Part shown: one piece after another, positions 1-64,000 of the stretch
Layout of the letters: every line of letters begins with the position of its first letter
Position numbering within the stretch: the first letter of the stretch is position 1
Assembly: GCA_043821645.1 (NCBI GenBank)
Contig: JBDRCO010000076.1
Coordinates: 1 to 64,000, forward strand
From: Pseudomonadota bacterium
GTDB taxonomy: Bacteria > Myxococcota > JACRCW01 > JAFGSX01
Length of the DNA: 64,000 nucleotides
Reading direction: 5' to 3'
Program-made: the position numbers and the translations under genes
The notes under the pieces: generated by a model
Databases searched by the model: none
What the model saw: only the letters and a program-made list of their open reading frames with translations
What the model was told of the DNA's origin: nothing

Positions 1-1
1 G

Positions 2-658
2 GTCAGCGCGATCGTGGGCTGGGGAGGCACCATGCACGGTCCCGGTGACGTCGAGCGCACGGGACCAGGCGCCATCCACCTTGGCGAACTGGATGGGCGC
101 CGCAGCGAGCGGGTGCTCGCATTGCAGCGTCTGCTCGAACCCACCGGCGAGGTCGTCGTCAGCGACAACATCCGCGGTGCATTGTGGTCCAAGCTGGCCA
201 TCAATTGCACCATCACCACCGCGGGTGCCCTCACGGGTCAGACCCTGGGTGCCATGCTCGGTGGGCGCCGGGCGCGCACGGCCTTCCTGGGGGTGTACCG
301 GGAAGTGATCGATACCGCGCTCGCGCTCGGGGTCAAGCTGGAGCGCATCGCCACCGATCCGATGCTGCTCTACCTGCCCACCGATTCCGGCGCGTTCCGT
401 CGCTGGAGCAAGGACCTTCTGGTTCACCTGGTCGGTCTGCGCTACCGGCGGCTCAAGTCCTCAAGCCTGCAATCGATCGAGCGCGGCCGTCGGACCGAGA
501 TCGATTTTCTCAACGGCTACGTCGTGGAGCAGGCCCGGTCCGCAGGTGTCGCCACGCCGCTCAACGCCGCACTGACCCGCCTGATCAAGGAGATCGAGCA
601 GGGACAGCGCGTCCCCTCGCCGGCCAATCTCGACGCCCTCCTGTCCAGCATCACCTGA
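2..658 (+). CDS. panE: Ketopantoate reductase (PanE/ApbA family), 5'-truncated by window edge
   Basis: ApbA_C motifs: DNIRGALWSKLAINC (catalytic Lys), SSSLQSIERGRRTEIDFLNGYVV; frame open from position 2. Confidence 0.85.
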   Translation, partial: VSAIVGWGGTMHGPGDVERTGPGAIHLGELDGRRSERVLALQRLLEPTGEVVVSDNIRGALWSKLAINCTITTAGALTGQTLGAMLGGRRARTAFLGVYREVIDTALALGVKLERIATDPMLLYLPTDSGAFRRWSKDLLVHLVGLRYRRLKSSSLQSIERGRRTEIDFLNGYVVEQARSAGVATPLNAALTRLIKEIEQGQRVPSPANLDALLSSIT

Positions 659-673
659 GTACCTTCGCGGATC

Positions 674-699
674 TGGAACAAAGTGCTCGGGTCCACGTG
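674..699 (+). promoter_or_regulatory. Putative ECF sigma promoter TGGAAC-N16-CGTG upstream of the GIN-domain gene
   Basis: Resembles the ECF -35 GGAAC / -10 CGT layout; same motif and spacing recur at 1297-1322. Confidence 0.45.
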
Positions 700-759
700 T
701 CACGAGTGTGTGGCACGGAAGCGACGCCTCGGCAGGCTGCGCTTCGGGCGGAGGTGGCG

Positions 760-1194
760 ATGCGAAGAGCAAGGGGCTGCACCCTGGCGTTGTGCCTGAC
801 GCTGGTCGGACCCGGTCTGCTGGGTGGTTGCGGGGTCCCAGAGATCCGGGGCAGCGGCCTCACTGGGACCGTCCTGTACGACCTGCCATCCTTTGATTCG
901 GTGGAGGTCGCCAGCTTCATCGACGTCATCGTGGCACAGGGCCCTCATCACAGAGCCATGCTGACCTGTGATGAGGATCTCCTGGTGCACTTCTCCGTGC
1001 GCGTTCGAGACGGCGTGCTGCACATCGGCGTAGGGCGGCTGGCCTCGACACCCTCGGTCCTGCTCAGGCCCGAGGGACTGTGCGAGGTTCAGGTCACAGC
1101 TCCGGCATCCCTGCGCATGGCCTACCGGGATCACCGTCGCATGCTGCTCAGCATGCGGAGCTCAGACACCGCGGCCAGCCGGGTGACACGTTGA
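760..1194 (+). CDS. Short head-GIN/DUF2807-like lipoprotein (lacks the usual C-terminal repeats)
   Basis: Lipobox LGGC; IRGSG...FDSVEVASFIDVIVAQG...CDEDLLVHFSVRVRDGVLHIGV resembles the DUF2807 N-terminus; GGAGG before ATG 760. Confidence 0.6.
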   Translation: MRRARGCTLALCLTLVGPGLLGGCGVPEIRGSGLTGTVLYDLPSFDSVEVASFIDVIVAQGPHHRAMLTCDEDLLVHFSVRVRDGVLHIGVGRLASTPSVLLRPEGLCEVQVTAPASLRMAYRDHRRMLLSMRSSDTAASRVTR

Positions 1195-1296
1195 TGGTGC
1201 AAGACGAGGCGCGCGGGGTCCGCCGAGGGGTGCGGGGCCACATGGGCGTCCTTCGTGATAATCAAGGAACAAGGTCACCCGGTCTGCTGCCTGGTG

Positions 1297-1322
1297 TGGA
1301 ACCTTTTTCTGGCCAGCTCGTG
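1297..1322 (+). promoter_or_regulatory. Putative autoregulatory ECF promoter TGGAAC-N16-CGTG
   Basis: Directly upstream of the ECF sigma gene; duplicates the motif at 674-699. Confidence 0.45.
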
Positions 1323-1331
1323 GAACAACAC

Positions 1332-1925
1332 ATGAGGTCATCCCTTCGCATGACGTCCCCTCGCACCGAACGGCCCGAGCAGCTCGCCACCAGCACCCTG
1401 GCCCGGGCGAGCCGTCGAGACCCCGCGGCCTGTCGCGAGCTCGTCGAGCGCTACCAGCGACCTGTCTTTGCTGTGCTATCACGGCTGCTTGCCCCTGTGG
1501 GCCGCCAGGCGCTGGTCGAGGACCTGGCTCAGGAGTGCTTTCTACGTGTGTTCAGGAGCCTGCACCGCTTTGACCCAGCCGGTTCTGCCACGCTGTCGAC
1601 CTGGATCCTGACCATTGCCGCCAGGTTGGCCATCGACGAGCTTCGCCGCCCGGTCGCCACAGCACTCGTTCCCCTCGACCAGGCCGGGCTGGTGAGCCCT
1701 CAGTCGGTGGAGAGCTCCGCCGAGCACCGGCAGCAACTCGAGCAGGTCTTCGAGGCCCTCGACGACATCACCCCGGAATACCGCGCAGCGCTCGTGCTGA
1801 GGTTGTTTCACGAGATGAGTTACGACCAGATCGCGGCTGCGCTTGGCATCGAGCTGGGTACGGTCAAGTCCCGCCTGGCGCGCGCCCGGACCGCGCTCAC
1901 CCTGGCACTGCGAGGAGAACGATGA
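1332..1925 (+). CDS. ECF RNA polymerase sigma-70 factor (start 1332 or 1350)
   Basis: Region 2 (VEDLAQECFLRVFRSLHRFD, TWILTIAARLAIDELRR) and region 4 (SYDQIAAALGIELGTVKSRLARAR). Confidence 0.93.
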   Translation: MRSSLRMTSPRTERPEQLATSTLARASRRDPAACRELVERYQRPVFAVLSRLLAPVGRQALVEDLAQECFLRVFRSLHRFDPAGSATLSTWILTIAARLAIDELRRPVATALVPLDQAGLVSPQSVESSAEHRQQLEQVFEALDDITPEYRAALVLRLFHEMSYDQIAAALGIELGTVKSRLARARTALTLALRGER

Positions 1926-3226
1926 AGCGCGACGACACATCCCCGTCCCTGCTCGCCGAGGAGCAGACCCTGGCGCGCGATCTGGACGCGCTGTGGCGCG
2001 CAAGCGAGCCTCCCGTGCACTTCGCCGACCGCGTCATCGCGAGCTGGGCTGTGCAGCAGGGATCCGCACCTGCCGCCGTCAGCCTCGATTCCCGCAGGCG
2101 CTGGCTCGTGCCCACAGCGCTGGCCGCCGCCGCCGCGCTGATCGTCGTGGTGGGGGCTGGTCTCGATCTCACCTGGCCTTCCAGGGGACAGTCCCTGGCC
2201 GCGGAGCGTGCAGAGCTGAAGCTGGGGCATCGTGCCGTCGTGGTGGCCGAGGGCGGCGCGTCCCTGAGCTGGAAGGTTGGCCTGGGTGGAGCTGTCGAGG
2301 TCGAGCAGACGGAGGGCGATGTGTTCTACCGCGTCGAGCACGGCCGACGCTTCGAGGTACAGACCCCCGCGGGAGTGGTCGGGGTGCGTGGGACCTGCTT
2401 CCGCGTCCTGGTTCGCGACGCCGCTGCTGCTCCGGCTCCTGCTGGCTCCGGCGGCGGGGGCTCCCAGGTCGAGGTCACCGTGTATGAAGGCCGGGTCGAG
2501 CTGGCCAGCCAGGGTGTCCAGCTCAGCCTCGAGGCCGGCCAGCACGCGTTGGCGACCTCCACCCAGGCGCCCAAGCTCATCGAGATGCCCCTCGCAGGGC
2601 CAAAGGGGAACCATCGTATCGTCCGGGATCGCGTTCCCTTGCTTGCACGGCTCGAAGCCTTCGAGTCGCAACTCAAGTCCCTGTCTCCGGCGCAGTCTCC
2701 GCCCGTGCTTGAGGAGCTTGCAGCGGTTCGCGGTGAGCTGGCCCAGGTGCGCCAGGAGCTGGTGGCCGAACGCGAGATGCGCCTGTCCGTCGAGGGGGAA
2801 GCCCGGCCCTTTCCTGACGATCTCAACCCCCGCTACCTGGAGCCAGAACTCAAGCGCGCTTTTCACGAGGCGCTGGCGCGATCTGGGATACAGGGCGAGA
2901 TCCAGGCCATTGACTGCGGCGAGTACCCCTGCGTCGTCTACGGAGAGGTCCATGCCGGACCCGAGGATGGGGCCTTTGATCGGTCGCTGCATAGCTTCAC
3001 GGGCGCCCTGAAGCAGAACTATCCCGAGGGGAGCAATGCCCTGCGGGTCTGGGCCGCGCAGCAGAAGCGCGATGGCCACGACGGTGCTCAGGACAGCACG
3101 CGGAATCTGTTCGGGATTGCGGTGATGCCCGTCGACGGGAAGGGCCCGGACGCTCCAGACCAGGAGCTGGCGCGGCGACTCATGTATCGCAATAACCAGT
3201 ATCTCGAGGCGAGCCTGGATCCCTGA
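1922..3226 (+). CDS. FecR-domain transmembrane anti-sigma factor
   Basis: ATGA overlap with the sigma gene; one TM helix; FecR motifs GDVFYRVEHG..FEVQTPAGVVGVRGTCFRV..VTVYEGRVEL; coiled coil and C-terminal domain. Confidence 0.85.
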   Translation: MKRDDTSPSLLAEEQTLARDLDALWRASEPPVHFADRVIASWAVQQGSAPAAVSLDSRRRWLVPTALAAAAALIVVVGAGLDLTWPSRGQSLAAERAELKLGHRAVVVAEGGASLSWKVGLGGAVEVEQTEGDVFYRVEHGRRFEVQTPAGVVGVRGTCFRVLVRDAAAAPAPAGSGGGGSQVEVTVYEGRVELASQGVQLSLEAGQHALATSTQAPKLIEMPLAGPKGNHRIVRDRVPLLARLEAFESQLKSLSPAQSPPVLEELAAVRGELAQVRQELVAEREMRLSVEGEARPFPDDLNPRYLEPELKRAFHEALARSGIQGEIQAIDCGEYPCVVYGEVHAGPEDGAFDRSLHSFTGALKQNYPEGSNALRVWAAQQKRDGHDGAQDSTRNLFGIAVMPVDGKGPDAPDQELARRLMYRNNQYLEASLDP

Positions 3227-3234
3227 CAAGGGCC

Positions 3235-3972
3235 CTACAGCGACGCGAGGATTTCCTTTGCCCGGTTGCGGTAGTAGGGCTCCCTGCCAGCGGCGGCCTT
3301 CTCGAGAACAGCGCGGGCCTTGGCTTTGTTGTCGGCGCCGCCCTCGTCGGCCAGGACCTCGCCGAGATACAGCTGCCCCTCGGCATTGTTCGGGTAGTAC
3401 TTCTGAAACTCGAACAGGTAGGTGAGAGCCTTCTTGTTGTCCTTGAGTGGCCAGGGCAGCGCGGACCAGAAACGGCCGAGAGCCAGTACAGGTCCAGCCT
3501 CGTTGTACTGCTTGTCGATGGCATAGGATTTTTCAAACGCGTTTTGCGTCTTGTCCTTGAGTCCCTCGCGGAGCGCCGTGATGATGCTGACCCCGTCAGC
3601 ATAAGTTCCCACCGCGCAACCAAACCAGAAATGCCCCTCGACACGTTTCGGCTCGACGTCGATGGCACGCTGCCCGAGTTGCATCGCGATCTTGCCGTGC
3701 TTGGCGCTGCGCTCCTTCCACCCCTTCGCCTCCTGCTCCTTGGAGACGTCCGCGAACTGCCGATGCGCCTTCGCCGCCCGCCACAGCACCTCGTAGTCCT
3801 TGGGATCGGTCTGCACCGCACGATCGAACAAGGGCAAAGAAGCCTCGATACTCTGCAGCGTGTCCTGCTCGAGCAGTGCTCTGGCTTGGTCGTAGGTCTC
3901 GTCAGCGCGCACAGTGCCAGCGACGAGTAGCCAGCAGAAGGTAAGGCTGGTCGCCCAGCGAACGGTCGTCAT
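3235..3972 (-). CDS. Secreted TPR-like protein (RMDN/TatT-like helical repeat)
   Basis: Signal peptide ending VRA; YEVLWRAAKAH, EGHFWFGCAVG, ALGRFWSALPW helical repeats. Confidence 0.7.
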   Translation of the reverse strand: MTTVRWATSLTFCWLLVAGTVRADETYDQARALLEQDTLQSIEASLPLFDRAVQTDPKDYEVLWRAAKAHRQFADVSKEQEAKGWKERSAKHGKIAMQLGQRAIDVEPKRVEGHFWFGCAVGTYADGVSIITALREGLKDKTQNAFEKSYAIDKQYNEAGPVLALGRFWSALPWPLKDNKKALTYLFEFQKYYPNNAEGQLYLGEVLADEGGADNKAKARAVLEKAAAGREPYYRNRAKEILASL

Positions 3973-4209
3973 GGAAGACCTCCCCATGGTGGTTTGAACA
4001 CGACTATACAGACAGCCCGGTGGAACGTCCCAGCTTGGACGCTTCGACGGCGTTCGTGTTCAAGGTTCGGTGGCAGACCAGCACCTGCTTCCAGCGATCT
4101 TCCTCGCCCGGCCTCCTCCTCCTGACCGATGGCTCTCCCCCCGACGACCGATGCGAGGGAGGGTGGCGATGGCCGACAATGTAAGACAGATACAGCACAG
4201 GAGTCTGCC

Positions 4210-5502
4210 ATGCGAGGTCGGACGGGGTATGGGTGTACCCGGAGTACTCTTGCTGCGCTTTGCGCGGTCGTGGGTGTGGCGTGCGGCCCGGCCGAGGCCA
4301 GCTATGAAAGCAATACAGCCCTCGCCAGCCAGAGCACCGGACAGGAATTCCCGCCGCCCCCCGCCGGCACGGATGCGGGCCTCGGGGTTGCTCCCGGTGA
4401 CGATGGAGCACCAGCGCAGGGCGCGGACAGCGGCTCCCTGGGCGAGGTCCCCCCAGGTGCCGGCCACGACGCAGGAGGGGCGGAGTTCTGCAACCCCGAG
4501 ATCTGCGACGGCCTAGACAACGACTGCGATGGTCAGATCGACGAGGGCCTTGTCAACGCCTGCGGAACCTGCGGAGCTGTGCCTCGCGAGGTCTGCGGCA
4601 ACGACCTCGACGACGACTGCGACGGTCTTGCTGATTGCCTGGATCCCGAATGCGCCGATGGCTGCGTCGTGACCTGCGAGGAGACCGAGGGCCACAACTG
4701 CAACAATGATATGGGCTATGGGGATCATTGCGCGCCGACCGACAATGCTCATGGATGCACTGCCGAGCGCTTCTGGGCGTGGTGCAACCGCCGAAATTCG
4801 GCGTACCCGGACATCTGGGACAACTACCTGCGCAACTGGGTGGACAACCGCTGTGATGCCACCATCGAGCTCGAGGATCTCGACAGCAACGGATATGACG
4901 AGTTCACCTGCACGAGCGACGAGGGCGTGCTGTATCGCTGCACCACGCCGCTGGTGCTGCTGTTTGACGCCGCCCGGGCAGTGCAGTACCGCACCGACCT
5001 TGCGGCCGTGCCCTTCGATCTCTCTGCGGCAGGGGACGGCAGTGCCATCCGTACCGCCTGGCCCACCGCCGTCTCGCCCTGGCTTGCCCTGGATCGCGAC
5101 GGCGATGGCCGCATCACCTCGGGGCGCGAACTCTTTGGGAGCGCCAGCCTGACCTCGGGAGGTCTCGCGCGAGACGGCTTCGAGGCGCTGCGTGAGCTCG
5201 ACAGCACAAGGGATGGGCAGATCAACGATCGGGACGCTCTGTTTCAGGATCTCGTCGTGTGGCTGGATGACGACGGAGATCGTGTCTCACAGGCGTGGGA
5301 ACTTTTGCCGCTCGCCGCCCTGGGGATCACCACCCTGGGACTCGACGACCTCGTGCAGCCGCGGTGTGATGGCGCAGGCAACTGTGAACGCGAACGTTCC
5401 CAGATGCGATGGACCGACGCTTCGGGGCAGGTCCACATCGGGGCTGTCGTCGACGTGCACCTTCGCATCGACCCTTCGTTTAAAGATCCCCTCTGCCTCT
5501 AG
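4210..5502 (+). CDS. Lipoprotein with MopE-like Cys/Asp metal-binding repeats and C-terminal FrpC self-processing-module-like Ca-binding domain
   Basis: Lipobox VAC; PEICDGLDNDCDGQID and EVCGNDLDDDCDG; TPLVL...LALDRDGDGRITSGRELFG...DGFEALRELDSTRDGQINDRDALFQDLVVWLDDDGD...ELLPLAALGI. Confidence 0.75.
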   Translation: MRGRTGYGCTRSTLAALCAVVGVACGPAEASYESNTALASQSTGQEFPPPPAGTDAGLGVAPGDDGAPAQGADSGSLGEVPPGAGHDAGGAEFCNPEICDGLDNDCDGQIDEGLVNACGTCGAVPREVCGNDLDDDCDGLADCLDPECADGCVVTCEETEGHNCNNDMGYGDHCAPTDNAHGCTAERFWAWCNRRNSAYPDIWDNYLRNWVDNRCDATIELEDLDSNGYDEFTCTSDEGVLYRCTTPLVLLFDAARAVQYRTDLAAVPFDLSAAGDGSAIRTAWPTAVSPWLALDRDGDGRITSGRELFGSASLTSGGLARDGFEALRELDSTRDGQINDRDALFQDLVVWLDDDGDRVSQAWELLPLAALGITTLGLDDLVQPRCDGAGNCERERSQMRWTDASGQVHIGAVVDVHLRIDPSFKDPLCL

Positions 5503-5563
5503 GTCGTGGATGCCGTGGCGGTGTCTCCGTGGCATAATTCCATGCCATGAACGAGGTGCTGAC

Positions 5564-6580
5564 ATGCGGCGCATGATGCGAGGGTTTCTTGGGCTGCCAG
5601 TGATCTTGGTCCTGCTTACCGGCTGTCCGCCGACACCAGGCACAGCCTGCAAGACCGACGACGATTGTCCTGGGAGCTATCACTGCGACCGAGAGCGTGG
5701 TTACTGCTTCTCGGCGCTCCGGGATGGGGCCAATGTCTCCGACGCCAGAGTCGACGGCGCCTCGCTGGATGTCTCTGTCCGCGATGCCATAGCGGACGCC
5801 GCGGCCAGGGATCAGGCGGCGCGTGACAGTAACGTCGACGCAAGCACCGATGCACGGATCCCGGACGCAGTGCTGCCGCTGGACGCTGCGGTGGCAGATC
5901 AGGTTTCTGTGCCGGACGCGCCTGCGGGTGACGCCTCCCCACCCACCGACGCGGCCCCCGGCGCCGACACCAGCATGGCCGTCGATGCTGCCGCAGTGCC
6001 AGATGCTGTTACTCCCGCGGATGCGGGCCCGAACGACCTCCTGCCGGGTGACGGACTCGGCGACGGACCGGCGGTCCCGGACGCTGCGGTCGGGGTCGAC
6101 ACGAGTGTCGCGGATGCTGTGGGCCTGGATTGGTGGTTCTTGCTCGATGCGCAGGTTGTGGGTGATGGAAGCATCTCGCTCGACGCTGCCACACTCGGCG
6201 ACGCAGGTGTGGGAAGCTACCAGGGAACTGCCGAGCCAGGCGTGATATGTGGTGATTTCCGCTGTCCACAGGCCGACATGTGCTGCCTGGGGCTGGGCCC
6301 GAGCCTGCGCTGTGATCACGCGGCTCCATTCTGCGAGCAGGAGCTGTTTTCCCTGGCCTGCGACGGGCCCGAGGATTGCGGCGCGCTCAAGGAGTGCTGC
6401 GCCACGGGCACCTACAGCACGTACTGCACGAGCGTCGATCACTGCTACACCGAGAATCCGAACAACATCCTGATCTGCGTCGACAACAACGACTGCCGCG
6501 CTGGCTTCAAGTGTTGCAGCGCGCAGCTGTTCACGAGCATCGGGCTCGACATCGGATGGTGTCAGCGCAGCTGCCAGTGA
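5564..6580 (+). CDS. Cys-rich lipoprotein with long Asp/Ala-rich linker
   Basis: Lipobox LTGC; CKTDDDCPGSYHC; DAA/PDA repeats; Cys-rich C-terminus (CDGPEDC). Confidence 0.75.
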   Translation: MRRMMRGFLGLPVILVLLTGCPPTPGTACKTDDDCPGSYHCDRERGYCFSALRDGANVSDARVDGASLDVSVRDAIADAAARDQAARDSNVDASTDARIPDAVLPLDAAVADQVSVPDAPAGDASPPTDAAPGADTSMAVDAAAVPDAVTPADAGPNDLLPGDGLGDGPAVPDAAVGVDTSVADAVGLDWWFLLDAQVVGDGSISLDAATLGDAGVGSYQGTAEPGVICGDFRCPQADMCCLGLGPSLRCDHAAPFCEQELFSLACDGPEDCGALKECCATGTYSTYCTSVDHCYTENPNNILICVDNNDCRAGFKCCSAQLFTSIGLDIGWCQRSCQ

Positions 6581-6586
6581 CGCCGC

Positions 6587-8022
6587 TCAGAACGTGAGCG
6601 TGCCCGCGGCGCGCACGGCCATGCCGAGACCGCCGGCAACGAAGTGCGCCAGCTCGTCCTGGTCAAACCAGATGCCCTGGCAGGTGCCGCACTGCTCGAC
6701 GTGGAATTCGAACGCCGGACCCTGGACGTGGATGGCTTGCAGGGTCACTCGACAGCGCGGGCAATCCCCCTGCACCCCGTCCAGGCTTGCCGGGCCCTGG
6801 CCTCCCAGGGCGAGCGCGGACACGGTCTCGACGCGCGGAGTGTTGCCCAGGATGCGGCGCAGTTCGTGGGCATCGAGCCACACACCCCTGCAGTCCGGGC
6901 AGGTATCCGCGATCACGCCGTCGTCACCAACGTGTGCATGCAGCTTCCCGCCGCACTTGGCGCAGGGTCGCCGCGAGCCCTTCGAACCCGAGGCCGTGTG
7001 CTGGACGCCAGCGGCCTCGCTCGAGGTGATGCGCTCGACCCATTCGGCGAGCTGCACGTTGGGCATGCCGGTGACGATGAGCTCGAGTACTGCGGACAGT
7101 TCCCTCCGAGCACTGGCCACGTCGTGTCCGCGCTGGTCGGGCTCCGGATGACGCCAGCGAAAAGCCAGCTCGGCGAGGCTCAGGTTGAGATCCGGCCGCA
7201 GGTCCCGGGGATGGGGCACCGGCTGCTGGCACCGCTCGAAGGCCTCCAGCGGATTCGCGGCCTCGTAAGGCCGCCGCCCGCACAGCAGCTCGTAAAAGGT
7301 GACCCCCACCGCGAACAGATCGGTCCGCCCATCGACGTCTCTCGCCTCGAGCTGCTCGGGGGGCATGTAACAGTACTTGCCACGGATCTCCCCGGCCCGG
7401 GTGAGCTGGTCCGCCTCGACGAGCTGCTTGGCCAGGCCGAAGTCCGTGACCCGCACCTCGCCATAGCGTCCGATTAGGACATTTTCCGGACTGATGTCCC
7501 TGTGCACCATGGGCGCCCCCCGCCCCTCCTCGTCAACAATGGCGTGAGCTGCCTCCAGCGCCCATAGCACCTGATGAATCACGTAGCCCGCCAGGGCCAC
7601 GGGCATCGGTTCACCGAGGATCTCCCCGCGGCTTGCGAGGCGGCGCAGGTCCACACCCTCGACCAGTTCCATGACGAGATAGGGCACACCGTGGTCCATG
7701 TTGAGGTCGATGACAGAGAGACCGTGTTGGGGTGGTTCAGGTGCGAACCTGCCCTGGCCTCGCGCAGGAACATCTCCCGGCTGTGTTCATCATGCACGAG
7801 ATGTGGATGGATGCGCTTGAGGGCCACCATGTGCTCGAAACCCGCCGGGCCGACGTGCCGGGCTGTCCACACGTCGCCCATGCCGCCGCGTGCCAAGGCC
7901 TTGAGCAGGACGTAGGGGCCAATGCGGCGTAACTCGTCGTCAACGACGGGCGCCACCTGTTCGATGGCCAGGGCTGACTGGCCACGCCGTGTCACCCGGG
8001 TTGGCTGATCGCGTTCGTCCAT
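6587..8022 (-). pseudogene. Hanks-type Ser/Thr kinase with two C-terminal zf-TFIIB-like zinc ribbons, frameshifted at ~7715-7721
   Basis: N-part LARGGMGDVW..VALKRI..FLREAR..LNHPN is in one frame; YLVMELVEG, HRDISPENVL, DFGLAK, GKYCYMPPEQ, DLFAVG are in another; removing one CT from GTCTCTCTGTC restores VSVIDLNMD. Confidence 0.85.
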
Positions 8023-8162
8023 GGTTGGCTCCCTGCGGCACGAGTAGCTCGCATCCTCGATTGTCGAGATCCCTGGACCATGCGTCAATCACACAGGACG
8101 TCCGGGCTTGTCTGTCTGCGCTGGAGTGGTCTAGATCAGGCCCCCGCGTGCGGAGGTGAATC

Positions 8163-9281
8163 ATGCGCTCTACGTTTCCTTTGCTCGGCCTGGTTGTCTT
8201 TTCCTTTTTCTCCATGTCCGCGCAAGCTGCCAAGCCCGTGCTCCGCGTCGGGATCAGCGGTGAGCTGGCACCTCTCCATGGACAGGACAAGGGTGGCTGG
8301 GTGGGTCTCGAGCCCGATCTCGCCCGGGCTCTGGGCAAGCACCTCGGCCGGCAGGTCGAATTCGTCGACCTCGCTGCCATCGATCGCAGCTCCTTCGATG
8401 CTCTCAAGGATAAATCGGTGGACGTCAGCTTGAACAGCCTGACTGCTTCCGCCCCGGCCGAACAAGGAACGGCTCTGACTGTGCCCTATGCGGAGCTGAA
8501 GGTGAGGCTTGCGGCCAAGAACAACAAGAAGCTCGACAGCCTCGATCAGGCACAGGGGCGAGTCGGCGTGCTCGATCGCGCGACTCGCGATCTCGTGGCC
8601 AAGGCCATGCCCGGCGTCGACGTCGTTCCGCAGCACAGTCTCAAAGAGGCGATCGTGGCCCTCATGCGCGGTCAGCTCGCCTACGTGGCACACGATGCTG
8701 CGGTCCTGCGTGCAGCCATCAAGGACACCAACCTGCAGATCCTGCCCCAGGACCTGGGGTCCTTGCATCTGGTCATGGCGGTTCGCAGCGACGAGAAAGA
8801 TGCCTTTGATGCGGCGCTGAGCAAGCTGGACAAGTCCCTGGGGGAGTTGCAGGCACGCTGGTTGGCCACCACCGCTGTGGTTGGAGATGTCCCATCACCC
8901 CTGGCCACGCTACCTGCAGGCTGGGTCGAGCTGACCAACCGCAAGGGAAAGATGATCATTCCCGTTTACTGCAGTGCCGCCACCGCCCGTATCAAGCTGT
9001 CCCAGCGCGACGGTGGCTGGTACATCGAATTCGATCTCGGTGAAGACTCCGTCGAGGGTCGCGTTGGCAAGGTGGAAGAACTGGGCAAGGGGCACTGGCG
9101 CATCCACTACCTGGAGCAATCCATCGAGCTGCGCTATCGCGCAGGGAGCAAGACCGCAGAGTGGGGGAAATCAAGCGAGCTGTGGAAGGGTGGCTGGCGC
9201 ACCTTCGCCGATGCTGCCCACGAGGACGACTACGGCGCTTACCGCGTCGAGGAATGCCCCGAGGCCACTACTGGCAAGTGA
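8163..9281 (+). CDS. Family-3 solute-binding protein-like domain fused to a C-terminal domain of unknown function
   Basis: Signal peptide AQA; LRVGIS..APL..GWVGLEPDLARALGKHLGRQVEFV..DALKDKSVDV. Confidence 0.7.
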   Translation: MRSTFPLLGLVVFSFFSMSAQAAKPVLRVGISGELAPLHGQDKGGWVGLEPDLARALGKHLGRQVEFVDLAAIDRSSFDALKDKSVDVSLNSLTASAPAEQGTALTVPYAELKVRLAAKNNKKLDSLDQAQGRVGVLDRATRDLVAKAMPGVDVVPQHSLKEAIVALMRGQLAYVAHDAAVLRAAIKDTNLQILPQDLGSLHLVMAVRSDEKDAFDAALSKLDKSLGELQARWLATTAVVGDVPSPLATLPAGWVELTNRKGKMIIPVYCSAATARIKLSQRDGGWYIEFDLGEDSVEGRVGKVEELGKGHWRIHYLEQSIELRYRAGSKTAEWGKSSELWKGGWRTFADAAHEDDYGAYRVEECPEATTGK

Positions 9282-10020
9282 GAAGTCTGTCGCTGCGAGC
9301 CCGACAACGTAGCCCGCGGTTGCACTGGTTGTCTCGCAGGCAAAAAGCACCCAGCTCTCCGTTGCCCATGCACACCATCGCTCCGTCGGTGCGCGCCAGG
9401 CATTGCCGGCCCTGCGTGCAGTCTGAGGTCCTGCGGCAACTCTGCGCATCGTCGCCCTGCTGGCCATCACGAGCCAGGCGACCCAGGCGGCCGCTCGTGC
9501 CCCCACCACCTTCATGCGCTGGATTGGGTGAGCCGTCGCCGTGTTCCGAGGGGTGGATCGCGGTGCCACTGGAACTCTGGCCTGCGCCATGTCCCGACGA
9601 CGCAGGGTCATGTCCACGGGGGTCGACCACGGGGGAGTGCTGGCCAGGTGGGTTGCCGCGCTGAGGGTTACCTCCTGGCGTGGTGGGCCGGAGCACGGGC
9701 TGCATAGGTCGGTCGCGGGGTACGTCGACTTCGTAGGACACCACCCGGCCGCGCTTGAAATTGACGACGGTGAGGAGATCGCTTTGATGCCTCGCCGTTC
9801 GTTTGTCCCAGTGCCAGGTCTCGAAGATGCCACCGCCGCTGTAGCCGTCGGGAGAGCCCAGCAGGTTCTCCACCTGCGCCTTGCTCATGCCCACTTCGAC
9901 CCGTGTTGGTGGAGGGGGCGAGGGCCGGGTCCGCGGTCGGCTGACGGGCCGGCTACTGACACATCCAGCGACGGCGACCACCAGCAACAGGGACGCGCTC
10001 TTTAGCAGGACCATGTTCAT
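9268..10020 (-). CDS. Lipoprotein with BamE/SmpA-like domain, low-complexity linker and Cys-rich C-terminus
   Basis: Lipobox VAGC; VEVGMSKAQVENLLGSPD..ETWHW..VNFKRGRVVSY; CRRTSDC, CLRDNQC. Confidence 0.65.
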   Translation of the reverse strand: MNMVLLKSASLLLVVAVAGCVSSRPVSRPRTRPSPPPPTRVEVGMSKAQVENLLGSPDGYSGGGIFETWHWDKRTARHQSDLLTVVNFKRGRVVSYEVDVPRDRPMQPVLRPTTPGGNPQRGNPPGQHSPVVDPRGHDPASSGHGAGQSSSGTAIHPSEHGDGSPNPAHEGGGGTSGRLGRLARDGQQGDDAQSCRRTSDCTQGRQCLARTDGAMVCMGNGELGAFCLRDNQCNRGLRCRARSDRLLTCQ

Positions 10021-10069
10021 GACAACTCCCTTTGTCGAGACTCCAGGCTAAACCAGGATGGCCAAGGGC

Positions 10070-10384
10070 TCAAACATCCCGGGGACCCTGCTCCAGTGCC
10101 GCGCGCGAGGTCCCGAGGACGGCGAGCTTGCGGCTCAGGCCGGACGCGTTGTTCAAGGTGTGCAGGTAGGTGCCATCGGATCGCGCGTAGCTGATCAGCC
10201 CACCATCCTCGAGCAGGATCACCCGCACCGGATCTCGAACCGCGGCACTGACGAGGTGGTGCACCAGGTGACCCGCAGGGACAAACGCCGAGGGTTCGAG
10301 GGGGCAGGGCGCCAGACTCCAGCGGCCCGGGCAGCCGCGTATGGGTCTCCAGTCGTGACGCGGTTGAAGGTCCTGGTAACGCAT
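10070..10384 (-). CDS. Small hypothetical protein
   Basis: Protein-like globular sequence WRPIRGCPGRW...GGLISYARSDGTYLHTLN; fits between co-oriented neighbours. Confidence 0.6.
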   Translation of the reverse strand: MRYQDLQPRHDWRPIRGCPGRWSLAPCPLEPSAFVPAGHLVHHLVSAAVRDPVRVILLEDGGLISYARSDGTYLHTLNNASGLSRKLAVLGTSRAALEQGPRDV

Positions 10385-10410
10385 GTTCAGTCGGGGTGCG
10401 ACGTCGTCGA

Positions 10411-11367
10411 TCAGGAAGGGGGGAGCGGCAACAGGATCAGCGCGTTGTCCTGGAACATCGGGATCAGGATTCGCTGGCGCCTGGCGTCGAAGCCGATGTC
10501 CGCCGGTGCGGGGAGCTTGTCCGCCAGGATCGTCGCACTCCCGGCGCTGTTCACGCGATAGATGGTCTCCCCCTGCCAGCTCGAGACCAGCAGATCGCCG
10601 CCGGGCAGAGACACCACGCCATCGAGACCGCCCGTGGGCAGCGCAGGAAGATCCGTGCGCCTGCCCGTGGTGTCGAGCCGGTACATGGCGCCACTGCCGA
10701 AGGTCACCACGACCAGCCCGCCCTCGACGGCAGCCAGGCCATTGGGGCGCCCCAGGTCGGCGCTCTTCACCAGCACGCTGGGCTTACCGTCGACGATCTT
10801 CCAGATCGCGCCCGTACCAGACGGCGCAAGACCCTCGGCGCCAGCCTGCAGGCCACTGTCCGACGCAAACACCGCACCGTCGCTCGTCGCGGCCAGGTCG
10901 TTGACGAAGCGCGCCCCCGGGAGGGGGATGGACGCGCGTTGCTCGCCAGTCTGGCGGTCGAACCGCCGCACCTGGGTGATGTCCGCGACATAGAGGAGCC
11001 CGCCAGTCAGAGCCATACCCTTGGGCGCATCCAGTTGCACGTCGTCACGAGCTCCATCAATCCACTTGAGTGCCACCACCTTGCCATCGGGAGCGATCGT
11101 GCTGATGAACCCGTTGTCGTCGGCAGCCAGCGGACTGCCGTTGATGTTGGACACCAGGTAGAGGTCGCGCTCGGTGTCATGCAGGATGGACTCGGGCGTG
11201 GCCAGGCCCAGATCCCGCAACTCCACGCGCGCCATCGCGGGTGCTGCGCTCGCGGTCCCTGCTGTCCCGGTCGCAGCAACCTGGGGCGCCGGCTGGGTGC
11301 CTCCCCGGCAGGTCACGAGCGTGAGGACCAGCAGGACCTTGGTGACGACGGCGACGCCGAACCTCAT
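10411..11367 (-). CDS. SMP-30/gluconolactonase-like beta-propeller (periplasmic or lipoprotein)
   Basis: PESILHD..LYLVSNING..DNGFIS; APKGMAL; FVNDLA; PNGL; LDGV; PADIGFD. Confidence 0.85.
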   Translation of the reverse strand: MRFGVAVVTKVLLVLTLVTCRGGTQPAPQVAATGTAGTASAAPAMARVELRDLGLATPESILHDTERDLYLVSNINGSPLAADDNGFISTIAPDGKVVALKWIDGARDDVQLDAPKGMALTGGLLYVADITQVRRFDRQTGEQRASIPLPGARFVNDLAATSDGAVFASDSGLQAGAEGLAPSGTGAIWKIVDGKPSVLVKSADLGRPNGLAAVEGGLVVVTFGSGAMYRLDTTGRRTDLPALPTGGLDGVVSLPGGDLLVSSWQGETIYRVNSAGSATILADKLPAPADIGFDARRQRILIPMFQDNALILLPLPPS

Positions 11368-11530
11368 GACCAGCCCCCGGGGTGGCTTTCTTGGTACGCG
11401 GAACAGTGACACGAGCATTGTAGCGTTCAGAGCGCCTGGCTCAACCCGCGGCTGCAGGTGTGCCATGATGTGAGGTCATCACAACCTGGTGGCAACAAGG
11501 TCGGACCGAGCTGCGCCACTCGAAAGGACG

Positions 11531-12184
11531 ATGTGCATGCGCTGTCACCTGAGAGCTTGTTCTCCCCTCGCGATCCTGGTCGCGGCCTGCACCACTGCTC
11601 CGCAGCCCACACCCTCGGCGACCTCGCGACCTCTGGTGGCTGCTGCGGCTGCGATACCTGGCCAGGCGCTCGACGCCGTGCCCGAGGCCTGGCACAAGGC
11701 CCTGGATCGGGGCGTGGTGGCCACTTCTGCTCTCGGCTCGAGGCTGCGCGCGAGGGTGGCTGAGGCCATGAAGCAGGGAGGACCGGCACAGGCCATCGTG
11801 GTGTGTCGGGACGATGCGGCCGAGCTGACCGCCGCTGTGAGCGCGGAGTACGGGATCCGGCTCGGACGGACCAGCCATCGCCTGCGCAACCACGACAACG
11901 GGGCACCTCCCTGGATGACCGCTCTCGTCGAGCTGGCCAGGCAGCCTGCAACCGACACGCCGCAGGCGCGGGCCTTTGATCTCGGTGATGCAGTGGGCTT
12001 GGCCCAGCCCATTTCGACGGCAACCGCCTGTCTGCGCTGCCACGGTCCACGAGACCAGATCGACCCTGCTGTCCTCGACGTGCTGACCGAGACCTATCCT
12101 GACGATCGCGCCACGGGCTTCGAAGCCGGCTCACTCCGCGGGTACATGTGGGCCGAGATCCCGCTGCGCATCGCCATCGAATGA
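11531..12184 (+). CDS. DUF3365/Tll0287-like monoheme c protein (lipoprotein)
   Basis: Lipobox VAAC; AIVVC..GRTSHRLRNHDN.P; CLRCH; YPDDRATGFEAGSLRG. Confidence 0.85.
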   Translation: MCMRCHLRACSPLAILVAACTTAPQPTPSATSRPLVAAAAAIPGQALDAVPEAWHKALDRGVVATSALGSRLRARVAEAMKQGGPAQAIVVCRDDAAELTAAVSAEYGIRLGRTSHRLRNHDNGAPPWMTALVELARQPATDTPQARAFDLGDAVGLAQPISTATACLRCHGPRDQIDPAVLDVLTETYPDDRATGFEAGSLRGYMWAEIPLRIAIE

Positions 12185-12196
12185 GAAGACCAGGCG

Positions 12197-13456
12197 TCAG
12201 GGCACGCTGCACATCAAGGCGCGGTCGCCGCAGGTATCGGAGGCCAGGTCGCAATAAAAGCTCAGGCACTCGTTATCATCGGAGCAGGCGCTGCCGTCCG
12301 CCCGCGCCGTCACGCACAGGGGATTCTGTGGATCGGTGAGGTTATCGCAGGTGGCGCTGAAGGGCTGGCACGGTCTGGTCGCGCCGCAGGTGTCGCCCAG
12401 CGAAGCCAGGGCCAGGCACCTGCCCGTGCTGGTCTGGCAGATGGCCTCGGGAAAGCCACACTGGACGTGACTCGTACAAGGCTCCCCGGGGGCAACGAAG
12501 GCTTTGCACTGGTTGCTCTCGCAAAAGGCACCATCGGCGCAGCTGTACAGGCAGGCATTGCCAGCCGTGGGGCGCTCGCAGACGCCGACGCGTGCACAGG
12601 TCCCGCTCAGGCAGATGGCGGGCTGCAGGCAATCCTGGTCGCCAGCGCAGGCCAGACCCGGGGCCACGCGGTCGGTGCAGGTCGCACCATCGCAGCGCAG
12701 GGCCTGCGCGCAGCGGTCGCTCGAGGTACACCCGACGCCACGCTCGAGCTTGGGTGTGCACAGCTGGCTTCGACACCAGCCCGAGGCGCAGCTTGCATCC
12801 GAGGTGCAGCTCGCATTGTCATCGAGCGTGGGGCTGCAGAGCTGGCTCTGAGGATTGCAGAAAAGCTCATCCGCGCAAGGTATCCGCGGCGATCCGTCGT
12901 TGCAGGCTTCACCCGCAGTGGCCTGGCGACGGCACACATCGCAGGTCTGATCGTCAGTCTGGCGCTCGCAGTACAGGTCGGCGCCGCACCCAGCGAAGGT
13001 CGTGGTCGTCGACTCGCAACTCTCGCCCACGCCGACGGCGTCAACGGGCTGGATGGCGCGCTTGCAGTCGTCGCTGTCCATGTCCTCGGCATCGCAGCTC
13101 AGGCCTGCGAGCCAGGCGATACAGGCCTTGCCGTGGACCTCGCTGTACGCGACCGCCACGCTCTGGCGGAGCTTGCCGGTCTGGATCTCGAGGCCACAGC
13201 GCAGGTAGTCCTCGAGATAACTCCGGCATGCTTGCCCGTCGATGTAGAGCTGGCCGACGGTGTCCTCGCAGCGCTCGAGGGTCGTGCAGTAGGTCTCGAT
13301 GTACTGCGCACGCGTCGAGACAGGTTCGGGTACCACGTTGGGCGGTGGCACACACAGCGCACCGCCCAACACAAAAGTTCCGATCAAGATCATGCCAGTG
13401 GCGAAAAGGCGGGTCACGGTCCGTGTCCTGGTCTTCCCTGCGTCCACGGGTCTCAC
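12197..13456 (-). CDS. Cys-rich secreted/lipoprotein with Dickkopf-like tandem repeats
   Basis: Hydrophobic N-terminus then Cys; repeated GxxCxxxxxCxxGxxC units; GTGA overlap with upstream gene. Confidence 0.7.
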   Translation of the reverse strand: MRPVDAGKTRTRTVTRLFATGMILIGTFVLGGALCVPPPNVVPEPVSTRAQYIETYCTTLERCEDTVGQLYIDGQACRSYLEDYLRCGLEIQTGKLRQSVAVAYSEVHGKACIAWLAGLSCDAEDMDSDDCKRAIQPVDAVGVGESCESTTTTFAGCGADLYCERQTDDQTCDVCRRQATAGEACNDGSPRIPCADELFCNPQSQLCSPTLDDNASCTSDASCASGWCRSQLCTPKLERGVGCTSSDRCAQALRCDGATCTDRVAPGLACAGDQDCLQPAICLSGTCARVGVCERPTAGNACLYSCADGAFCESNQCKAFVAPGEPCTSHVQCGFPEAICQTSTGRCLALASLGDTCGATRPCQPFSATCDNLTDPQNPLCVTARADGSACSDDNECLSFYCDLASDTCGDRALMCSVP

Positions 13457-14307
13457 TCGGCACCACAGCTCTTGCCATGCAACTCGAGGATCTCCCTGAG
13501 GCCGCCGAGCGTGAAGGAGATGTGCGTGGCGCCTCCGGACTTGGCGTGAAACTCGAAATCCAGCACGCTCTTGCCCGCCAGGGCCTTGAGGAGTCCCGCG
13601 CTGCCTTCGAACAGAAGAGTATCCTGGTCAGCGGCGAGGTTCAGGCCCCAGGCCTGGGCCGCTTCGTCGTCGATCTTCACCTTGCCCGTGAGCTTGCCTC
13701 CGCTGTTCTTCACCGGCAGCACGGTCTGCACATAGAGCTCGGCGTTGCCTCCGCTACACCGGAGCAGCAGCTTGGGTTTTGCTGGACCGTCGCCACCGGC
13801 CAGCTCCGCCGTTGCTTCCTTGACACCCATCACGGCCACGGCGCCAGACTCCTCGTCCTTCTCGTCGGTGAGGCTCCATCCACCTGCCTGTATGGCCTGC
13901 AGATGCTCAGCCTGAAGCTTGGCAACCTTCTCCTTCTCCTCGCCCTTCAGCCTCTCGCCGGCGATCTTCTTGCCGATCTCCCACATCTTCTCGGGTGTGA
14001 CGGTCTCGCTCATATCGGCCTGGCCAAGGCAGCTGCCGAGGACGAAGCCCTGCTTGGAACCCTTTTCCTCGCAGCACATGCCACACTCGCGCACGTTCTC
14101 CTTGGGCTGCGCGCAGTAGACGCTCTCGCAATCTGCCGATCCGCTCTCCTTGCAGTATGCCTGGCACAGCTCCACGACCTTGTCGCGCTTGGCACAGAAG
14201 CCCAAACATTGCTGCTTGAGCCCATCGAGCTTGGCTTCCTTCGAGGGGCAGCCGCAAAGAAACAACGCCGTCGTCAACACCAGCCCGATCCCTTTGATGT
14301 GTCGCAT
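13453..14307 (-). CDS. Lipoprotein with Cys-rich N-domain and VasI/TagO-like C-terminal domain
   Basis: Lipobox LCGC; GWSLTDEKDE..KLLLRCSGGNAELYV..VKIDD..SFTLGGL..SCG resembles the VasI pattern. Confidence 0.6.
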   Translation of the reverse strand: MRHIKGIGLVLTTALFLCGCPSKEAKLDGLKQQCLGFCAKRDKVVELCQAYCKESGSADCESVYCAQPKENVRECGMCCEEKGSKQGFVLGSCLGQADMSETVTPEKMWEIGKKIAGERLKGEEKEKVAKLQAEHLQAIQAGGWSLTDEKDEESGAVAVMGVKEATAELAGGDGPAKPKLLLRCSGGNAELYVQTVLPVKNSGGKLTGKVKIDDEAAQAWGLNLAADQDTLLFEGSAGLLKALAGKSVLDFEFHAKSGGATHISFTLGGLREILELHGKSCGAE

Positions 14308-14572
14308 GATCCACCCCGTCGCTAGAACTCGTTGGTTCGTCACCGGACCTGAGATCCGCAGTTTACTTTGGACCGCTCGAAAACCTGGACTCCCCTGAAT
14401 GGCATGTCCTGACATGCTCATCGTGTACGTCGGCCGTACCGGCGCGGCGCAAGTATACACCCAGCGCCGGGGGCTGGGAGCGGTTCGTGAGGGGGGCTGC
14501 CGACACTCCAGGCGCCGTCAGAAGCTGGACTGCGTGAAGCTGCGGTGCGGGAGGACGCCGTATCGTGTCGCG

Positions 14573-14932
14573 CTAGGCGAAGATCGCGAGCAGGCCGGCC
14601 ATGCTGAACAGGGCCACCCCGAAGAAGGTCGCCAGCACGAACATGAGACCGCCGACGATGAAGACGTAGACGAGGCCGACGATGAAAGCCCGGCCAGCTC
14701 CTATGGCATAAGCCTTCATGACCACGACGAACCACATCGCGACGGACAGCAGCAGGCCAATGATGGGGATACTGCCCAGCAGCGCACCTCCTACCATCAT
14801 GATCAGATTGGCCACCACGGCCGTGCCAAAACCCGTCTTCGGGGTGCTATCTGCCGCCACGACCTTGACCGAGACGTGGAGGACCACCGCCCCCAGAAGC
14901 AGACCGAAAAGGAAAGAGATCAAGGTTGCCAT
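14573..14932 (-). CDS. Small integral membrane protein (about 4 TM)
   Basis: Almost entirely hydrophobic; GGGAGG upstream. Confidence 0.7.
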   Translation of the reverse strand: MATLISFLFGLLLGAVVLHVSVKVVAADSTPKTGFGTAVVANLIMMVGGALLGSIPIIGLLLSVAMWFVVVMKAYAIGAGRAFIVGLVYVFIVGGLMFVLATFFGVALFSMAGLLAIFA

Positions 14933-15065
14933 CGTCACCCTCCCGCGCGCTCACGACGCGCATGTCACCACACACGATGCCAGACCCGGGTTCTCACGAA
15001 CCAGCCCCACTGGGTGACAGCGCTTGAGTCGTGACCTGCGCCAGGTCGAAGGGTACAAGAAGGAC

Positions 15066-15527
15066 ATGCTTCTCGACCAACTGGGCCGCGCGGCCATCAA
15101 CCTGGTTCGCCGGCACCGCGGGCGCCATAGCCGGGTCACCCTGGGCGTGCGCATTCTCTTGACGGACCAGGGACGGGTGCTGCTGGTGCGGCACCGTCTC
15201 CTCGGTGGCTGGTACCTGCCGGGGGGTGGCGTGGAGCGCGACGAGACGCTGGAACAGGCTGCCCGACGTGAGCTGCTTGAAGAGACCAGCGCCAGCGTCG
15301 GCGTCTTGACCTTGCATGGAGTGTTCAGCAACTTTCACGACGGCGCGAGCGATCACGTGGTGGTGTTTCGAGGCGAAGGCGCAGCGACGCCCAGACCTGC
15401 GGACCTGGAGATCGCCGAAGCCTGCTGGTTCAAGCTGGCGGATCTGCCGCCTGACCTGTCCCCGGGTACGGTCAGGCGCCTGCACGAGCGGGAACGTGGT
15501 GACGGTCCACTGGTGGGGATCTGGTGA
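15066..15527 (+). CDS. NUDIX hydrolase
   Basis: Nudix box GGGVERDETLEQAARRELLEET. Confidence 0.92.
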   Translation: MLLDQLGRAAINLVRRHRGRHSRVTLGVRILLTDQGRVLLVRHRLLGGWYLPGGGVERDETLEQAARRELLEETSASVGVLTLHGVFSNFHDGASDHVVVFRGEGAATPRPADLEIAEACWFKLADLPPDLSPGTVRRLHERERGDGPLVGIW

Positions 15528-17089
15528 GACGGGACACGTCAGGCGCTCTCATCCGGTTTGTGACGACAGGCATGGCGCTGATGCTCTGTGCAGTGGTCGT
15601 CCACGCCGGCGATGGCCTCGCCGGGCTCGCGCGGTACTTCTCGCACACCACCGAGTGGGCGCAGCAGGCCGAGCACAGGCAGCGCCTGCCCCTACCGCCG
15701 AGGCTCGTCGACGCCTACGAGTTCTGGATCCGGGTGTACAGTGAGTGGGACAGCACGCAGGCCTTGCTGCACCGCGACCGCAGCTTCGAGCTCAAGACCG
15801 ATGCCCTGGGGCAAGTGGTCCTGCTCGACACGCGCAGCGACGAGGTCAAACGCTACAGCAACGTCGGGGAGCGCGATCGCGCGCGGTCGGCGGGCCACAA
15901 GGAGTACTGGCGCATGCAGCGCGGCATGCGCGACCTGCTGCTCACGGCCATGCAGACCTATGTCTACTTTCAGCACCCCATGGAGGAGGCGCTGGCCAAG
16001 AGCGGGCTCCCCGTCGAGGTCCTGGCCCTGGGCTTTCTGGAGTCGCTGTACACGCCAGATGCACGCTCAAAAACCGGCGCGGTCGGCGTGTTTCAGATCC
16101 AGCCCTGGGAGGGGCACAAGCTCGGCGCCCGCATGGGGCCGGCGTTCAACGAGCTGCTGGACCCCATCACCAGTGCGCGTCTGGCGGCGGACAAGCTGAA
16201 GACGGATCTTGCGGCCTTGGAGCGTACGGCCCGCGAGGCTGGCATCGAGGTCCAGGGGCAGTCGCTGTGGCCGCTGGCCGTGACCGCGTACAACCAGGGC
16301 GTGCATCTGGTGATCCGGGCGGTACAGGATACCCGCAGCGTGGACCTGCTGCGCGTGGTCATCGACGACGAGGCGAGCCGTTTTGGTTTTTCTGGTCGCA
16401 ACTTCTACGTGCAGTTCAGGATGTTCGCGGACCTGCTGCGCAACAGCAAGGCCGACCTGGCGCGCGCGGACTGGCCTCGCATGGACCCCCTGGTCGAGAT
16501 TACCGTGGGGCGTTTCCTCGACTGGCCGGGTTTCATCGAGCGCTGTGGTCTGCACCCGGCCTGGCTCAAACCCATGAACCTCGGCATCACCGACCTGGGC
16601 TGGGACGGCGTCCTTTATCTGCCTCCTGACGCCCAGGTGCGCTTCCCTCGCATCCAGCTCGAGCGGGTCCAGAAGTGTCTGCAGGGTCCGGCCCTGGGCG
16701 CCATGCACGAGGCCCAGCGCAACCTGACGAGCTATCGACTGCGCAAGGGCGACAACCTGACGACGGTGGCCCAGCGCCTGGGTTGCACGCCCTTTGACCT
16801 GATGGCGGTCAATGACATCGATCGCGAGAAGGCCGCGCGCATGGCGGTCGGTACTCTGGTGCGGGTGCCCACCCGTCGCTACGCCGAGCTCGCCGAGCAG
16901 GTGGAGAGCTGGGCCCAGCGCGGTCGGCCGCGGCCGCTGTCCTTTGCTCCCTACACCGTGCGCGCCGGCGATGACGTCGAGAAGGTCGAGCGGATCCACG
17001 GCCTCAAGCACCCCGAGCTGGCCAAGTGGAACGACCTGACGGGCTGGCGGCCCGGGCTGGTGGTGCACGTCCCCGAGTACGCGCCATGA
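15524..17089 (+). CDS. MltD-like lytic transglycosylase (SLT domain plus two LysM)
   Basis: LESLYTPDARSKTGAVGVFQI (catalytic Glu); WPLAVTAYNQG; YRLRKGDNLTTVA and YTVRAGDD LysM starts. Confidence 0.88.
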   Translation: MRRDTSGALIRFVTTGMALMLCAVVVHAGDGLAGLARYFSHTTEWAQQAEHRQRLPLPPRLVDAYEFWIRVYSEWDSTQALLHRDRSFELKTDALGQVVLLDTRSDEVKRYSNVGERDRARSAGHKEYWRMQRGMRDLLLTAMQTYVYFQHPMEEALAKSGLPVEVLALGFLESLYTPDARSKTGAVGVFQIQPWEGHKLGARMGPAFNELLDPITSARLAADKLKTDLAALERTAREAGIEVQGQSLWPLAVTAYNQGVHLVIRAVQDTRSVDLLRVVIDDEASRFGFSGRNFYVQFRMFADLLRNSKADLARADWPRMDPLVEITVGRFLDWPGFIERCGLHPAWLKPMNLGITDLGWDGVLYLPPDAQVRFPRIQLERVQKCLQGPALGAMHEAQRNLTSYRLRKGDNLTTVAQRLGCTPFDLMAVNDIDREKAARMAVGTLVRVPTRRYAELAEQVESWAQRGRPRPLSFAPYTVRAGDDVEKVERIHGLKHPELAKWNDLTGWRPGLVVHVPEYAP

Positions 17090-17544
17090 AAGTGATTGGA
17101 GTCGCCCTGACAAGCCTGCTGCTAAGCGCGGCGCCGCAGCCCTCGTCGCTCCCCGCTCTGCACTCGGTGGCCAGCACGCGCCTGGGCTTCACCCTGGACC
17201 TGCCCGGGGGGCTCGCAGTCGAACACTGTGGCGAACGCGCTTGCCTGTTCGCGCGTTCCGAGGATGCGGGAGCTGGCCTGCGGGTCGAGATCCAGATCCT
17301 GCCGCAGGCTCCAGCCATCGACGACGAGCTTCGCCGCCTGGCTGGTGAGGGCTGGCGGGAGAGCGAGCGACGCCAGGACAGGGCTGGGCATCTGATGGTG
17401 GTTCTCGACGGGCAGCGTGGAGAGACGCGAGTGTGGTATTTGCACCGGACGCCGGGTCGAGCGCTGCTCGCCCAGTGCACGGACCGGGTCTCGGAACCAA
17501 CCACCCTGATCGCGATTTGTCGATCCCTGCGCGCGTTGCGCTGA
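17086..17544 (+). CDS. Secreted hypothetical protein
   Basis: ATGA overlap with the lytic transglycosylase gene; signal peptide MKVIGVALTSLLLSA. Confidence 0.55.
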   Translation: MKVIGVALTSLLLSAAPQPSSLPALHSVASTRLGFTLDLPGGLAVEHCGERACLFARSEDAGAGLRVEIQILPQAPAIDDELRRLAGEGWRESERRQDRAGHLMVVLDGQRGETRVWYLHRTPGRALLAQCTDRVSEPTTLIAICRSLRALR

Positions 17545-17545
17545 T

Positions 17546-18571
17546 TCACCGGGATTCTCCCGTGGCCAGACGCCGCGCGGGCATGAATCGCCGCCACATC
17601 AGGGCCAGACCCCCGACCAGCATCAGGGCCGCGACCAGGGCGATGGGATTGCCTGGCGCGCGACGCCCCCGGAGCAGCAAGGCGGGACGCTGCTCGAAGC
17701 GCTCGAGCTGTATGGTGGCGCCGCCGGTCAGCACGAGGTCGCGTCCGCGGGTGAGCCAGGTCTCGGTCCAGGTTCCGTCGCCGGACCGCACTCCCACCCG
17801 GGCCAGGGTATGTCCGTGAGCGCCCATGTCCTGTACAGCGCGCAGCACCACATGGGCATCACCCAGAGCACAGGGTTCCCCCTGTGGCTCGAGGCTGCAG
17901 GTCGCATCACCTCGCCGCAGCACGATCGCGCCCAGTCGCTGTGAGTGCTTCAGCACCAGGTACAGGGTCTGTCCCCAGCCGGTCGACAGCGGCGCATTGT
18001 AGGCCACCGCGTGCTCCCGCTCCTGTCCGTCGGGCGTGCGCACCAGGATGCGGGCGTCGATCTGACGGGTTCCACCCAGCGGCAGCAATTTCTCGTCGAG
18101 ACGACTCAGGCGCGCCTCGCCACCGCCGGGCAAGGGTCGCCATTGCTGGTCGAGCAGCACGCCTCCCAACTCCTCGCTCCACAGACCTCCGACACCATGG
18201 GCCAGCAGCGCGACCAGGAACGACAGATGGAGCACGGATGGCCCGTAGGTTGTGAGTCGCCGCTGACCGCCGCGCCAGCGCTGCAGCAGGCTGTGCCAGG
18301 TGGCGAGCAAGGTGCTCAGGGCATACAGGCCCAGCGTCGGTACGAGCAGGTAGAACCACAGATGCGCGATGGACGGGCGCGTGAAGAAAGGCCGGATATC
18401 GTCGAGGGCAATGCCCGCCGAGGCACCGTCGCGGGTCGCCGCCATCACCACCGATCCCACGGCGAGGAGCACCACCGTGGCCAGGCCGCAGGCGACGCCC
18501 GTGCCCTGCGCGCGGAGCAGCCGGGTGAAACGAGCGAGGGCGCCCGGATGAGGGGTGTCAGCGCCAGCCAT
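17546..18571 (-). CDS. Compact ResB/CcsB-like cytochrome c biogenesis protein (system II)
   Basis: TM helices, YGPSVLHLSF His motif, periplasmic VAYNAPL, C-terminal APGNPIALV..GGL TM; overlaps ccsA. Confidence 0.75.
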   Translation of the reverse strand: MAGADTPHPGALARFTRLLRAQGTGVACGLATVVLLAVGSVVMAATRDGASAGIALDDIRPFFTRPSIAHLWFYLLVPTLGLYALSTLLATWHSLLQRWRGGQRRLTTYGPSVLHLSFLVALLAHGVGGLWSEELGGVLLDQQWRPLPGGGEARLSRLDEKLLPLGGTRQIDARILVRTPDGQEREHAVAYNAPLSTGWGQTLYLVLKHSQRLGAIVLRRGDATCSLEPQGEPCALGDAHVVLRAVQDMGAHGHTLARVGVRSGDGTWTETWLTRGRDLVLTGGATIQLERFEQRPALLLRGRRAPGNPIALVAALMLVGGLALMWRRFMPARRLATGESR

Positions 18572-19337
18572 GGCTCGAGTTCCCGAACAGGAAGGACGTT
18601 CCGACATAGGCCACGAGCACGAATCCGAAGCCCGTGACGGCGAGCAAGGGGCGGAGCCAGACGCGTAGTTGCAGGGTCGGCGACAGGCGCAGGTGCACAA
18701 AGGTGGCGTAGTGGAACCACAGGATCACCGACCACAGCACCTTGGGATCCCACAGAAAGTATGCGCCCCAGGCCAGTACCCCCCACACGCCTCCGCAGAC
18801 CATCGCCAGCGACCACAGGCCAAAGCCCCACAGTGCAAGATCCTGCACGCTTTGCAGGCTGTCGACGCTGCGCTCGAGCCACCAGCGGAGCGCCGAAGCA
18901 GCTGCTGCGGTCCACAGGCCGTAGGCGAGAAACGAGGCCGGTACGTGAAGCGGGTACCAGATCGTGCGCATAAGGGGCGGTGCGTCGTGAAGCTCCAAAC
19001 CAAAAGAAAAGGCCATGGCCATCGCGGCGCCGATGACGACGAACATGGGCAGCAGGAAGCTGCGCCGTGGCTGCCAGGTCAGCACCAGCACCAGGGCCAC
19101 GGCCAGTGCGGCGGTCGAGAAGCTCTCCATCTTGTTGGTCAGGGGGAAGTAGGCGATGAGCACGCCGCGCAGGCTCATGGCCAGCAGGTGCGCGGCCACA
19201 CCCAGACCTGCCAGCACGCGACCACGCGCTGGACCGAGCATGGCCAGGCCGAAGGCCACGGCGTACAGCCCCGCAGCCGCCAGCAGCGCCGTGCGGGACA
19301 AGACAAAGGCCAGGGAGGTCGCGGCGTCGGTCTGCAT
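18558..19337 (-). CDS. ccsA: CcsA/ResC cytochrome c biogenesis protein
   Basis: PLTNKMES; WYPLHVPASFLAYG; WWD motif WGVLAWGAYFLWDPK; FVH; C-terminal SH. Confidence 0.9.
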   Translation of the reverse strand: MQTDAATSLAFVLSRTALLAAAGLYAVAFGLAMLGPARGRVLAGLGVAAHLLAMSLRGVLIAYFPLTNKMESFSTAALAVALVLVLTWQPRRSFLLPMFVVIGAAMAMAFSFGLELHDAPPLMRTIWYPLHVPASFLAYGLWTAAAASALRWWLERSVDSLQSVQDLALWGFGLWSLAMVCGGVWGVLAWGAYFLWDPKVLWSVILWFHYATFVHLRLSPTLQLRVWLRPLLAVTGFGFVLVAYVGTSFLFGNSSHGWR

Positions 19338-19419
19338 GCTGTGAGGTGTGCTCCGTCGACAGCTGATCACATACCGTCGCGAAGCATACGTGACAACGCG
19401 CCGTGACCGGCGCGTGACG

Positions 19420-20619
19420 TCAAGGCAGACAGGTGATGGGGCCGTAGGGGAGATTCTGGTCCCGGGCGACGCCAAAGGTCAGCACGTCCAGGTGTCCGGT
19501 CTGCAGGTGATCGTGGATCTCCTCACAGGCGCCTCCGATTCGCGTGAGGTCTCCCGGACCGTTCTCGTAGCCGGCTGCCGCCACCACGGCGCGTCCGCTG
19601 AGTCCATTGAACACGATGTAGCGCTGCCCCCTGGGGGGCGCGCTGGCCCAGCGCATGTTCACATAAAAGGCCTCGGCGTCGACGGGGGGACGGCTCGTGC
19701 TGCCCTGGCCGTATTCGTTGCTGGGCTCACAGCACGGGGCCCAGGGCTCGCTACGGCTCATGCTGTAGCCAGTGGTCGATTCACTCAGGGTGTAGTGCGC
19801 TGTGATGCCGTCGGTGATGCTCTGCGGCCAGCTGCCACCGCTGAACTCCTGGCTGGTCACCAGGTGGGCTTCGAGCACGACGGGGCCGGTTGCCGGCATC
19901 GCCAGCGCTTCGCTGGTGCCGATGCGGTTCAGGCTTTCCCCGAGCATGCCGCAGTTCGTGCCGTCGGCCAGAAAACGCGCGAACAGGGTGTAGGGCCCTG
20001 CGAACTCGACGCCGCTGGCATTGGCCCAGGTGTCGGCGACCAGGAGATAGGTGCCGGCGGACAGGTGAGCGCTGAGGCCGCGGTGGCCCCGCGCCAGGCA
20101 ACTGCTGGGCGAGCAAGCGGACAGCAGGTGGATGTCGATGTCCGCGCCGGCGCTGCTGCCGTCGTCGAGCATGGCGATCAAGGTCCCGGGTTGGCTCAGG
20201 GTGACCGCGTAGAGCCGCTCGGGACCACTCTCGGCCTGCGGGCTGCAGCTGTACTGGTCGAACAGGTCGTGTGACGAGGTGCTGGTATCGGCGCTGTCCT
20301 GATAGGGAAAGCTGGGGATGGTGGTGACTGCCTGGCCAGGGCAGATCGAGCCCGCATCTCCCGCGCTGATGCTGTCGCGGCCTGTGCCCGAGTCGGACGC
20401 CATCGCGCCATCCGGGAACCCGCGATCCTGGCCCCCTCCGTCGTGGCTAGCACTGTCCGCGATGGTCGCGTCGGCCACGCCGGTGTCGTCGAGATGCCGA
20501 TCGGGGAAGTTCGCGTCGAGCACGGTTGCGGCATCGTGCTCGGCGGCGGGGACAGCCAGCGACCCGTGGTCACAGCCGAGTACCAGCAGCACACCGCACC
20601 AGAGTGATGAACGATTCAT
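19420..20619 (-). CDS. Lipoprotein: Asp-rich linker, PPC-like domain, C-terminal possible double-psi beta-barrel domain
   Basis: Lipobox VLGC; ESGPERLY..DIDIHLL..LSAGTYLLVADT; YVNMRW..NGLSGRAVVAAAGYENGP. Confidence 0.65.
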   Translation of the reverse strand: MNRSSLWCGVLLVLGCDHGSLAVPAAEHDAATVLDANFPDRHLDDTGVADATIADSASHDGGGQDRGFPDGAMASDSGTGRDSISAGDAGSICPGQAVTTIPSFPYQDSADTSTSSHDLFDQYSCSPQAESGPERLYAVTLSQPGTLIAMLDDGSSAGADIDIHLLSACSPSSCLARGHRGLSAHLSAGTYLLVADTWANASGVEFAGPYTLFARFLADGTNCGMLGESLNRIGTSEALAMPATGPVVLEAHLVTSQEFSGGSWPQSITDGITAHYTLSESTTGYSMSRSEPWAPCCEPSNEYGQGSTSRPPVDAEAFYVNMRWASAPPRGQRYIVFNGLSGRAVVAAAGYENGPGDLTRIGGACEEIHDHLQTGHLDVLTFGVARDQNLPYGPITCLP

Positions 20620-20714
20620 GAGGCCTCTTTGTGCCAGGCGTGCCGCGCCATCTGCCCGGCAGGCTGCCACCACACCGACCGCGACAGGGCCGCGGTGGTC
20701 CTGACCGGTTCCTC

Positions 20715-21884
20715 TCACGTGGTTTCCAGGGTCCACACTCCGTCCCATTCGCCGAGCTGGCCATCGCGCTTGAGTCGCATGATTTGAACCACCCGGTCGC
20801 GCAAGCAGCGAGCGGGGGCATCTCGATAGATGGACACGGCCTCGTCGAGCAGCTCGAAGGCTCCGGCAAACTCTCCCTGGCGATAGCGCTCGAGACCTTG
20901 CGCATAGAGGCGCAGGTACTCGAGGGGCGCTTCCAGGGCTTGCTGGTGCGTGACGAGTGTGTTGGCCGCCTCGCGCATCATGGATCGCTCATCGAAAGCC
21001 AGAAGCGTGACTGGCGTGCTCAGGTTGGCCAGCCTGACCGTGTCGAGTTCGCGGGTGTGGCTGCGGTCCTTGAGCGCGTCATGCAGGGCCGTGTTGAACA
21101 GGATTCGAGACCCGTAGACACGGTTGGCGGATTCGAGGTGCTTGGCCATGACCACGGTGTCGCCGGACACGTCGAGGTCGTCATCGACATGGAAGCCCAC
21201 CTCACCGAGGGCCAGCCCGACACGCACGGTGCAGCTTTCCTCGCCATTCAAGAAGTCATAGACCTCCTGGGTCACGAAGGTGGTGGCATGCCGCGCGAAC
21301 TCCAGCGCGGTGTCCGCCGCACTGTAGCGACGGTCGGACGCTGGCCACAGGCCGAACACGGCCAGCAGTCCTGCTCCCAGCGAGCGCAGGGGGCAGCCCA
21401 GGCGAATCAGAACATGGTCCTCGAGCTTTTCGAACACCTCGCGCAGGTGCTCGGCCAGGGTAGGACCAAAACGCTCGATCAGGGCCGAGGCGCGGGCCAC
21501 GTCGACAAACACCGCGATGGCGGGTGAGCGATAACTCTCGGTCAGGGGAGCACCGGCCCGGATCTCTGCCTTCTCGCCGTCGAAGTCGAGAAGGTCACCG
21601 GGGCGTACCTGAGCCTGGCGCACCGCACGGCCGTTGAGCTCGACACCGTTGAGCGAGTGCAGGTCGCGCACCATGTAGGTATCGCCACGACGGTAGATCA
21701 CGGCGTGCTGCCGCGACGCCTTGGCAGAGAGCAGCATGATGGTGTTCTTCTGATCACGTCCGAAGAACAACGGCTCCATGCCGACCGGATACTCCTTGCC
21801 GTCGTGTGCCACGACCAGGCCATCGATCGGGCCTGGCGCTGTCCCCTTGCGCCGTCCTGCTCCAGTCACGGTCTCCTGTTCCAT
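20715..21884 (-). CDS. FHA domain plus degenerate class III nucleotide cyclase plus TPR-like tail
   Basis: FHA: FGRD..SRQHAVI..DLHSLNGV; cyclase fold FVDVA..SLGAGLLAVFG..VRVGLALGEV..GDTVVMAKHLESANRVYG. Confidence 0.85.
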   Translation of the reverse strand: MEQETVTGAGRRKGTAPGPIDGLVVAHDGKEYPVGMEPLFFGRDQKNTIMLLSAKASRQHAVIYRRGDTYMVRDLHSLNGVELNGRAVRQAQVRPGDLLDFDGEKAEIRAGAPLTESYRSPAIAVFVDVARASALIERFGPTLAEHLREVFEKLEDHVLIRLGCPLRSLGAGLLAVFGLWPASDRRYSAADTALEFARHATTFVTQEVYDFLNGEESCTVRVGLALGEVGFHVDDDLDVSGDTVVMAKHLESANRVYGSRILFNTALHDALKDRSHTRELDTVRLANLSTPVTLLAFDERSMMREAANTLVTHQQALEAPLEYLRLYAQGLERYRQGEFAGAFELLDEAVSIYRDAPARCLRDRVVQIMRLKRDGQLGEWDGVWTLETT

Positions 21885-22006
21885 GGTCCACCCCATCCTG
21901 TGAGCTGCGCATCCTATCCAATCACAAAGCAGTCAGGCACTCTTCGCGTCGTCACCCGCACCTCTCGAGGTTAAGCAGGACACCCGGGTCGGGTGGAGTT
22001 CGAGCT

Positions 22007-22510
22007 TCAGCCGGAGAACATCAGATCGGCATCGTCGACCTGCCGCAGCAGCAGCTCCAGGGCGCCGACCAGGGCGAGGCAGGTATCGCGATCGGTCTCG
22101 TCAAAGCCACTTTCCTTGTTGATGGCGCAAAGGACACCGGCCACGTGCCCGTCGTAAACCAGAGGAATCGCCAGGAGATTGTGTGTCACGAAGCCCGAGA
22201 TCCTGTCGACCACGTCGAAGAAACGCGCATCGCTGGCGGGATCATTGACCAGGGCGCTGCGTCCGCTGCGTATCACCTCCCCGGCCACACCGCGGCCCTC
22301 GGGAAAGCGACCCGCCTCGGGTGAACGTGGGGACTGCTCACCCACCGCCGCCACGAACTCCAGCTCCCGCGCCTGCCGCCGGTGAAGGATCAGGGACGCG
22401 CTCCGGGCTCCGGCCAGGCGGACGAGGTGTTGTAGGGCGTGTCTGAGAACCTCGCCGGCACCAGCTCCACCTTCGGCCAGCTGCTTCATCTGCTGCACGG
22501 CTTTTTGCAT
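22007..22510 (-). CDS. Stand-alone GAF domain protein
   Basis: GRGVAGEVIRSGRSALVNDPASDARF..DRISGFVTHNLLAIPL..GVLCAINK..FDETD (NKFDE-like). Confidence 0.88.
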   Translation of the reverse strand: MQKAVQQMKQLAEGGAGAGEVLRHALQHLVRLAGARSASLILHRRQARELEFVAAVGEQSPRSPEAGRFPEGRGVAGEVIRSGRSALVNDPASDARFFDVVDRISGFVTHNLLAIPLVYDGHVAGVLCAINKESGFDETDRDTCLALVGALELLLRQVDDADLMFSG

Positions 22511-22732
22511 GTCACCCCCGGACGGTCACTCTGTTGCGATGCGTGCTTCGATCTATAGCTGGCACTCTCGCGAACTGCCACCACGACTCGATACCGAGGG
22601 CAGGCAGGTCGACAGCGCTCGGTGTGGCCTGGGACAGGTTCCCAAGAAAAGCCTGATCGTCGTCGCTCAGGTGCTACATCCTCCTCACGGAGTGTTCGAT
22701 CTGACTTCGAAAACAAGGATGGGAGGAATGTC

Positions 22733-23104
22733 GTGCAAGGAGCCATCCATGAGAGGCGTACGCAGGTTCGTTTCAAGACTGCTGGCCAGGCGGAGTGTCG
22801 ACTCGGAGGACAGAGGGCGTCGGGCTTGCTGCTTGACCTGAGTGCGGGAGGTGTCTTTGTCGGGCCTGCCATTGGCTGGCAGGACGAGCATTTCATCCGG
22901 AATACACCGTTCGCGCGCGTGGCGCACATCGGTGACGAGATCGTCCTCAGCTATCGGGAGGCATGGTACGCGGCCGAGATTCTCACCATTGCCGTACTCC
23001 GCTGGTTCGGTTTTTCTCCTGTACACCAGTGCTACGGCTTTGGTTTCGAGTTCCAGCGGGACGACGCTGACCTGGCCACAGTCGGTCCTGGTGTCACGAA
23101 CTGA
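22733..23104 (+). CDS. Stand-alone PilZ domain protein (c-di-GMP receptor)
   Basis: RTQVR (RxxxR) and DLSAGG (DxSxxG); GFGFEF; GGGAGG before GTG 22733. Confidence 0.8.
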   Translation: MQGAIHERRTQVRFKTAGQAECRLGGQRASGLLLDLSAGGVFVGPAIGWQDEHFIRNTPFARVAHIGDEIVLSYREAWYAAEILTIAVLRWFGFSPVHQCYGFGFEFQRDDADLATVGPGVTN

Positions 23105-23127
23105 CGACCGGAAGGTCGCAGGGCAAC

Positions 23128-23754
23128 TCAGGTCAAGGTCTTCGCGCGAACACCCGGGTGATGCAGGTCCAGGCACTCCTCACAGATGGTGTGCGTGAAC
23201 AGCGCATCCGAGTGCTGCTGCACGTACTGCTCGACGGCCACCCAGTACGACGATTCTTGTCGGATCTTTTTGCAGTACGAGCAGATCGGCAACAACCCGC
23301 GCAGCGCCACCAGATCCGTCACATCCTCGAGCGTGAGCAAGACCAGCGCTCGACCCTGGTGCACGAAGGGTGCCGCGGTGACCAGCAGGGACAGCTCGAA
23401 GCGTCCGCCCTGGACTCGCCATGTTTTCCGGGTGCGCACGCGATGCACGTGCTGACCGTCGATGGCCTGCTGCACCGAACCGCGGACCTCGCATTTGCCG
23501 CAATCTACTGAGTTGCCGCAGCCAAGCCCGGAGCTGGCGCAGGCCACCACGTCTCCCACGGCCCGTTCCAGGGCCTCGCTGGCATCGAGGCCAAAGGTCC
23601 TGGCCGCGCTTCTGTTGAGCGTGCGGATGTGGCGAGCACCATCGAGAACGAAGGCCATGACGGGCATGGCGTCGAGAATCGCCTGCAACAGACCATCGCT
23701 GGTGTCCGCGATTTCGGGTGCCGGGGCGTCATCACGACTGGATTTCTCGTCCAT
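23128..23754 (-). CDS. PAS domain protein with C-terminal four-Cys domain
   Basis: ILDAMPVMAFVLD..NRSAARTFG; Cys insert CGNSVDCGKC; GLLPICSYCKKIR..YW..THTICEEC. Confidence 0.85.
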   Translation of the reverse strand: MDEKSSRDDAPAPEIADTSDGLLQAILDAMPVMAFVLDGARHIRTLNRSAARTFGLDASEALERAVGDVVACASSGLGCGNSVDCGKCEVRGSVQQAIDGQHVHRVRTRKTWRVQGGRFELSLLVTAAPFVHQGRALVLLTLEDVTDLVALRGLLPICSYCKKIRQESSYWVAVEQYVQQHSDALFTHTICEECLDLHHPGVRAKTLT

Positions 23755-23966
23755 GGACAACCTGTGCGCTGCGCCTGATGCCAGCGCGAGTGCCCTTTTT
23801 GTTCTGCCGCGTGGCGAGAGAAAACATAGCACGTGCCCGGTTGCATGCCGGCGCTTTCGTCGTCACCGCACACCGATGCAGAGAGTGCGCAAGAGGTGCC
23901 TTGTGAGTCCGGATTCCGGACCGGTCGCGAAGTGTAGATGGAACAGGCGCGTCGACGACCCAGAGC

Positions 23967-24305
23967 TCACTCGCGGAGCAGGTCGACCAGTACGTCGCGG
24001 AGGAGTTCGGCGGAACTGCGCGGCGCCGCGTCGGGCGAAGTCACCTCGGCATCGGCAGCAACGGTCTCTCGCTCACTGCCGTACATGGCCGCGATGATCG
24101 TCTCGTCGACACCGGACCAGATCACGGCATCCACAAGAGAGCGCACGATCTCCGCCTGGGTCACCCGGTGGCCTGTTCTGGTCTCGATATCCTGGCTCAG
24201 GTGGTCCAGGAAGGCTATCTGACGCTCGAACAGGAGCACGGTGCTGCGTGACCATTGCGCATCGCCGAGGGGGGACTGCGGCAGGGGGTTGCTGTCGTCG
24301 GGCAT
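23967..24305 (-). CDS. Putative ribbon-helix-helix (CopG-like) DNA-binding protein
   Basis: STVLLFERQIAFLDHLSQD..VTQAEIVRSLVDA beta-alpha-alpha pattern; AGGAG RBS. Confidence 0.6.
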   Translation of the reverse strand: MPDDSNPLPQSPLGDAQWSRSTVLLFERQIAFLDHLSQDIETRTGHRVTQAEIVRSLVDAVIWSGVDETIIAAMYGSERETVAADAEVTSPDAAPRSSAELLRDVLVDLLRE

Positions 24306-24695
24306 GGGATCTCCTCACCTCAGGGCCTGGTCGAACTTCTATCATCACTCGTCACCTGGCACGAGGCATCCACGGGGGTATCGGCCACTTTGATGATCTT
24401 CATTGTGAGCATGCTCACCAAAAATTCCACACCACTTCGGCGACGGTGATTGTGATCGTGCGCACGCTGGCGGCGAGTGCGATCCCGGTCACAGAACACC
24501 GCAAGTTTGCGGGAGTGTTGCCTTCGCTCCCGCAGCCCGCGGCCGGCGGCACACAGGGAATGTTGGTTTTGAGTGCGACCTGGTGCGTGCTGTGGCTTCC
24601 TAAGCGTGACGCAGTGTGCCGCACCAGGCCCAAAGGGCGGCGAGGGCAGATACACACGACGGACGCGGGACGGGCCCGCGCTGGCGAGGGAAGAC

Positions 24696-27600
24696 ATGAT
24701 GTCGACATGCAATCGTTCGTGGATGGCCATCAGCGTGCTCCTGACCACCGCTCTTGCGGCCTGCCCGGAGCCTCCCGATACCCCAAATCCACCCAGGCGT
24801 GACGCGGCCCATTACGATGCCGGAAGCGTCGACACCCTGGGCACGGACAGCGCGGTGCTGGACAGTGCTGGTCAAGATCTCGTGGCTGCAGATTCGGCCG
24901 CCCCCGACGTCACCAGCGCGGATAGCGCCAGCCCCGATGCGGGTGGTCCCGATGCCTGGGAGCCGAGCTGCGAGGATGAGTGCAGCGAGGGCTCGCAGGT
25001 CTGCGACACTGCCGTCGACGGCTACCGCATCTGTGGCCAGTACGACCTGGACGACTGCCTGGAGCTGTCGCCTACGGTGGCCTGTGCGCCCGCCTTCTCC
25101 TGCACCGCCGGGGTCTGCGTGCCGGATTGCCGCGACGAGTGCCCGGTGTCCGGGACCCTGTGTCAGGACGAGAACACGGTGCTGGCCTGTGGCAACTTCG
25201 ACACGGATGCCTGCCTGGACCTCGGTGGCGCGGTGGCCTGCGGTACTGGAAAGAAGTGCGAGGCTGGCCAGTGCGTGGACACGGCCTCGACCTGCAGCGA
25301 CGAGTGCGCAGACGGCGAGACCACCTGTTTTGGCGATGCGGTGCGCACCTGCGGGGCCTTCGACAGTGACAGCTGTCGCGACTTCAGCATGCCCGTGACC
25401 TGCGGCCAGGGCCTCGTGTGCCAGGGCGGGGCGTGCACGTCATTCTGCGAGGATGAGTGCTCCTCTGCCGGCGTCAACGAGTGTGTGGGGAACGGAGTCC
25501 GCTCCTGCGGCAACTACGACGCCGATGGCTGCCTCGAGTGGGGCCCCATTACCGGATGCCAGGCTCCCCAGTTCTGCACCGCTGGCGTGTGCAGCGTCAC
25601 CTGTACCCACGAATGCGACAGCGTCGGCCAGGCCCTGTGCGTGACAGGTGGCGTGGCCATGTGCGGCGAGTTCGATGGCGACCCCTGCCGCGACCTGTCG
25701 ACCCCGACGCCCTGTCCCGCGGGCTATGCCTGTGGTTCGGGCGGCTTGTGCTCGGCCACCTGCACCAATGACTGTGCGCTGGGCACGCCTCCGCGCTGTG
25801 GCACTGATGGTTTCAGTCTGGAGACCTGCGGCAACTTCGACGGCGACGTATGCAGCGAGTGGGGCGGCGCCATCACGTGCCCGGGCGGAGCCACCTGCAC
25901 CGGCGGTTCCTGCGACACGCCCTGCACCGATGACTGCACTCCCAGCGGCCTGACCGAATGCATCAGCGGCGACAACGCCACCCAGACCTGCGGCCAGTAC
26001 GACCTGGACAGCTGCTACGAGTGGGCCGCACGCTCCGCCTGCGAAGCTTGGCAGGTGTGCTCGACGGACCAGTGCGTGCTCGGCGTCACCCCGGCCACCA
26101 TCCTCATCAACGAGGTGCTCTACGACGCCACCGGTACGGACAATGCGGCCGGGACCCTGGTCTTCGTCGAGCTGTGGGGTCCGGCCTCGCAGTCCCTGGA
26201 TGGCTACGAGCTGGTGGGCGTCAACGGCAACGGTGGCGTGGACTACAACCGCATCGCCCTCACCGGCGAGGTCACGGGCACCGACGGCTACTTCGTCATT
26301 GCCCACCCCCAGGCCGCGGCCAGCCTGCTGGCCCTGGCCGACATCACCAAGAACGAGGTGGACTACCAGAACGGGCCGGACGCGATACAGCTGCGCTGGC
26401 GCGGTCGGCTCGTCGACGCGGTGGGTTACGGTGTGTTCGGCAGTGGCGATGTGTTCGCCGGCGAGGGCACGGCGGCACAGGCTGCGCCGCCGAGTGGTGC
26501 TGGCAAGAGCCTGACCCGCAGCGCCAGCCACGCAGATACCGACGTCAACAGCGCGGATTTCAGCGTCGCCCTGGCGCCCAGCCCCCGGGCCAATCCCCCG
26601 GACTGCCTGGACGAGTGCCCGACGCTGAATGCCACGCGCTGCAGCAGCTCCCAGGTGCAGACCTGTCGTGCCGACGTCGACGCCGACTCCTGCCTCGAGT
26701 GGACAGCAGCTGCCAACTGCCCGATCAGCGGCGAGAGCTGCGTGGGTACGACCTGTCAGGCTCCGGTGTGCAGCGACGAGTGCCCGACCCTCAACGCCAC
26801 CGAGTGCGTGGGCCTGCAGATCCGCACTTGCCGCACCGACGTCGACTCCGACAGTTGCCGCGAGTGGACCGCGGCTGGCAACTGCCCGGTCGGCGGCCAG
26901 ACCTGCAACAGCCTGACCGATCAGTGCGAGACCCCGACCTGCAGCAACGACTGCAACCCGGGCACGGACCTGCCCCAATGCGGCGGTACCAACGGACAGC
27001 AGATCCGCTCCTGCGTGGTCGATGGCGACCCCGACTCCTGCTACGAGTGGAGCACGTATAGCGACTGCACCACCGGCGGCCAGGTCTGCATCGGTGGCAC
27101 CTGCACCACGCCCTGCAATCACGAGTGTCCGTCGACGGGCGCCACCCGCTGCGCGATCAACGGTCAGATCGAGACCTGCGGCAACTACGACACCGACGCC
27201 TGCCGCGAGTGGAGCGCGCCCGCCAACTGCGGTGGCAGCCTCACCTGCATCGTCGACAGCTGCCAGGCGCCCAGTGCGCCCGAAGTCAGGCTCATCTCGC
27301 CCCAGGGAACAGTGCAGACCACCCAGGGCAATGTGCATCGAATCCTGGTCGATGCTACGGCTGCACCCGGCCGCAGCATCGTGCGCGTCGACTACTACGT
27401 CGACAACGTCAAGAAGGGTGAGACCACGGCCGCGCCCCACGAGTACTTCTACACGGTGCCGGCCAACGCTCCGACCAACTCGACCCAGAGCGTGCAGGCC
27501 AAGGCCGTCGACAACCAGAACGTCACCGGCTCATCGAGCTACGCCTACCTCGACGTCAAGAACGATGCACCGGTGGCGGCGTTCACGGCCATCATCACCA

Positions 27601-30600
27601 ACATCAACGGAGGCGTTGGTACTGTGACCGCCGATGCCAGCGCGGTGCGTGATACCGAGACCTCAACGGCCAATCTCGAGGTGTGCTGGGACTGGATGAA
27701 CTCCGGCACCTGTTCCGCGTTCTCCACCGACAAGATCGCCGTCAAGAACGACTTCGCGGCGCCGGCACCGGGTCCCACGACTTACACCATCCGCATGGTG
27801 GTACGCGACGCAGTGGGCCAGACCCACGCGACCACCCGCGACGTGACCTTCACGTCCATCCAGTACATCGGTGGGCAGACCATCGACACCACTCTCTGGT
27901 ATGGCACGGTGGTGATCACCGGTGACGTCACCGTGGGCGCCACCGCCACCCTGACCATTGCCGAAGGTACACAGATCCTGTTCGTGCGTACGGACCAGGA
28001 CAACAACGGTATCGGTGACTACACCTTTGACGTGGCCGGCACCCTGATCGTCGAGGGCACCGCGAACAATCCCGTGGTGTTCACCGGACAGGACTCGGGC
28101 GCCAAGGTGCCCGGCGCCTGGGACCGCATCATCCTCCGCGGCAGTGCACCGTCGACCCTGACCCATACCGTGGTCGAGTATGCGGACGTGGGCATCGAGG
28201 CGCGCAACGGATCGATCCTGGACCATGTCACCGTGCGCTCGACGCACGACGAGTGCATCCGTCTGAATAACGCCGACAACGCCGTGCTCAGCGACGTCAC
28301 CGTCACCGAGTGCGGATCCAACGGTGTCAGCGTCTACAACGGCACCACGGGTGCCAGTGCGAGCAACCTCAGCAGCACCGTCAACGGCGCCAACGGCCTG
28401 TCGCTGTGGCAGAGTTCGGCCATCACCGTTGTCGGGGCAACGCTGGCGAACAACACGGTAAATGGCGCGAGGGTGGGGACTGGGTCGACGCTGAACCTGA
28501 GTGACGCGGATGTGGAGGATAATGATGGGGCTGGTATCGCCTTCCTGTCGTCGGCCGGAGGGGCCGTCACGCACAACCAGATTCACCGAAACGGGCTCGA
28601 GGGGATAGGGCTGTATGCCGATTCGAGTGGCAACCCAGCTCCTGTAGTCAACTACAACAATATCTACAGCAATGGCAGTTCCGGAACGATGCGCGTCCAG
28701 ACCATCAACACATCCGCGACACTCACAGCGAGCTACAGCTCCTGGGGGTCCTCTGTCACCTCGTCGACCTGGAGTGTCCCGGGCGGCTCGACGATCCGAC
28801 GTGCGTACATCAACTATGACGAGACCGACAATAGTTCCAACTACGTGACAGGAACACTGCAGGAGGGGGGAGGAAGCACGATTCGAACCTTCACCTCTGA
28901 TTTCGCGGGATGGGTGTATGTGGATCCCAGCGTGACCTCACTTCGCGTTCGGGTTGCAGACAGTGGGTACGGTTCTGCGGTGGACACCATCACTGCCAGT
29001 CAGGTCGAGGTGGTCTGGCCGGATGGATCCTCGGAGGTCGTGGCGATAGTGGATTCCGGGACCGTGGATCTCCGCTACAACTACCTGGGAGTGTTTCCCG
29101 GTGTGCTTTCGCACGTGGAACTGTCCCGGCCCGATGCCGTCAATCTTCAGGGTTTTGTCGGATCTCTTTATGACTCGAGCTGGGACAGGGGCATATACCT
29201 GGCGGGACCAATCACGACCCGGACACTCGACGGCACATTCGTCGTGACAGGTGACATCACGATCGCTGCTGGAGCGGTGGTGAGCGTCGAAGCTGGGTCG
29301 ATCATCCAGTTTGTCAAGCACGACCAGGACGGCGACGGAGACGGGGATTTCTCGATCACGTCCTCTGGACAGCTCAACCTGACTGGGGCTCAGGGCGACG
29401 AGATCGTTGTGGACGGTTACGGTGCGGTGGCAGGAAACGCGTTCCAGACTGTGCTGCTCGCAGGTTCGACCGGTGAGGCCAGTCACTGGAGTCACGTGAC
29501 CGTGTCCAAGGGGCGGCAACCTGTGCGAATCACAGGTAATAGCGCTTTGGACCACATCACTGTTGCGGGAGGATCTGGTGATGGCGTCAAGGCCGAGAAC
29601 TCGACGGGAGTGAGTATCTCCGATTGCGTGGTCTCCGGCGCGGGCGGAACGGGGTTCCTGCTCAACAACGCAGACTCGGCCATCCTGAGTGACCTGACCA
29701 GTGAAGCAAACAGTGGCAATGGTTTGACCATACAGGGGGGATCGACTGGTGTGTCGGTGAGCAAGCTGCTGAGCCGATACAATACGGGCTCAGGTGTCTA
29801 CGTTCTTGGTGGCTCCACGCCGTCGATTGTCGACTCGACGATCCGAGAAAACACGGCGCACGGCATCCACGTGGACGGATCGACTCCTTCCATCATGTAC
29901 AACCTCCTAGCATACAATGGAGGAAGTGGTCTGCGCATCGATGGCAGCGGGACCTCCACAGGGCAGTACAATATCGTCAAATTTAACGAGAACAGTGGTG
30001 TTTCTGCCTGGTCCAAGGCCGGTGCGACCCCCGCCGTGACCGTCAGCCATTCAAATATCTACAGTAACTCAACCAACGGTAGCAGCATCATCTTCGCAGA
30101 GACACCCTCCTCGACCCTCACAGCATCGTACTCCTCCTGGGGGTCCTCTGTGACATCCTCGACTTGGACCGCAGCCGATGGCAGGTCCATTCGACGGGTC
30201 TTCGTGAGTTACGACGAGACAGACAATAGCTCCAACTACGTCACAGGAACCTTGCTGACAGGTGGAGGCAGCGTGATCCAGAACTTCTCGTCGGACTTCA
30301 ATGGCTGGGTTTACGTGCCAGCGGGGACGATGTCGCTCAGGGTACGCGTCGCTGATAGCGGGTATGGATCCGCCACAGACAGCATCACGGTGACGACGGC
30401 TGAGATGTGGGAGGAAAGTGGGACAAGCAACTATGAACTAGTCGCGGTCACGGACAGTGGAACCGTCGGTGCTGACCACAACTTCTGGACTTCAAATGTT
30501 GGCGACGTGCCGTCCAAGATCTTCGAGGCCAGGACTGGTACAGTTGACTACTCCGGCTACACGGGAAGCGAGTATCCCAGCGGATCTGTCACGCAGGTCG

Positions 30601-30614
30601 GGCCCCGGCCGTAG
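24696..30614 (+). CDS. Giant surface lipoprotein (~1970 aa): 11 Cys-rich repeats, lamin-tail domain, Ig and PKD domains, two beta-helix blocks each with a CUB-like insert
   Basis: Lipobox LAAC; CGxY/FDxDxCxEW repeats; ILINEVLYDATG..FVELWG (LTD); VRVDYYVD (Ig); PVAAFT (PKD); parallel beta-helix repeats. Confidence 0.85.
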   Translation: MMSTCNRSWMAISVLLTTALAACPEPPDTPNPPRRDAAHYDAGSVDTLGTDSAVLDSAGQDLVAADSAAPDVTSADSASPDAGGPDAWEPSCEDECSEGSQVCDTAVDGYRICGQYDLDDCLELSPTVACAPAFSCTAGVCVPDCRDECPVSGTLCQDENTVLACGNFDTDACLDLGGAVACGTGKKCEAGQCVDTASTCSDECADGETTCFGDAVRTCGAFDSDSCRDFSMPVTCGQGLVCQGGACTSFCEDECSSAGVNECVGNGVRSCGNYDADGCLEWGPITGCQAPQFCTAGVCSVTCTHECDSVGQALCVTGGVAMCGEFDGDPCRDLSTPTPCPAGYACGSGGLCSATCTNDCALGTPPRCGTDGFSLETCGNFDGDVCSEWGGAITCPGGATCTGGSCDTPCTDDCTPSGLTECISGDNATQTCGQYDLDSCYEWAARSACEAWQVCSTDQCVLGVTPATILINEVLYDATGTDNAAGTLVFVELWGPASQSLDGYELVGVNGNGGVDYNRIALTGEVTGTDGYFVIAHPQAAASLLALADITKNEVDYQNGPDAIQLRWRGRLVDAVGYGVFGSGDVFAGEGTAAQAAPPSGAGKSLTRSASHADTDVNSADFSVALAPSPRANPPDCLDECPTLNATRCSSSQVQTCRADVDADSCLEWTAAANCPISGESCVGTTCQAPVCSDECPTLNATECVGLQIRTCRTDVDSDSCREWTAAGNCPVGGQTCNSLTDQCETPTCSNDCNPGTDLPQCGGTNGQQIRSCVVDGDPDSCYEWSTYSDCTTGGQVCIGGTCTTPCNHECPSTGATRCAINGQIETCGNYDTDACREWSAPANCGGSLTCIVDSCQAPSAPEVRLISPQGTVQTTQGNVHRILVDATAAPGRSIVRVDYYVDNVKKGETTAAPHEYFYTVPANAPTNSTQSVQAKAVDNQNVTGSSSYAYLDVKNDAPVAAFTAIITNINGGVGTVTADASAVRDTETSTANLEVCWDWMNSGTCSAFSTDKIAVKNDFAAPAPGPTTYTIRMVVRDAVGQTHATTRDVTFTSIQYIGGQTIDTTLWYGTVVITGDVTVGATATLTIAEGTQILFVRTDQDNNGIGDYTFDVAGTLIVEGTANNPVVFTGQDSGAKVPGAWDRIILRGSAPSTLTHTVVEYADVGIEARNGSILDHVTVRSTHDECIRLNNADNAVLSDVTVTECGSNGVSVYNGTTGASASNLSSTVNGANGLSLWQSSAITVVGATLANNTVNGARVGTGSTLNLSDADVEDNDGAGIAFLSSAGGAVTHNQIHRNGLEGIGLYADSSGNPAPVVNYNNIYSNGSSGTMRVQTINTSATLTASYSSWGSSVTSSTWSVPGGSTIRRAYINYDETDNSSNYVTGTLQEGGGSTIRTFTSDFAGWVYVDPSVTSLRVRVADSGYGSAVDTITASQVEVVWPDGSSEVVAIVDSGTVDLRYNYLGVFPGVLSHVELSRPDAVNLQGFVGSLYDSSWDRGIYLAGPITTRTLDGTFVVTGDITIAAGAVVSVEAGSIIQFVKHDQDGDGDGDFSITSSGQLNLTGAQGDEIVVDGYGAVAGNAFQTVLLAGSTGEASHWSHVTVSKGRQPVRITGNSALDHITVAGGSGDGVKAENSTGVSISDCVVSGAGGTGFLLNNADSAILSDLTSEANSGNGLTIQGGSTGVSVSKLLSRYNTGSGVYVLGGSTPSIVDSTIRENTAHGIHVDGSTPSIMYNLLAYNGGSGLRIDGSGTSTGQYNIVKFNENSGVSAWSKAGATPAVTVSHSNIYSNSTNGSSIIFAETPSSTLTASYSSWGSSVTSSTWTAADGRSIRRVFVSYDETDNSSNYVTGTLLTGGGSVIQNFSSDFNGWVYVPAGTMSLRVRVADSGYGSATDSITVTTAEMWEESGTSNYELVAVTDSGTVGADHNFWTSNVGDVPSKIFEARTGTVDYSGYTGSEYPSGSVTQVGPRP

Positions 30615-30615
30615 A

Positions 30616-31541
30616 TCAGCGCTTCGTGACGTCGTAGCCAGTGCATGACCTGATGGCGGCGTCCTCCAGCGGTCTGCTGGAAACTCCGCCATTATCAACA
30701 ACGGTGAAGGGGGTGTGACGCTCGTTGACCGTCGTGCCGTCCCCAAGTCCAAGGCCAGGTATCACGAAGCCCCAGCAGGAAATCTCACCGGTATTTGTCA
30801 GTACACATGAGTGTTCACTGAGACTATCCAGAGCGACCACGGCGTTGAGTTGCTGCGCGCCGGTGCATGCAGGGCCGAAGCCGGTGTGACAGACTGATCC
30901 GGGGACCCCGATCGCAGAGGAAACGGTGCCATTGCCAAGCTGTCCCATGGCGTTGTCTCCCCAGCATAGAACATGCCCATCATCCGTCAGAGCGCAGGTG
31001 AAATGAAATGACGTGGCAAGCGACGCGATGTTGTGCAGATGGTCGCCGCCGGTACGGGTAGGGCCGGTGCCGTCCAGCTCAGGGCCACCGAGGTCGTGGA
31101 CAGAGCCTGCGCCGAGAGTCCCTGCAGCGGCACCACACCCGCGGCGTCTGTGCCCGTGGCTGCGTCCCCGACGACGATCGTGTCTGGCGAGGCAGATACG
31201 TCCGCAGCGGTCACGACATCCGCTGCGGTACTGTCCCTCGCGCCCCCGTCATCGTTGTGGGAGTCCGTGGCGGCAGTGTCCAGCCCCCGAATGTCCACGA
31301 CAGAGGAGTCTGGCCGCATGACGTCGAGGATCTGCACGTCGCTCGTGCTGGCGTCGTGCCCTGCGTCGGCATGGCCTGCATCGGGAAGCTCGCACACCTT
31401 GCGCGTGGGATGGCAGCGCAGGGGTTTCTGGCAGTCCTCGTCGCCATAGCAGGCGTTCTCGTCGGGCAAGGGTGGGTTACAAAGTCAGCCACCCAGCGCA
31501 GCGAGGGCAACGAAGGTGATGGCGAGTACTGTTCGCAGCAT
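30616..31541 (-). pseudogene. Disrupted lipoprotein gene (Cys-rich motif, DA linker, FN3 start, RCC1 repeats)
   Basis: GAGGGGAGG RBS; MLRTVLAITFVALAALGG* with TGA at the lipobox Cys (31485-31487); FN3 start LSAQALSTTSVALSWTAP breaks at ~31050; out-of-frame RCC1 repeats HFTCALTDDGHVLCWGDNAMGQLGNG and HSCVLTNTGEISCWG. Confidence 0.8.
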
Positions 31542-31618
31542 GTGGCCTCCCCTCAACAGGAAGGGAGAATATGCGAGACGGGAACCCGGTCAAGAGGACC
31601 GCGTGCGGCTGGACCCTG

Positions 31619-32620
31619 TCACTGCACCGTCACCACCACCGTGTCGCTATCCACACCACCGAACACGTCGCTCACCGTGAGCTGCACAGTGATGGAACCG
31701 GCGGCTGATCCCGCCGTGAAGCTGGGCGTGGCCGTGGTCTCCCCGGTCAGCGTCGCACCCATGGTCGGCCCTTGCAGGACCCAGGCGTAGCTCAGTCCGT
31801 CGCCGTCCGGGTCCATGGACATGCTGCCGTCCAGCGCAACGGTGCCGCTGACGGAGACGCTGGTGTCGTCGCCAGCGCTGGCCACCGGTGTGGAGTTGAG
31901 CACGTTGACGAAGAAGCGATCCGTCGTCAGCCGGATGCCGTTGTAGGAGACGTCGAGTGCGATCTCGTAGCTGGCGTGGGGGTCGGTGGGGGTGAACTGG
32001 GCCTCCTGGTCGCGCGCGTTCACGATGGTCGCGCTGCTGCCTGGCGGGCGGGTCAGCAAGGCCCAGTTGTAGTCGACGATGCCGGGCTCGGTGGGCAGGA
32101 CACTGGCAGCGGCGGACAGCGTCAGGGTCTGGCCCAGGCTGGCGCCGCGATTGTCACCGGCCTCGGCGTAGTACTGGTTGGTGACCTGCAGCAGCACGTG
32201 CACGGTCGAGCTGCTCGCCATGCGCGCGTCCTGCACGAAGAGCAGGACCGTGTAGTTCCCGTCACAGGGTGGCGTGACCTGGAACAGGCTCTGGTTGGTC
32301 ACCCCCTGGTGCGTGGTGCATTGGCTGGCGCCGGTCGGGCCCACCACCGACCAGAAGTAATACAGAGGGTCGCCATCGGGGTCCGACGAGCCCGTGCCAT
32401 CCAGTTCGGCCAAGAACCCGCGCGGGTGCTGGACCTCGGATGGGCCGGCAATGACTGCGATCGGGGAGGAGTTGGGGCCGGCGTCCTGGCCCGCATCCGC
32501 TGCGGTGGCGTCGGGTTTGGTTTCCGGGGGAGGTTCGGAGCAGGCAGCCACGACGGTCAGCAATGCGCACGCTGAGATCAGGACGGCACACCAGCCATGG
32601 TCTCGAGTTGGTCGTCCCAT
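31619..32620 (-). CDS. Lipoprotein with three PKD/K319L-like Ig domains
   Basis: Lipobox VAAC; LDGTGSSDPDGDPLYYFW; AEAGDN; PVASAGDD..LDGSMSMDPDGDGLSYAW. Confidence 0.85.
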   Translation of the reverse strand: MGRPTRDHGWCAVLISACALLTVVAACSEPPPETKPDATAADAGQDAGPNSSPIAVIAGPSEVQHPRGFLAELDGTGSSDPDGDPLYYFWSVVGPTGASQCTTHQGVTNQSLFQVTPPCDGNYTVLLFVQDARMASSSTVHVLLQVTNQYYAEAGDNRGASLGQTLTLSAAASVLPTEPGIVDYNWALLTRPPGSSATIVNARDQEAQFTPTDPHASYEIALDVSYNGIRLTTDRFFVNVLNSTPVASAGDDTSVSVSGTVALDGSMSMDPDGDGLSYAWVLQGPTMGATLTGETTATPSFTAGSAAGSITVQLTVSDVFGGVDSDTVVVTVQ

Positions 32621-32952
32621 CGCAAAGTGTTGCATCCCGGCCTCGAGCGTTGTGCGCATCGCCGCTCGATCCAGCAGATCACGAGCCAAGGTCCACGTCG
32701 ATGTCAAAGTCATCCTCCGGGTCCCTGGGGTGACTCGAACTCCACAACCCGCCGGGAGCCATGGTGACGACGGCGTCGCTGTCCTTGCTCCCGGGATCGG
32801 GCGTCAGCGCCCACAGGGCGTCGTGGTCCCAGGCCGCCAGCTCGAAGACCGAGCCCAGGGCCATCGCCCTGCGAAGCCCGAGGGGCGCGAACCAGCAGGT
32901 AACGTCCACACCGCTTGAAGGCGCGCGCGAGAGACGGGGTGGATCGCAGCGC

Positions 32953-33071
32953 CAGCGGTGGGTTCACACCACCGCGAGGAAAACGACGCAGCGGCGCGCA
33001 TCTCGTCGCTGCGATACACGCAAACCGCCCTTCTTGCCTCGGCCGCGGCGACGCGGGTGGAAACCCGTGGC
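32953..33071. repeat. Cluster of three GC-rich hairpins, REP-like
   Basis: GCGGTGG-gttcaca-CCACCGC; CGCAGCGGCG-N7-CGTCGCTGCG; CGGGT-ggaa-ACCCG, all within one divergent intergenic region. Confidence 0.45.
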
Positions 33072-33092
33072 ACGGCGTTGTAAAAAACACCC

Positions 33093-33548
33093 ATGACGCA
33101 GGAACACGAGACGCTCCTCGAGGAGTATCCCATCACGGTGCGCCTGCCCGTGCACTGGGGCGACATGGATGCCTACCAGCACGTCAACAACGTGGTGTAC
33201 TTCAGGTGGTTCGAGACGGCGCGGGTGTCGTACTTCGATGCCATGCACATCATGGGCGATCCCGCGGTCCCCGTGCGCCCCATCCTGGCCTCGGTCCAGT
33301 GCCGCTACAAGGCGCCCCTGTTACACCCCGACGTGGTGGTGGTGGGCGCCCGTGTCGACGGGGTTCAGGAGGATCGCTTTCGCATGAGCTACGCCGTGGT
33401 GAGCGAGGCGCTGGCGCGCGTGGCCGCGGTGGGCGAGGGACTGGTGGTGTCCTTCGACTACGCCGCCGGACACAAGGTGGCCCTGCCCGCAGCCTGGCGC
33501 GAGAGCATCGCGAGCATCGAGGCGCGCGCCTCGCACGACGCACCCTGA
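33093..33548 (+). CDS. Acyl-CoA thioesterase (4HBT/YbgC hot-dog fold)
   Basis: VHWGDMDAYQHVNNVVYFRWFETARVSYF. Confidence 0.92.
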   Translation: MTQEHETLLEEYPITVRLPVHWGDMDAYQHVNNVVYFRWFETARVSYFDAMHIMGDPAVPVRPILASVQCRYKAPLLHPDVVVVGARVDGVQEDRFRMSYAVVSEALARVAAVGEGLVVSFDYAAGHKVALPAAWRESIASIEARASHDAP

Positions 33549-33585
33549 GCGATGTCGGCTCGCCACGGTACGGCCAAGGAGACCC

Positions 33586-34599
33586 ATGCCTGACGCACGA
33601 GGACAGTGGCACCTGCTGACGCTTGGCGACTCCATCCTGTGGGGACAGGGTCTGCGCGACGCAAACAAGATCGTGGTGCGCACGGCCCAGTCCCTGTCCC
33701 AGGCGAAGGGCGTCACCGTGAACCTTCACGTCTACGCGCACAGCGGGGCCTGGATCTGGAACCAGGTCGTGCAGCCTCCGCACCCTGACGACCCGAGCAT
33801 GGCCAGCCTTGCCCAGTCCGGTCGCCTGACCCTGCCGGGGAACGACAGCACCCGCGATTTCATCGGCGAGCGGCCGCTGCCCGAACCCTACGTGTGGAGC
33901 CAGCTCCACCAGGCCAGCCTGGACCTGGCGCACCTGGGCGTGAGCCCCGATGTGGTGCTGCTCGACGGAGGCATCAACAACATCGGTGTGTTCGAGATCG
34001 TCAATTCCACCCACGATGCTGCGTGGATGCAGCGCCAGGTGGACGCTCTGCGCGGATGGATGTACGAGCTTCTGCTGGGCGTGCACGGGCACTTTCCTGC
34101 CGCGCACCTCGTCGTCACGGGCTACTACCCTGTGTTCAGCAACCTGTCGTTTGCGCTGGGTGCGGACCTGGCGTCGCGGACATTCATTCACGCTGTCACC
34201 GGGCTCAACGCCTTCGGCGTGCTGCACCCCATGCAAGACCTGGTGGCCCTGTCGCGGACTTTCTCCCAGGGCATTCACGCCAACCTGAGCGCGGACGTGC
34301 AGCGCTTCAATGGCCAGGTCGGGGCCTCGGTGGCGGCCTATGCGCCGCCCCGATTCACTGCGGCCAACGCCTATGCGGCACCCCGCTGCCTGCTGTGGCA
34401 GCTCAACCTGAACCCACTGCATTTTCTCGAACCCATGGACGATGCGGTGGCTGAGCGCGAGGCAGCCCTCGGTGGCGCACAGGGTCTGGAACGGCAGGTT
34501 GGCTTGCGCTGCTCGGCCGGACACCCCAATCGCGAGGGCGCCGAGCGCTACCACGAGGCCGTGGTGAAGGCGCTGAAGGCACTCGGCGTGTTGCCTTGA
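33586..34599 (+). CDS. SGNH/GDSL hydrolase
   Basis: LGDSILWG (block I), AHSGA (II), DGGINN (III), GHPN (V). Confidence 0.85.
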   Translation: MPDARGQWHLLTLGDSILWGQGLRDANKIVVRTAQSLSQAKGVTVNLHVYAHSGAWIWNQVVQPPHPDDPSMASLAQSGRLTLPGNDSTRDFIGERPLPEPYVWSQLHQASLDLAHLGVSPDVVLLDGGINNIGVFEIVNSTHDAAWMQRQVDALRGWMYELLLGVHGHFPAAHLVVTGYYPVFSNLSFALGADLASRTFIHAVTGLNAFGVLHPMQDLVALSRTFSQGIHANLSADVQRFNGQVGASVAAYAPPRFTAANAYAAPRCLLWQLNLNPLHFLEPMDDAVAEREAALGGAQGLERQVGLRCSAGHPNREGAERYHEAVVKALKALGVLP

Positions 34600-34679
34600 G
34601 CCTTGCACCCCTTGTGCGATCCTGCCCAACCGGGTGGCGTGCACGCGTGCACGGCCACTCATGCTCATGGAGGCGCGCG

Positions 34680-36521
34680 ATGTCTCGCTGGATCCATTCC
34701 GTGCTGGCTCTGTCGGCCCTGACCCTGGCGTGTCCCGCATCCAGGGATTCGTCCCCTGCGACAGCACCCTCCCCGGGAGAGACCGCTGCCACCCCGACGC
34801 CGACCCTTGCCGAGGCCGAGTTTTGGATGAAAGAGGTCGAGGCTGAATTGCTCACGCTCAAGGTGGCCCAGGAGCGCGCCATGTGGGTGCAGGCCACCTT
34901 CATCACCGACGACACCGACATCATCGTGGCCGACGCCCAGGTGGCGCTGATGAAGTTCGTCGGCGAGAAGGCCATCGAGGCCACCCGCTTTGATAGGCTG
35001 GATCTGCCCGCAGAGCTGAAGCGCAAGATCGAACTGCTCAAGCTCGAGCTCGACCTGCCCGCGCCCTCGGATCCGGCCCAGCGCCAGGAGCTGGCTGATA
35101 TCGCCACCCGCATGAAGAGCAGCTACGGCAAGGGGACCTACTGCTCGCCGCGCCACAGGGGCGCGTGCCTGAGTCTGGGCGAGCTGTCCCGCGTCCTCGC
35201 CGAGAGCCGCGACTGGGACACCCTGATCGACGCGTGGCAGGGCTGGCGCAGCGTGTCCATCCCGATGCGCCAGGACTTCCCGCGCTATGTCGAGCTGGCC
35301 AACGCCGGAGCACGCGAGCTGGGCTTTGCCGACCTGGGGGCGCTGTGGCGCTCGCGCTACGACATGCCGCCCGAGGCCTTCTCGGCCGAGGTGGAGAGGT
35401 TGTGGCAGCAGATGAAGCCCCTGTACGAGCAGCTGCACTGCATGGTGCGCGCGCGCCTGGCCACGCGCTACGGCGGCGACAAGGTCCCGGCTGACCAGCC
35501 CATCCCGGCGCACCTGCTGGGCAACATGTGGAGCCAGGAGTGGGGCGGCATCTACGATCTGGTGGCGCCCCCGAGCCAGGGCAGCCTCGACATCACCAAG
35601 CTGCTGGCGGCCAAGAAGACCGACGAACTTGGCATGGTGCGCCAAGCCGAGGCCTTCTTCTCGTCGCTGGGACTTGAAAAGCTGCCGGACACCTTCTGGA
35701 CCCGATCCATGTTCACCAAGCCCCGGGACCGCGACGTGGTGTGCCACGCCAGCGCCTGGGACATCGACTGGAAGGACGATCTGCGCATCAAGATGTGCAT
35801 CGAGCGCACCGCCGACGACTTCATCACCATCCACCACGAGCTCGGCCACAACTACTACCAACGCGCCTACAAGGACCAGCCCGTGCTGTTCACCAACGGC
35901 GCCAACGACGGCTTCCACGAGGCTCTGGGCGACACCCTGGCCCTGTCGGTGACCCCGACCTACCTGCGCCGCATCGGTCTGCTCGACCGGGACGTGCCCG
36001 ACAGCCTGGATCCGATGCTGCGTCTGGCCCTGGACAAGCTCGCCTTCATCCCCTTCGGCCTGGTCGTCGACACCTGGCGCTTCGACGTGTTCTCGGGCCA
36101 GGTCAAGCCCGAGCAGTACAACGCGCACTGGTGGGAGTTGCGGCGGCGTTACCAGGGTCTGCGTTCGCCCGTCGAGCGCAGCGAAGCGGACTTCGACCCG
36201 GGCGCCAAGTACCACGTGGCCGCCAATGTGCCCTACACCCGCTACTTCCTGGCGCTGGTGCTACAGTTCCAGTTCCACCGGGCCCTGTGTCGCGCGGTCG
36301 GGCACCAGGGCCCACTGCACCAGTGCACCATCCACGACAGCAAAGTGGCAGGCCAGAAGCTCGACGCCATGATGCGCATGGGTGCGAGCCGACCCTGGCC
36401 CGAGGCGCTGAAGGCGTTGACGGGGGAAGACACCATGGATGCCAGCGCCGTGATCGACTACTTCAAGCCCCTGCTCGACTGGCTGGCCGAGCAGAACAAG
36501 GACCAGAAGTGCGGCTGGTGA
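34680..36521 (+). CDS. M2 family peptidyl-dipeptidase A (ACE homologue), lipoprotein
   Basis: Lipobox TLAC; IPAHLLGNMWSQEW; VVCHASAWD; HHELGH zinc motif; GFHEALGD; FDPGAKYHV; PYTRYF. Confidence 0.95.
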   Translation: MSRWIHSVLALSALTLACPASRDSSPATAPSPGETAATPTPTLAEAEFWMKEVEAELLTLKVAQERAMWVQATFITDDTDIIVADAQVALMKFVGEKAIEATRFDRLDLPAELKRKIELLKLELDLPAPSDPAQRQELADIATRMKSSYGKGTYCSPRHRGACLSLGELSRVLAESRDWDTLIDAWQGWRSVSIPMRQDFPRYVELANAGARELGFADLGALWRSRYDMPPEAFSAEVERLWQQMKPLYEQLHCMVRARLATRYGGDKVPADQPIPAHLLGNMWSQEWGGIYDLVAPPSQGSLDITKLLAAKKTDELGMVRQAEAFFSSLGLEKLPDTFWTRSMFTKPRDRDVVCHASAWDIDWKDDLRIKMCIERTADDFITIHHELGHNYYQRAYKDQPVLFTNGANDGFHEALGDTLALSVTPTYLRRIGLLDRDVPDSLDPMLRLALDKLAFIPFGLVVDTWRFDVFSGQVKPEQYNAHWWELRRRYQGLRSPVERSEADFDPGAKYHVAANVPYTRYFLALVLQFQFHRALCRAVGHQGPLHQCTIHDSKVAGQKLDAMMRMGASRPWPEALKALTGEDTMDASAVIDYFKPLLDWLAEQNKDQKCGW

Positions 36522-36593
36522 CGACGTGAACCAGCGGGTGGGCGCTTGCGGAAGACAGCCCGCGCCCGGCCATCTTTCACTCGACGCCCGCCC

Positions 36594-37652
36594 ATGACCG
36601 ACGCCAGCACCGTCAAGCTCCTGGTCCTGTCCGACACCCACCTCGGCTTCGATCTGCCGGCCCGCCCGCGCGTCGAGCGCCTGCGCCGAGGCGAGGACTT
36701 CTTTGCCAGCTACCAGCGGGCCCTGGCGCCGGCGCTGGCGGGCGAGGTGCACGCTGTGCTGCACCTCGGCGATCTGCTGTACCGCAGCAAGGTCCCGGCC
36801 TGGCTGGTCGAGCGCGCCGTGGCGCCACTTCGCCAGGTGGCCTCCCAGGGCGTGCCCGTGGTGTTGCTGCCGGGTAACCACGAGCGCTCGCACATCCCTT
36901 TCTCCTTGCTCGCGGCCCACAAGGGCCTGCACATCGTCGACAGGCCGCAGACCCTGGTGCTCGAGTTGGCGGGTCAGCGCGTGGCCCTGGTGGGATTCCC
37001 GAACTACCGCGACGAGGTCCGGCAGCGCTTCCCCTCGCTACTCGACGCCACGGGTTGGCAGCGAAGCCCCTGCGACCTCAGGCTGCTGTGTCTGCACCAG
37101 TGCATCGAGGGCATGACCGTGGGGCCCAGGAACTTCATGTTCACCACGGCGAACGATGTCATTCGCAGCCGTGACCTGCCCCGGGGCTTCGCCGCTGTCC
37201 TGGCTGGTCACGTGCATCGGCACCAGGTGCTGCGGCACGACCGACAGGGTCAGCCCCTGGCGGCTCCGGTGCTGGTGCCTGGCTCCATCGAGCGCACGTC
37301 CATGGCCGAGGCGGGCGAGGTCAAGGGCTACCTCATGGTCGAGTTCGTGCCCGGGAGTGGGGGAGGGCGACTGCGGAGCCACCGCTTCGTCGAGCTGGCC
37401 ACGCGCCCCCTGGTCGTGGTCCGGATTCCGGACTCCCTGATCGCTGCCGAGGGCCCGCTGACGACGTGGATCGCGACGACCCTGGCAGCGCTGCCCGCGA
37501 ACGCGGTGGTCACAGTGCGCTGGAACCAGCCCGCCGACGGCTTGCCGAGCTCTACTCTGCGCGCCGCCAGGCTGCGTGCCCTGGCGCCGCCCACCATGAT
37601 CGTCGAGCTGGCCAGGCCATCCCTTCGGGCGGACGGAACCAATCGCATCTGA
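36594..37652 (+). CDS. SbcD/Mre11-like metallophosphoesterase nuclease
   Basis: SDTHLG, GDL, GNHE, LHQ, AGHVH, PGSIERTSMAE. Confidence 0.85.
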   Translation: MTDASTVKLLVLSDTHLGFDLPARPRVERLRRGEDFFASYQRALAPALAGEVHAVLHLGDLLYRSKVPAWLVERAVAPLRQVASQGVPVVLLPGNHERSHIPFSLLAAHKGLHIVDRPQTLVLELAGQRVALVGFPNYRDEVRQRFPSLLDATGWQRSPCDLRLLCLHQCIEGMTVGPRNFMFTTANDVIRSRDLPRGFAAVLAGHVHRHQVLRHDRQGQPLAAPVLVPGSIERTSMAEAGEVKGYLMVEFVPGSGGGRLRSHRFVELATRPLVVVRIPDSLIAAEGPLTTWIATTLAALPANAVVTVRWNQPADGLPSSTLRAARLRALAPPTMIVELARPSLRADGTNRI

Positions 37653-37677
37653 CGCCGAGGGATGCCGACCGAGGGCG

Positions 37678-39321
37678 CTAGAGCAGATCGATGGCCGCCG
37701 CCCAGGCCCACAGCTCCAGGCCAGCCAGGTCGCCGTAACGCAGATCCGCTCGCAGGCCCACCTCTCCCTTGCCCAGGAAGCGGAAGCTTCCGCGCAGGCC
37801 TGTTGTTCCCGTGGCCAGGATCTGGCGGCTCTGGTCCAGCAGGTAGACACCACCGGACTGGCTGAGGCCAAGCCGCAGGCCGTCGACGGGCTGCGTTCCC
37901 AGGGTCGCGCTGACCAGGTGGCTGCCGACGGGACTCCATTCGCCGCGATACAGCAGCTGCAGCGAGCTGGACCACCACGGCAGGCGGGTCCACAGCGAGG
38001 GCATCACCCAGGCACGGGGCCAGCTGCCGTCCTCGCTGACGCCGCCGCCACCCGCCAGCGAGGCGCCAGCGTACAGCGCACCCAGGCGGCCGCCCGCGTC
38101 CAGGGCCAGGCCTCCATCATAGAATGCAGCGTCGGGTGTGAGCTGCCAGGCACCCATCAGGTTGTCTGGCCACAGCAGGCGATGATCGAGGCGCCGGGCG
38201 TTGGCACCGAGCTGCACGGCCCCCAGTCGCCACGAGGCGCTGAGCACGGCGCGATCCGGCACCAGGGCCGGGCGACCCTTGCCGTCGTCGACGACCAGGA
38301 CGGTGCCCAGGTCCGTGGACAGGTGCCAGCCTGCATCGCCGTCGAGATCCAGGCTCAGCGAGGCCTCACCACCGTCGCTGCCACGACCGATGTCCCACAG
38401 GCTGCTCAGGTCGCCCTGGTAGCGCAGGGAGGCCCAGCCCCAGTGCGCCCCGCCGTCTACACCGAGGGCCGCCAGCGGTCGTTGCAGCGAGGGCACCAGG
38501 TCCGTGCGCGTGGGTTGCAGCCCGGCCACCAGGTGCAGGTGCGGACCGTCCTCGGAGGCGTGCCAGGTCACACCCGCGGCGTCGACGAGTCCATAGCGGA
38601 GCCCGGTCTCAGCGTGGCGGCCCAGCTGCACCGAGAGCGCGTCTATGGGTCTGTAAGCCAGCGTGGCGCGGTTCACTTCGAGCCAGCCCCAGGACCCCTG
38701 GCGAAAGCGGCCCTGCGCCGGGCTCACCGGCTGGCCGGCGGCCGACGCCAGGACGTCAAGCTGCCAGCGACCGGCGGTGTCCAGGGGCCCTTGCACGGCC
38801 AGGTCCAGCTGTTCGCGCTGGGTGATGCCATTGGCGGAACCGAAGGCGATCCAGGTGGCGCTGCGCAGGTGGGCGCTGTTGCGCAGGGGCGTCCAGGTCA
38901 CGATGGCGCGCTGGCCGGCAAAGCCGACCTTGGAGAAGGTCCCGGCGTCATGGACCCAGGTGCCGCTGGCGCTGGCTCGCAGCGATGTCGCCGGCTGCGA
39001 GGCCGCTTCGGCGACTGCGGTGCTGCGAAAGCTGACCGGCATGCCCGGACGGAGTGGTCGCTTCTGGTCGAGGACCCGGGCCACGGCGCTGTGCGGCGAG
39101 ACCTCCAGCACCTCGAGGCTCGCCACCTTCTTGCGATCCACCTTGACGACGAGACGGCTGCCGGGTTGCAGGCCGCGCTCGCTACCGAGGTCCAGGTAGG
39201 CCGCGTCGGTGGTGACGTAGGTGATGCTGCCGCGCACGGGCTGCGACCTGGCCTGTGCCAACGCCCCGGCGCACAGCAGCAGAACCGCACTCAGGAGCTG
39301 CAGTCGGTGGCGGTTCTTCAT
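37678..39321 (-). CDS. Probable outer-membrane beta-barrel with small N-terminal beta domain (porin of the cytochrome cluster)
   Basis: Signal peptide AQA; alternating amphipathic strands rich in W/Y/L/G; LGRH..VDAAGV motif; last gene of the multiheme operon. Confidence 0.6.
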   Translation of the reverse strand: MKNRHRLQLLSAVLLLCAGALAQARSQPVRGSITYVTTDAAYLDLGSERGLQPGSRLVVKVDRKKVASLEVLEVSPHSAVARVLDQKRPLRPGMPVSFRSTAVAEAASQPATSLRASASGTWVHDAGTFSKVGFAGQRAIVTWTPLRNSAHLRSATWIAFGSANGITQREQLDLAVQGPLDTAGRWQLDVLASAAGQPVSPAQGRFRQGSWGWLEVNRATLAYRPIDALSVQLGRHAETGLRYGLVDAAGVTWHASEDGPHLHLVAGLQPTRTDLVPSLQRPLAALGVDGGAHWGWASLRYQGDLSSLWDIGRGSDGGEASLSLDLDGDAGWHLSTDLGTVLVVDDGKGRPALVPDRAVLSASWRLGAVQLGANARRLDHRLLWPDNLMGAWQLTPDAAFYDGGLALDAGGRLGALYAGASLAGGGGVSEDGSWPRAWVMPSLWTRLPWWSSSLQLLYRGEWSPVGSHLVSATLGTQPVDGLRLGLSQSGGVYLLDQSRQILATGTTGLRGSFRFLGKGEVGLRADLRYGDLAGLELWAWAAAIDLL

Positions 39322-39323
39322 GC

Positions 39324-40082
39324 TCAATCGCCTGCCACGCCGCGGGGGTGACATTGCAGACAGAGAGGACTCTCGCAGCGGTAGTTGGCGACCTCCTGGT
39401 GGTGGCCATTGGTGATCGAGCACAGGTGCACGTGGCAGTCGATGCACGAGAAGCTGTCATAGCCGTTCACGTGGCAGTCGGTGCAGGCCACGTCGCGGTG
39501 TCGACCGCTGGCGATGGGGAACAGGGGATCGTGTGCGGCGCGGCTCATGGCCTCGCCGCGCGGGTGGCAGCGGTAGCAGGCGTCCGAGGCGTACTGGTAG
39601 CCGGACACGCCATTGTGCGCGGGATCCACGATGCTGGCCGCGTGGTCGTGGCAGTCGATGCAGGAGAAGCCCCGGTAGTCGGTCACGTGGCAGTTCTCGC
39701 AGGCCATGCCGCCGTGGGCACCGGTGACGATGGGAAACAGCACCTCGTGGTCGGCGCGGCCCAGGGCGATGCCCGACGGGTGGCAGCCGTAGCAGCCCGT
39801 GGCGTCGTACTCGTAGCCGACGACGCCTGCGTGGTGCGGATCCGTGCTGGCCTGATCGTGCTCGTGGCAGCTGATGCAGGTGAAGCGGGTGAAGGTCTCG
39901 AAGTCACCGTGGCAGGCGTCGCAGTCCGCACCTCCGTGGGCGCCCTCGAGCACCGGGAAGATGGGGGTGTGGGTGGCCCGGGTCACCCGCTCGCGCTGCA
40001 CCTTGAAGAAGGGCTCGTAGCAGCCGAGCACCCCGGTGACGACAAGAACCAGGCTCGCGGTGCGCACATGCCGGGCTGTCAT
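39324..40082 (-). CDS. Nonaheme c-type cytochrome lipoprotein (three triheme modules)
   Basis: Lipobox VLGC; 9 CxxCH (CDACH, CISCH, CYGCH, CENCH, CIDCH, CYRCH, CTDCH, CIDCH, CLQCH); FPI..G.H modules. Confidence 0.9.
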   Translation of the reverse strand: MTARHVRTASLVLVVTGVLGCYEPFFKVQRERVTRATHTPIFPVLEGAHGGADCDACHGDFETFTRFTCISCHEHDQASTDPHHAGVVGYEYDATGCYGCHPSGIALGRADHEVLFPIVTGAHGGMACENCHVTDYRGFSCIDCHDHAASIVDPAHNGVSGYQYASDACYRCHPRGEAMSRAAHDPLFPIASGRHRDVACTDCHVNGYDSFSCIDCHVHLCSITNGHHQEVANYRCESPLCLQCHPRGVAGD

Positions 40083-40858
40083 CGGCCCTCCTCGCCATGC
40101 GGATGGCACTCGTAGCACTTGCGCTGGGCGCACTGGTAGCCGGCCACGCCCTCGGACTGGTGCCTGCGGTCCATGGTGCTGCAGCGGTGGCAGCGGGTGC
40201 AATCCGCAGTGAAGCTGGCGCAGGCATTGACCGCGAGGGAGACCGGACCGCTGTGGCAGTTCTGGCAGGCGATGCCGCGGTGCGCGCCCGCGGCGATGGG
40301 GAAGCAACGATCGTGATCGGGGAACACCGCGAGCGTCCACCGCGTGGCGCTGTGGCAGCGGGCACAGTCCTCGCCCACCCCCGCTTGCTGGTGGTCGATG
40401 GAGCGACCCCGGGTGCGCAGCAGATCCTGAGCGTGGCAATCCTTGCAGCGGGCGGACAGCCCGCCCATGGCCCGGTCGGCGCGCTGCCTGTGGCAGGCAT
40501 CGCAGGGGATCACGGCGTGCCGGCCGTACAGCGGGAAGCGGCTGCGGGCGTGGGCGCGCACCCCGTCTCCCTGGCGGAAGTCGTCACTGTCGTGGCAGCG
40601 CGCGCACTCCCGGCCCAAGCTCCCGGCGTGCACATCGACGTGGCAGCTGCTGCACACAGGATCCAGCCGCAGGTGCGTCGCGTTGGCGTGGCAGGCGCGA
40701 CAGGGGATGCCCTGATGGCGACCTCGAAGCGGCAGGCGCGTCTGCTCGTGGTCGAACTGCACATCGGTCCAGCGGGTGGTCGTGTGGCAGGCGGAGCAGT
40801 CACCGCTCTGATTCGCAGGCTGGGCTGCCAGCCACAACAGGAAGGCGAGGCCGCTCAT
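40079..40858 (-). CDS. Decaheme c-type cytochrome
   Basis: Short hydrophobic N-terminus; 10 CxxCH; FDH..PL.G.H..C modules. Confidence 0.92.
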   Translation of the reverse strand: MSGLAFLLWLAAQPANQSGDCSACHTTTRWTDVQFDHEQTRLPLRGRHQGIPCRACHANATHLRLDPVCSSCHVDVHAGSLGRECARCHDSDDFRQGDGVRAHARSRFPLYGRHAVIPCDACHRQRADRAMGGLSARCKDCHAQDLLRTRGRSIDHQQAGVGEDCARCHSATRWTLAVFPDHDRCFPIAAGAHRGIACQNCHSGPVSLAVNACASFTADCTRCHRCSTMDRRHQSEGVAGYQCAQRKCYECHPHGEEGR

Positions 40859-42645
40859 CGGGCACCTCCGCCACCTGGCTGAGCATGCACGTCCTGGTGG
40901 CAGCCGTCGCAGCGCCGGGGCACGCCGCGGTACCAGGCCACGACGCTGCCGCCCTCAATCGGCACCGAGGGGTGACAGCGGGCGCAGGGCACGCGCGCAT
41001 GGGCGCCGGTCAGGGTGATGTCGCCGAACGCAGGGTCGCCGTGGACGAAGCGTGACGGCTTGAACTTCTGCGTGTCATGGCAGCGCTCGCAGGTGAGGTC
41101 GCCGAACTGGCCGCGGTGCACATCCGTGTGGCAGGTGGCGCAGACCCGGGCCGTGCCCCGGTACTCGACCCGCTCCTGCCGCCGCTGGTGGCAGCGGGCG
41201 CAGCTCGCCTCGCGGTGCTTTCCGGTCAGGGCAAAGCGGCTGTCCCGGTCATGGTCGAACCGAGGCTGGGCAAAGCTGTCGAGCTGGTGGCACGCACTGC
41301 ATGGCTTGACGGGCTCGCCGCGGGCGAACTGCCCACCGTGCACGTCGCGGTGGCAGCTGTCGCAGCGCGTCGACGTGACCTCGGGCCGGCGCAGGCGGGT
41401 GAAGTTGTACAGCTCGGTGCGGCGCACCGGCTCGGGCGCATCGCGCACGCTCGCTGGCAGCTTGGCCGAGAAGCGCTCGGGATCCGGCGGATGGCAGGCA
41501 TTGCAGGCCACCGCGCGGTGCGCACCCTCGAGCGGGTAGGGGCCCTTGTCGTGCCGCGCCAGGTTGTAGCGCGGAGGATAGAATCCCTGCTCGTCGTGGC
41601 AGCGTTCGCACGCCGTGCCGCGCCCGCCCTCGTCAGCGACCTGCCCGAAGTGCGCATCGCGGTGACAGTCGTCGCAGCGCTCGAAGGCGAGGCCCCGGGT
41701 CTGCAGGCCGCCACCCTTCTTGGCGGGATGGCAGGTCCCGCAGCGCGCGACCTCGTGCAAACCTCGCAGCGGGAAGCGACTCTTGTCGTGGAAGCTCTTC
41801 TGGGCCTTGCTGATGTGGGTGCGCGACCAGCTGGTCTCGACGTGGCAGCGCTCGCAGCGCTGGCCGAACTTGCCGCGGTGCACATCGCTGTGACAGGACG
41901 CGCAGCCTCGGGCTCCCACCCCGCGATAGTCCACCACCTGGGTCGGCTTGACCGGAGGCAGGATGGCCGAGGCCGTCGCCTCGACCTCCCGCGCCGGGTG
42001 GCACTTGAGGCAGGAGGTCTTGGCGTGAGCGCCGCGCAGTTTGTAGACGCTGGCGTGGTCGAAGCCCCGCGCTGGCGCAAAGGCCGTGGCATCGTGGCAG
42101 CGCTGGCAGGCCTTGCCCAGCTGGCCCCGGTGCTCGTCGAAGTGGCAGGCGTTGCAGCTTCGATCGAGCCCGAGGTAGGTCGCCGGCTCCTTGCCGTCGC
42201 CCAGACGCTTGCGCAGCTCTGGCGCGCGCACCAGGGCCGCCCGGTGGCAGGCCGCACAGGCTGCCTTGGCATGCTTGCCGTCGAGAGCCCAGCCACTGCG
42301 CTTGTGGTCGAACTGCTCGCGGCTCCCCTTCCACTCGGTCAGGGAGGCGTCGATCCCGCGGTGGTCGCGGTGGCAGCTCAGGCAGCCCTTGTCCTTGACC
42401 TCGGCCTGGGCGTGCATGCCGCGCTGGCGGGCGATGCCCTGCGCGAGATCCCGATGGCACTCCAGACACAGCTTGCCATCGACCTTGGCGCCGAGCTCGT
42501 GGCACTTCGTGCATTGCCGCAAGCCCTCAAGCTTGGTGTGGGGGCGGGCCAGGGGGCCCGGCGACAGCACCTGCGCCGACAGCGCGGCGGGCAGCACCAC
42601 CACGACGATCGCCAGGCCTCGGGCTGTGTGCTTCAGAAGATCCAT
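40855..42645 (-). CDS. 20-heme periplasmic c-type cytochrome
   Basis: Signal peptide LSA-Q; SPGPLARPH; 20 CxxCH counted; repeated FDH..F.L.G.H..CxxCH..CxxCH.D.H.GQ..CxxCH. Confidence 0.92.
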   Translation of the reverse strand: MDLLKHTARGLAIVVVVLPAALSAQVLSPGPLARPHTKLEGLRQCTKCHELGAKVDGKLCLECHRDLAQGIARQRGMHAQAEVKDKGCLSCHRDHRGIDASLTEWKGSREQFDHKRSGWALDGKHAKAACAACHRAALVRAPELRKRLGDGKEPATYLGLDRSCNACHFDEHRGQLGKACQRCHDATAFAPARGFDHASVYKLRGAHAKTSCLKCHPAREVEATASAILPPVKPTQVVDYRGVGARGCASCHSDVHRGKFGQRCERCHVETSWSRTHISKAQKSFHDKSRFPLRGLHEVARCGTCHPAKKGGGLQTRGLAFERCDDCHRDAHFGQVADEGGRGTACERCHDEQGFYPPRYNLARHDKGPYPLEGAHRAVACNACHPPDPERFSAKLPASVRDAPEPVRRTELYNFTRLRRPEVTSTRCDSCHRDVHGGQFARGEPVKPCSACHQLDSFAQPRFDHDRDSRFALTGKHREASCARCHQRRQERVEYRGTARVCATCHTDVHRGQFGDLTCERCHDTQKFKPSRFVHGDPAFGDITLTGAHARVPCARCHPSVPIEGGSVVAWYRGVPRRCDGCHQDVHAQPGGGGAR

Positions 42646-44579
42646 CGGTACCCCAGCAGCAGCGATACCCCCACGTGCAGGGCGATGGTCAGTACCAGCA
42701 GCAAGGCCAGGGCCACGTGAAACAGCCGCCAGGCGCGCAGCAGCGTCTTGAACAGAGCGCTGCCCGCGGCGGCCATGCCAAAGCGATGGGTGGTCTGGAT
42801 GCGGCCGTAGATGAATCGCCCCACCACTCCCGTGGCGACGACGGCGCCAAGGGCGATGAAGGTGGCTTGGGCGATGAGGTTCTTGCTCTGAAAGGCCGAG
42901 TGAAAAGCGATCACCGCGGGCGTGAACAGGCCGATCACCGCGTGCACCGTGAGCCAGCGACGCAGCGAGCCGGTCCCACGTAGCAGAGCCAGACGCTTGC
43001 GTGCGGCATAGGTGAAGTTGGTCAGCATGACCAGGGTCGCCGCGATGCCGATGCCGTGTCCCCAGCTGCCGCTCGAGCGCAGCCGCTCGTGCAGGGGCGC
43101 AGCCTCGCGCGCCAGGACGTCCAGCACGTAGTAGTCGCGACCGAGCCAGGCCAGCGCCGAGACCACGGCCAGACCCAGGGCGGACAGGCCGAGGCCAAGC
43201 CAGGGACCCGCCTCGACGTGATCGCGCAGGTGCAGGTGCACACCCCGGGGCGCGTCCCGAGGCGGCTGACCGAACCAGCGGTCCGTGCGAATCCCGTGCT
43301 GCTCCAAAAAAGGCGTGGGCAGCTCGCCACCCAGGGCCGCGAGCACGAAATCGATGTCCTGGGCGCGCTCGCCGTCCGGGCCACGCAGCCGCACCTTGTC
43401 CGTCGTCACGGCCAGCACGTCGCTGCGCAACAGCAGCTGTAGCTGACCGGCGTCGTGCAGCGCCTCGACGCGCTGGCGGTTGGGCGCCTTGGCGCGAAAG
43501 AAGCTGTCTCCGCGATAGCACACGGTCACCCGGGCGCCGTGTTCGACCAGACTGCTGGCAGCCTCCAGGGCGCTGTCGCCACCCCCCACCACCAGCACCC
43601 GCTGCCCGCTGTACTGCTTGGGCTCGATCAGGTGGTAGGCCACGTGGGGCAGCCCCTCGCCGTCGACGCCCAGGCGTCGCGGTGTGCCGCGCCGGCCAAT
43701 GCCGAGCACGATCTTGCGCGCGGCCAGGGGCCCGGTCGAGGTGTGCAGCACGAAGTTGTTGTCCTCACCCTCGAAGCGTTCGAGCCGGGTTCCTGCCCGG
43801 ACCTCGAGTCGGGTCTCGGCCAGCACTTCCTGCCACACCTGCAGCAGCTCCTCCTTGGTCATCTCGGCGCGGTGTACCCGCCCGAACAGCGGCACGTCGA
43901 TGGGCTCGGTCATCACCAGCTTCTGGCGCGGGAAGTGGGCAATGGTGCCGCCCAGGGCGGGCTCCTGTTCGAGCAAGGCATAGCTCGCCCCGGCTTCCAG
44001 CGTGGCCAGCGCCGCGCCCATGCCCGCAGGTCCCGCGCCGACGATGGCGACGTCGACACAGCGTGCCGGTCGCGCACCTTCCAGGTGCCGCACCGCATCC
44101 TGGGCGGCGGCCACGCCCTGCAGGATGGCATTGCGGATCAGACCCATGCCGCCCAGTTCGCCGGCGATGTAGACGCCCGCTCGGCTGGTCTCGAACTGGG
44201 GTGTCAAGAAGGGGATGTCCTGGCCGCGCTCGGCGCTGCCGAAGACCAGGCGGATGGCGCCCACCGGGCACTCCACGGCGCAGCGACCGTGGCCGATGCA
44301 GGCCGCGCCGTGCACCAGGCGACCGGCCCCGCCGACGATGCCCAGCACGTCGCCTTGGGGGCAGGCGGCGACGCAAGCCTGGCTCGAGATGCAGCGATCA
44401 GTGTCGATGACGGGGTGCAGTGAGGCTGGAACGTGCAGGCCCGCAGCCTCGACCGCCTGCATGCGCTGACGCTCGGTGCGATCGCGCCGCCGCGCTCGCA
44501 GCAGCAGCAAGCCCGCGGTGACGACGAGGATCAGGGCCAGCGCCCAGCCCGCGACGAGGGTTTCGAACGACAGGTCCAT
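42633..44579 (-). CDS. Membrane-bound NAD(P)H oxidoreductase: TM anchor, atypical ferredoxin, permuted TrxR/YpdA-like FAD domain, His-rich (cytochrome b-like) membrane domain
   Basis: CISSQACVAACP and CIGHGRCAVECP; ETSRAGVYIAGE; VGAGPAG; VGGGDSA..YRG; TM segments with GHG, WLTVH, AFH, WRLFH, IALH. Confidence 0.85.
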   Translation of the reverse strand: MDLSFETLVAGWALALILVVTAGLLLLRARRRDRTERQRMQAVEAAGLHVPASLHPVIDTDRCISSQACVAACPQGDVLGIVGGAGRLVHGAACIGHGRCAVECPVGAIRLVFGSAERGQDIPFLTPQFETSRAGVYIAGELGGMGLIRNAILQGVAAAQDAVRHLEGARPARCVDVAIVGAGPAGMGAALATLEAGASYALLEQEPALGGTIAHFPRQKLVMTEPIDVPLFGRVHRAEMTKEELLQVWQEVLAETRLEVRAGTRLERFEGEDNNFVLHTSTGPLAARKIVLGIGRRGTPRRLGVDGEGLPHVAYHLIEPKQYSGQRVLVVGGGDSALEAASSLVEHGARVTVCYRGDSFFRAKAPNRQRVEALHDAGQLQLLLRSDVLAVTTDKVRLRGPDGERAQDIDFVLAALGGELPTPFLEQHGIRTDRWFGQPPRDAPRGVHLHLRDHVEAGPWLGLGLSALGLAVVSALAWLGRDYYVLDVLAREAAPLHERLRSSGSWGHGIGIAATLVMLTNFTYAARKRLALLRGTGSLRRWLTVHAVIGLFTPAVIAFHSAFQSKNLIAQATFIALGAVVATGVVGRFIYGRIQTTHRFGMAAAGSALFKTLLRAWRLFHVALALLLVLTIALHVGVSLLLGYRWIF

Positions 44580-44711
44580 ACCCAGTCCGTCCTCGCCGCT
44601 CATCCCCGCGGCCACGCCCCGAGTGTACGCGTCCGTCGGAGTCCCGTCCGCCACTTTTCTGAGGCTCACTGCGAGTGCGCCGTCGTGGATGGCGACTCCG
44701 GGGCCGGCGGC

Positions 44712-46595
44712 CTACAGGCCCTGCAAAACCTCGACGCTGGGCACGGGGCTGAGGACACCCGATCCCACATCCACATCGCTGAGCCTGGCAGCGCGCAGCA
44801 CCACCACCCCGGCCGAGCCGCCGCCACCGCCCGATCCGTCCTGGCTGTCCACACCGTCGAGCCCGCTCGACCGGTCACGCCAGCCGCCGTTGCCCCCGCC
44901 CGCGCCCGCCACGGCCTCGCGCGCGGCGAAAGGACCATCCTCGCCGTCCTGGACGGGGTAGCTCCCGGCACCACCACCCGCGCCACCGTTGGCCGCCAGG
45001 ATCGCGCCGCCGGAGATCTCGACCGCGGGGGCCTCGACGACAAGGCGTCCCCCTGCGCCGCCGCCTCCGCCACCGTCGTCGTAACTCGAGAACCGGTCGC
45101 CCTCGCCGCCGCCGCCCGAGCCATGAATGCCGGCGCCTGCGCCGCGAACGGTCACCCGAGTCCAGGACGCCAGCACGATGGCACCTCCACCGCCGCCCCC
45201 AGCACCTCCGTAGGCCGGGTTGGCCGTGGCGTTGGACCCCAGACCGCCACCGCCTCCGCCACTGCCCCCACACAGGGCGGTCGTGCCGACCAGGAGACCG
45301 CCCGAGCCGCCAAGCGTCGCCGGAGTACCTGGGTCGTTTCCTCCGCGGCCTCCGACGGCAGCGTGGCCGCCCCCACCTCCACCCATCTCGTCACCCCCGC
45401 TGGAGGAGTAGAAGCCCATGCCTCCACCCCCTCCACCCGGACCCGAACCCTGCTGTCCCGGGTTCTCGGCCAGGCCCCCCGCAAAGCCACCGGGTCCCGC
45501 GCAGGTGGCAGCGCTCGCCGCACACGCCGCGCGACCTCCGCTGACATCGATGACGCCTTCGATCAGGGCGTCGCCCCGTGCCACTAGCGCAGCCGCCCGT
45601 GTGCCACGCACGCGGACGCGTACGCCGACGGGAACGGCCATGTTCGTGAAGGCGAAGACGCCCACCTCGACGGGCTGTCCCGCGCAATCGGCCATGTTGC
45701 CAACGTGAAAGTCTGGCCAGGGCGCTCCAGCCAGGGTGCCCAGATCGGTGTCCAGGACCAGATCTGCGTCCGGGGCCAGGGCGGCGGTGGCCAGCCTCAC
45801 CCACTCCGGATCAATGCCACCGGAGAGCGCCGGCCGCTGGCAGCGGATCTCGCCACTCGCGCAGCCCAGTGGACAGTACTCGATGTTGATCCAGTGCTCG
45901 CTGCTGCAGATCTGGTTGAGGTTGCCCTGGCACTGCCGCGACGGCTCCACGCACTCCGGTGTGTACAGGTCCGGGAGGGCCTGATCTGGCTGCGCCAGGT
46001 CCGGCAGGGACGCGTCGCCAGGCAGCGCCGAGTCGACGCTGGCCCCATCCGCCGCATCGCTACCCAGGTCCGGGCTCCCGCTCTCCGCGTTGCTCGTGTC
46101 CGCGCTCGTTGCATCGACGGCGGACTGCAGGTCCCCCGGCAGAGCATCCAGGTCGACTCCGGCGTCACGAAAGGCGCCGTCATCCGGCGTCACGTCCGGG
46201 GCCAGGGCATCGGCAGCCTCGGCATCCGCACTGGCATCGCCCCCGGCATCCATCGGGCTGAGATCATTGGCCGAGGCAAGGTCGGCGACCCACAGGTCTG
46301 GCGGGCCGCCCTCGGGTGTCTCCAGATCCAGGATGGCCGAGTCCTGCGCGCCGCCCTGGTCCACCAGGTGGCGGTCCTGATGCGCGTCGACGGGTACACG
46401 CCGGCTGTCCAGCGCACCCGCATCCGCGAGCAGGGCGACAGCCACGCAGCGACCCGGCTTGCCATGACAGCGATAGCCCTGGGAGCAATCCCCGTCGATC
46501 TGACACTCGAACAGCAATTGATCCTGATCCACCGGAGAGGCGGGGCAGGCTGCCAGCAGCAGGAGAAGCCCGAGCTGTGTCCGGCGTGACGACAT
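44712..46595 (-). CDS. Lipoprotein with Cys motif, Asp/Ala linker and Gly-rich C-terminal domain
   Basis: Lipobox LAAC; CQIDGDCSQGYRC; repeated GGGGGGxGGxIxL blocks. Confidence 0.75.
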   Translation of the reverse strand: MSSRRTQLGLLLLLAACPASPVDQDQLLFECQIDGDCSQGYRCHGKPGRCVAVALLADAGALDSRRVPVDAHQDRHLVDQGGAQDSAILDLETPEGGPPDLWVADLASANDLSPMDAGGDASADAEAADALAPDVTPDDGAFRDAGVDLDALPGDLQSAVDATSADTSNAESGSPDLGSDAADGASVDSALPGDASLPDLAQPDQALPDLYTPECVEPSRQCQGNLNQICSSEHWINIEYCPLGCASGEIRCQRPALSGGIDPEWVRLATAALAPDADLVLDTDLGTLAGAPWPDFHVGNMADCAGQPVEVGVFAFTNMAVPVGVRVRVRGTRAAALVARGDALIEGVIDVSGGRAACAASAATCAGPGGFAGGLAENPGQQGSGPGGGGGGMGFYSSSGGDEMGGGGGGHAAVGGRGGNDPGTPATLGGSGGLLVGTTALCGGSGGGGGGLGSNATANPAYGGAGGGGGGAIVLASWTRVTVRGAGAGIHGSGGGGEGDRFSSYDDGGGGGGAGGRLVVEAPAVEISGGAILAANGGAGGGAGSYPVQDGEDGPFAAREAVAGAGGGNGGWRDRSSGLDGVDSQDGSGGGGGSAGVVVLRAARLSDVDVGSGVLSPVPSVEVLQGL

Positions 46596-46628
46596 CCGAG
46601 GATTGTAGCGCAGCACGCCAGGTCGCGC

Positions 46629-47834
46629 TCAGTCCTCGTCGCCGACCGCGCCATCCCCGTCGCTGGCGCCGAAGCCAATGACGCCCGGTCCGAACCTGTC
46701 CTTGAGCGCATCGATGGCACGCAGCACCTTCTCCCGTGGGCCTGCGTTCCGGCTGGTGGCATCGAACAGCGAGAGCTGGCGCGGCCTGTCCTCGTCGAAG
46801 CCGGTGAGACCCACGCCGATCAGGCGCACAGGTCGCCCCGCGAAGCCGCTCTCCTCGTACAGGCGCCACGCCTCGTCGAGCAGCTCGCGCTCGTCGTGGG
46901 TTGGCAGGTCACGGGTGAAGCGCCGGGTGTGGGTCTCGAAGCCAGGCAGGCGAATTTTCAGGGTCACGGTGCGGCCTTGCCTCTGCGTGCGCCGCGCCGC
47001 GCGCGCGATGCCCCCGGCCAGCCTGCGCAGGGTGTCCCGCAGCACGGCAGGGTCCGTGACGTCGTGTTGAAAGGTGCGTTCCTTGCTGATCTGCTTGCGT
47101 TCGCTGCCCACGCCGACGGTGGCAGAACCCAGACCCCGCGACTGCCGGTACAGCATCTCCCCCGGGTCCTCGCCGAAGCGCCGCTGCAGACGCTCCAGTG
47201 ACCAGCGCCGGATGTCGCCAACACTGCCCAAACCCGCATTCGCGATCGCCTGACCGAGCTTGGGTCCGACACCGCGCAACACGCGTACCGGCAGGGGATC
47301 GAGAAAAACCTCGACCTGCTCCAGAGGGACCACGGTCAGGCCGTCGGGTTTGTGGTGGTCGCTGGCGATCTTGGCGATCAATCGGTTGGGACCTATGCCC
47401 ACGGACATGCTCAGGCCGAGCTCCCGGCGCACCAGATCCTTGGCGTGGCGCCCGACCTCGACAGGAGCGCCGAGAAGCCGCTCGGTCCCGGCCAGGTCCA
47501 GGTAGGCCTCGTCGACGGAGACGGGCTCGACCAGCGGCGAGAAGTGCTCGAGCAGTTCCATCAGCCGATCGCTGGCCTCGCTGTAGCGGACGAAGTCGGG
47601 CGTCACGAACACGGCGTGGGGGCAGCGCTTGAACGCCTCGTTGATGGGCATGGCCGAGTGGATACCGAAGACCCGCGCCTCGTAGGAGCAGGTCGACACC
47701 ACGCCGCGGCCTCCAGGTTGGGCGCCGACCACCACAGGGCGCCCGCGCAGTTCGGGTCTGTCGCGCTGCTCGATGGCCGCGAAGAAGGCGTCCATGTCGA
47801 CATGCATGATGACCGTTGGTGGATCGAGGCGCAT
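46629..47834 (-). CDS. dinB: DNA polymerase IV (Y family)
   Basis: IMHVDMDAFFAAIEQRDRPEL; STCSYEAR.FGIHSAMP; SVDEAYLD; AKIASDHHKPDG. Confidence 0.96.
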   Translation of the reverse strand: MRLDPPTVIMHVDMDAFFAAIEQRDRPELRGRPVVVGAQPGGRGVVSTCSYEARVFGIHSAMPINEAFKRCPHAVFVTPDFVRYSEASDRLMELLEHFSPLVEPVSVDEAYLDLAGTERLLGAPVEVGRHAKDLVRRELGLSMSVGIGPNRLIAKIASDHHKPDGLTVVPLEQVEVFLDPLPVRVLRGVGPKLGQAIANAGLGSVGDIRRWSLERLQRRFGEDPGEMLYRQSRGLGSATVGVGSERKQISKERTFQHDVTDPAVLRDTLRRLAGGIARAARRTQRQGRTVTLKIRLPGFETHTRRFTRDLPTHDERELLDEAWRLYEESGFAGRPVRLIGVGLTGFDEDRPRQLSLFDATSRNAGPREKVLRAIDALKDRFGPGVIGFGASDGDGAVGDED

Positions 47835-47942
47835 GACTGTGCAGCCTACAGCGTCGGCGCGATGCCGTCAGCGCGGTGTATACCCCCGGACCTGGCCGCT
47901 CAGCGTCCACCGAGGTGCAGAACGGGAAGGACGGGGTCCGGA

Positions 47943-48449
47943 CTACGCGAGCCGGAGCGAGGCCACGAACGCAGGAAGGGTATGCAGGCGGAAGTGGGTG
48001 ACCGAGCGCGACACCAGCTTGCCCGTGTCGACCTCGACCACGGTGCCGAAGCAGGTGGTGTGGGTGTAGGGCAGGTTCCACGGCCAGATATTGACCTTCT
48101 CGCCCACGAAGCGGTGGCGCCGACCCTGGGCGTCGAAATCGAAGCTGTAGCGCAAGGTACGATCGGCGAAGTAGCGCAGGGCGAGGCTGCCGCGGCAGGG
48201 CGCATTCTTGCACAGGAAGTCCACGCTCACCGTGCCCTCGAGCTCGTTGACCATGAAGTCGTCCCGGAAGGGATTGAGAAAACGCGTGAGGTCGCGCGGG
48301 CCCCAGCTCGCCACGAAGTGCATGTGGTGCCGCCCCTCGGGTCCACAGCCGGGTTCGAACACATGCTCACCGCTCATGACCTCGTCCATGCGAAAACCAA
48401 CGCGACCCTCGCTCAGCATGTTGACGATGCTCTGGATGCGACCTGACAT
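47943..48449 (-). CDS. Hypothetical protein resembling the beta-rich accessory domain of some cholesterol-oxidase-associated proteins
   Basis: GFRMDEVMSG..LEGTV..LRYSFDF..FVGEK pattern; GGAGG RBS; directly downstream of the SDR gene. Confidence 0.55.
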   Translation of the reverse strand: MSGRIQSIVNMLSEGRVGFRMDEVMSGEHVFEPGCGPEGRHHMHFVASWGPRDLTRFLNPFRDDFMVNELEGTVSVDFLCKNAPCRGSLALRYFADRTLRYSFDFDAQGRRHRFVGEKVNIWPWNLPYTHTTCFGTVVEVDTGKLVSRSVTHFRLHTLPAFVASLRLA

Positions 48450-48471
48450 GGTGACCTCCGACGAAGAATTC

Positions 48472-49275
48472 TCAAGCCTGGGCCCGCTTGCCCAGAAACA
48501 GATAGCTCGCGCGCGCGATGACCTCGGGCGCCAGGGGCACGAAGTTGGCGTAGTAGCCCAGCTCGTTGAGCAGACTGACCTTCTCGACCTTCTGGCGGCG
48601 CTTGACCGCCTTGAACAAAATGCGGCCGACGCGCTCGGGGCTCATCGAGTAGTAGGGCAACAGCTTCATGCTCAGGCGCGTGCCCCAGCTTTCACCCTGC
48701 ACGTCGTTGTAAAAACCGGTGTTGACCATGAAGGGGTACACCGTCGTCACGGTGACGCCATCGCGCTTGACCTCGTAGTGCAGGATCTCGCTGAAGGTCC
48801 CCAGGGCGGCCTTGATGCAGGCGTAGGCACCCCAGGTCGGCAGCTTGAAGAAGGCCTGGCCCGACGACACGTTGACGATGTGGCCGGTGTGGCGCGCCCG
48901 CATCTGCGGCAGGTAGGCGTAGACGTGGTACAGCGGTCCCCACAGGTTGACGTCGACCAGCTTCTTCCAGGTCGCCAGGGACGTGTCGGCCAGCTCGTTG
49001 GTGTAGCCGATGCCCGCATTGTTGATCAGGATGTCGATCTCGCCGACCCGGCCCGCCACCTCCTGCACCTGCTTGGGTTTGCTCACGTCGTAGCACTCGG
49101 TCTGCACCTTGGCGCCGAGCTTGCGGAGCTGGCGTGCGGCCTTCTTGAGTGCGCCCTCGTTGAGGTCGGTAATGATCAGCTCGCACCCCGCGCGCGCGAA
49201 CTCCTCGGCCGTGCACAGGCCAATGCCGCTCGCTGCGCCGGTGATGAGGACCCTCTTTCCATCGAGCCAGGACAT
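48472..49275 (-). CDS. Short-chain dehydrogenase/reductase
   Basis: ITGAASGIG, NNAG, NVSS, YACIK (YxxxK). Confidence 0.93.
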   Translation of the reverse strand: MSWLDGKRVLITGAASGIGLCTAEEFARAGCELIITDLNEGALKKAARQLRKLGAKVQTECYDVSKPKQVQEVAGRVGEIDILINNAGIGYTNELADTSLATWKKLVDVNLWGPLYHVYAYLPQMRARHTGHIVNVSSGQAFFKLPTWGAYACIKAALGTFSEILHYEVKRDGVTVTTVYPFMVNTGFYNDVQGESWGTRLSMKLLPYYSMSPERVGRILFKAVKRRQKVEKVSLLNELGYYANFVPLAPEVIARASYLFLGKRAQA

Positions 49276-49360
49276 GCCGCCTCCCCGCGCAGAAATGGAA
49301 TTGACGCAGTGCATTATCATGAATTGCCCGGGGATGCCACCGCTGCGAGGTGGCCGGCCA

Positions 49361-50146
49361 TCAGCGGGGTCGGCCGACTGCAGGGCGGGGACCGATGCCG
49401 AACAGGTGGAACGCGTTCTCCGTCGTCACCCTGGCAATCTCCTCGACGGAGTCGCCGCGAAGCTCGGCCAGACAGCGCGCCACGGCCGCCACGTGGCAGG
49501 GTTCGGTCTGCGCGGGTGGCACGCCGTCGAGGCCTATCGAGGGCGCGTCCGTCTCCAGCAGCAGGTGGCGTGCATCCACCGCGGCTGCCGAGGCCCGGGC
49601 GCGCTCGGCCCGGGGTCTGGTCACGGCTCCTCCAAAGGCGATGTGCAGGCCCAGATCGACGAAGCGTTGGGCCAGCTGCGGGCTGCGCGAGAAGGCATGG
49701 AGGACCCCTCGCAGATGCGGTGTGTGAGAGGTGAGGAGGGTGATCAGCTCCTCGAAGGCGCCGCGGCAGTGCAGCAGCACCGGGAGGTCAAGCTCCCGGG
49801 CCAGGTCGAGCTGGGAGCGCAGTACCGAGAGCTGGCGCGCACGATCCGCGTCGGGGATGGCGAAATCCAGGCCCACCTCGCCCACAGCCACGGCCTGGCT
49901 GTCGATGAGAGCGCGGCGCAGCACGGCCAGATCGAGGTCCTCGCCGGCGACCCAGGGGTGCAGGCCAAAGGCCAGGTGCACGCCGGCGCGACCTCGGAGG
50001 TCATCGAGCAGGTCCCACGACGCCACGTCGTAGGCCGGCACGACGATCTGCCCCACACCGACGTCCCGGGCGCGGGCGAGCACGCCCTCGAGGTCCTGCC
50101 ACAGCGGCGGCAGGAACAGGTGGCAGTGTGTGTCGACGAGTTCCAT
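49361..50146 (-). CDS. TatD family hydrolase
   Basis: DTHCH, GLHP, GEVGLD, LHCR, LHAFS, LETDAP. Confidence 0.93.
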   Translation of the reverse strand: MELVDTHCHLFLPPLWQDLEGVLARARDVGVGQIVVPAYDVASWDLLDDLRGRAGVHLAFGLHPWVAGEDLDLAVLRRALIDSQAVAVGEVGLDFAIPDADRARQLSVLRSQLDLARELDLPVLLHCRGAFEELITLLTSHTPHLRGVLHAFSRSPQLAQRFVDLGLHIAFGGAVTRPRAERARASAAAVDARHLLLETDAPSIGLDGVPPAQTEPCHVAAVARCLAELRGDSVEEIARVTTENAFHLFGIGPRPAVGRPR

Positions 50147-50326
50147 TCCCTCGTCCCTCCCGGGCCGCGGACCTTGTCCTGACGGGCCAGGACCCCCGCA
50201 GAACGCACTGGCGCGGACCGTCCGGACACGCTATCTCATCCGGCGCCCCTTTCGAATCGCCTCCCACGCGTTCGATCGGCATCCACAGGAGGGCGCACCC
50301 CGGCCGGGTGCGTCAAGGAGCTTCTC

Positions 50327-50830
50327 GTGACCACAGCAGCGCGCATCGCAGACGGCACGATCGTCACCATCCACTACACCTTGACCGACGACACAGGAGA
50401 GGTTCTTGACTCGTCACGGGACTCCGAACCTCTGGACTACCTGCAGGGGGCGGGCAACATCGTGCCGGGGCTCGAGCGCAAGATGATGGGTCACGGCGTG
50501 GGCGACACGATGCAGGTGGTGGTCGCGCCCGCCGACGCCTACGGCGAGCGCGAGGAGATGGAGGCACAGAAGGTGCCACGCTCAGTGTTCCCGGCCGACG
50601 CTGAATTCGAGGAGGGCATGCCCATCGCAGCCGAGGGACCGGACGGCGAGATGACGCCGCTGTGGATCACCCACATTGACGACGAGGCCATCTACGTCGA
50701 CACCAACCACCCCCTGGCCGGGGTGACCCTGCACTTCGACGTCGAGGTGATGGCCATCCGCGCGGCCACCGCCGAGGAGATGGAGCACGGCCATCCCCAT
50801 GGCCCCGACGGGCACCACGACCACCACTGA
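50327..50830 (+). CDS. slyD: SlyD-type FKBP peptidyl-prolyl isomerase with His-rich tail
   Basis: VTIHYTL..LDSS..PLDYLQG.GNIVPGLE; AYGE; DTNHPLAG.TLHFDVEV..IRAATAEEMEHGH. Confidence 0.93.
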   Translation: MTTAARIADGTIVTIHYTLTDDTGEVLDSSRDSEPLDYLQGAGNIVPGLERKMMGHGVGDTMQVVVAPADAYGEREEMEAQKVPRSVFPADAEFEEGMPIAAEGPDGEMTPLWITHIDDEAIYVDTNHPLAGVTLHFDVEVMAIRAATAEEMEHGHPHGPDGHHDHH

Positions 50831-50955
50831 TTCTTCCCGTCCCTGGCCGCACGCACGGGTCGCGCTCGTCATGGGGACTGGGACGGCGTCGTCCGCCTTG
50901 CGCTGCGAAAAAAAGGTCCTTCGCGATGGCTCGACCGATCTGACCTGAAAGCGGT

Positions 50956-53046
50956 CTAGCGCGCCTGTTGGATCTCTGCGATCCACAGCTGTCCGTCGAC
51001 GACGAAGGCGAGCGTCCGTCCGTCCGCCGACAGCGACGGGAACTGCTCGATCAGGCCCGGCGTGCGCGTGAGGTTCTCGGTGCGGTAGCGCGGATGGCGC
51101 AGATCGGTGCGGTGAAGATCGCTCCCGGTGAGCCGCTGTCCATCGTCCTCGCTGCGATCGAACACCAGCCATCGCCCATCCTGGCTGAAGCGGGCGTGGC
51201 TGCCCTGGCCCAGGGACACGCGGTACCCGTCGGCGATGCGCAGCACGAACAGCCCGGTCGAGATACCGCTGTACACGAGGTGCTGACCGTCGGGAGACAG
51301 CAGCGGTGCGAAGTACTTGTCATCGTCCGCTGCCACCAGGATCTCGTGCTTGTCCTCGAACAGCCACACGCTGTCCTCACGCGCCACGGCCTGCCTCGTC
51401 GGGTGGAGGGTGAGGGGCCCGCGGAATCGCCCCTGCGGGCTGACCAGCTCCAGGGGTTCTGCCGCGTGCGGTCTGTCCGCCAGCCGCAGCGCGATCGCCG
51501 AACCGTCCGCCGTCCACTCGGGGTGGTAACCCGCGCGTTCGCGCGTGCTCACCGTGGTCACCGTCCCGGCGGAGGTGTCGACGAGATAGAGACCGCGAAG
51601 GTTGTCCGTGGTGAAGGCGATCTGATCGCCGCGTGGCGAAAGCACCGGCGCGGTGACCTCGCCGTCGAGGATGAGCCGCGGGTGCACCAGCCTCGCGGAG
51701 GGCAGTCCGCTCGCAGCCTTGTCCACCGCGAAGGAGGGCGAGGCCAGGGCGACCACGGACACGGCAGCAAGCAACGAGCTGACGCGGCGCCGACGGGTGG
51801 TCCTTTGCAGAAGACCCAGGGCCAGCACTGAGAGCACCAGCCAGGTGGAACCCCCAGGCGCCGTCAGGTTGCTGCAACCCATGCCTTGCCCCAGCGCGAT
51901 CACCTCGGGTCCCTCGCTGTGCTCCTCCTCTCGCGGCCCTGAGAAAGGCACCATGCTGGGATCTGGCCAGAGCGTCGCGGCGAGGTCCTGACCGCCCTCG
52001 ACATCGGGCGAGGCTCCTGCGTCCGTCTCCTCGACAGGCGGGGCCGCCGGGGTCGCGTCCGTGGACGGGCTTCCTGCATCGGTGGCAGGCGGCGGTGAGC
52101 CGGGAAGGGGCGGTGTGGCTGGCGGTGGATCGGCGACGAGGCCCAGCGAGCACCACTCGGTGGCACCCGCTGCCACGGTACACGTGCGCTCGGCAGTCTG
52201 GTAGCCGCTCTTGCTGGCGCGCACGTGGTAGGTCGCAGGCGCGAGGGCAAAGCTCCACGCGGCATCGGTCGCCGAGGCTGCAACCTGGGCACTGGTCTCG
52301 GTGATGGTCACACTGGCGCCGGGCAGGCGCTCGCTCATGTCGGCCGTGCCGCTGCCGTGGTCGACGAAAACCACGCCCTTGGCATCGCCGGTGCTGGGAG
52401 CTGGCGGGGGAGAGGCGGGGGGCGGCGCGCTGGGCGTGCTCACGGACAGCCCGAGGTGGCGCTGAATGGCGTGCAGGTGGGCCTCGGCGGCGCGCTGGCG
52501 CTGGGCCGGGCTCCCCAGGTAGGTGGCGTCGGCGGAGCAGTTGACGATGAAGCCAAGCTCGCTCAGGGTCGCGGGCATGCTGGTGGCGGTGAGCACCGTG
52601 AAGTTGGCGGTCTTGCCGCCGCGATTGGCCAGGGGCCAGGTCGCCACCATCTCGCTCTGGATCTTGTTGCGCATATCAAACGAGTTGCTGGATCCATTGG
52701 TGGCGCAGAAGGTCTCGATGCCTGTGGCTGACGACGATGACGCCGAGTTGCTGTGAATGCTGACGAAGCGGTTGGCCGCGCGGGCGTTGGCGTATTCGGC
52801 GCGCGCGCTCAGGCCCACGGACACATCGGTCTCGCGGGTCATGATGACGCTGAGACCTGCACCCTGCAGCAGGGTGCGCAGCCTGAGCTGGGTGTCGAGG
52901 TTGATGCTGGCCTCGCGCAGGTTGCATCCCAGGGCTCCGGGGTCGCTGCCGCCGTGACCGGGGTCGAGGCAGATCTTGGTGGCATGCGCCGGTCGCGCCA
53001 GCCCGCTGAGGATCGCGATGGTGATCAGGGTCGGGAGCTTGGGCAC
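50956..53046 (-). CDS. N-acetylmuramoyl-L-alanine amidase (Amidase_3) plus CarboxypepD_reg-like domain, internal MYXO-CTERM-like segment and TolB-like propeller
   Basis: AGGAG then GTG; signal AHA; LDPGHGG.DPGA..E; SIHSNS; LSELGF; GCS..WLVLSVLALGLL..RRRR; PD40-like repeats PVLSPRG, PEWTADG, PLLSPDG, FSQDG, PSLSADG. Confidence 0.88.
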   Translation of the reverse strand: MPKLPTLITIAILSGLARPAHATKICLDPGHGGSDPGALGCNLREASINLDTQLRLRTLLQGAGLSVIMTRETDVSVGLSARAEYANARAANRFVSIHSNSASSSSATGIETFCATNGSSNSFDMRNKIQSEMVATWPLANRGGKTANFTVLTATSMPATLSELGFIVNCSADATYLGSPAQRQRAAEAHLHAIQRHLGLSVSTPSAPPPASPPPAPSTGDAKGVVFVDHGSGTADMSERLPGASVTITETSAQVAASATDAAWSFALAPATYHVRASKSGYQTAERTCTVAAGATEWCSLGLVADPPPATPPLPGSPPPATDAGSPSTDATPAAPPVEETDAGASPDVEGGQDLAATLWPDPSMVPFSGPREEEHSEGPEVIALGQGMGCSNLTAPGGSTWLVLSVLALGLLQRTTRRRRVSSLLAAVSVVALASPSFAVDKAASGLPSARLVHPRLILDGEVTAPVLSPRGDQIAFTTDNLRGLYLVDTSAGTVTTVSTRERAGYHPEWTADGSAIALRLADRPHAAEPLELVSPQGRFRGPLTLHPTRQAVAREDSVWLFEDKHEILVAADDDKYFAPLLSPDGQHLVYSGISTGLFVLRIADGYRVSLGQGSHARFSQDGRWLVFDRSEDDGQRLTGSDLHRTDLRHPRYRTENLTRTPGLIEQFPSLSADGRTLAFVVDGQLWIAEIQQAR

Positions 53047-53243
53047 GTGGCTATCTCCTGTGTGAGACGGGCTCGGTGGTCCCAGGATTCGCGCGCTGTG
53101 GCAGGCCTCACAGCCTCTCTCCTCGTACCGCATAAAAAGGGATCGCAAGTCGGACAGGAGGAGGATGCGCAGGCCGCGGAGTCGACAGATCCCTATTGTG
53201 CACCGCGTCACAGACCTGGATTGTGAGCGGACGAGCTTCCGGC

Positions 53244-53310
53244 GCAAAGTAAAATAAACAGTAAATACAATTAGTTAAAATACGTGACACGGGTCACGAT
53301 AAGATATCTT
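53244..53310. promoter_or_regulatory. AT-rich divergent promoter region with CGTGA-N6-TCACG palindrome (CRP/FNR-like) at 53283-53298
   Basis: AAAGTAAAATAAACAGTAAATACAATTAGTTAAAATA followed by CGTGACacggGTCACG, between divergent genes. Confidence 0.5.
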
Positions 53311-53399
53311 GCCAGATGTGGCCAAATATCCTACACGGCGCCTACACTCAGCCAGAACCACAACCCGGCGCCCTCATGCGGCGCCCGGAGGCGGGCATC

Positions 53400-56300
53400 A
53401 TGCGAGCGCGAGCGGGGAGCGAGAGGCGATCCGGATTCACCACACTGCTGATCCTAGGGCTGCTGTCAGCCTGCGGGCCCATGACGGACCTGGAGCAGGC
53501 CGCAGAGCACAGCGCACCTTTCATGGAGCGCATCGACGCGCGTAACGACCCCAGCCGGGTGCTGCTCAGCCTCGACCTGGTCAGCGTGTTCGGGGACGCG
53601 GCGCTGCCCAGCGAAGGCGTCGCCGTGAAGATCCCGTACCCGGCCAACTGGTGGGCCCTGCGCAACGACGGCATCAACCGCCGCTGGGACGGCAACAACT
53701 TCTCACCCGCCGAGAAGTACGACCTGGCCTTCAGGGGCTGGTCGCCAGCCGCGGACTTCGCCAGCCTGCGCCCCTTCAGGGCCCCCGGGCAGAGCTACGA
53801 CGAGGCCTACTACGCCCAGCTCGGACCCGCGGGCAGCGCCGAGGCGCGCTACAGCGGCAACTGGCGCGCGCGCAACGGCGTCGACGACGACGGCGATGGC
53901 GAGATCGACGAGGCCGCCGACTGGGACGGCCTCGAGGGCTGGTGGGGCCACTGCAACGGCTGGGCGGCCGCGGCCATCATGGTGAACGAGCCCCTGCACC
54001 CCGTGGTCGACCGCGGCGTGCGCTTCGAGATCAGCGACATCAAGGCCCTGCTCACCGATCAGTGGTACTCGACGCCGTCGGGCTTCCTGGCCACGCGCTG
54101 CAACCGCCGCCCCCAGGACAGCGACCCGGCCCACGCCGACGACAGCAGCTACTACTGGAGCACGGACGAGAACGGGCGCGTGGTCGAGAGCGAGTGCCGC
54201 GACACCAACGCGGCGTCCCTCTACCTCGTCGCCACCAACCTGATCGGCCGCCACGGCCGGGCCTTCGTTATCGATAGCAACTTCGACTGGCAGGTGTGGA
54301 ACTGGCCCGTTTACAGCTACCGCATCCAGCAGCAGCGGCGCGTCGACAAGGCCGAGGCCATTCGTCTGCTCGGCGAGAGTGGCGATGACTACAAGTACAA
54401 CGCCGACGCCGTGGCCTTTGCCTACGTCGACATGAGCATCCAGTACGTGTCCGACGGCATCAACCCGCACAAGCAGCCCGTGGGACACAAGGTCGAGCGC
54501 TACAGCCACACGGACCGCTACACCATGGTCCTCGAACTCGACGCCAGCGACCGCATCATCGGCGGCGAGTGGGCGGGTGACAGCAAGACCAACCACCCGG
54601 ACTTCATCTGGGTGCCCTCGGCCTCGCGCCCCAATGGCAGCAACACCGGCGTGCGCTACGACGACGTCGAGAGTCTGCTCACCCGCAGCCGCTCGGGCCT
54701 GGGCGAGACCACCGCGGTCGCCGTCATTCCGCCCCGGGATGCCAACGGCGTGCAGCTCACCGTGCAGGTGCGCGACGCCGAGGCCGGCAGCAACAGGCTG
54801 CAGGTCTTCGTCGACATCGATCACAGCCAGGGTTCGCAGCTCGTGCTCGATCTCGTGGCGCCGGACGGTCGCAGCACGCGCCTGAAGCGCGGCGGCAGCT
54901 CGGTGTACGGCGGTCTGGTGGGCTGGTTCCCCTATGACCTGACGCCAGCCGAGGGCCTGGACGCCCTGGCCAGCGCCGGCAACGGGACCTGGACCCTGCG
55001 CGTGGCCAACGCCACGGGGACAGGCAGTGGCCAGGTGCGGCGCTTCTCCGTGGCCCTGTGGAGCGACGGTCAGGCGGCGGCGGACCGCGATGGCGATGGC
55101 GACCCCGACACCACGGACTGCGCGCCCGACGACGCCAGCGTGCATCACGCCGCGACCGAGCTCTGTGGCGACGGCGTGGACAACGACTGCCAGGGTGGCG
55201 ATGCGTCCTGTGACGATCATGGTGACGACTTCGCCTCGGCCACCGCGGTGACGCCGGGGCCCCGCATCGAGGCCCAGATCGAGCGCGGTGGTGACGTGGA
55301 CATGTTCACCTTCACCGCGCTCGCCGGTCGCGACTACGTGTTTCAGACCAGCCTGCTCGGGCTCAGCGACACGACCCTGACCCTGTTCGGTGAGGGCCGT
55401 ACCCAGATCGCCTTCAACGACGACGACGGCCAGAGCTACGCCTCGCGCATCGCCTGGAGCTGCGCTGCACAGCAGAAGGTCTACCTCCAGGTCGCGGCCT
55501 ACAGCGCCAGCCAGACCGGTCGTTACGGCCTGGCCATTACCGAGAGCGGTGGCACCACGCCGCCTGCAGACCGCGATGGTGACGGTGATCCTGACGCCAC
55601 GGACTGCGCGCCGGACAGCGCGGCGGTGCACCACGGCGCCACCGAGATCTGCAGCGACGGCCTGGACAATGACTGCGCGGGCGGCGATGCGGCCTGCGAC
55701 GACCACGCGAATACGCCGGCCGGGGCCACGGCCCTGGCGCCCGGACAGCAGCTCGCCGGCAGCATCGAGCGCGGCGGCGACGTGGACCTGTTCGTGGTCG
55801 CCGCCCGGGCCGGGGTCAGCTACACCGCAGCCACCGCCCTGGGCACGCTCGGCGACACCACCCTGGAAGCTCTGGCCAGCGACGGCAGCACCCGCCTCGC
55901 CTTCAACGACGACGCCGGCGGCACCTATGCCTCGCAGCTCGTGTTCAGCGTGCAGACGGACGGCCCGGTGTACCTTCGCGCCCGCGCCTACGGTGCCACC
56001 CAGATCGGCACCTACACCCTGCGCCTGAGCGCCAGCGGCGGCACACCGCCACCTCCGCCAGCCGGCGACGACCACGGCAACGACGCCGCCAGCGCCACCG
56101 CGGTGGCCAGCCCCTCGACCACGGCGGCCCGGCTCGAAGCCCAGGGCGACGTGGACGTGTTCGCGCTGCAGGTGGTGCAGGGCAGGGCGGTCACCGTGCG
56201 CACCCTCCTGGGTGACCTGCGCGACACGGTGCTGCAGCTGCGCGGCGCCGATGGCAGCACGGTGCTCGCCGAGAACGACGATGCGGATGGTGGGCTGGCC

Positions 56301-56402
56301 TCGCGCATCTTGTACACGCCGGCGGCCAGCGGCACCGTCTACGCCGTGGTGCGGGCCTACTCCAGCAGCATGACCGGGTCTTACCAGCTTCAGGTGGAGT
56401 GA
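53400..56402 (+). CDS. Transglutaminase-elicitor (GP42-like) lipoprotein with P-domain, MopE-like repeats and three PPC domains
   Basis: Lipobox LSAC; WW..DGIN.RW..SPAEKYD; WWGHCNGWAAAAI..EP; DIKALL; D.N; QVWNWPV; IIGGEW..HPDFIW; NGTWTLRV; DDHG.D..GDVD.F. Confidence 0.85.
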   Translation: MRARAGSERRSGFTTLLILGLLSACGPMTDLEQAAEHSAPFMERIDARNDPSRVLLSLDLVSVFGDAALPSEGVAVKIPYPANWWALRNDGINRRWDGNNFSPAEKYDLAFRGWSPAADFASLRPFRAPGQSYDEAYYAQLGPAGSAEARYSGNWRARNGVDDDGDGEIDEAADWDGLEGWWGHCNGWAAAAIMVNEPLHPVVDRGVRFEISDIKALLTDQWYSTPSGFLATRCNRRPQDSDPAHADDSSYYWSTDENGRVVESECRDTNAASLYLVATNLIGRHGRAFVIDSNFDWQVWNWPVYSYRIQQQRRVDKAEAIRLLGESGDDYKYNADAVAFAYVDMSIQYVSDGINPHKQPVGHKVERYSHTDRYTMVLELDASDRIIGGEWAGDSKTNHPDFIWVPSASRPNGSNTGVRYDDVESLLTRSRSGLGETTAVAVIPPRDANGVQLTVQVRDAEAGSNRLQVFVDIDHSQGSQLVLDLVAPDGRSTRLKRGGSSVYGGLVGWFPYDLTPAEGLDALASAGNGTWTLRVANATGTGSGQVRRFSVALWSDGQAAADRDGDGDPDTTDCAPDDASVHHAATELCGDGVDNDCQGGDASCDDHGDDFASATAVTPGPRIEAQIERGGDVDMFTFTALAGRDYVFQTSLLGLSDTTLTLFGEGRTQIAFNDDDGQSYASRIAWSCAAQQKVYLQVAAYSASQTGRYGLAITESGGTTPPADRDGDGDPDATDCAPDSAAVHHGATEICSDGLDNDCAGGDAACDDHANTPAGATALAPGQQLAGSIERGGDVDLFVVAARAGVSYTAATALGTLGDTTLEALASDGSTRLAFNDDAGGTYASQLVFSVQTDGPVYLRARAYGATQIGTYTLRLSASGGTPPPPPAGDDHGNDAASATAVASPSTTAARLEAQGDVDVFALQVVQGRAVTVRTLLGDLRDTVLQLRGADGSTVLAENDDADGGLASRILYTPAASGTVYAVVRAYSSSMTGSYQLQVE

Positions 56403-56605
56403 GAAGAGCCCTCCCGGGTCCTCGCTCCAGATCGATCCGCCCCGCGTCCCGTTCGATCTCCCTGCACGGGGTTTGACCTGTTTTGAATTCGCGTGGTAGG
56501 GATCTGCGCCACGTCGAAGGTGTTGTATTGATATGCACGCGTTCCGGTCGACGCCGAAATCACGGTAAACCGGACGCGCCCAACAGGACATGGGGGCATG
56601 ACGCC

Positions 56606-58177
56606 ATGACCTCACCCCGCCCGGGGCGCCGGAACATCCCGCGCTCCCTCCTCGTCGCCACCGCCCTGGCCGTGGCCCCATCCGCGCTGGCGGAAAAACC
56701 TGTCGTGTTGATGGTGCCCTACCAGCCCATCGCGCGGCAGGCCACGCCCGAGCTCGCGGCCCAGGTGACCAAGGCCCTGGCCAAGGAGCTGGCAACCGGC
56801 GAGACCTACACCATCAAGACCCTCGAGGCCGAGGCGCCAGCGCCGGTCGAGACCGACGGCGGCAGCGTCGACATGGACGTGGGCAAGGGCGACCTGACCA
56901 AGGCCTTCAAGGCGCTCAACACCGCCGAGAAGTTCATGAAGAAGTACCGCTTCGATCAGGCGATCGGGCAGTACCAGAAGGCCCTGGAGACCTTCGATGC
57001 CGCCGCACCCGCCCTCGAGGAGGTGGATGCCGTGGCCGACGCCTACATCAAGCTGGGCGTGGCCGCGTTCCGGCGCAGCAAGGAAGACCTGGCCGAGCAG
57101 GCGCTGGCCCAGGCCGTGGTGCTCGACCCCGAGCGCACCCTGGACCCGCGCGAGTATCCGCCCTTGTTGCTGCGCGTGTACGACGACATCTTTCGCAAGA
57201 CCTTGAGCAAGCCCCGCGGCACCATCGCCATCGAGGCCACCGTGAGTGGCGCCGAGGTCTTTTACAACGGCAAGTCGGTGGGGGCGACGCCCATCAAGCT
57301 CAACGGCGTGCCGCCAGGCCGTCACTTCGTGCGCGTGGTCAAGGAAGGCGCGGGCGTGTGGGGTCAGCGCATCGAGGTCAAGAGCGGCGAGACCGTCGAG
57401 ATCAAGGCCGAGCTCGGTGGCGGCGCCAAGGTAGCCACCGGAGGGAACGGCCTCACCGCCGTCGCCGCAGCCATCGGCGCCAACCGCGTCGACGTGGTGG
57501 TGGCAGATGCCGCAGCGGGCCTGGCCAAGGCCGAGGGCGCCCAGTTCGCGATGTTCGGGGGCCTGCGCAAGGGCGAGGCCTCGATCCCCGTGCACACCTT
57601 CCTGGTCGACGCGGAGAGCGGCGCTCTGTACCGCCTGATCGACCTCGACATCGACCTCGACATGCTGTCGCTGTCCATCGAGGCCTTCAAGCTGGGCGAG
57701 GACCTGAGCAACCTGGTGCAGGCTCCGGGCACGGACCTGGGTGCCGGGCCACACACCATCGTGCGCGGCGTGTCCAGCGAGGAGGCCAGCGCCGGTCCAG
57801 CCGAGGTCGATGTGGGCCCTCCGGTACCGGACGGCCGCAGCTCGCGCATCGCCACCGGTGGCGACGATGGACGGCGCCCGCTCAGCGGGGACACCGGTGA
57901 CGACGGTGACAAGCGGTCCGTCATCAACACCGGAGACTCCAGCGGCGGTCGCCGCCGGACCCTGTCCGACGACGGCAGTGCCTTCGACGGCGAGACCACG
58001 AAGCGTCCCACCATCGCCGAGCTCGATGAGCCCGACGAGTGGTACGAGAACCCCCTGGTGTGGGCGGGGGCCGGTGGTGGCGCGCTGTTGCTGGTGGGCG
58101 GTGCCACGGCGGGGGTGGTGGCCCTGCTCCTGCTCAGGCCGCCGACCGGGGTGACCGTTCAGGCCGAGTGGCCGTGA
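56606..58177 (+). CDS. PEGA-domain protein with TPR region and C-terminal TM
   Basis: Signal ALA; TPR helices; GAEVFYNGKSVGATP..VPPGRHFVRVVKEG; WYENPLVW-TM tail. Confidence 0.85.
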   Translation: MTSPRPGRRNIPRSLLVATALAVAPSALAEKPVVLMVPYQPIARQATPELAAQVTKALAKELATGETYTIKTLEAEAPAPVETDGGSVDMDVGKGDLTKAFKALNTAEKFMKKYRFDQAIGQYQKALETFDAAAPALEEVDAVADAYIKLGVAAFRRSKEDLAEQALAQAVVLDPERTLDPREYPPLLLRVYDDIFRKTLSKPRGTIAIEATVSGAEVFYNGKSVGATPIKLNGVPPGRHFVRVVKEGAGVWGQRIEVKSGETVEIKAELGGGAKVATGGNGLTAVAAAIGANRVDVVVADAAAGLAKAEGAQFAMFGGLRKGEASIPVHTFLVDAESGALYRLIDLDIDLDMLSLSIEAFKLGEDLSNLVQAPGTDLGAGPHTIVRGVSSEEASAGPAEVDVGPPVPDGRSSRIATGGDDGRRPLSGDTGDDGDKRSVINTGDSSGGRRRTLSDDGSAFDGETTKRPTIAELDEPDEWYENPLVWAGAGGGALLLVGGATAGVVALLLLRPPTGVTVQAEWP

Positions 58178-58264
58178 GCGTGAAACGCAGCGGCCTCAGC
58201 ATCGTGTGACGACGAGGACCCCGCACCCCCCAGCGCAGCCCTGGGCCGTGCGATCGAGGAGCCG

Positions 58265-59851
58265 ATGATGCGTGCGACGACTGTCCTGCTCGGAGTGCTG
58301 GCGCTGGCGGCCATGGCGTGCGAGCCAACCATCGAGGTCAAGCTCACGGTGGTTCCACCCTGCGACCAGGGCGATGCCCTCGACGGCACCGGCACCATTC
58401 GCTTCGAGATCACCGGCACCGAGGTCAAGCCTCTGGCCAGCAACTTCTCGCGCGGCAAGAAGACCGGCGCCATCACGGGCTTGCCCCTGGGCGACGACAT
58501 CGTGGTCGGGGTCAAGGCCTACGCAGGCGACGTCGAGAAGACGCCCGACGTGCTCAACACGTCGCCCCTGGCAGCGGGCAGCACCCAGCCACGCGACTAC
58601 ACCGCCGAGAGCGAGCGTAGCATCGAGATCTCGGTGCCCGTGGGCAAGGTCGATACCTTTGCCAGCACCACCAATGCGGCCGAGAAGAAGTGCACCGCGA
58701 TGTCCACGCCGCGGCATGGCCACACCGCGACCTACCTGCCCAAGCTGGGCAAGGTGCTCATCGTGGGCGGCGCCAGTGTCGACGAGAACGGGCAGGACCG
58801 CATCCTGGCCACGGCGGAGCTCTATGACCCGGCCAAGGGGACCTTCGAGGCGTTGCCCGAGCCCCCAGGTGGTCCGCGTGTGTATCACGCCGCGGTGGCC
58901 CTGGCCGACGGACGCGCCCTGATCACGGGCGGCATCGGCATGATCAACAACAACCTGCAGACCCTGGGATCGGGCTTCGTGTATGACCCGGGCGTCAGCG
59001 GCAACCGCTCGCCCTACACGCTCGTGGTCATGCCCACGCACCAGGCCCGGGCGCACCACACGGCCACGCTCTCGGAGACCGGCAACGTGGTGCTGCTGGT
59101 GGGAGGCTGTACCAACTCCGCAGGTCAGGTGTGCACGCGCAGCTCGGCCAGCAACGCCTTCGAGACCACCCTGGTCTTCGATATCGCGCAGTTCGACGGA
59201 GGCAACACCGCGCTCACCCCCGGCCCCAATCTGCCGGGCGATGAAGGGCGGGTGTTCCACGTGGCCTTGCCTCTGCCTGATGGCCGCATCCTGATCGCGG
59301 GAGGCTCCACTGGTGGCGCGCAGCCAGCGTGCAAGCTGCTGATGTACGACTCGCGGCAGATGACCTTCCTGGCCGACTTCACGGACACCCTGTCCGGCGA
59401 CGGCTGCACATCCCATCTCGCCGGTGCCGTGTTTACCGACGGTCGCGTGGTGCTCAGCGGCGGCTACAAGAGCCTCAACCTCGACGGCTCGCCCCCGGCC
59501 AGTGCCACCGAGATCAGCGCGGCGACCACGGTGTGGGACAGCGCGCAGACGGTCCGCGTGTCCACCGGTCCGGCCCTGTCGGCGGGACGCGCCGAGCACG
59601 TGGCCTTTGCCCTGCTCACCGACGAGTTGCTGGTGGTGGGCGGGCAGGGCGGCAGCTCGGACGCCGAGCGCGTGGACCTCGTCGCGCAGCAGAGCGTGCC
59701 CACGGCCGGTGTGCCTGTGAGCAAGCGCCTTGCCATCGCGGGCGTCTCCCTGGGCAGCGGTCAGCCCTTGCTGCTGGGCGGAATTGATCCCACGGATGGA
59801 GCGAGCGGCGCCACGCAAGCCGCGGCCGAGTTGTTCTTTTACGCTCGCTGA
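58265..59851 (+). CDS. Kelch-repeat beta-propeller lipoprotein
   Basis: Lipobox AMAC; R.GHTATYL..GKVLIVGG..AELYDP; RVYHAAVAL.DGRALITGG and further repeats. Confidence 0.88.
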   Translation: MMRATTVLLGVLALAAMACEPTIEVKLTVVPPCDQGDALDGTGTIRFEITGTEVKPLASNFSRGKKTGAITGLPLGDDIVVGVKAYAGDVEKTPDVLNTSPLAAGSTQPRDYTAESERSIEISVPVGKVDTFASTTNAAEKKCTAMSTPRHGHTATYLPKLGKVLIVGGASVDENGQDRILATAELYDPAKGTFEALPEPPGGPRVYHAAVALADGRALITGGIGMINNNLQTLGSGFVYDPGVSGNRSPYTLVVMPTHQARAHHTATLSETGNVVLLVGGCTNSAGQVCTRSSASNAFETTLVFDIAQFDGGNTALTPGPNLPGDEGRVFHVALPLPDGRILIAGGSTGGAQPACKLLMYDSRQMTFLADFTDTLSGDGCTSHLAGAVFTDGRVVLSGGYKSLNLDGSPPASATEISAATTVWDSAQTVRVSTGPALSAGRAEHVAFALLTDELLVVGGQGGSSDAERVDLVAQQSVPTAGVPVSKRLAIAGVSLGSGQPLLLGGIDPTDGASGATQAAAELFFYAR

Positions 59852-59902
59852 GGACTTCTGTAGGCTCTTCAATAACCTGAAATTAATATACAAATTGTCT
59901 TA

Positions 59903-59928
59903 TTCCAGGTTTCGCGTCGAACCTGGAA
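59903..59928. other. Perfect 9-bp inverted repeat in AT-rich intergenic DNA (hairpin or operator)
   Basis: TTCCAGGTT-tcgcgtcg-AACCTGGAA; no U-tract. Confidence 0.4.
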
Positions 59929-59946
59929 GAGGGCGGATCTGCACTT

Positions 59947-59976
59947 TTGGACTGCCGGCGGCACCCATCCTATACT
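59947..59976 (+). promoter_or_regulatory. Putative sigma70 promoter of the DUF11 gene
   Basis: TTGGAC-N18-TATACT about 35 nt upstream of ATG 60011. Confidence 0.45.
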
Positions 59977-60010
59977 GTCGCCGCGGTGATCGCCCTGTCG
60001 AGCGATGAAC

Positions 60011-63000
60011 ATGAAGCGGTCCAGGTCCTGGCAAGGAATGCGATGGATGGGGGCAAGCCTGCTCGGTGCCTCGCTCGTCCTCGCAGTTCCAGCACAGGCC
60101 ACGCTCTCGGGCACACCACCAGCCTACGTTACCAACTACCGCCTGTGGGGATCCGCCGCCGTCACCGGCAACACGCTGATGTACGACGACGGCACGGTGA
60201 ACTTCTCGCTCATCCCGGGTGGCACGGACGGCATCATCAACGAGCTGCCGCCGGGCGCCGAGGTCGAGGCGGCCTTCCTGTTCTGGTCCGGTACCTTCGA
60301 TCCGGTGGCGCCCAACTTCATCCCGGCGGATCGCGACCTGCGCTTCGCCATCCCCGCGGGACCGAGCTTCAACCTGTCGGTGGACCTGCTCGAACCCGGC
60401 GAGGATCCGGCGGCGGCCACCTTCAACCAGTGTCTGTCGGTCGAGGAACCCGCCTACGGCTACATGCAGCACTTCTTCATGTGCCGGCGCGATGTGACCT
60501 ACCACGTGCGGCAGGGAGGCAGCTTCCTCAACGGCGCCTACCACGTGGACGGCGTCGAGGCGCTGGCCGGCGATTGCAGCACGGACCCGCTGTGTCAGGC
60601 CAAGTACGCCGGCTGGTCGCTGATCGTGGTGTGGTCGGCACCCACGCAGCGGGTGCGCCGCGACGTGGTGCTGTTCGACGGCTTCTACCTGTTCGACGAG
60701 GAGGCCGGGCCTCCGTTCAGCTCGGGCGTCTCGCCCTTTTACACCCTGGACCATTTCGAGGTCGGTGACACGCCGCGGGGTTCGCTATCCATGTTCGCCC
60801 TCGAGGGCGACGAGCAGCTCGGGGTGCCACCTCAGAACCTGCAGGGTTGCACCACCTGCTACGACTTCTTCGAGGTGTACACCGAGCAGAACGCCGTTCG
60901 CACCAAGCTGTCGGACGACGTCAACCCGCCCGACAACGTGTTCAACGGCTCGCGCTCGCGCGGCGGTACGAGCCCGGGGGTGGACCTCGACACCTTCGAC
61001 GTGTCGAGCATCCTGCGCAGTGGAGATACCTTCCTGCGCTTCCGGGTCGGCTCCGGCGATGGCGTCGAGGGCGGCGAGCTCGGGGGCGGCGAGCTGGTGC
61101 TGCTCGGCTACGTCATCGTCAGCCTCGACACCTACGCGCCCAACCTCAACGACACCGCCACCTTCAAGAGCGTGGCCGAGGACACGGCGACTCCTGGCAG
61201 CGTGCTGCACTACACGATCCGCGTCACCAACCAGGATGGCTCTGCCGCGGCGCACAACGTGCGGGTGCGCGATGCGATCCCGGCGGGCACCAGCTACATC
61301 CCCGGCACCACGCGTGCCTGCGGCAGCGCCGTGGGGGACGTCGGCGGCACCACACCCCTGGCCACGACCCAGGGCCTCAACATCGGCACACTGTATGAGC
61401 GGCCGCCCGGGACCCAGAGCTGCGAGATCAAGTTCCAGGTGCGGGTCAACGACGCCACGGCCCCGGGCACCGACGTCGTCAATCGCGCCACCATCACCAG
61501 CGACGAGACCGAGCCCTTTGATCGGACGGCAGTGACGCGCATCGAGGGTGTGCGCCTTGCCACGCCGACCAAGAGCGTTCTCGACGTCAACGGTGGCGAC
61601 CTGGTCCCGGGCGACGTGGTCACGTACACCATCACGCTGCGCAACGATTCGGACGCCGCGGTCGCGGGTGTGGACTTCGACGACCCCTTGCCCGGGGAAC
61701 TCGAGAATACCTCCGTGCTGGTGGTGCCCTCGGGCGCGCAGAACCAGAGCTCGGCCGGCCGTGTCCGCGTCACGGGCATCAGCATCGGACCGCGCTCCAG
61801 TGCCAGCATCGTGTTCACGGGTCAGGTGCGCCTGGACGTGAGCAGTGGCACGCCCGTCGTGAACCAGGGCTTCGTGAGCCACAGCTCGTTGCCGACACCC
61901 CTGGCCACGGACGACCCGCGCACCAGTGCGCCGGACGATCCCACCATCATCAACGTCTTCTTCCGCATCGACCTGACCCGCTCGAGCAAGGCGGGCGTCG
62001 ACGTCAACGGCGGTGCCCCCGAGCCTGGCGATCTGCTTCGCTACACGCTCACCCTGATCAACAGCGGCTCCATCTCCGCCAGTGCCAACGTGCAGGACGA
62101 TCTGCCCTTCGGCGTCACCGGCTGCACCCTGACCTACCGCCCACCTGGCTCCACCGTGGCCTGCTATCCCGGTGGCGCCCAGGGTGCCGGCCAGGTGCGG
62201 GGCGATCTGGTGATCCCGGCCGGAGCCACGCGCCAGATCGTGGTCGAGACCCGCATCGCCACGAGTGCGCCTGCCGGTCTGCGCATCGAGAACCTGGCGG
62301 ATCTGACCTGGGCCGAACAACCCGGTGCCCTGGTACAGCTGCGCTCCAATGCCTTTGTCGTGGTGGCCAGCCCGGTGTTGACGACGAGCAGCAAGACCGT
62401 CGAGGACCTCGACGGCGCGCCGACACGGCCAGGCGACATGCTGCGCTACACCATCACCATCCTCAACACCGGCAATCGCGACGCCACCAACCTGCGCGTC
62501 ACGGACAGGGTCGACCCCAACCTCACGGATGTGGCTCCAGCCCAGGGTGGAGGCTACGACGGCACCCAGATCGTATGGGACTCCAGTACCACCCCCGGCC
62601 TGGTTCGCCTGGTACCCGGCGGCCGCATCACGCTCAGCTTCATCGCCCGGGTCCGCCCGGGAGTGCCGGACCGCACGGTCCTTCGCAACGCCGCAGACCT
62701 GACCTCGGCCGAGGTCACGACGCCCGTGGTGCTGCGCGCGGATCCTGTGCTGGTGCGTTCGGCACCCCGCCTGGTGCTGAGCAAGACCGTGCTGGATCTC
62801 AACCCCGCGCCCTACGAGCCCGGTGACCGCGTCCGCTACACCTTGACCCTGAGCAACACCGGAGACGCCGCGGCCACCAACGTCGTGCTGCGCGATCCCA
62901 TCGATGCCGCGCTCGAGAACGTGCTCCCCTCGGCGGGTGGCTCTGTCCTCGGCAGCGAGGTGGTGTGGAACGCCAGCACCACGGCGCAGCTGGCACGCCT

Positions 63001-64000
63001 CGACGTCAACCAGAGCGTGACCCTGCGCATCGATGCCACGATCCGCAGCCGCGTCGACGATGGCCAGGTGGTCAGCAACCAGGCCCAGGTAAGCAGCAGC
63101 GAGGTGACGACGCCTGTCTTCTCGGATGACCCGGCCCTGGGAGGCATCGCGGACCCGACCCTGTTCACGATCTCGGCCCACCCGTCGCTGGCGCTGAGCA
63201 AGACGGTGGTCGACGACAATGGCGGTTCCTTTGTGCCCGGGGAGCGTGTGACCTACACCCTGGCCATCGAGAACCGGGGTCGCGGTGCTGCCCTCGACGT
63301 GGTGCTGTCCGATGTGTTCCCTCCCCAGCTCGAAGATGTGCAGGCCACGCCTCCGCCCAGCCAGCAGGTGGGGAACGGCCTGCAGTGGACCTCGGCCGCG
63401 ACCCCGGCCCTGGCGCGCATCTGGCCTGGCGAGCGCGTCGAGGTCCTGGTCAGCGCCCGCATCGTGCGGCCCCTCGCGGACGGCAGTTCGGTGTCCAACC
63501 AGGGCGCCGTCGCGGCCCGCGGCACGGCAGCCGTCGCCTCGGATGACCCGGGCACGCCAGCGCCGCTCGATCCCACGGTGTTCTTCGTGCGCTCCATCCC
63601 CGTGCTCTCCGAGTTCACCAAGGCTGTGGCCGACGACAGCGGTGATGGTGTCTACCGCCCGGGCGAGCGCGTGACCTACACCCTGCGAGTGCGCAACAGC
63701 GGCAGCGAGGACGCGACCGACGTGGTGGTCCGGGACACCTTGCCCGCGCAGCTCACGGCCATCGCGGCGCCGGGAGGCCGGGTGAGCGGCAACCTGGTGG
63801 AATTCGATCGCACGACGTGGCCCGAGCTTTCGCGGCTGGCGCCGGACCAGGACGTGACACTGCTGATACAGGCCACCCTGCGCCGGCCCCTCGACCCCGC
63901 CACCGAGGTCCGCAACCAGGCCTCGGTGCAGGCCGTGGCCGTGGCACCGGAGCTCAGCGATGACCCCGCCACCGAGGACGTGGACGATCCCACGCGCTTC
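60011..64000 (+). CDS. Large secreted adhesin-like protein: DUF3344-like N-domain plus at least 7 DUF11 domains, 3'-truncated by window edge (absent from the ORF track because it has no stop)
   Basis: Signal AQA; TGNTL..LPPGAEVEAAFLFWSG; repeats K(S/T)V.D...PGD/E...YTI/L...N.G...A..V...D..P; frame consistent through DDPTRF at 64000. Confidence 0.88.
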   Translation, partial: MKRSRSWQGMRWMGASLLGASLVLAVPAQATLSGTPPAYVTNYRLWGSAAVTGNTLMYDDGTVNFSLIPGGTDGIINELPPGAEVEAAFLFWSGTFDPVAPNFIPADRDLRFAIPAGPSFNLSVDLLEPGEDPAAATFNQCLSVEEPAYGYMQHFFMCRRDVTYHVRQGGSFLNGAYHVDGVEALAGDCSTDPLCQAKYAGWSLIVVWSAPTQRVRRDVVLFDGFYLFDEEAGPPFSSGVSPFYTLDHFEVGDTPRGSLSMFALEGDEQLGVPPQNLQGCTTCYDFFEVYTEQNAVRTKLSDDVNPPDNVFNGSRSRGGTSPGVDLDTFDVSSILRSGDTFLRFRVGSGDGVEGGELGGGELVLLGYVIVSLDTYAPNLNDTATFKSVAEDTATPGSVLHYTIRVTNQDGSAAAHNVRVRDAIPAGTSYIPGTTRACGSAVGDVGGTTPLATTQGLNIGTLYERPPGTQSCEIKFQVRVNDATAPGTDVVNRATITSDETEPFDRTAVTRIEGVRLATPTKSVLDVNGGDLVPGDVVTYTITLRNDSDAAVAGVDFDDPLPGELENTSVLVVPSGAQNQSSAGRVRVTGISIGPRSSASIVFTGQVRLDVSSGTPVVNQGFVSHSSLPTPLATDDPRTSAPDDPTIINVFFRIDLTRSSKAGVDVNGGAPEPGDLLRYTLTLINSGSISASANVQDDLPFGVTGCTLTYRPPGSTVACYPGGAQGAGQVRGDLVIPAGATRQIVVETRIATSAPAGLRIENLADLTWAEQPGALVQLRSNAFVVVASPVLTTSSKTVEDLDGAPTRPGDMLRYTITILNTGNRDATNLRVTDRVDPNLTDVAPAQGGGYDGTQIVWDSSTTPGLVRLVPGGRITLSFIARVRPGVPDRTVLRNAADLTSAEVTTPVVLRADPVLVRSAPRLVLSKTVLDLNPAPYEPGDRVRYTLTLSNTGDAAATNVVLRDPIDAALENVLPSAGGSVLGSEVVWNASTTAQLARLDVNQSVTLRIDATIRSRVDDGQVVSNQAQVSSSEVTTPVFSDDPALGGIADPTLFTISAHPSLALSKTVVDDNGGSFVPGERVTYTLAIENRGRGAALDVVLSDVFPPQLEDVQATPPPSQQVGNGLQWTSAATPALARIWPGERVEVLVSARIVRPLADGSSVSNQGAVAARGTAAVASDDPGTPAPLDPTVFFVRSIPVLSEFTKAVADDSGDGVYRPGERVTYTLRVRNSGSEDATDVVVRDTLPAQLTAIAAPGGRVSGNLVEFDRTTWPELSRLAPDQDVTLLIQATLRRPLDPATEVRNQASVQAVAVAPELSDDPATEDVDDPTRF

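What the first reader, a model, noticed from the sequence alone, without database searches (positions are those of the whole stretch)
37678..44579. Candidate NAD(P)H-to-surface electron conduit: flavo-FeS-heme b reductase, 39 c-hemes and an OM barrel in one operon
Seen: five co-oriented, tightly coupled genes (13-nt overlap at 42633/42645, ATGA overlaps at 40855/40858 and 40079/40082, 2-nt gap at 39321/39324). They encode a membrane flavoprotein, 20-, 10- and 9-heme cytochromes (the last a lipoprotein) and a probable beta-barrel. Established: characterised porin-cytochrome conduits (MtrCAB, Geobacter Pcc) are fed from the quinone pool through CymA/ImcH/CbcL-type proteins. Inference: here the inner-membrane input carries its own NAD(P)H/FAD domain, so electrons could run NADPH > FAD > FeS > b hemes > periplasmic 20/10-heme chain > barrel and 9-heme lipoprotein, or in reverse, bypassing quinones. 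Gene order follows this inside-to-outside path. I believe similar clusters occur in other genomes but know of no characterisation.
Basis: partly seen in the sequence, partly recalled or inferred. Interest (0 to 1): 0.92.

Follow-up and report, generated by a model that had tools for sequence, protein, structure and literature searches.

The report
NADPH-fed cytochrome wire across cell envelope
Five linked genes appear to build an electrical cable from NAD(P)H in the cytoplasm, through a two-heme membrane protein and 39 c-type hemes, to an outer-membrane pore; similar gene clusters have been described from sequence but never tested, and this fused version suggests they are fed from the cytoplasm rather than from quinones.

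Summary
In detail: five tightly coupled genes with 20, 10 and 9 CxxCH motifs. Gene A fuses a ferredoxin and a CxxC-less YpdA/TrxR-type flavoprotein to a five-helix domain with two W-x3-H-x13-H motifs. Gene E models as a plug-less barrel of about 22 strands. The cassette is conserved: of 51 loci with fused A, 49 carry at least 30 B+C hemes and 47 the barrel. A split form lies on a Bacteroidota plasmid.

It is not unprecedented. Order, heme counts and membrane motif match the untested PCC3/PCC4 clusters (He 2017), and the ptd operon (Elbon 2024) already pairs a porin and cytochromes with an FAD/NAD(P) oxidoreductase. What is new is the fusion, which argues against the published quinone model.

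Best reading (0.55): NAD(P)H > FAD > FeS > two b hemes > 30-heme wire > barrel > lipoprotein, running outward. That route spends proton-motive force, so it is a redox valve or reductant export, not respiration. A quinone site is not excluded, and nothing was shown experimentally. This scan has noted the same cassette in other genomes.

The parts
42633..44579 (-). Gene A, 648 aa. N-terminal membrane anchor (8-26); 2x[4Fe-4S]-type ferredoxin (55-112) with atypical ligands CxxSxxCxxxCP and CxxHxxCxxxCP; YpdA/TrxR-type FAD/NAD(P)H domain (about 128-438) without the CxxC disulfide, probably circularly permuted; five-helix membrane domain (457-641) with H546/H560/H621/H635 as putative ligands of two b hemes
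40855..42645 (-). Gene B, 596 aa, 20-heme periplasmic cytochrome c with a Sec-type signal peptide; repeat-built, 29.8 aa per heme
   Evidence: (lipobox pattern in 2 of 50 homologues)
40079..40858 (-). Gene C, 259 aa, 10-heme cytochrome c. It is the distal continuation of B, since B and C are one 30-heme protein in many loci; candidate barrel-threading cytochrome (inferred)
   Evidence: (lipobox in 0 of 36 homologues; 14 of 51 loci have one protein of 30 or more hemes)
39324..40082 (-). Gene D, 252 aa, 9-heme lipoprotein cytochrome c; variable (7-57 hemes) and optional; candidate surface terminal
   Evidence: (D-type protein in 25 of 51 loci, lipobox in 23 of 25)
37678..39321 (-). Gene E, 547 aa. 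Signal peptide, small N-terminal beta domain (29-98) and a plug-less outer-membrane beta-barrel of about 22 strands (147-546); no Pfam or NCBIfam family

Best explanation
The operon builds a trans-envelope electron conduit fed from the cytoplasm. NAD(P)H (probably NADPH) gives a hydride to FAD in a TrxR-type ferredoxin:NAD(P)+ reductase domain. Single electrons pass through the two fused Fe-S clusters to a cytoplasm-side and then a periplasm-side b heme, as in NOX/FRD proteins. From there they enter the 20-heme periplasmic cytochrome B, continue along the 10-heme C (probably inside the 22-strand barrel E) and reach lipoprotein D and an extracellular acceptor (Fe(III), humics, electrode or partner cell). 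Quinones are not an obligatory step. Moving electrons outward depolarises the membrane and leaves protons inside, so the module conserves no energy: it is most likely a redox valve or a reductant-export line, not a respiratory coupling site. SHOWN: genes, motifs, folds of the flavoprotein domain and the barrel, fusion, co-inheritance. INFERRED: cofactor binding, NADPH preference, topology, C inside E, surface exposure of D, direction and acceptor.
For: Fusion of flavoprotein, ferredoxin and membrane domain in one chain, with the four His kept in 118-119 of 119 homologues. No CxxC in the 40 residues before the NAD(P)H-binding motif in any of 119, and a YR-type basic motif in 118 of 119. Best folds are YpdA and TrxR-type FNRs (7a76 Z 22.0, rmsd 3.9, 268 aligned). 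Positive-inside charges put the flavoprotein domain and both TM2-3 and TM4-5 loops in the cytoplasm. The membrane domain aligns better to MsrQ/FRD (120 columns, both His helices in register, P 0.0018) than to NarI (P 0.21) or hydrogenase-type cytochrome b (P 0.013). Homologous membrane domains sit with three different cytoplasmic inputs: this TrxR type; an unrelated FNR-type FAD/NAD/2Fe-2S protein (4 of 4 plasmid loci opened have a redox gene upstream, 2 of 2 scanned are FNR-type); and a cNMP/poly-Fe-S domain. A, B(+C) and E travel together: B in 50, at least 30 hemes in 49, barrel in 47 of 51 loci; 66 of 66 genomes with full-length A have the barrel and 73 of 74 barrel genomes have an A match. 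Precedent for NAD(P)H-to-outside flow through such domains: MsrQ (PMC12525009 abstract), SpNOX (PMC11564096 abstract), MsrQ-like systems (PMC8238504 passages). The genome holds separate quinol-type inputs (1 NapC/NrfH match, 6 NrfD matches), so this module is not needed as the quinol link.
Against: No experiment exists. The FRD assignment is weak (HHalign probability 15%; Pfam Ferric_reduct E 0.86), and the membrane domain was not folded or searched alone. His508 at the periplasmic start of TM2 is conserved in 119 of 119 fused and 44 of 61 stand-alone homologues and could mark a quinone site. One genome (G011, 92% complete) has two wire+barrel copies with no A or membrane-domain match. 15 loci hold a membrane domain fused to Fe-S domains but no TrxR-type flavin domain; 5 of 20 such loci lie next to a 30-heme cytochrome. 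PCC3 is described without a flavoprotein (He 2017 passages). D is missing from the fetched stretch in about a third of loci.
Confidence: 0.55

Rival explanations
1. Quinone-coupled or branched input, the published PCC3/PCC4 model. The diheme membrane domain exchanges electrons with menaquinone. A then acts as an NAD(P)H:quinone oxidoreductase and/or quinol:cytochrome c oxidoreductase, so the wire is linked to the quinone pool and the flavoprotein domain is one of several feeds.
For: He 2017 proposes a quinone-active cytochrome b for this motif. Fe-S plus diheme-b anchors are the usual quinone interfaces (FdnHI, NarHI; established knowledge). MsrQ binds ubiquinone. Conserved His508. Wire and barrel occur without A in G011.
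Against: Membrane-domain homologues inspected here nearly always come with a cytoplasmic redox partner, which a quinol-to-wire link would not need. The profile is closer to FRD/MsrQ than to NarI or hydrogenase cytochrome b. In MsrQ the measured potentials contradict quinol as donor (abstract).
Confidence: 0.22
2. The end point is not an extracellular mineral. The module supplies low-potential electrons to the periplasm or cell surface for repair, metal detoxification or assimilation, or to O2 (NOX-like), or it charges a heme capacitor. The barrel may serve mainly to export or hold the lipoprotein cytochrome.
For: The cassette occurs in organisms known as aerobes (Emticicia oligotrophica plasmid; a Myxococcus sp. 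protein; aerobic habit recalled). Barrel-less relatives lie in copper-resistance and hydrogenase plasmid regions. Outward flow conserves no energy.
Against: A constant 30 B+C hemes and a co-inherited plug-less barrel are far more than a periplasmic reductase needs. No transporter or terminal reductase is a conserved neighbour in 60 loci. All hemes look bis-His.
Confidence: 0.15
3. Inward conduit: electrons from a very low-potential external donor (Fe(0), a cathode, a partner cell) run down the wire and reduce NAD(P)+ directly, generating proton-motive force as they cross the membrane.
For: TrxR-type FNRs work towards NADP+ in phototrophs (established knowledge; 3ab1 and 5ygq are among the fold matches). 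PCC3 was first found in Fe(II) oxidisers.
Against: Inward transfer works against the membrane potential and needs a donor near -470 mV or lower. Fe(II) minerals and typical bis-His c hemes are too positive. Named hosts are heterotrophs (recalled).
Confidence: 0.08

Closest known systems
PCC3 putative porin-cytochrome c cluster (He et al. 2017, PMC5566968; Hoover et al., PMC9900912)
   Same: Porin, extracellular MHC, periplasmic MHC (median 21 hemes; B has 20) and an inner-membrane protein of five helices with two W-x3-H-x13-H motifs and S/T-G-x-x-G on helix 4. Same gene order as E-D-(C)-B-A. Repeat-built cytochromes with under 30 aa per heme. The Leptothrix PCC3 porin is predicted with 22 strands. 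Stand-alone homologues of the membrane domain are about 290 aa; the PCC3 IMP is about 300 aa.
   Different: PCC3 is described as four genes with no flavoprotein, in Proteobacteria, and modelled as quinone-linked. Here the membrane domain is fused to a ferredoxin-flavoprotein, and the periplasmic wire is 20+10 hemes. Direct sequence homology to named PCC3 proteins could not be tested. Untested experimentally.
PCC4 (He 2017) / ptdABCDEFG (Elbon et al., 10.1101/2023.11.21.568154); that these are the same cluster is my inference from their parts lists
   Same: One operon with a porin, multiheme cytochromes, an FAD/NAD(P)-binding oxidoreductase, a cNMP-domain protein with [4Fe-4S] clusters and a ferric-reductase-like membrane protein. 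Relatives of A of about 980 aa (L086-L088) join an N-terminal extension, Fer4_11 (the Pfam named for PCC4), this flavoprotein domain and this membrane domain.
   Different: Cytochromes of 4, 5 and 10 hemes, no lipoprotein MHC, parts on separate genes. Function stated as unknown; no NAD(P)H-to-surface path proposed in the passages read.
NOX/FRD superfamily: SpNOX, MsrQ with its cytosolic NADH oxidoreductase, MsrQ-like systems (PMC11564096, PMC12525009, PMC8238504)
   Same: Cytoplasmic NAD(P)H > flavin > membrane b heme(s) > outer side. H546 aligns with the first Arg of the MsrQ-type RR motif, so A keeps all four His as NOX does.
   Different: NOX uses an FNR-fold dehydrogenase with no Fe-S and passes electrons to O2 or Fe(III). 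A uses a TrxR fold plus two Fe-S clusters and is coupled to a multiheme wire and a barrel.
MtrCAB (Shewanella) and Geobacter Pcc (OmaB-OmbB-OmcB)
   Same: Barrel plus decaheme plus lipoprotein cytochrome logic.
   Different: No family match over the cut-off to MtrA/DmsE, MtrB or MtrC models. The barrel has about 22 strands (MtrB 26, recalled). Those systems are fed from quinol by CymA/ImcH/CbcL (established knowledge).
YpdA/Bdr and TrxR-type ferredoxin:NADP+ reductases
   Same: Best sequence and fold match of residues 172-448 (TIGR04018 E 2.6e-41; 7a76 Z 22.0).
   Different: 141 bits against a cut-off of 340. Membrane-bound, fused to a ferredoxin, and the C-terminal FAD-binding segment appears moved to the front.

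Membership tests
PCC3 | Porin gene with 20 or more strands in the cluster | tested here: met
   E models as a barrel of about 22 strands
PCC3 | Large periplasmic MHC (median 21 hemes), low aa per heme | tested here: met
   B: 20 hemes, 29.8 aa per heme, signal peptide without lipobox
PCC3 | Extracellular MHC | tested here: inconclusive
   D is a 9-heme lipoprotein, homologues 7-57 hemes; surface exposure cannot be read from sequence
PCC3 | Five-helix inner-membrane protein with two W-x3-H-x13-H motifs and SGxxG | tested here: met
   W542/H546/H560, W617/H621/H635, T583-G-V-V-G587; five helices in the model; fused rather than separate
PCC3 | Sequence homology to the named PCC3 proteins of Sideroxydans or Leptothrix | not testable with these tools
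   No tool serves those chromosomes by name; the paper's supplementary sequences and table bodies are pictures
PCC4 / Ptd | FAD/NAD(P) oxidoreductase, Fe-S protein and FRD-like membrane protein in the porin-MHC operon | tested here: met
   All three are domains of A
PCC4 / Ptd | Three periplasmic MHCs of 4, 5 and 10 hemes, a cNMP domain, no extracellular MHC | tested here: not met
   20, 10 and 9 hemes, a lipoprotein, and no cNMP domain in A
NOX/FRD superfamily (membrane domain) | Two H-x12/13-H helices binding two b hemes; PF01794 homology | tested here: inconclusive
   Motif met; Pfam E 0.86, one homologue E 8.9e-4, HHalign P 0.0018 but probability 15%
NOX/FRD superfamily (whole enzyme) | FNR-fold FAD/NADPH dehydrogenase domain | tested here: not met
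   The domain is TrxR/YpdA fold with two Fe-S clusters
MtrCAB / MtoAB | DmsE/MtrA-family decaheme and MtrB-family porin over the curated cut-offs | tested here: not met
   TIGR03508 34.9 bits on B against a cut-off of 192; no family for E in Pfam or NCBIfam
Thioredoxin reductase | Redox-active CxxC in the NADPH domain | tested here: not met
   0 of 119 homologues
YpdA bacillithiol disulfide reductase | TIGR04018 over the cut-off; soluble protein of about 325 aa | tested here: not met
   141.5 bits against 339.9; membrane-bound fusion

The most novel reading that the evidence does not exclude
This is the prototype of a widespread class of quinone-independent conduits that wire the cytoplasmic NADPH (or ferredoxin) pool directly to the cell surface through a fixed 30-heme periplasm-plus-barrel wire. 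PCC3/PCC4 clusters would then have been misread as quinone-linked iron oxidases. The conduit would dump reductant outward in redox stress and, on Fe(0) or a cathode, could run backwards to make NADPH and proton-motive force in one step.
Probability: 0.35. Interest if true: 0.85.

Novelty: new variant of a known kind. Interest (0 to 1): 0.62.

Why it matters
Every characterised porin-cytochrome conduit of Gram-negative bacteria draws on the quinone pool (established knowledge). A conduit whose input is an NAD(P)H flavoprotein fused to the membrane-crossing hemes would be a second design. It would link extracellular electron transfer to anabolic redox balance rather than to respiration, and explain why aerobes carry such wires. 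It would also change how PCC3/PCC4 genes are used as markers of iron oxidation. The system is testable now: it is compact (6.9 kb), occurs in cultured genera (names), and exists on a plasmid with its own ccsA. It would give bioelectrochemistry a direct electrode-to-NADPH interface.

Tried and rejected
- Scan of genome contigs with A: one unrelated locus; the patterns came from unconserved peptides. Its genome had no membrane-domain match.
- Solved-structure searches by sequence: B none; membrane-domain profile, only coiled-coil noise; segment 115-170 none. One search used an off-frame reference and is void.
- Fold searches of the whole A model return only flavoproteins. No Mtr/Omb porin is among the rows listed for E, which does not exclude them.
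- Complex prediction of E with C: no answer (score 0.01); not used as evidence either way.
- Word-indexed search with the membrane-domain alignment returned mainly fragments. Cluster look-up of 10 stand-alone homologues gave one organism name (Polyangia).
- ESM Atlas: membrane-domain hits under 0.9, a lead only. E matches unnamed clusters whose commonest phyla are Planctomycetota, Acidobacteriota, Gemmatimonadota, Myxococcota and Bacteroidota.
- Expression: no RNA holder listed. One 198-nt identical contig over D in one RNA run does not show transcription.
- Conserved neighbours: none of functional note in 60 loci beyond D-like lipoprotein cytochromes.
- Circular permutation: HMM scores of the moved segment (best 1.9 bits) do not exceed shuffles (best 6.2), HHalign P 0.007. 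Kept as probable only because profile and structure alignments stop 45-50 residues short of the YpdA C-terminus and 4 of 5 paralogue alignments land on the C-terminal GxFAaGD motif.
- Rejected: chance ORFs; thioredoxin reductase or YpdA function; Mtr/Mto membership; identity with the peat EET1-4 clusters (8-13 hemes, no flavoprotein in parts 1-5 of 8 of that preprint).
- Host physiology: cytochrome bd, one partial heme-copper-family match and one NiFe-hydrogenase-family ORF found; no RnfD or futalosine MqnA match in a 94.7% complete genome.
- Ten paper searches found no experimental study of this cassette. The library lacks most subscription journals.
Full report
OBSERVATION. Spare His residues suffice for bis-His ligation of every heme, as expected of wires rather than catalytic cytochromes. 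The host genome (G000, 94.7% complete) has one ORF with a CcsA-type WWD motif (label from knowledge of the motif) and 22 ORFs with four or more CxxCH. The closest named relatives of A are labelled Myxococcota, Anaeromyxobacter, Myxococcus or Deltaproteobacteria.

PROTEIN A. The AlphaFold2 model from 40 sequences (pLDDT 83.9) shows an N-terminal helix, a ferredoxin domain, a Rossmann flavoprotein and five C-terminal helices. The ferredoxin motifs have Ser and His in place of the second Cys in 117 of 119 homologues. The flavoprotein domain matches YpdA and TrxR-type ferredoxin:NADP+ reductases best and lacks the TrxR CxxC in all 119, so it is best read as an NAD(P)H:Fe-S reductase. A YR-type basic motif after the second nucleotide-binding loop (118 of 119) hints at NADPH; this is inference. 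The matches stop 45-50 residues before the YpdA C-terminus, and a segment resembling that C-terminus lies in front (128-165), directly after the ferredoxin. A circular permutation that places the Fe-S clusters beside the flavin is probable, but its statistics are weak. The membrane domain has W-x3-H-x13-H on helices 3 and 5 and T-G-x-x-G on helix 4. The four His are kept in 118-119 of 119 fused homologues, 59-61 of 61 stand-alone ones, 15 of 15 Fe-S-fused ones and 4 of 4 plasmid ones. Loop charges put H546/H621 at the cytoplasmic side and H560/H635 at the periplasmic side (inference). Profile comparison favours MsrQ/FRD (P 0.0018, 120 columns, probability 15%) over hydrogenase-type cytochrome b (P 0.013) and NarI (P 0.21): suggestive, not proven.

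PROTEIN E. It has no Pfam or NCBIfam family. An alignment built from 38 syntenic homologues plus one database hit (18-69% identity) gave a model with pLDDT 82.9: a small N-terminal beta domain and about 22 strands over residues 147-546. All 50 listed matches are membrane beta-barrels, best Z 19.2, rmsd 4.6, 360 aligned, with no plug domain aligned. The 'not a barrel' refutation fails.

CONSERVATION. A matches 83 of 301 genomes of the phylum at E <= 1e-60, the membrane-domain profile 92 of 301 and the barrel profile 76 of 301 (a floor). These three tallies include G000 and the unpublished G195; my own counts exclude both. I fetched 60 loci, chosen from the matches for contig room. Nine were set aside because A was split or of the long type (L076-79, 81, 84, 86-88). 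Of the other 51, B is present in 50; B+C total at least 30 hemes in 49 (35 as 20+10, 14 as one protein); the barrel is in 47; and a D-type protein is in 25, 23 with a lipobox. Eight more loci hold a 28-30-heme cytochrome, seven with a D-like lipoprotein start. Two of the four loci without a barrel have it outside the fetched stretch on the same contig. At genome level 66 of 66 with full-length A have the barrel and 73 of 74 with the barrel have an A match; kin are not independent. Eighty metagenome loci repeat the pattern where contigs are long enough. The core is therefore A + 30 hemes + barrel, with a variable lipoprotein. At about 100 A per ten hemes (MtrA figure in He 2017), 20 hemes could span a periplasm and 10 a barrel (inference). 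Split forms exist: five of the set-aside loci have the flavoprotein gene divergent from a membrane-protein gene and a 30-heme gene. The Emticicia oligotrophica plasmid carries ccsA, membrane protein, flavoprotein, 23- and 40-heme cytochromes and a distant barrel (E 8e-28, 1e-101, 2e-104, 4e-113 and 4.5e-7 in a seven-protein comparison).

THE MEMBRANE DOMAIN'S PARTNERS. More distant homologues lie on 58 plasmids. In the four opened, a cytoplasmic redox gene lies directly upstream. The two scanned are FNR-type FAD/NAD/2Fe-2S proteins, unrelated in fold to A's domain. In the phylum, 15 further loci fuse the membrane domain to poly-Fe-S domains (two of eight proteins scanned also show a cNMP domain) without a TrxR-type flavin domain. 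Repeated pairing with different cytoplasmic redox inputs is the best argument that this domain is fed from the cytoplasm. It also shows that NAD(P)H is not the only feed. Against strict coupling: G011 (92% complete) has two wire+barrel copies and no A or membrane-domain match.

MECHANISM. See Best explanation. By established bioenergetics an electron moving outward across the inner membrane is pulled by the membrane potential and discharges it, and NADPH oxidation leaves a proton inside. The outward route is strongly downhill but conserves nothing; the inward route would conserve energy but needs a donor near -470 mV. The likely role is disposal or export of reductant. The genome has separate quinol-type inputs for respiration.

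PRIOR ART. He et al. 2017 (PMC5566968; passages, Supplementary Table 6 whole, legends of Supplementary Figure 1 and Table 4) define PCC3 and PCC4 with exactly this membrane motif and propose a quinone link. Their Table 6 lists MHC + motif protein + 'other redox protein' clusters (412-425, 608-702 and 796-805 aa), sizes like the three partner types seen here. Table bodies held as pictures (Tables 3-5) could not be read and may list hosts that bear on membership. Elbon et al. (10.1101/2023.11.21.568154, passages) describe ptdA-G with porin, FAD/NAD(P) oxidoreductase, cNMP-Fe-S protein, FRD-like protein and MHCs, function unknown. Hoover et al. (PMC9900912 and 10.1101/2025.02.27.639646, passages) state that PCC3 is functionally unverified. 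A Ferrigenium preprint (10.64898/2026.01.22.701106, passages) reads a nonaheme + five-helix + Fe-S trio as quinone-linked. The peat EET1-4 preprint (10.64898/2026.05.27.727921, parts 1-5 of 8) shows 8-13-heme systems; its supplements were closed. Passages of PMC2330069, PMC5317091 and PMC5615132 do not describe this cassette. Analogues of the input side: MsrQ (PMC12525009, abstract), SpNOX (PMC11564096, abstract), MsrQ-like systems (PMC8238504, passages). Ten searches found no experimental study and no statement of an NAD(P)H-to-surface path for these clusters, within the library's limits. Earlier unchecked notes of this scan report the same cassette in Planctomycetota, Bacteroidota and Zixibacteria/Calditrichia genomes. 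I saw them after forming my reading; they are not independent support.

VERDICT. A real, conserved, uncharacterised cassette. It meets the PCC3 description on porin, periplasmic cytochrome, membrane motif and gene order; direct homology could not be tested. It works like a NOX/MsrQ input joined to an Mtr-like wire. New variant of a known but untested kind; interest 0.62.

Noticed in passing
L181:5998-10234 and L182:6531-11680 (G011): Two copies of the 30/33-heme wire plus barrel (one with a 9-heme D-like gene) with no flavoprotein or membrane-domain gene found in the genome; a natural input-less variant or an assembly gap.
   Followed up: partly
L183-L196, L200; e.g. L189:8107-10179, L199:4428-6789: A second class of fusions: (degenerate cNMP domain)-poly-[4Fe-4S]-diheme membrane domain without a flavin domain, five next to 30-heme cytochromes; possibly ferredoxin-fed and nucleotide-regulated.
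   Followed up: partly
L086:10577-13534, L087:6238-9306, L088:10906-13671: Forms of about 980 aa with an N-terminal extension, Fer4_11, the same flavoprotein domain, a further Fe-S domain and the membrane domain, beside 33-36-heme cytochromes; a bridge to PCC4/Ptd.
   Followed up: partly
L096:10938-22736 (NC_018749.1, Emticicia plasmid pEMTOL02): Whole cassette in split form with its own ccsA on a plasmid: a cultured, tractable test system.
   Followed up: yes
L097-L100 (plasmids of Bradyrhizobium, Variovorax, Alteromonas, Spirosoma): Barrel-less trio of FNR-type oxidoreductase, homologous membrane protein and small multiheme cytochrome, in copper-resistance or hydrogenase regions in three of four; the Bradyrhizobium oxidoreductase gene is cut by an IS3.
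   Followed up: partly
L056:712-8130: D-type lipoprotein with 57 CxxCH motifs (2472 aa) directly after the barrel gene.
   Followed up: no
G000:C106:3345-17877: Cluster of seven multiheme ORFs (5-12 hemes) with a NapC/NrfH-type match and two cytochrome-b fusions; also 24-heme (C51:147343-150975) and 16-heme (C53:34702-37722) ORFs elsewhere.
   Followed up: no
L080, L082, L083, L085 (gene A homologues of 905-976 aa): A low-complexity insert of about 150-230 aa inside the NADPH-binding domain in one family of genomes, where barrel and D genes lie upstream of A.
   Followed up: no
L052, L054, L064, L066, L084, L089, L095: Cassette genes split across frames (barrel, B or A); assembly errors or decay not told apart.
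   Followed up: no
window 24573-30614 (+): 2013-aa secreted, Cys-rich repeat protein with a lipoprotein-like start and beta-helix-like regions.
   Followed up: no
window 34596-37652 (+): Peptidase M2 (ACE-like, E 4.5e-221) and a metallophosphoesterase converge on the end of the cassette; not conserved neighbours.
   Followed up: partly
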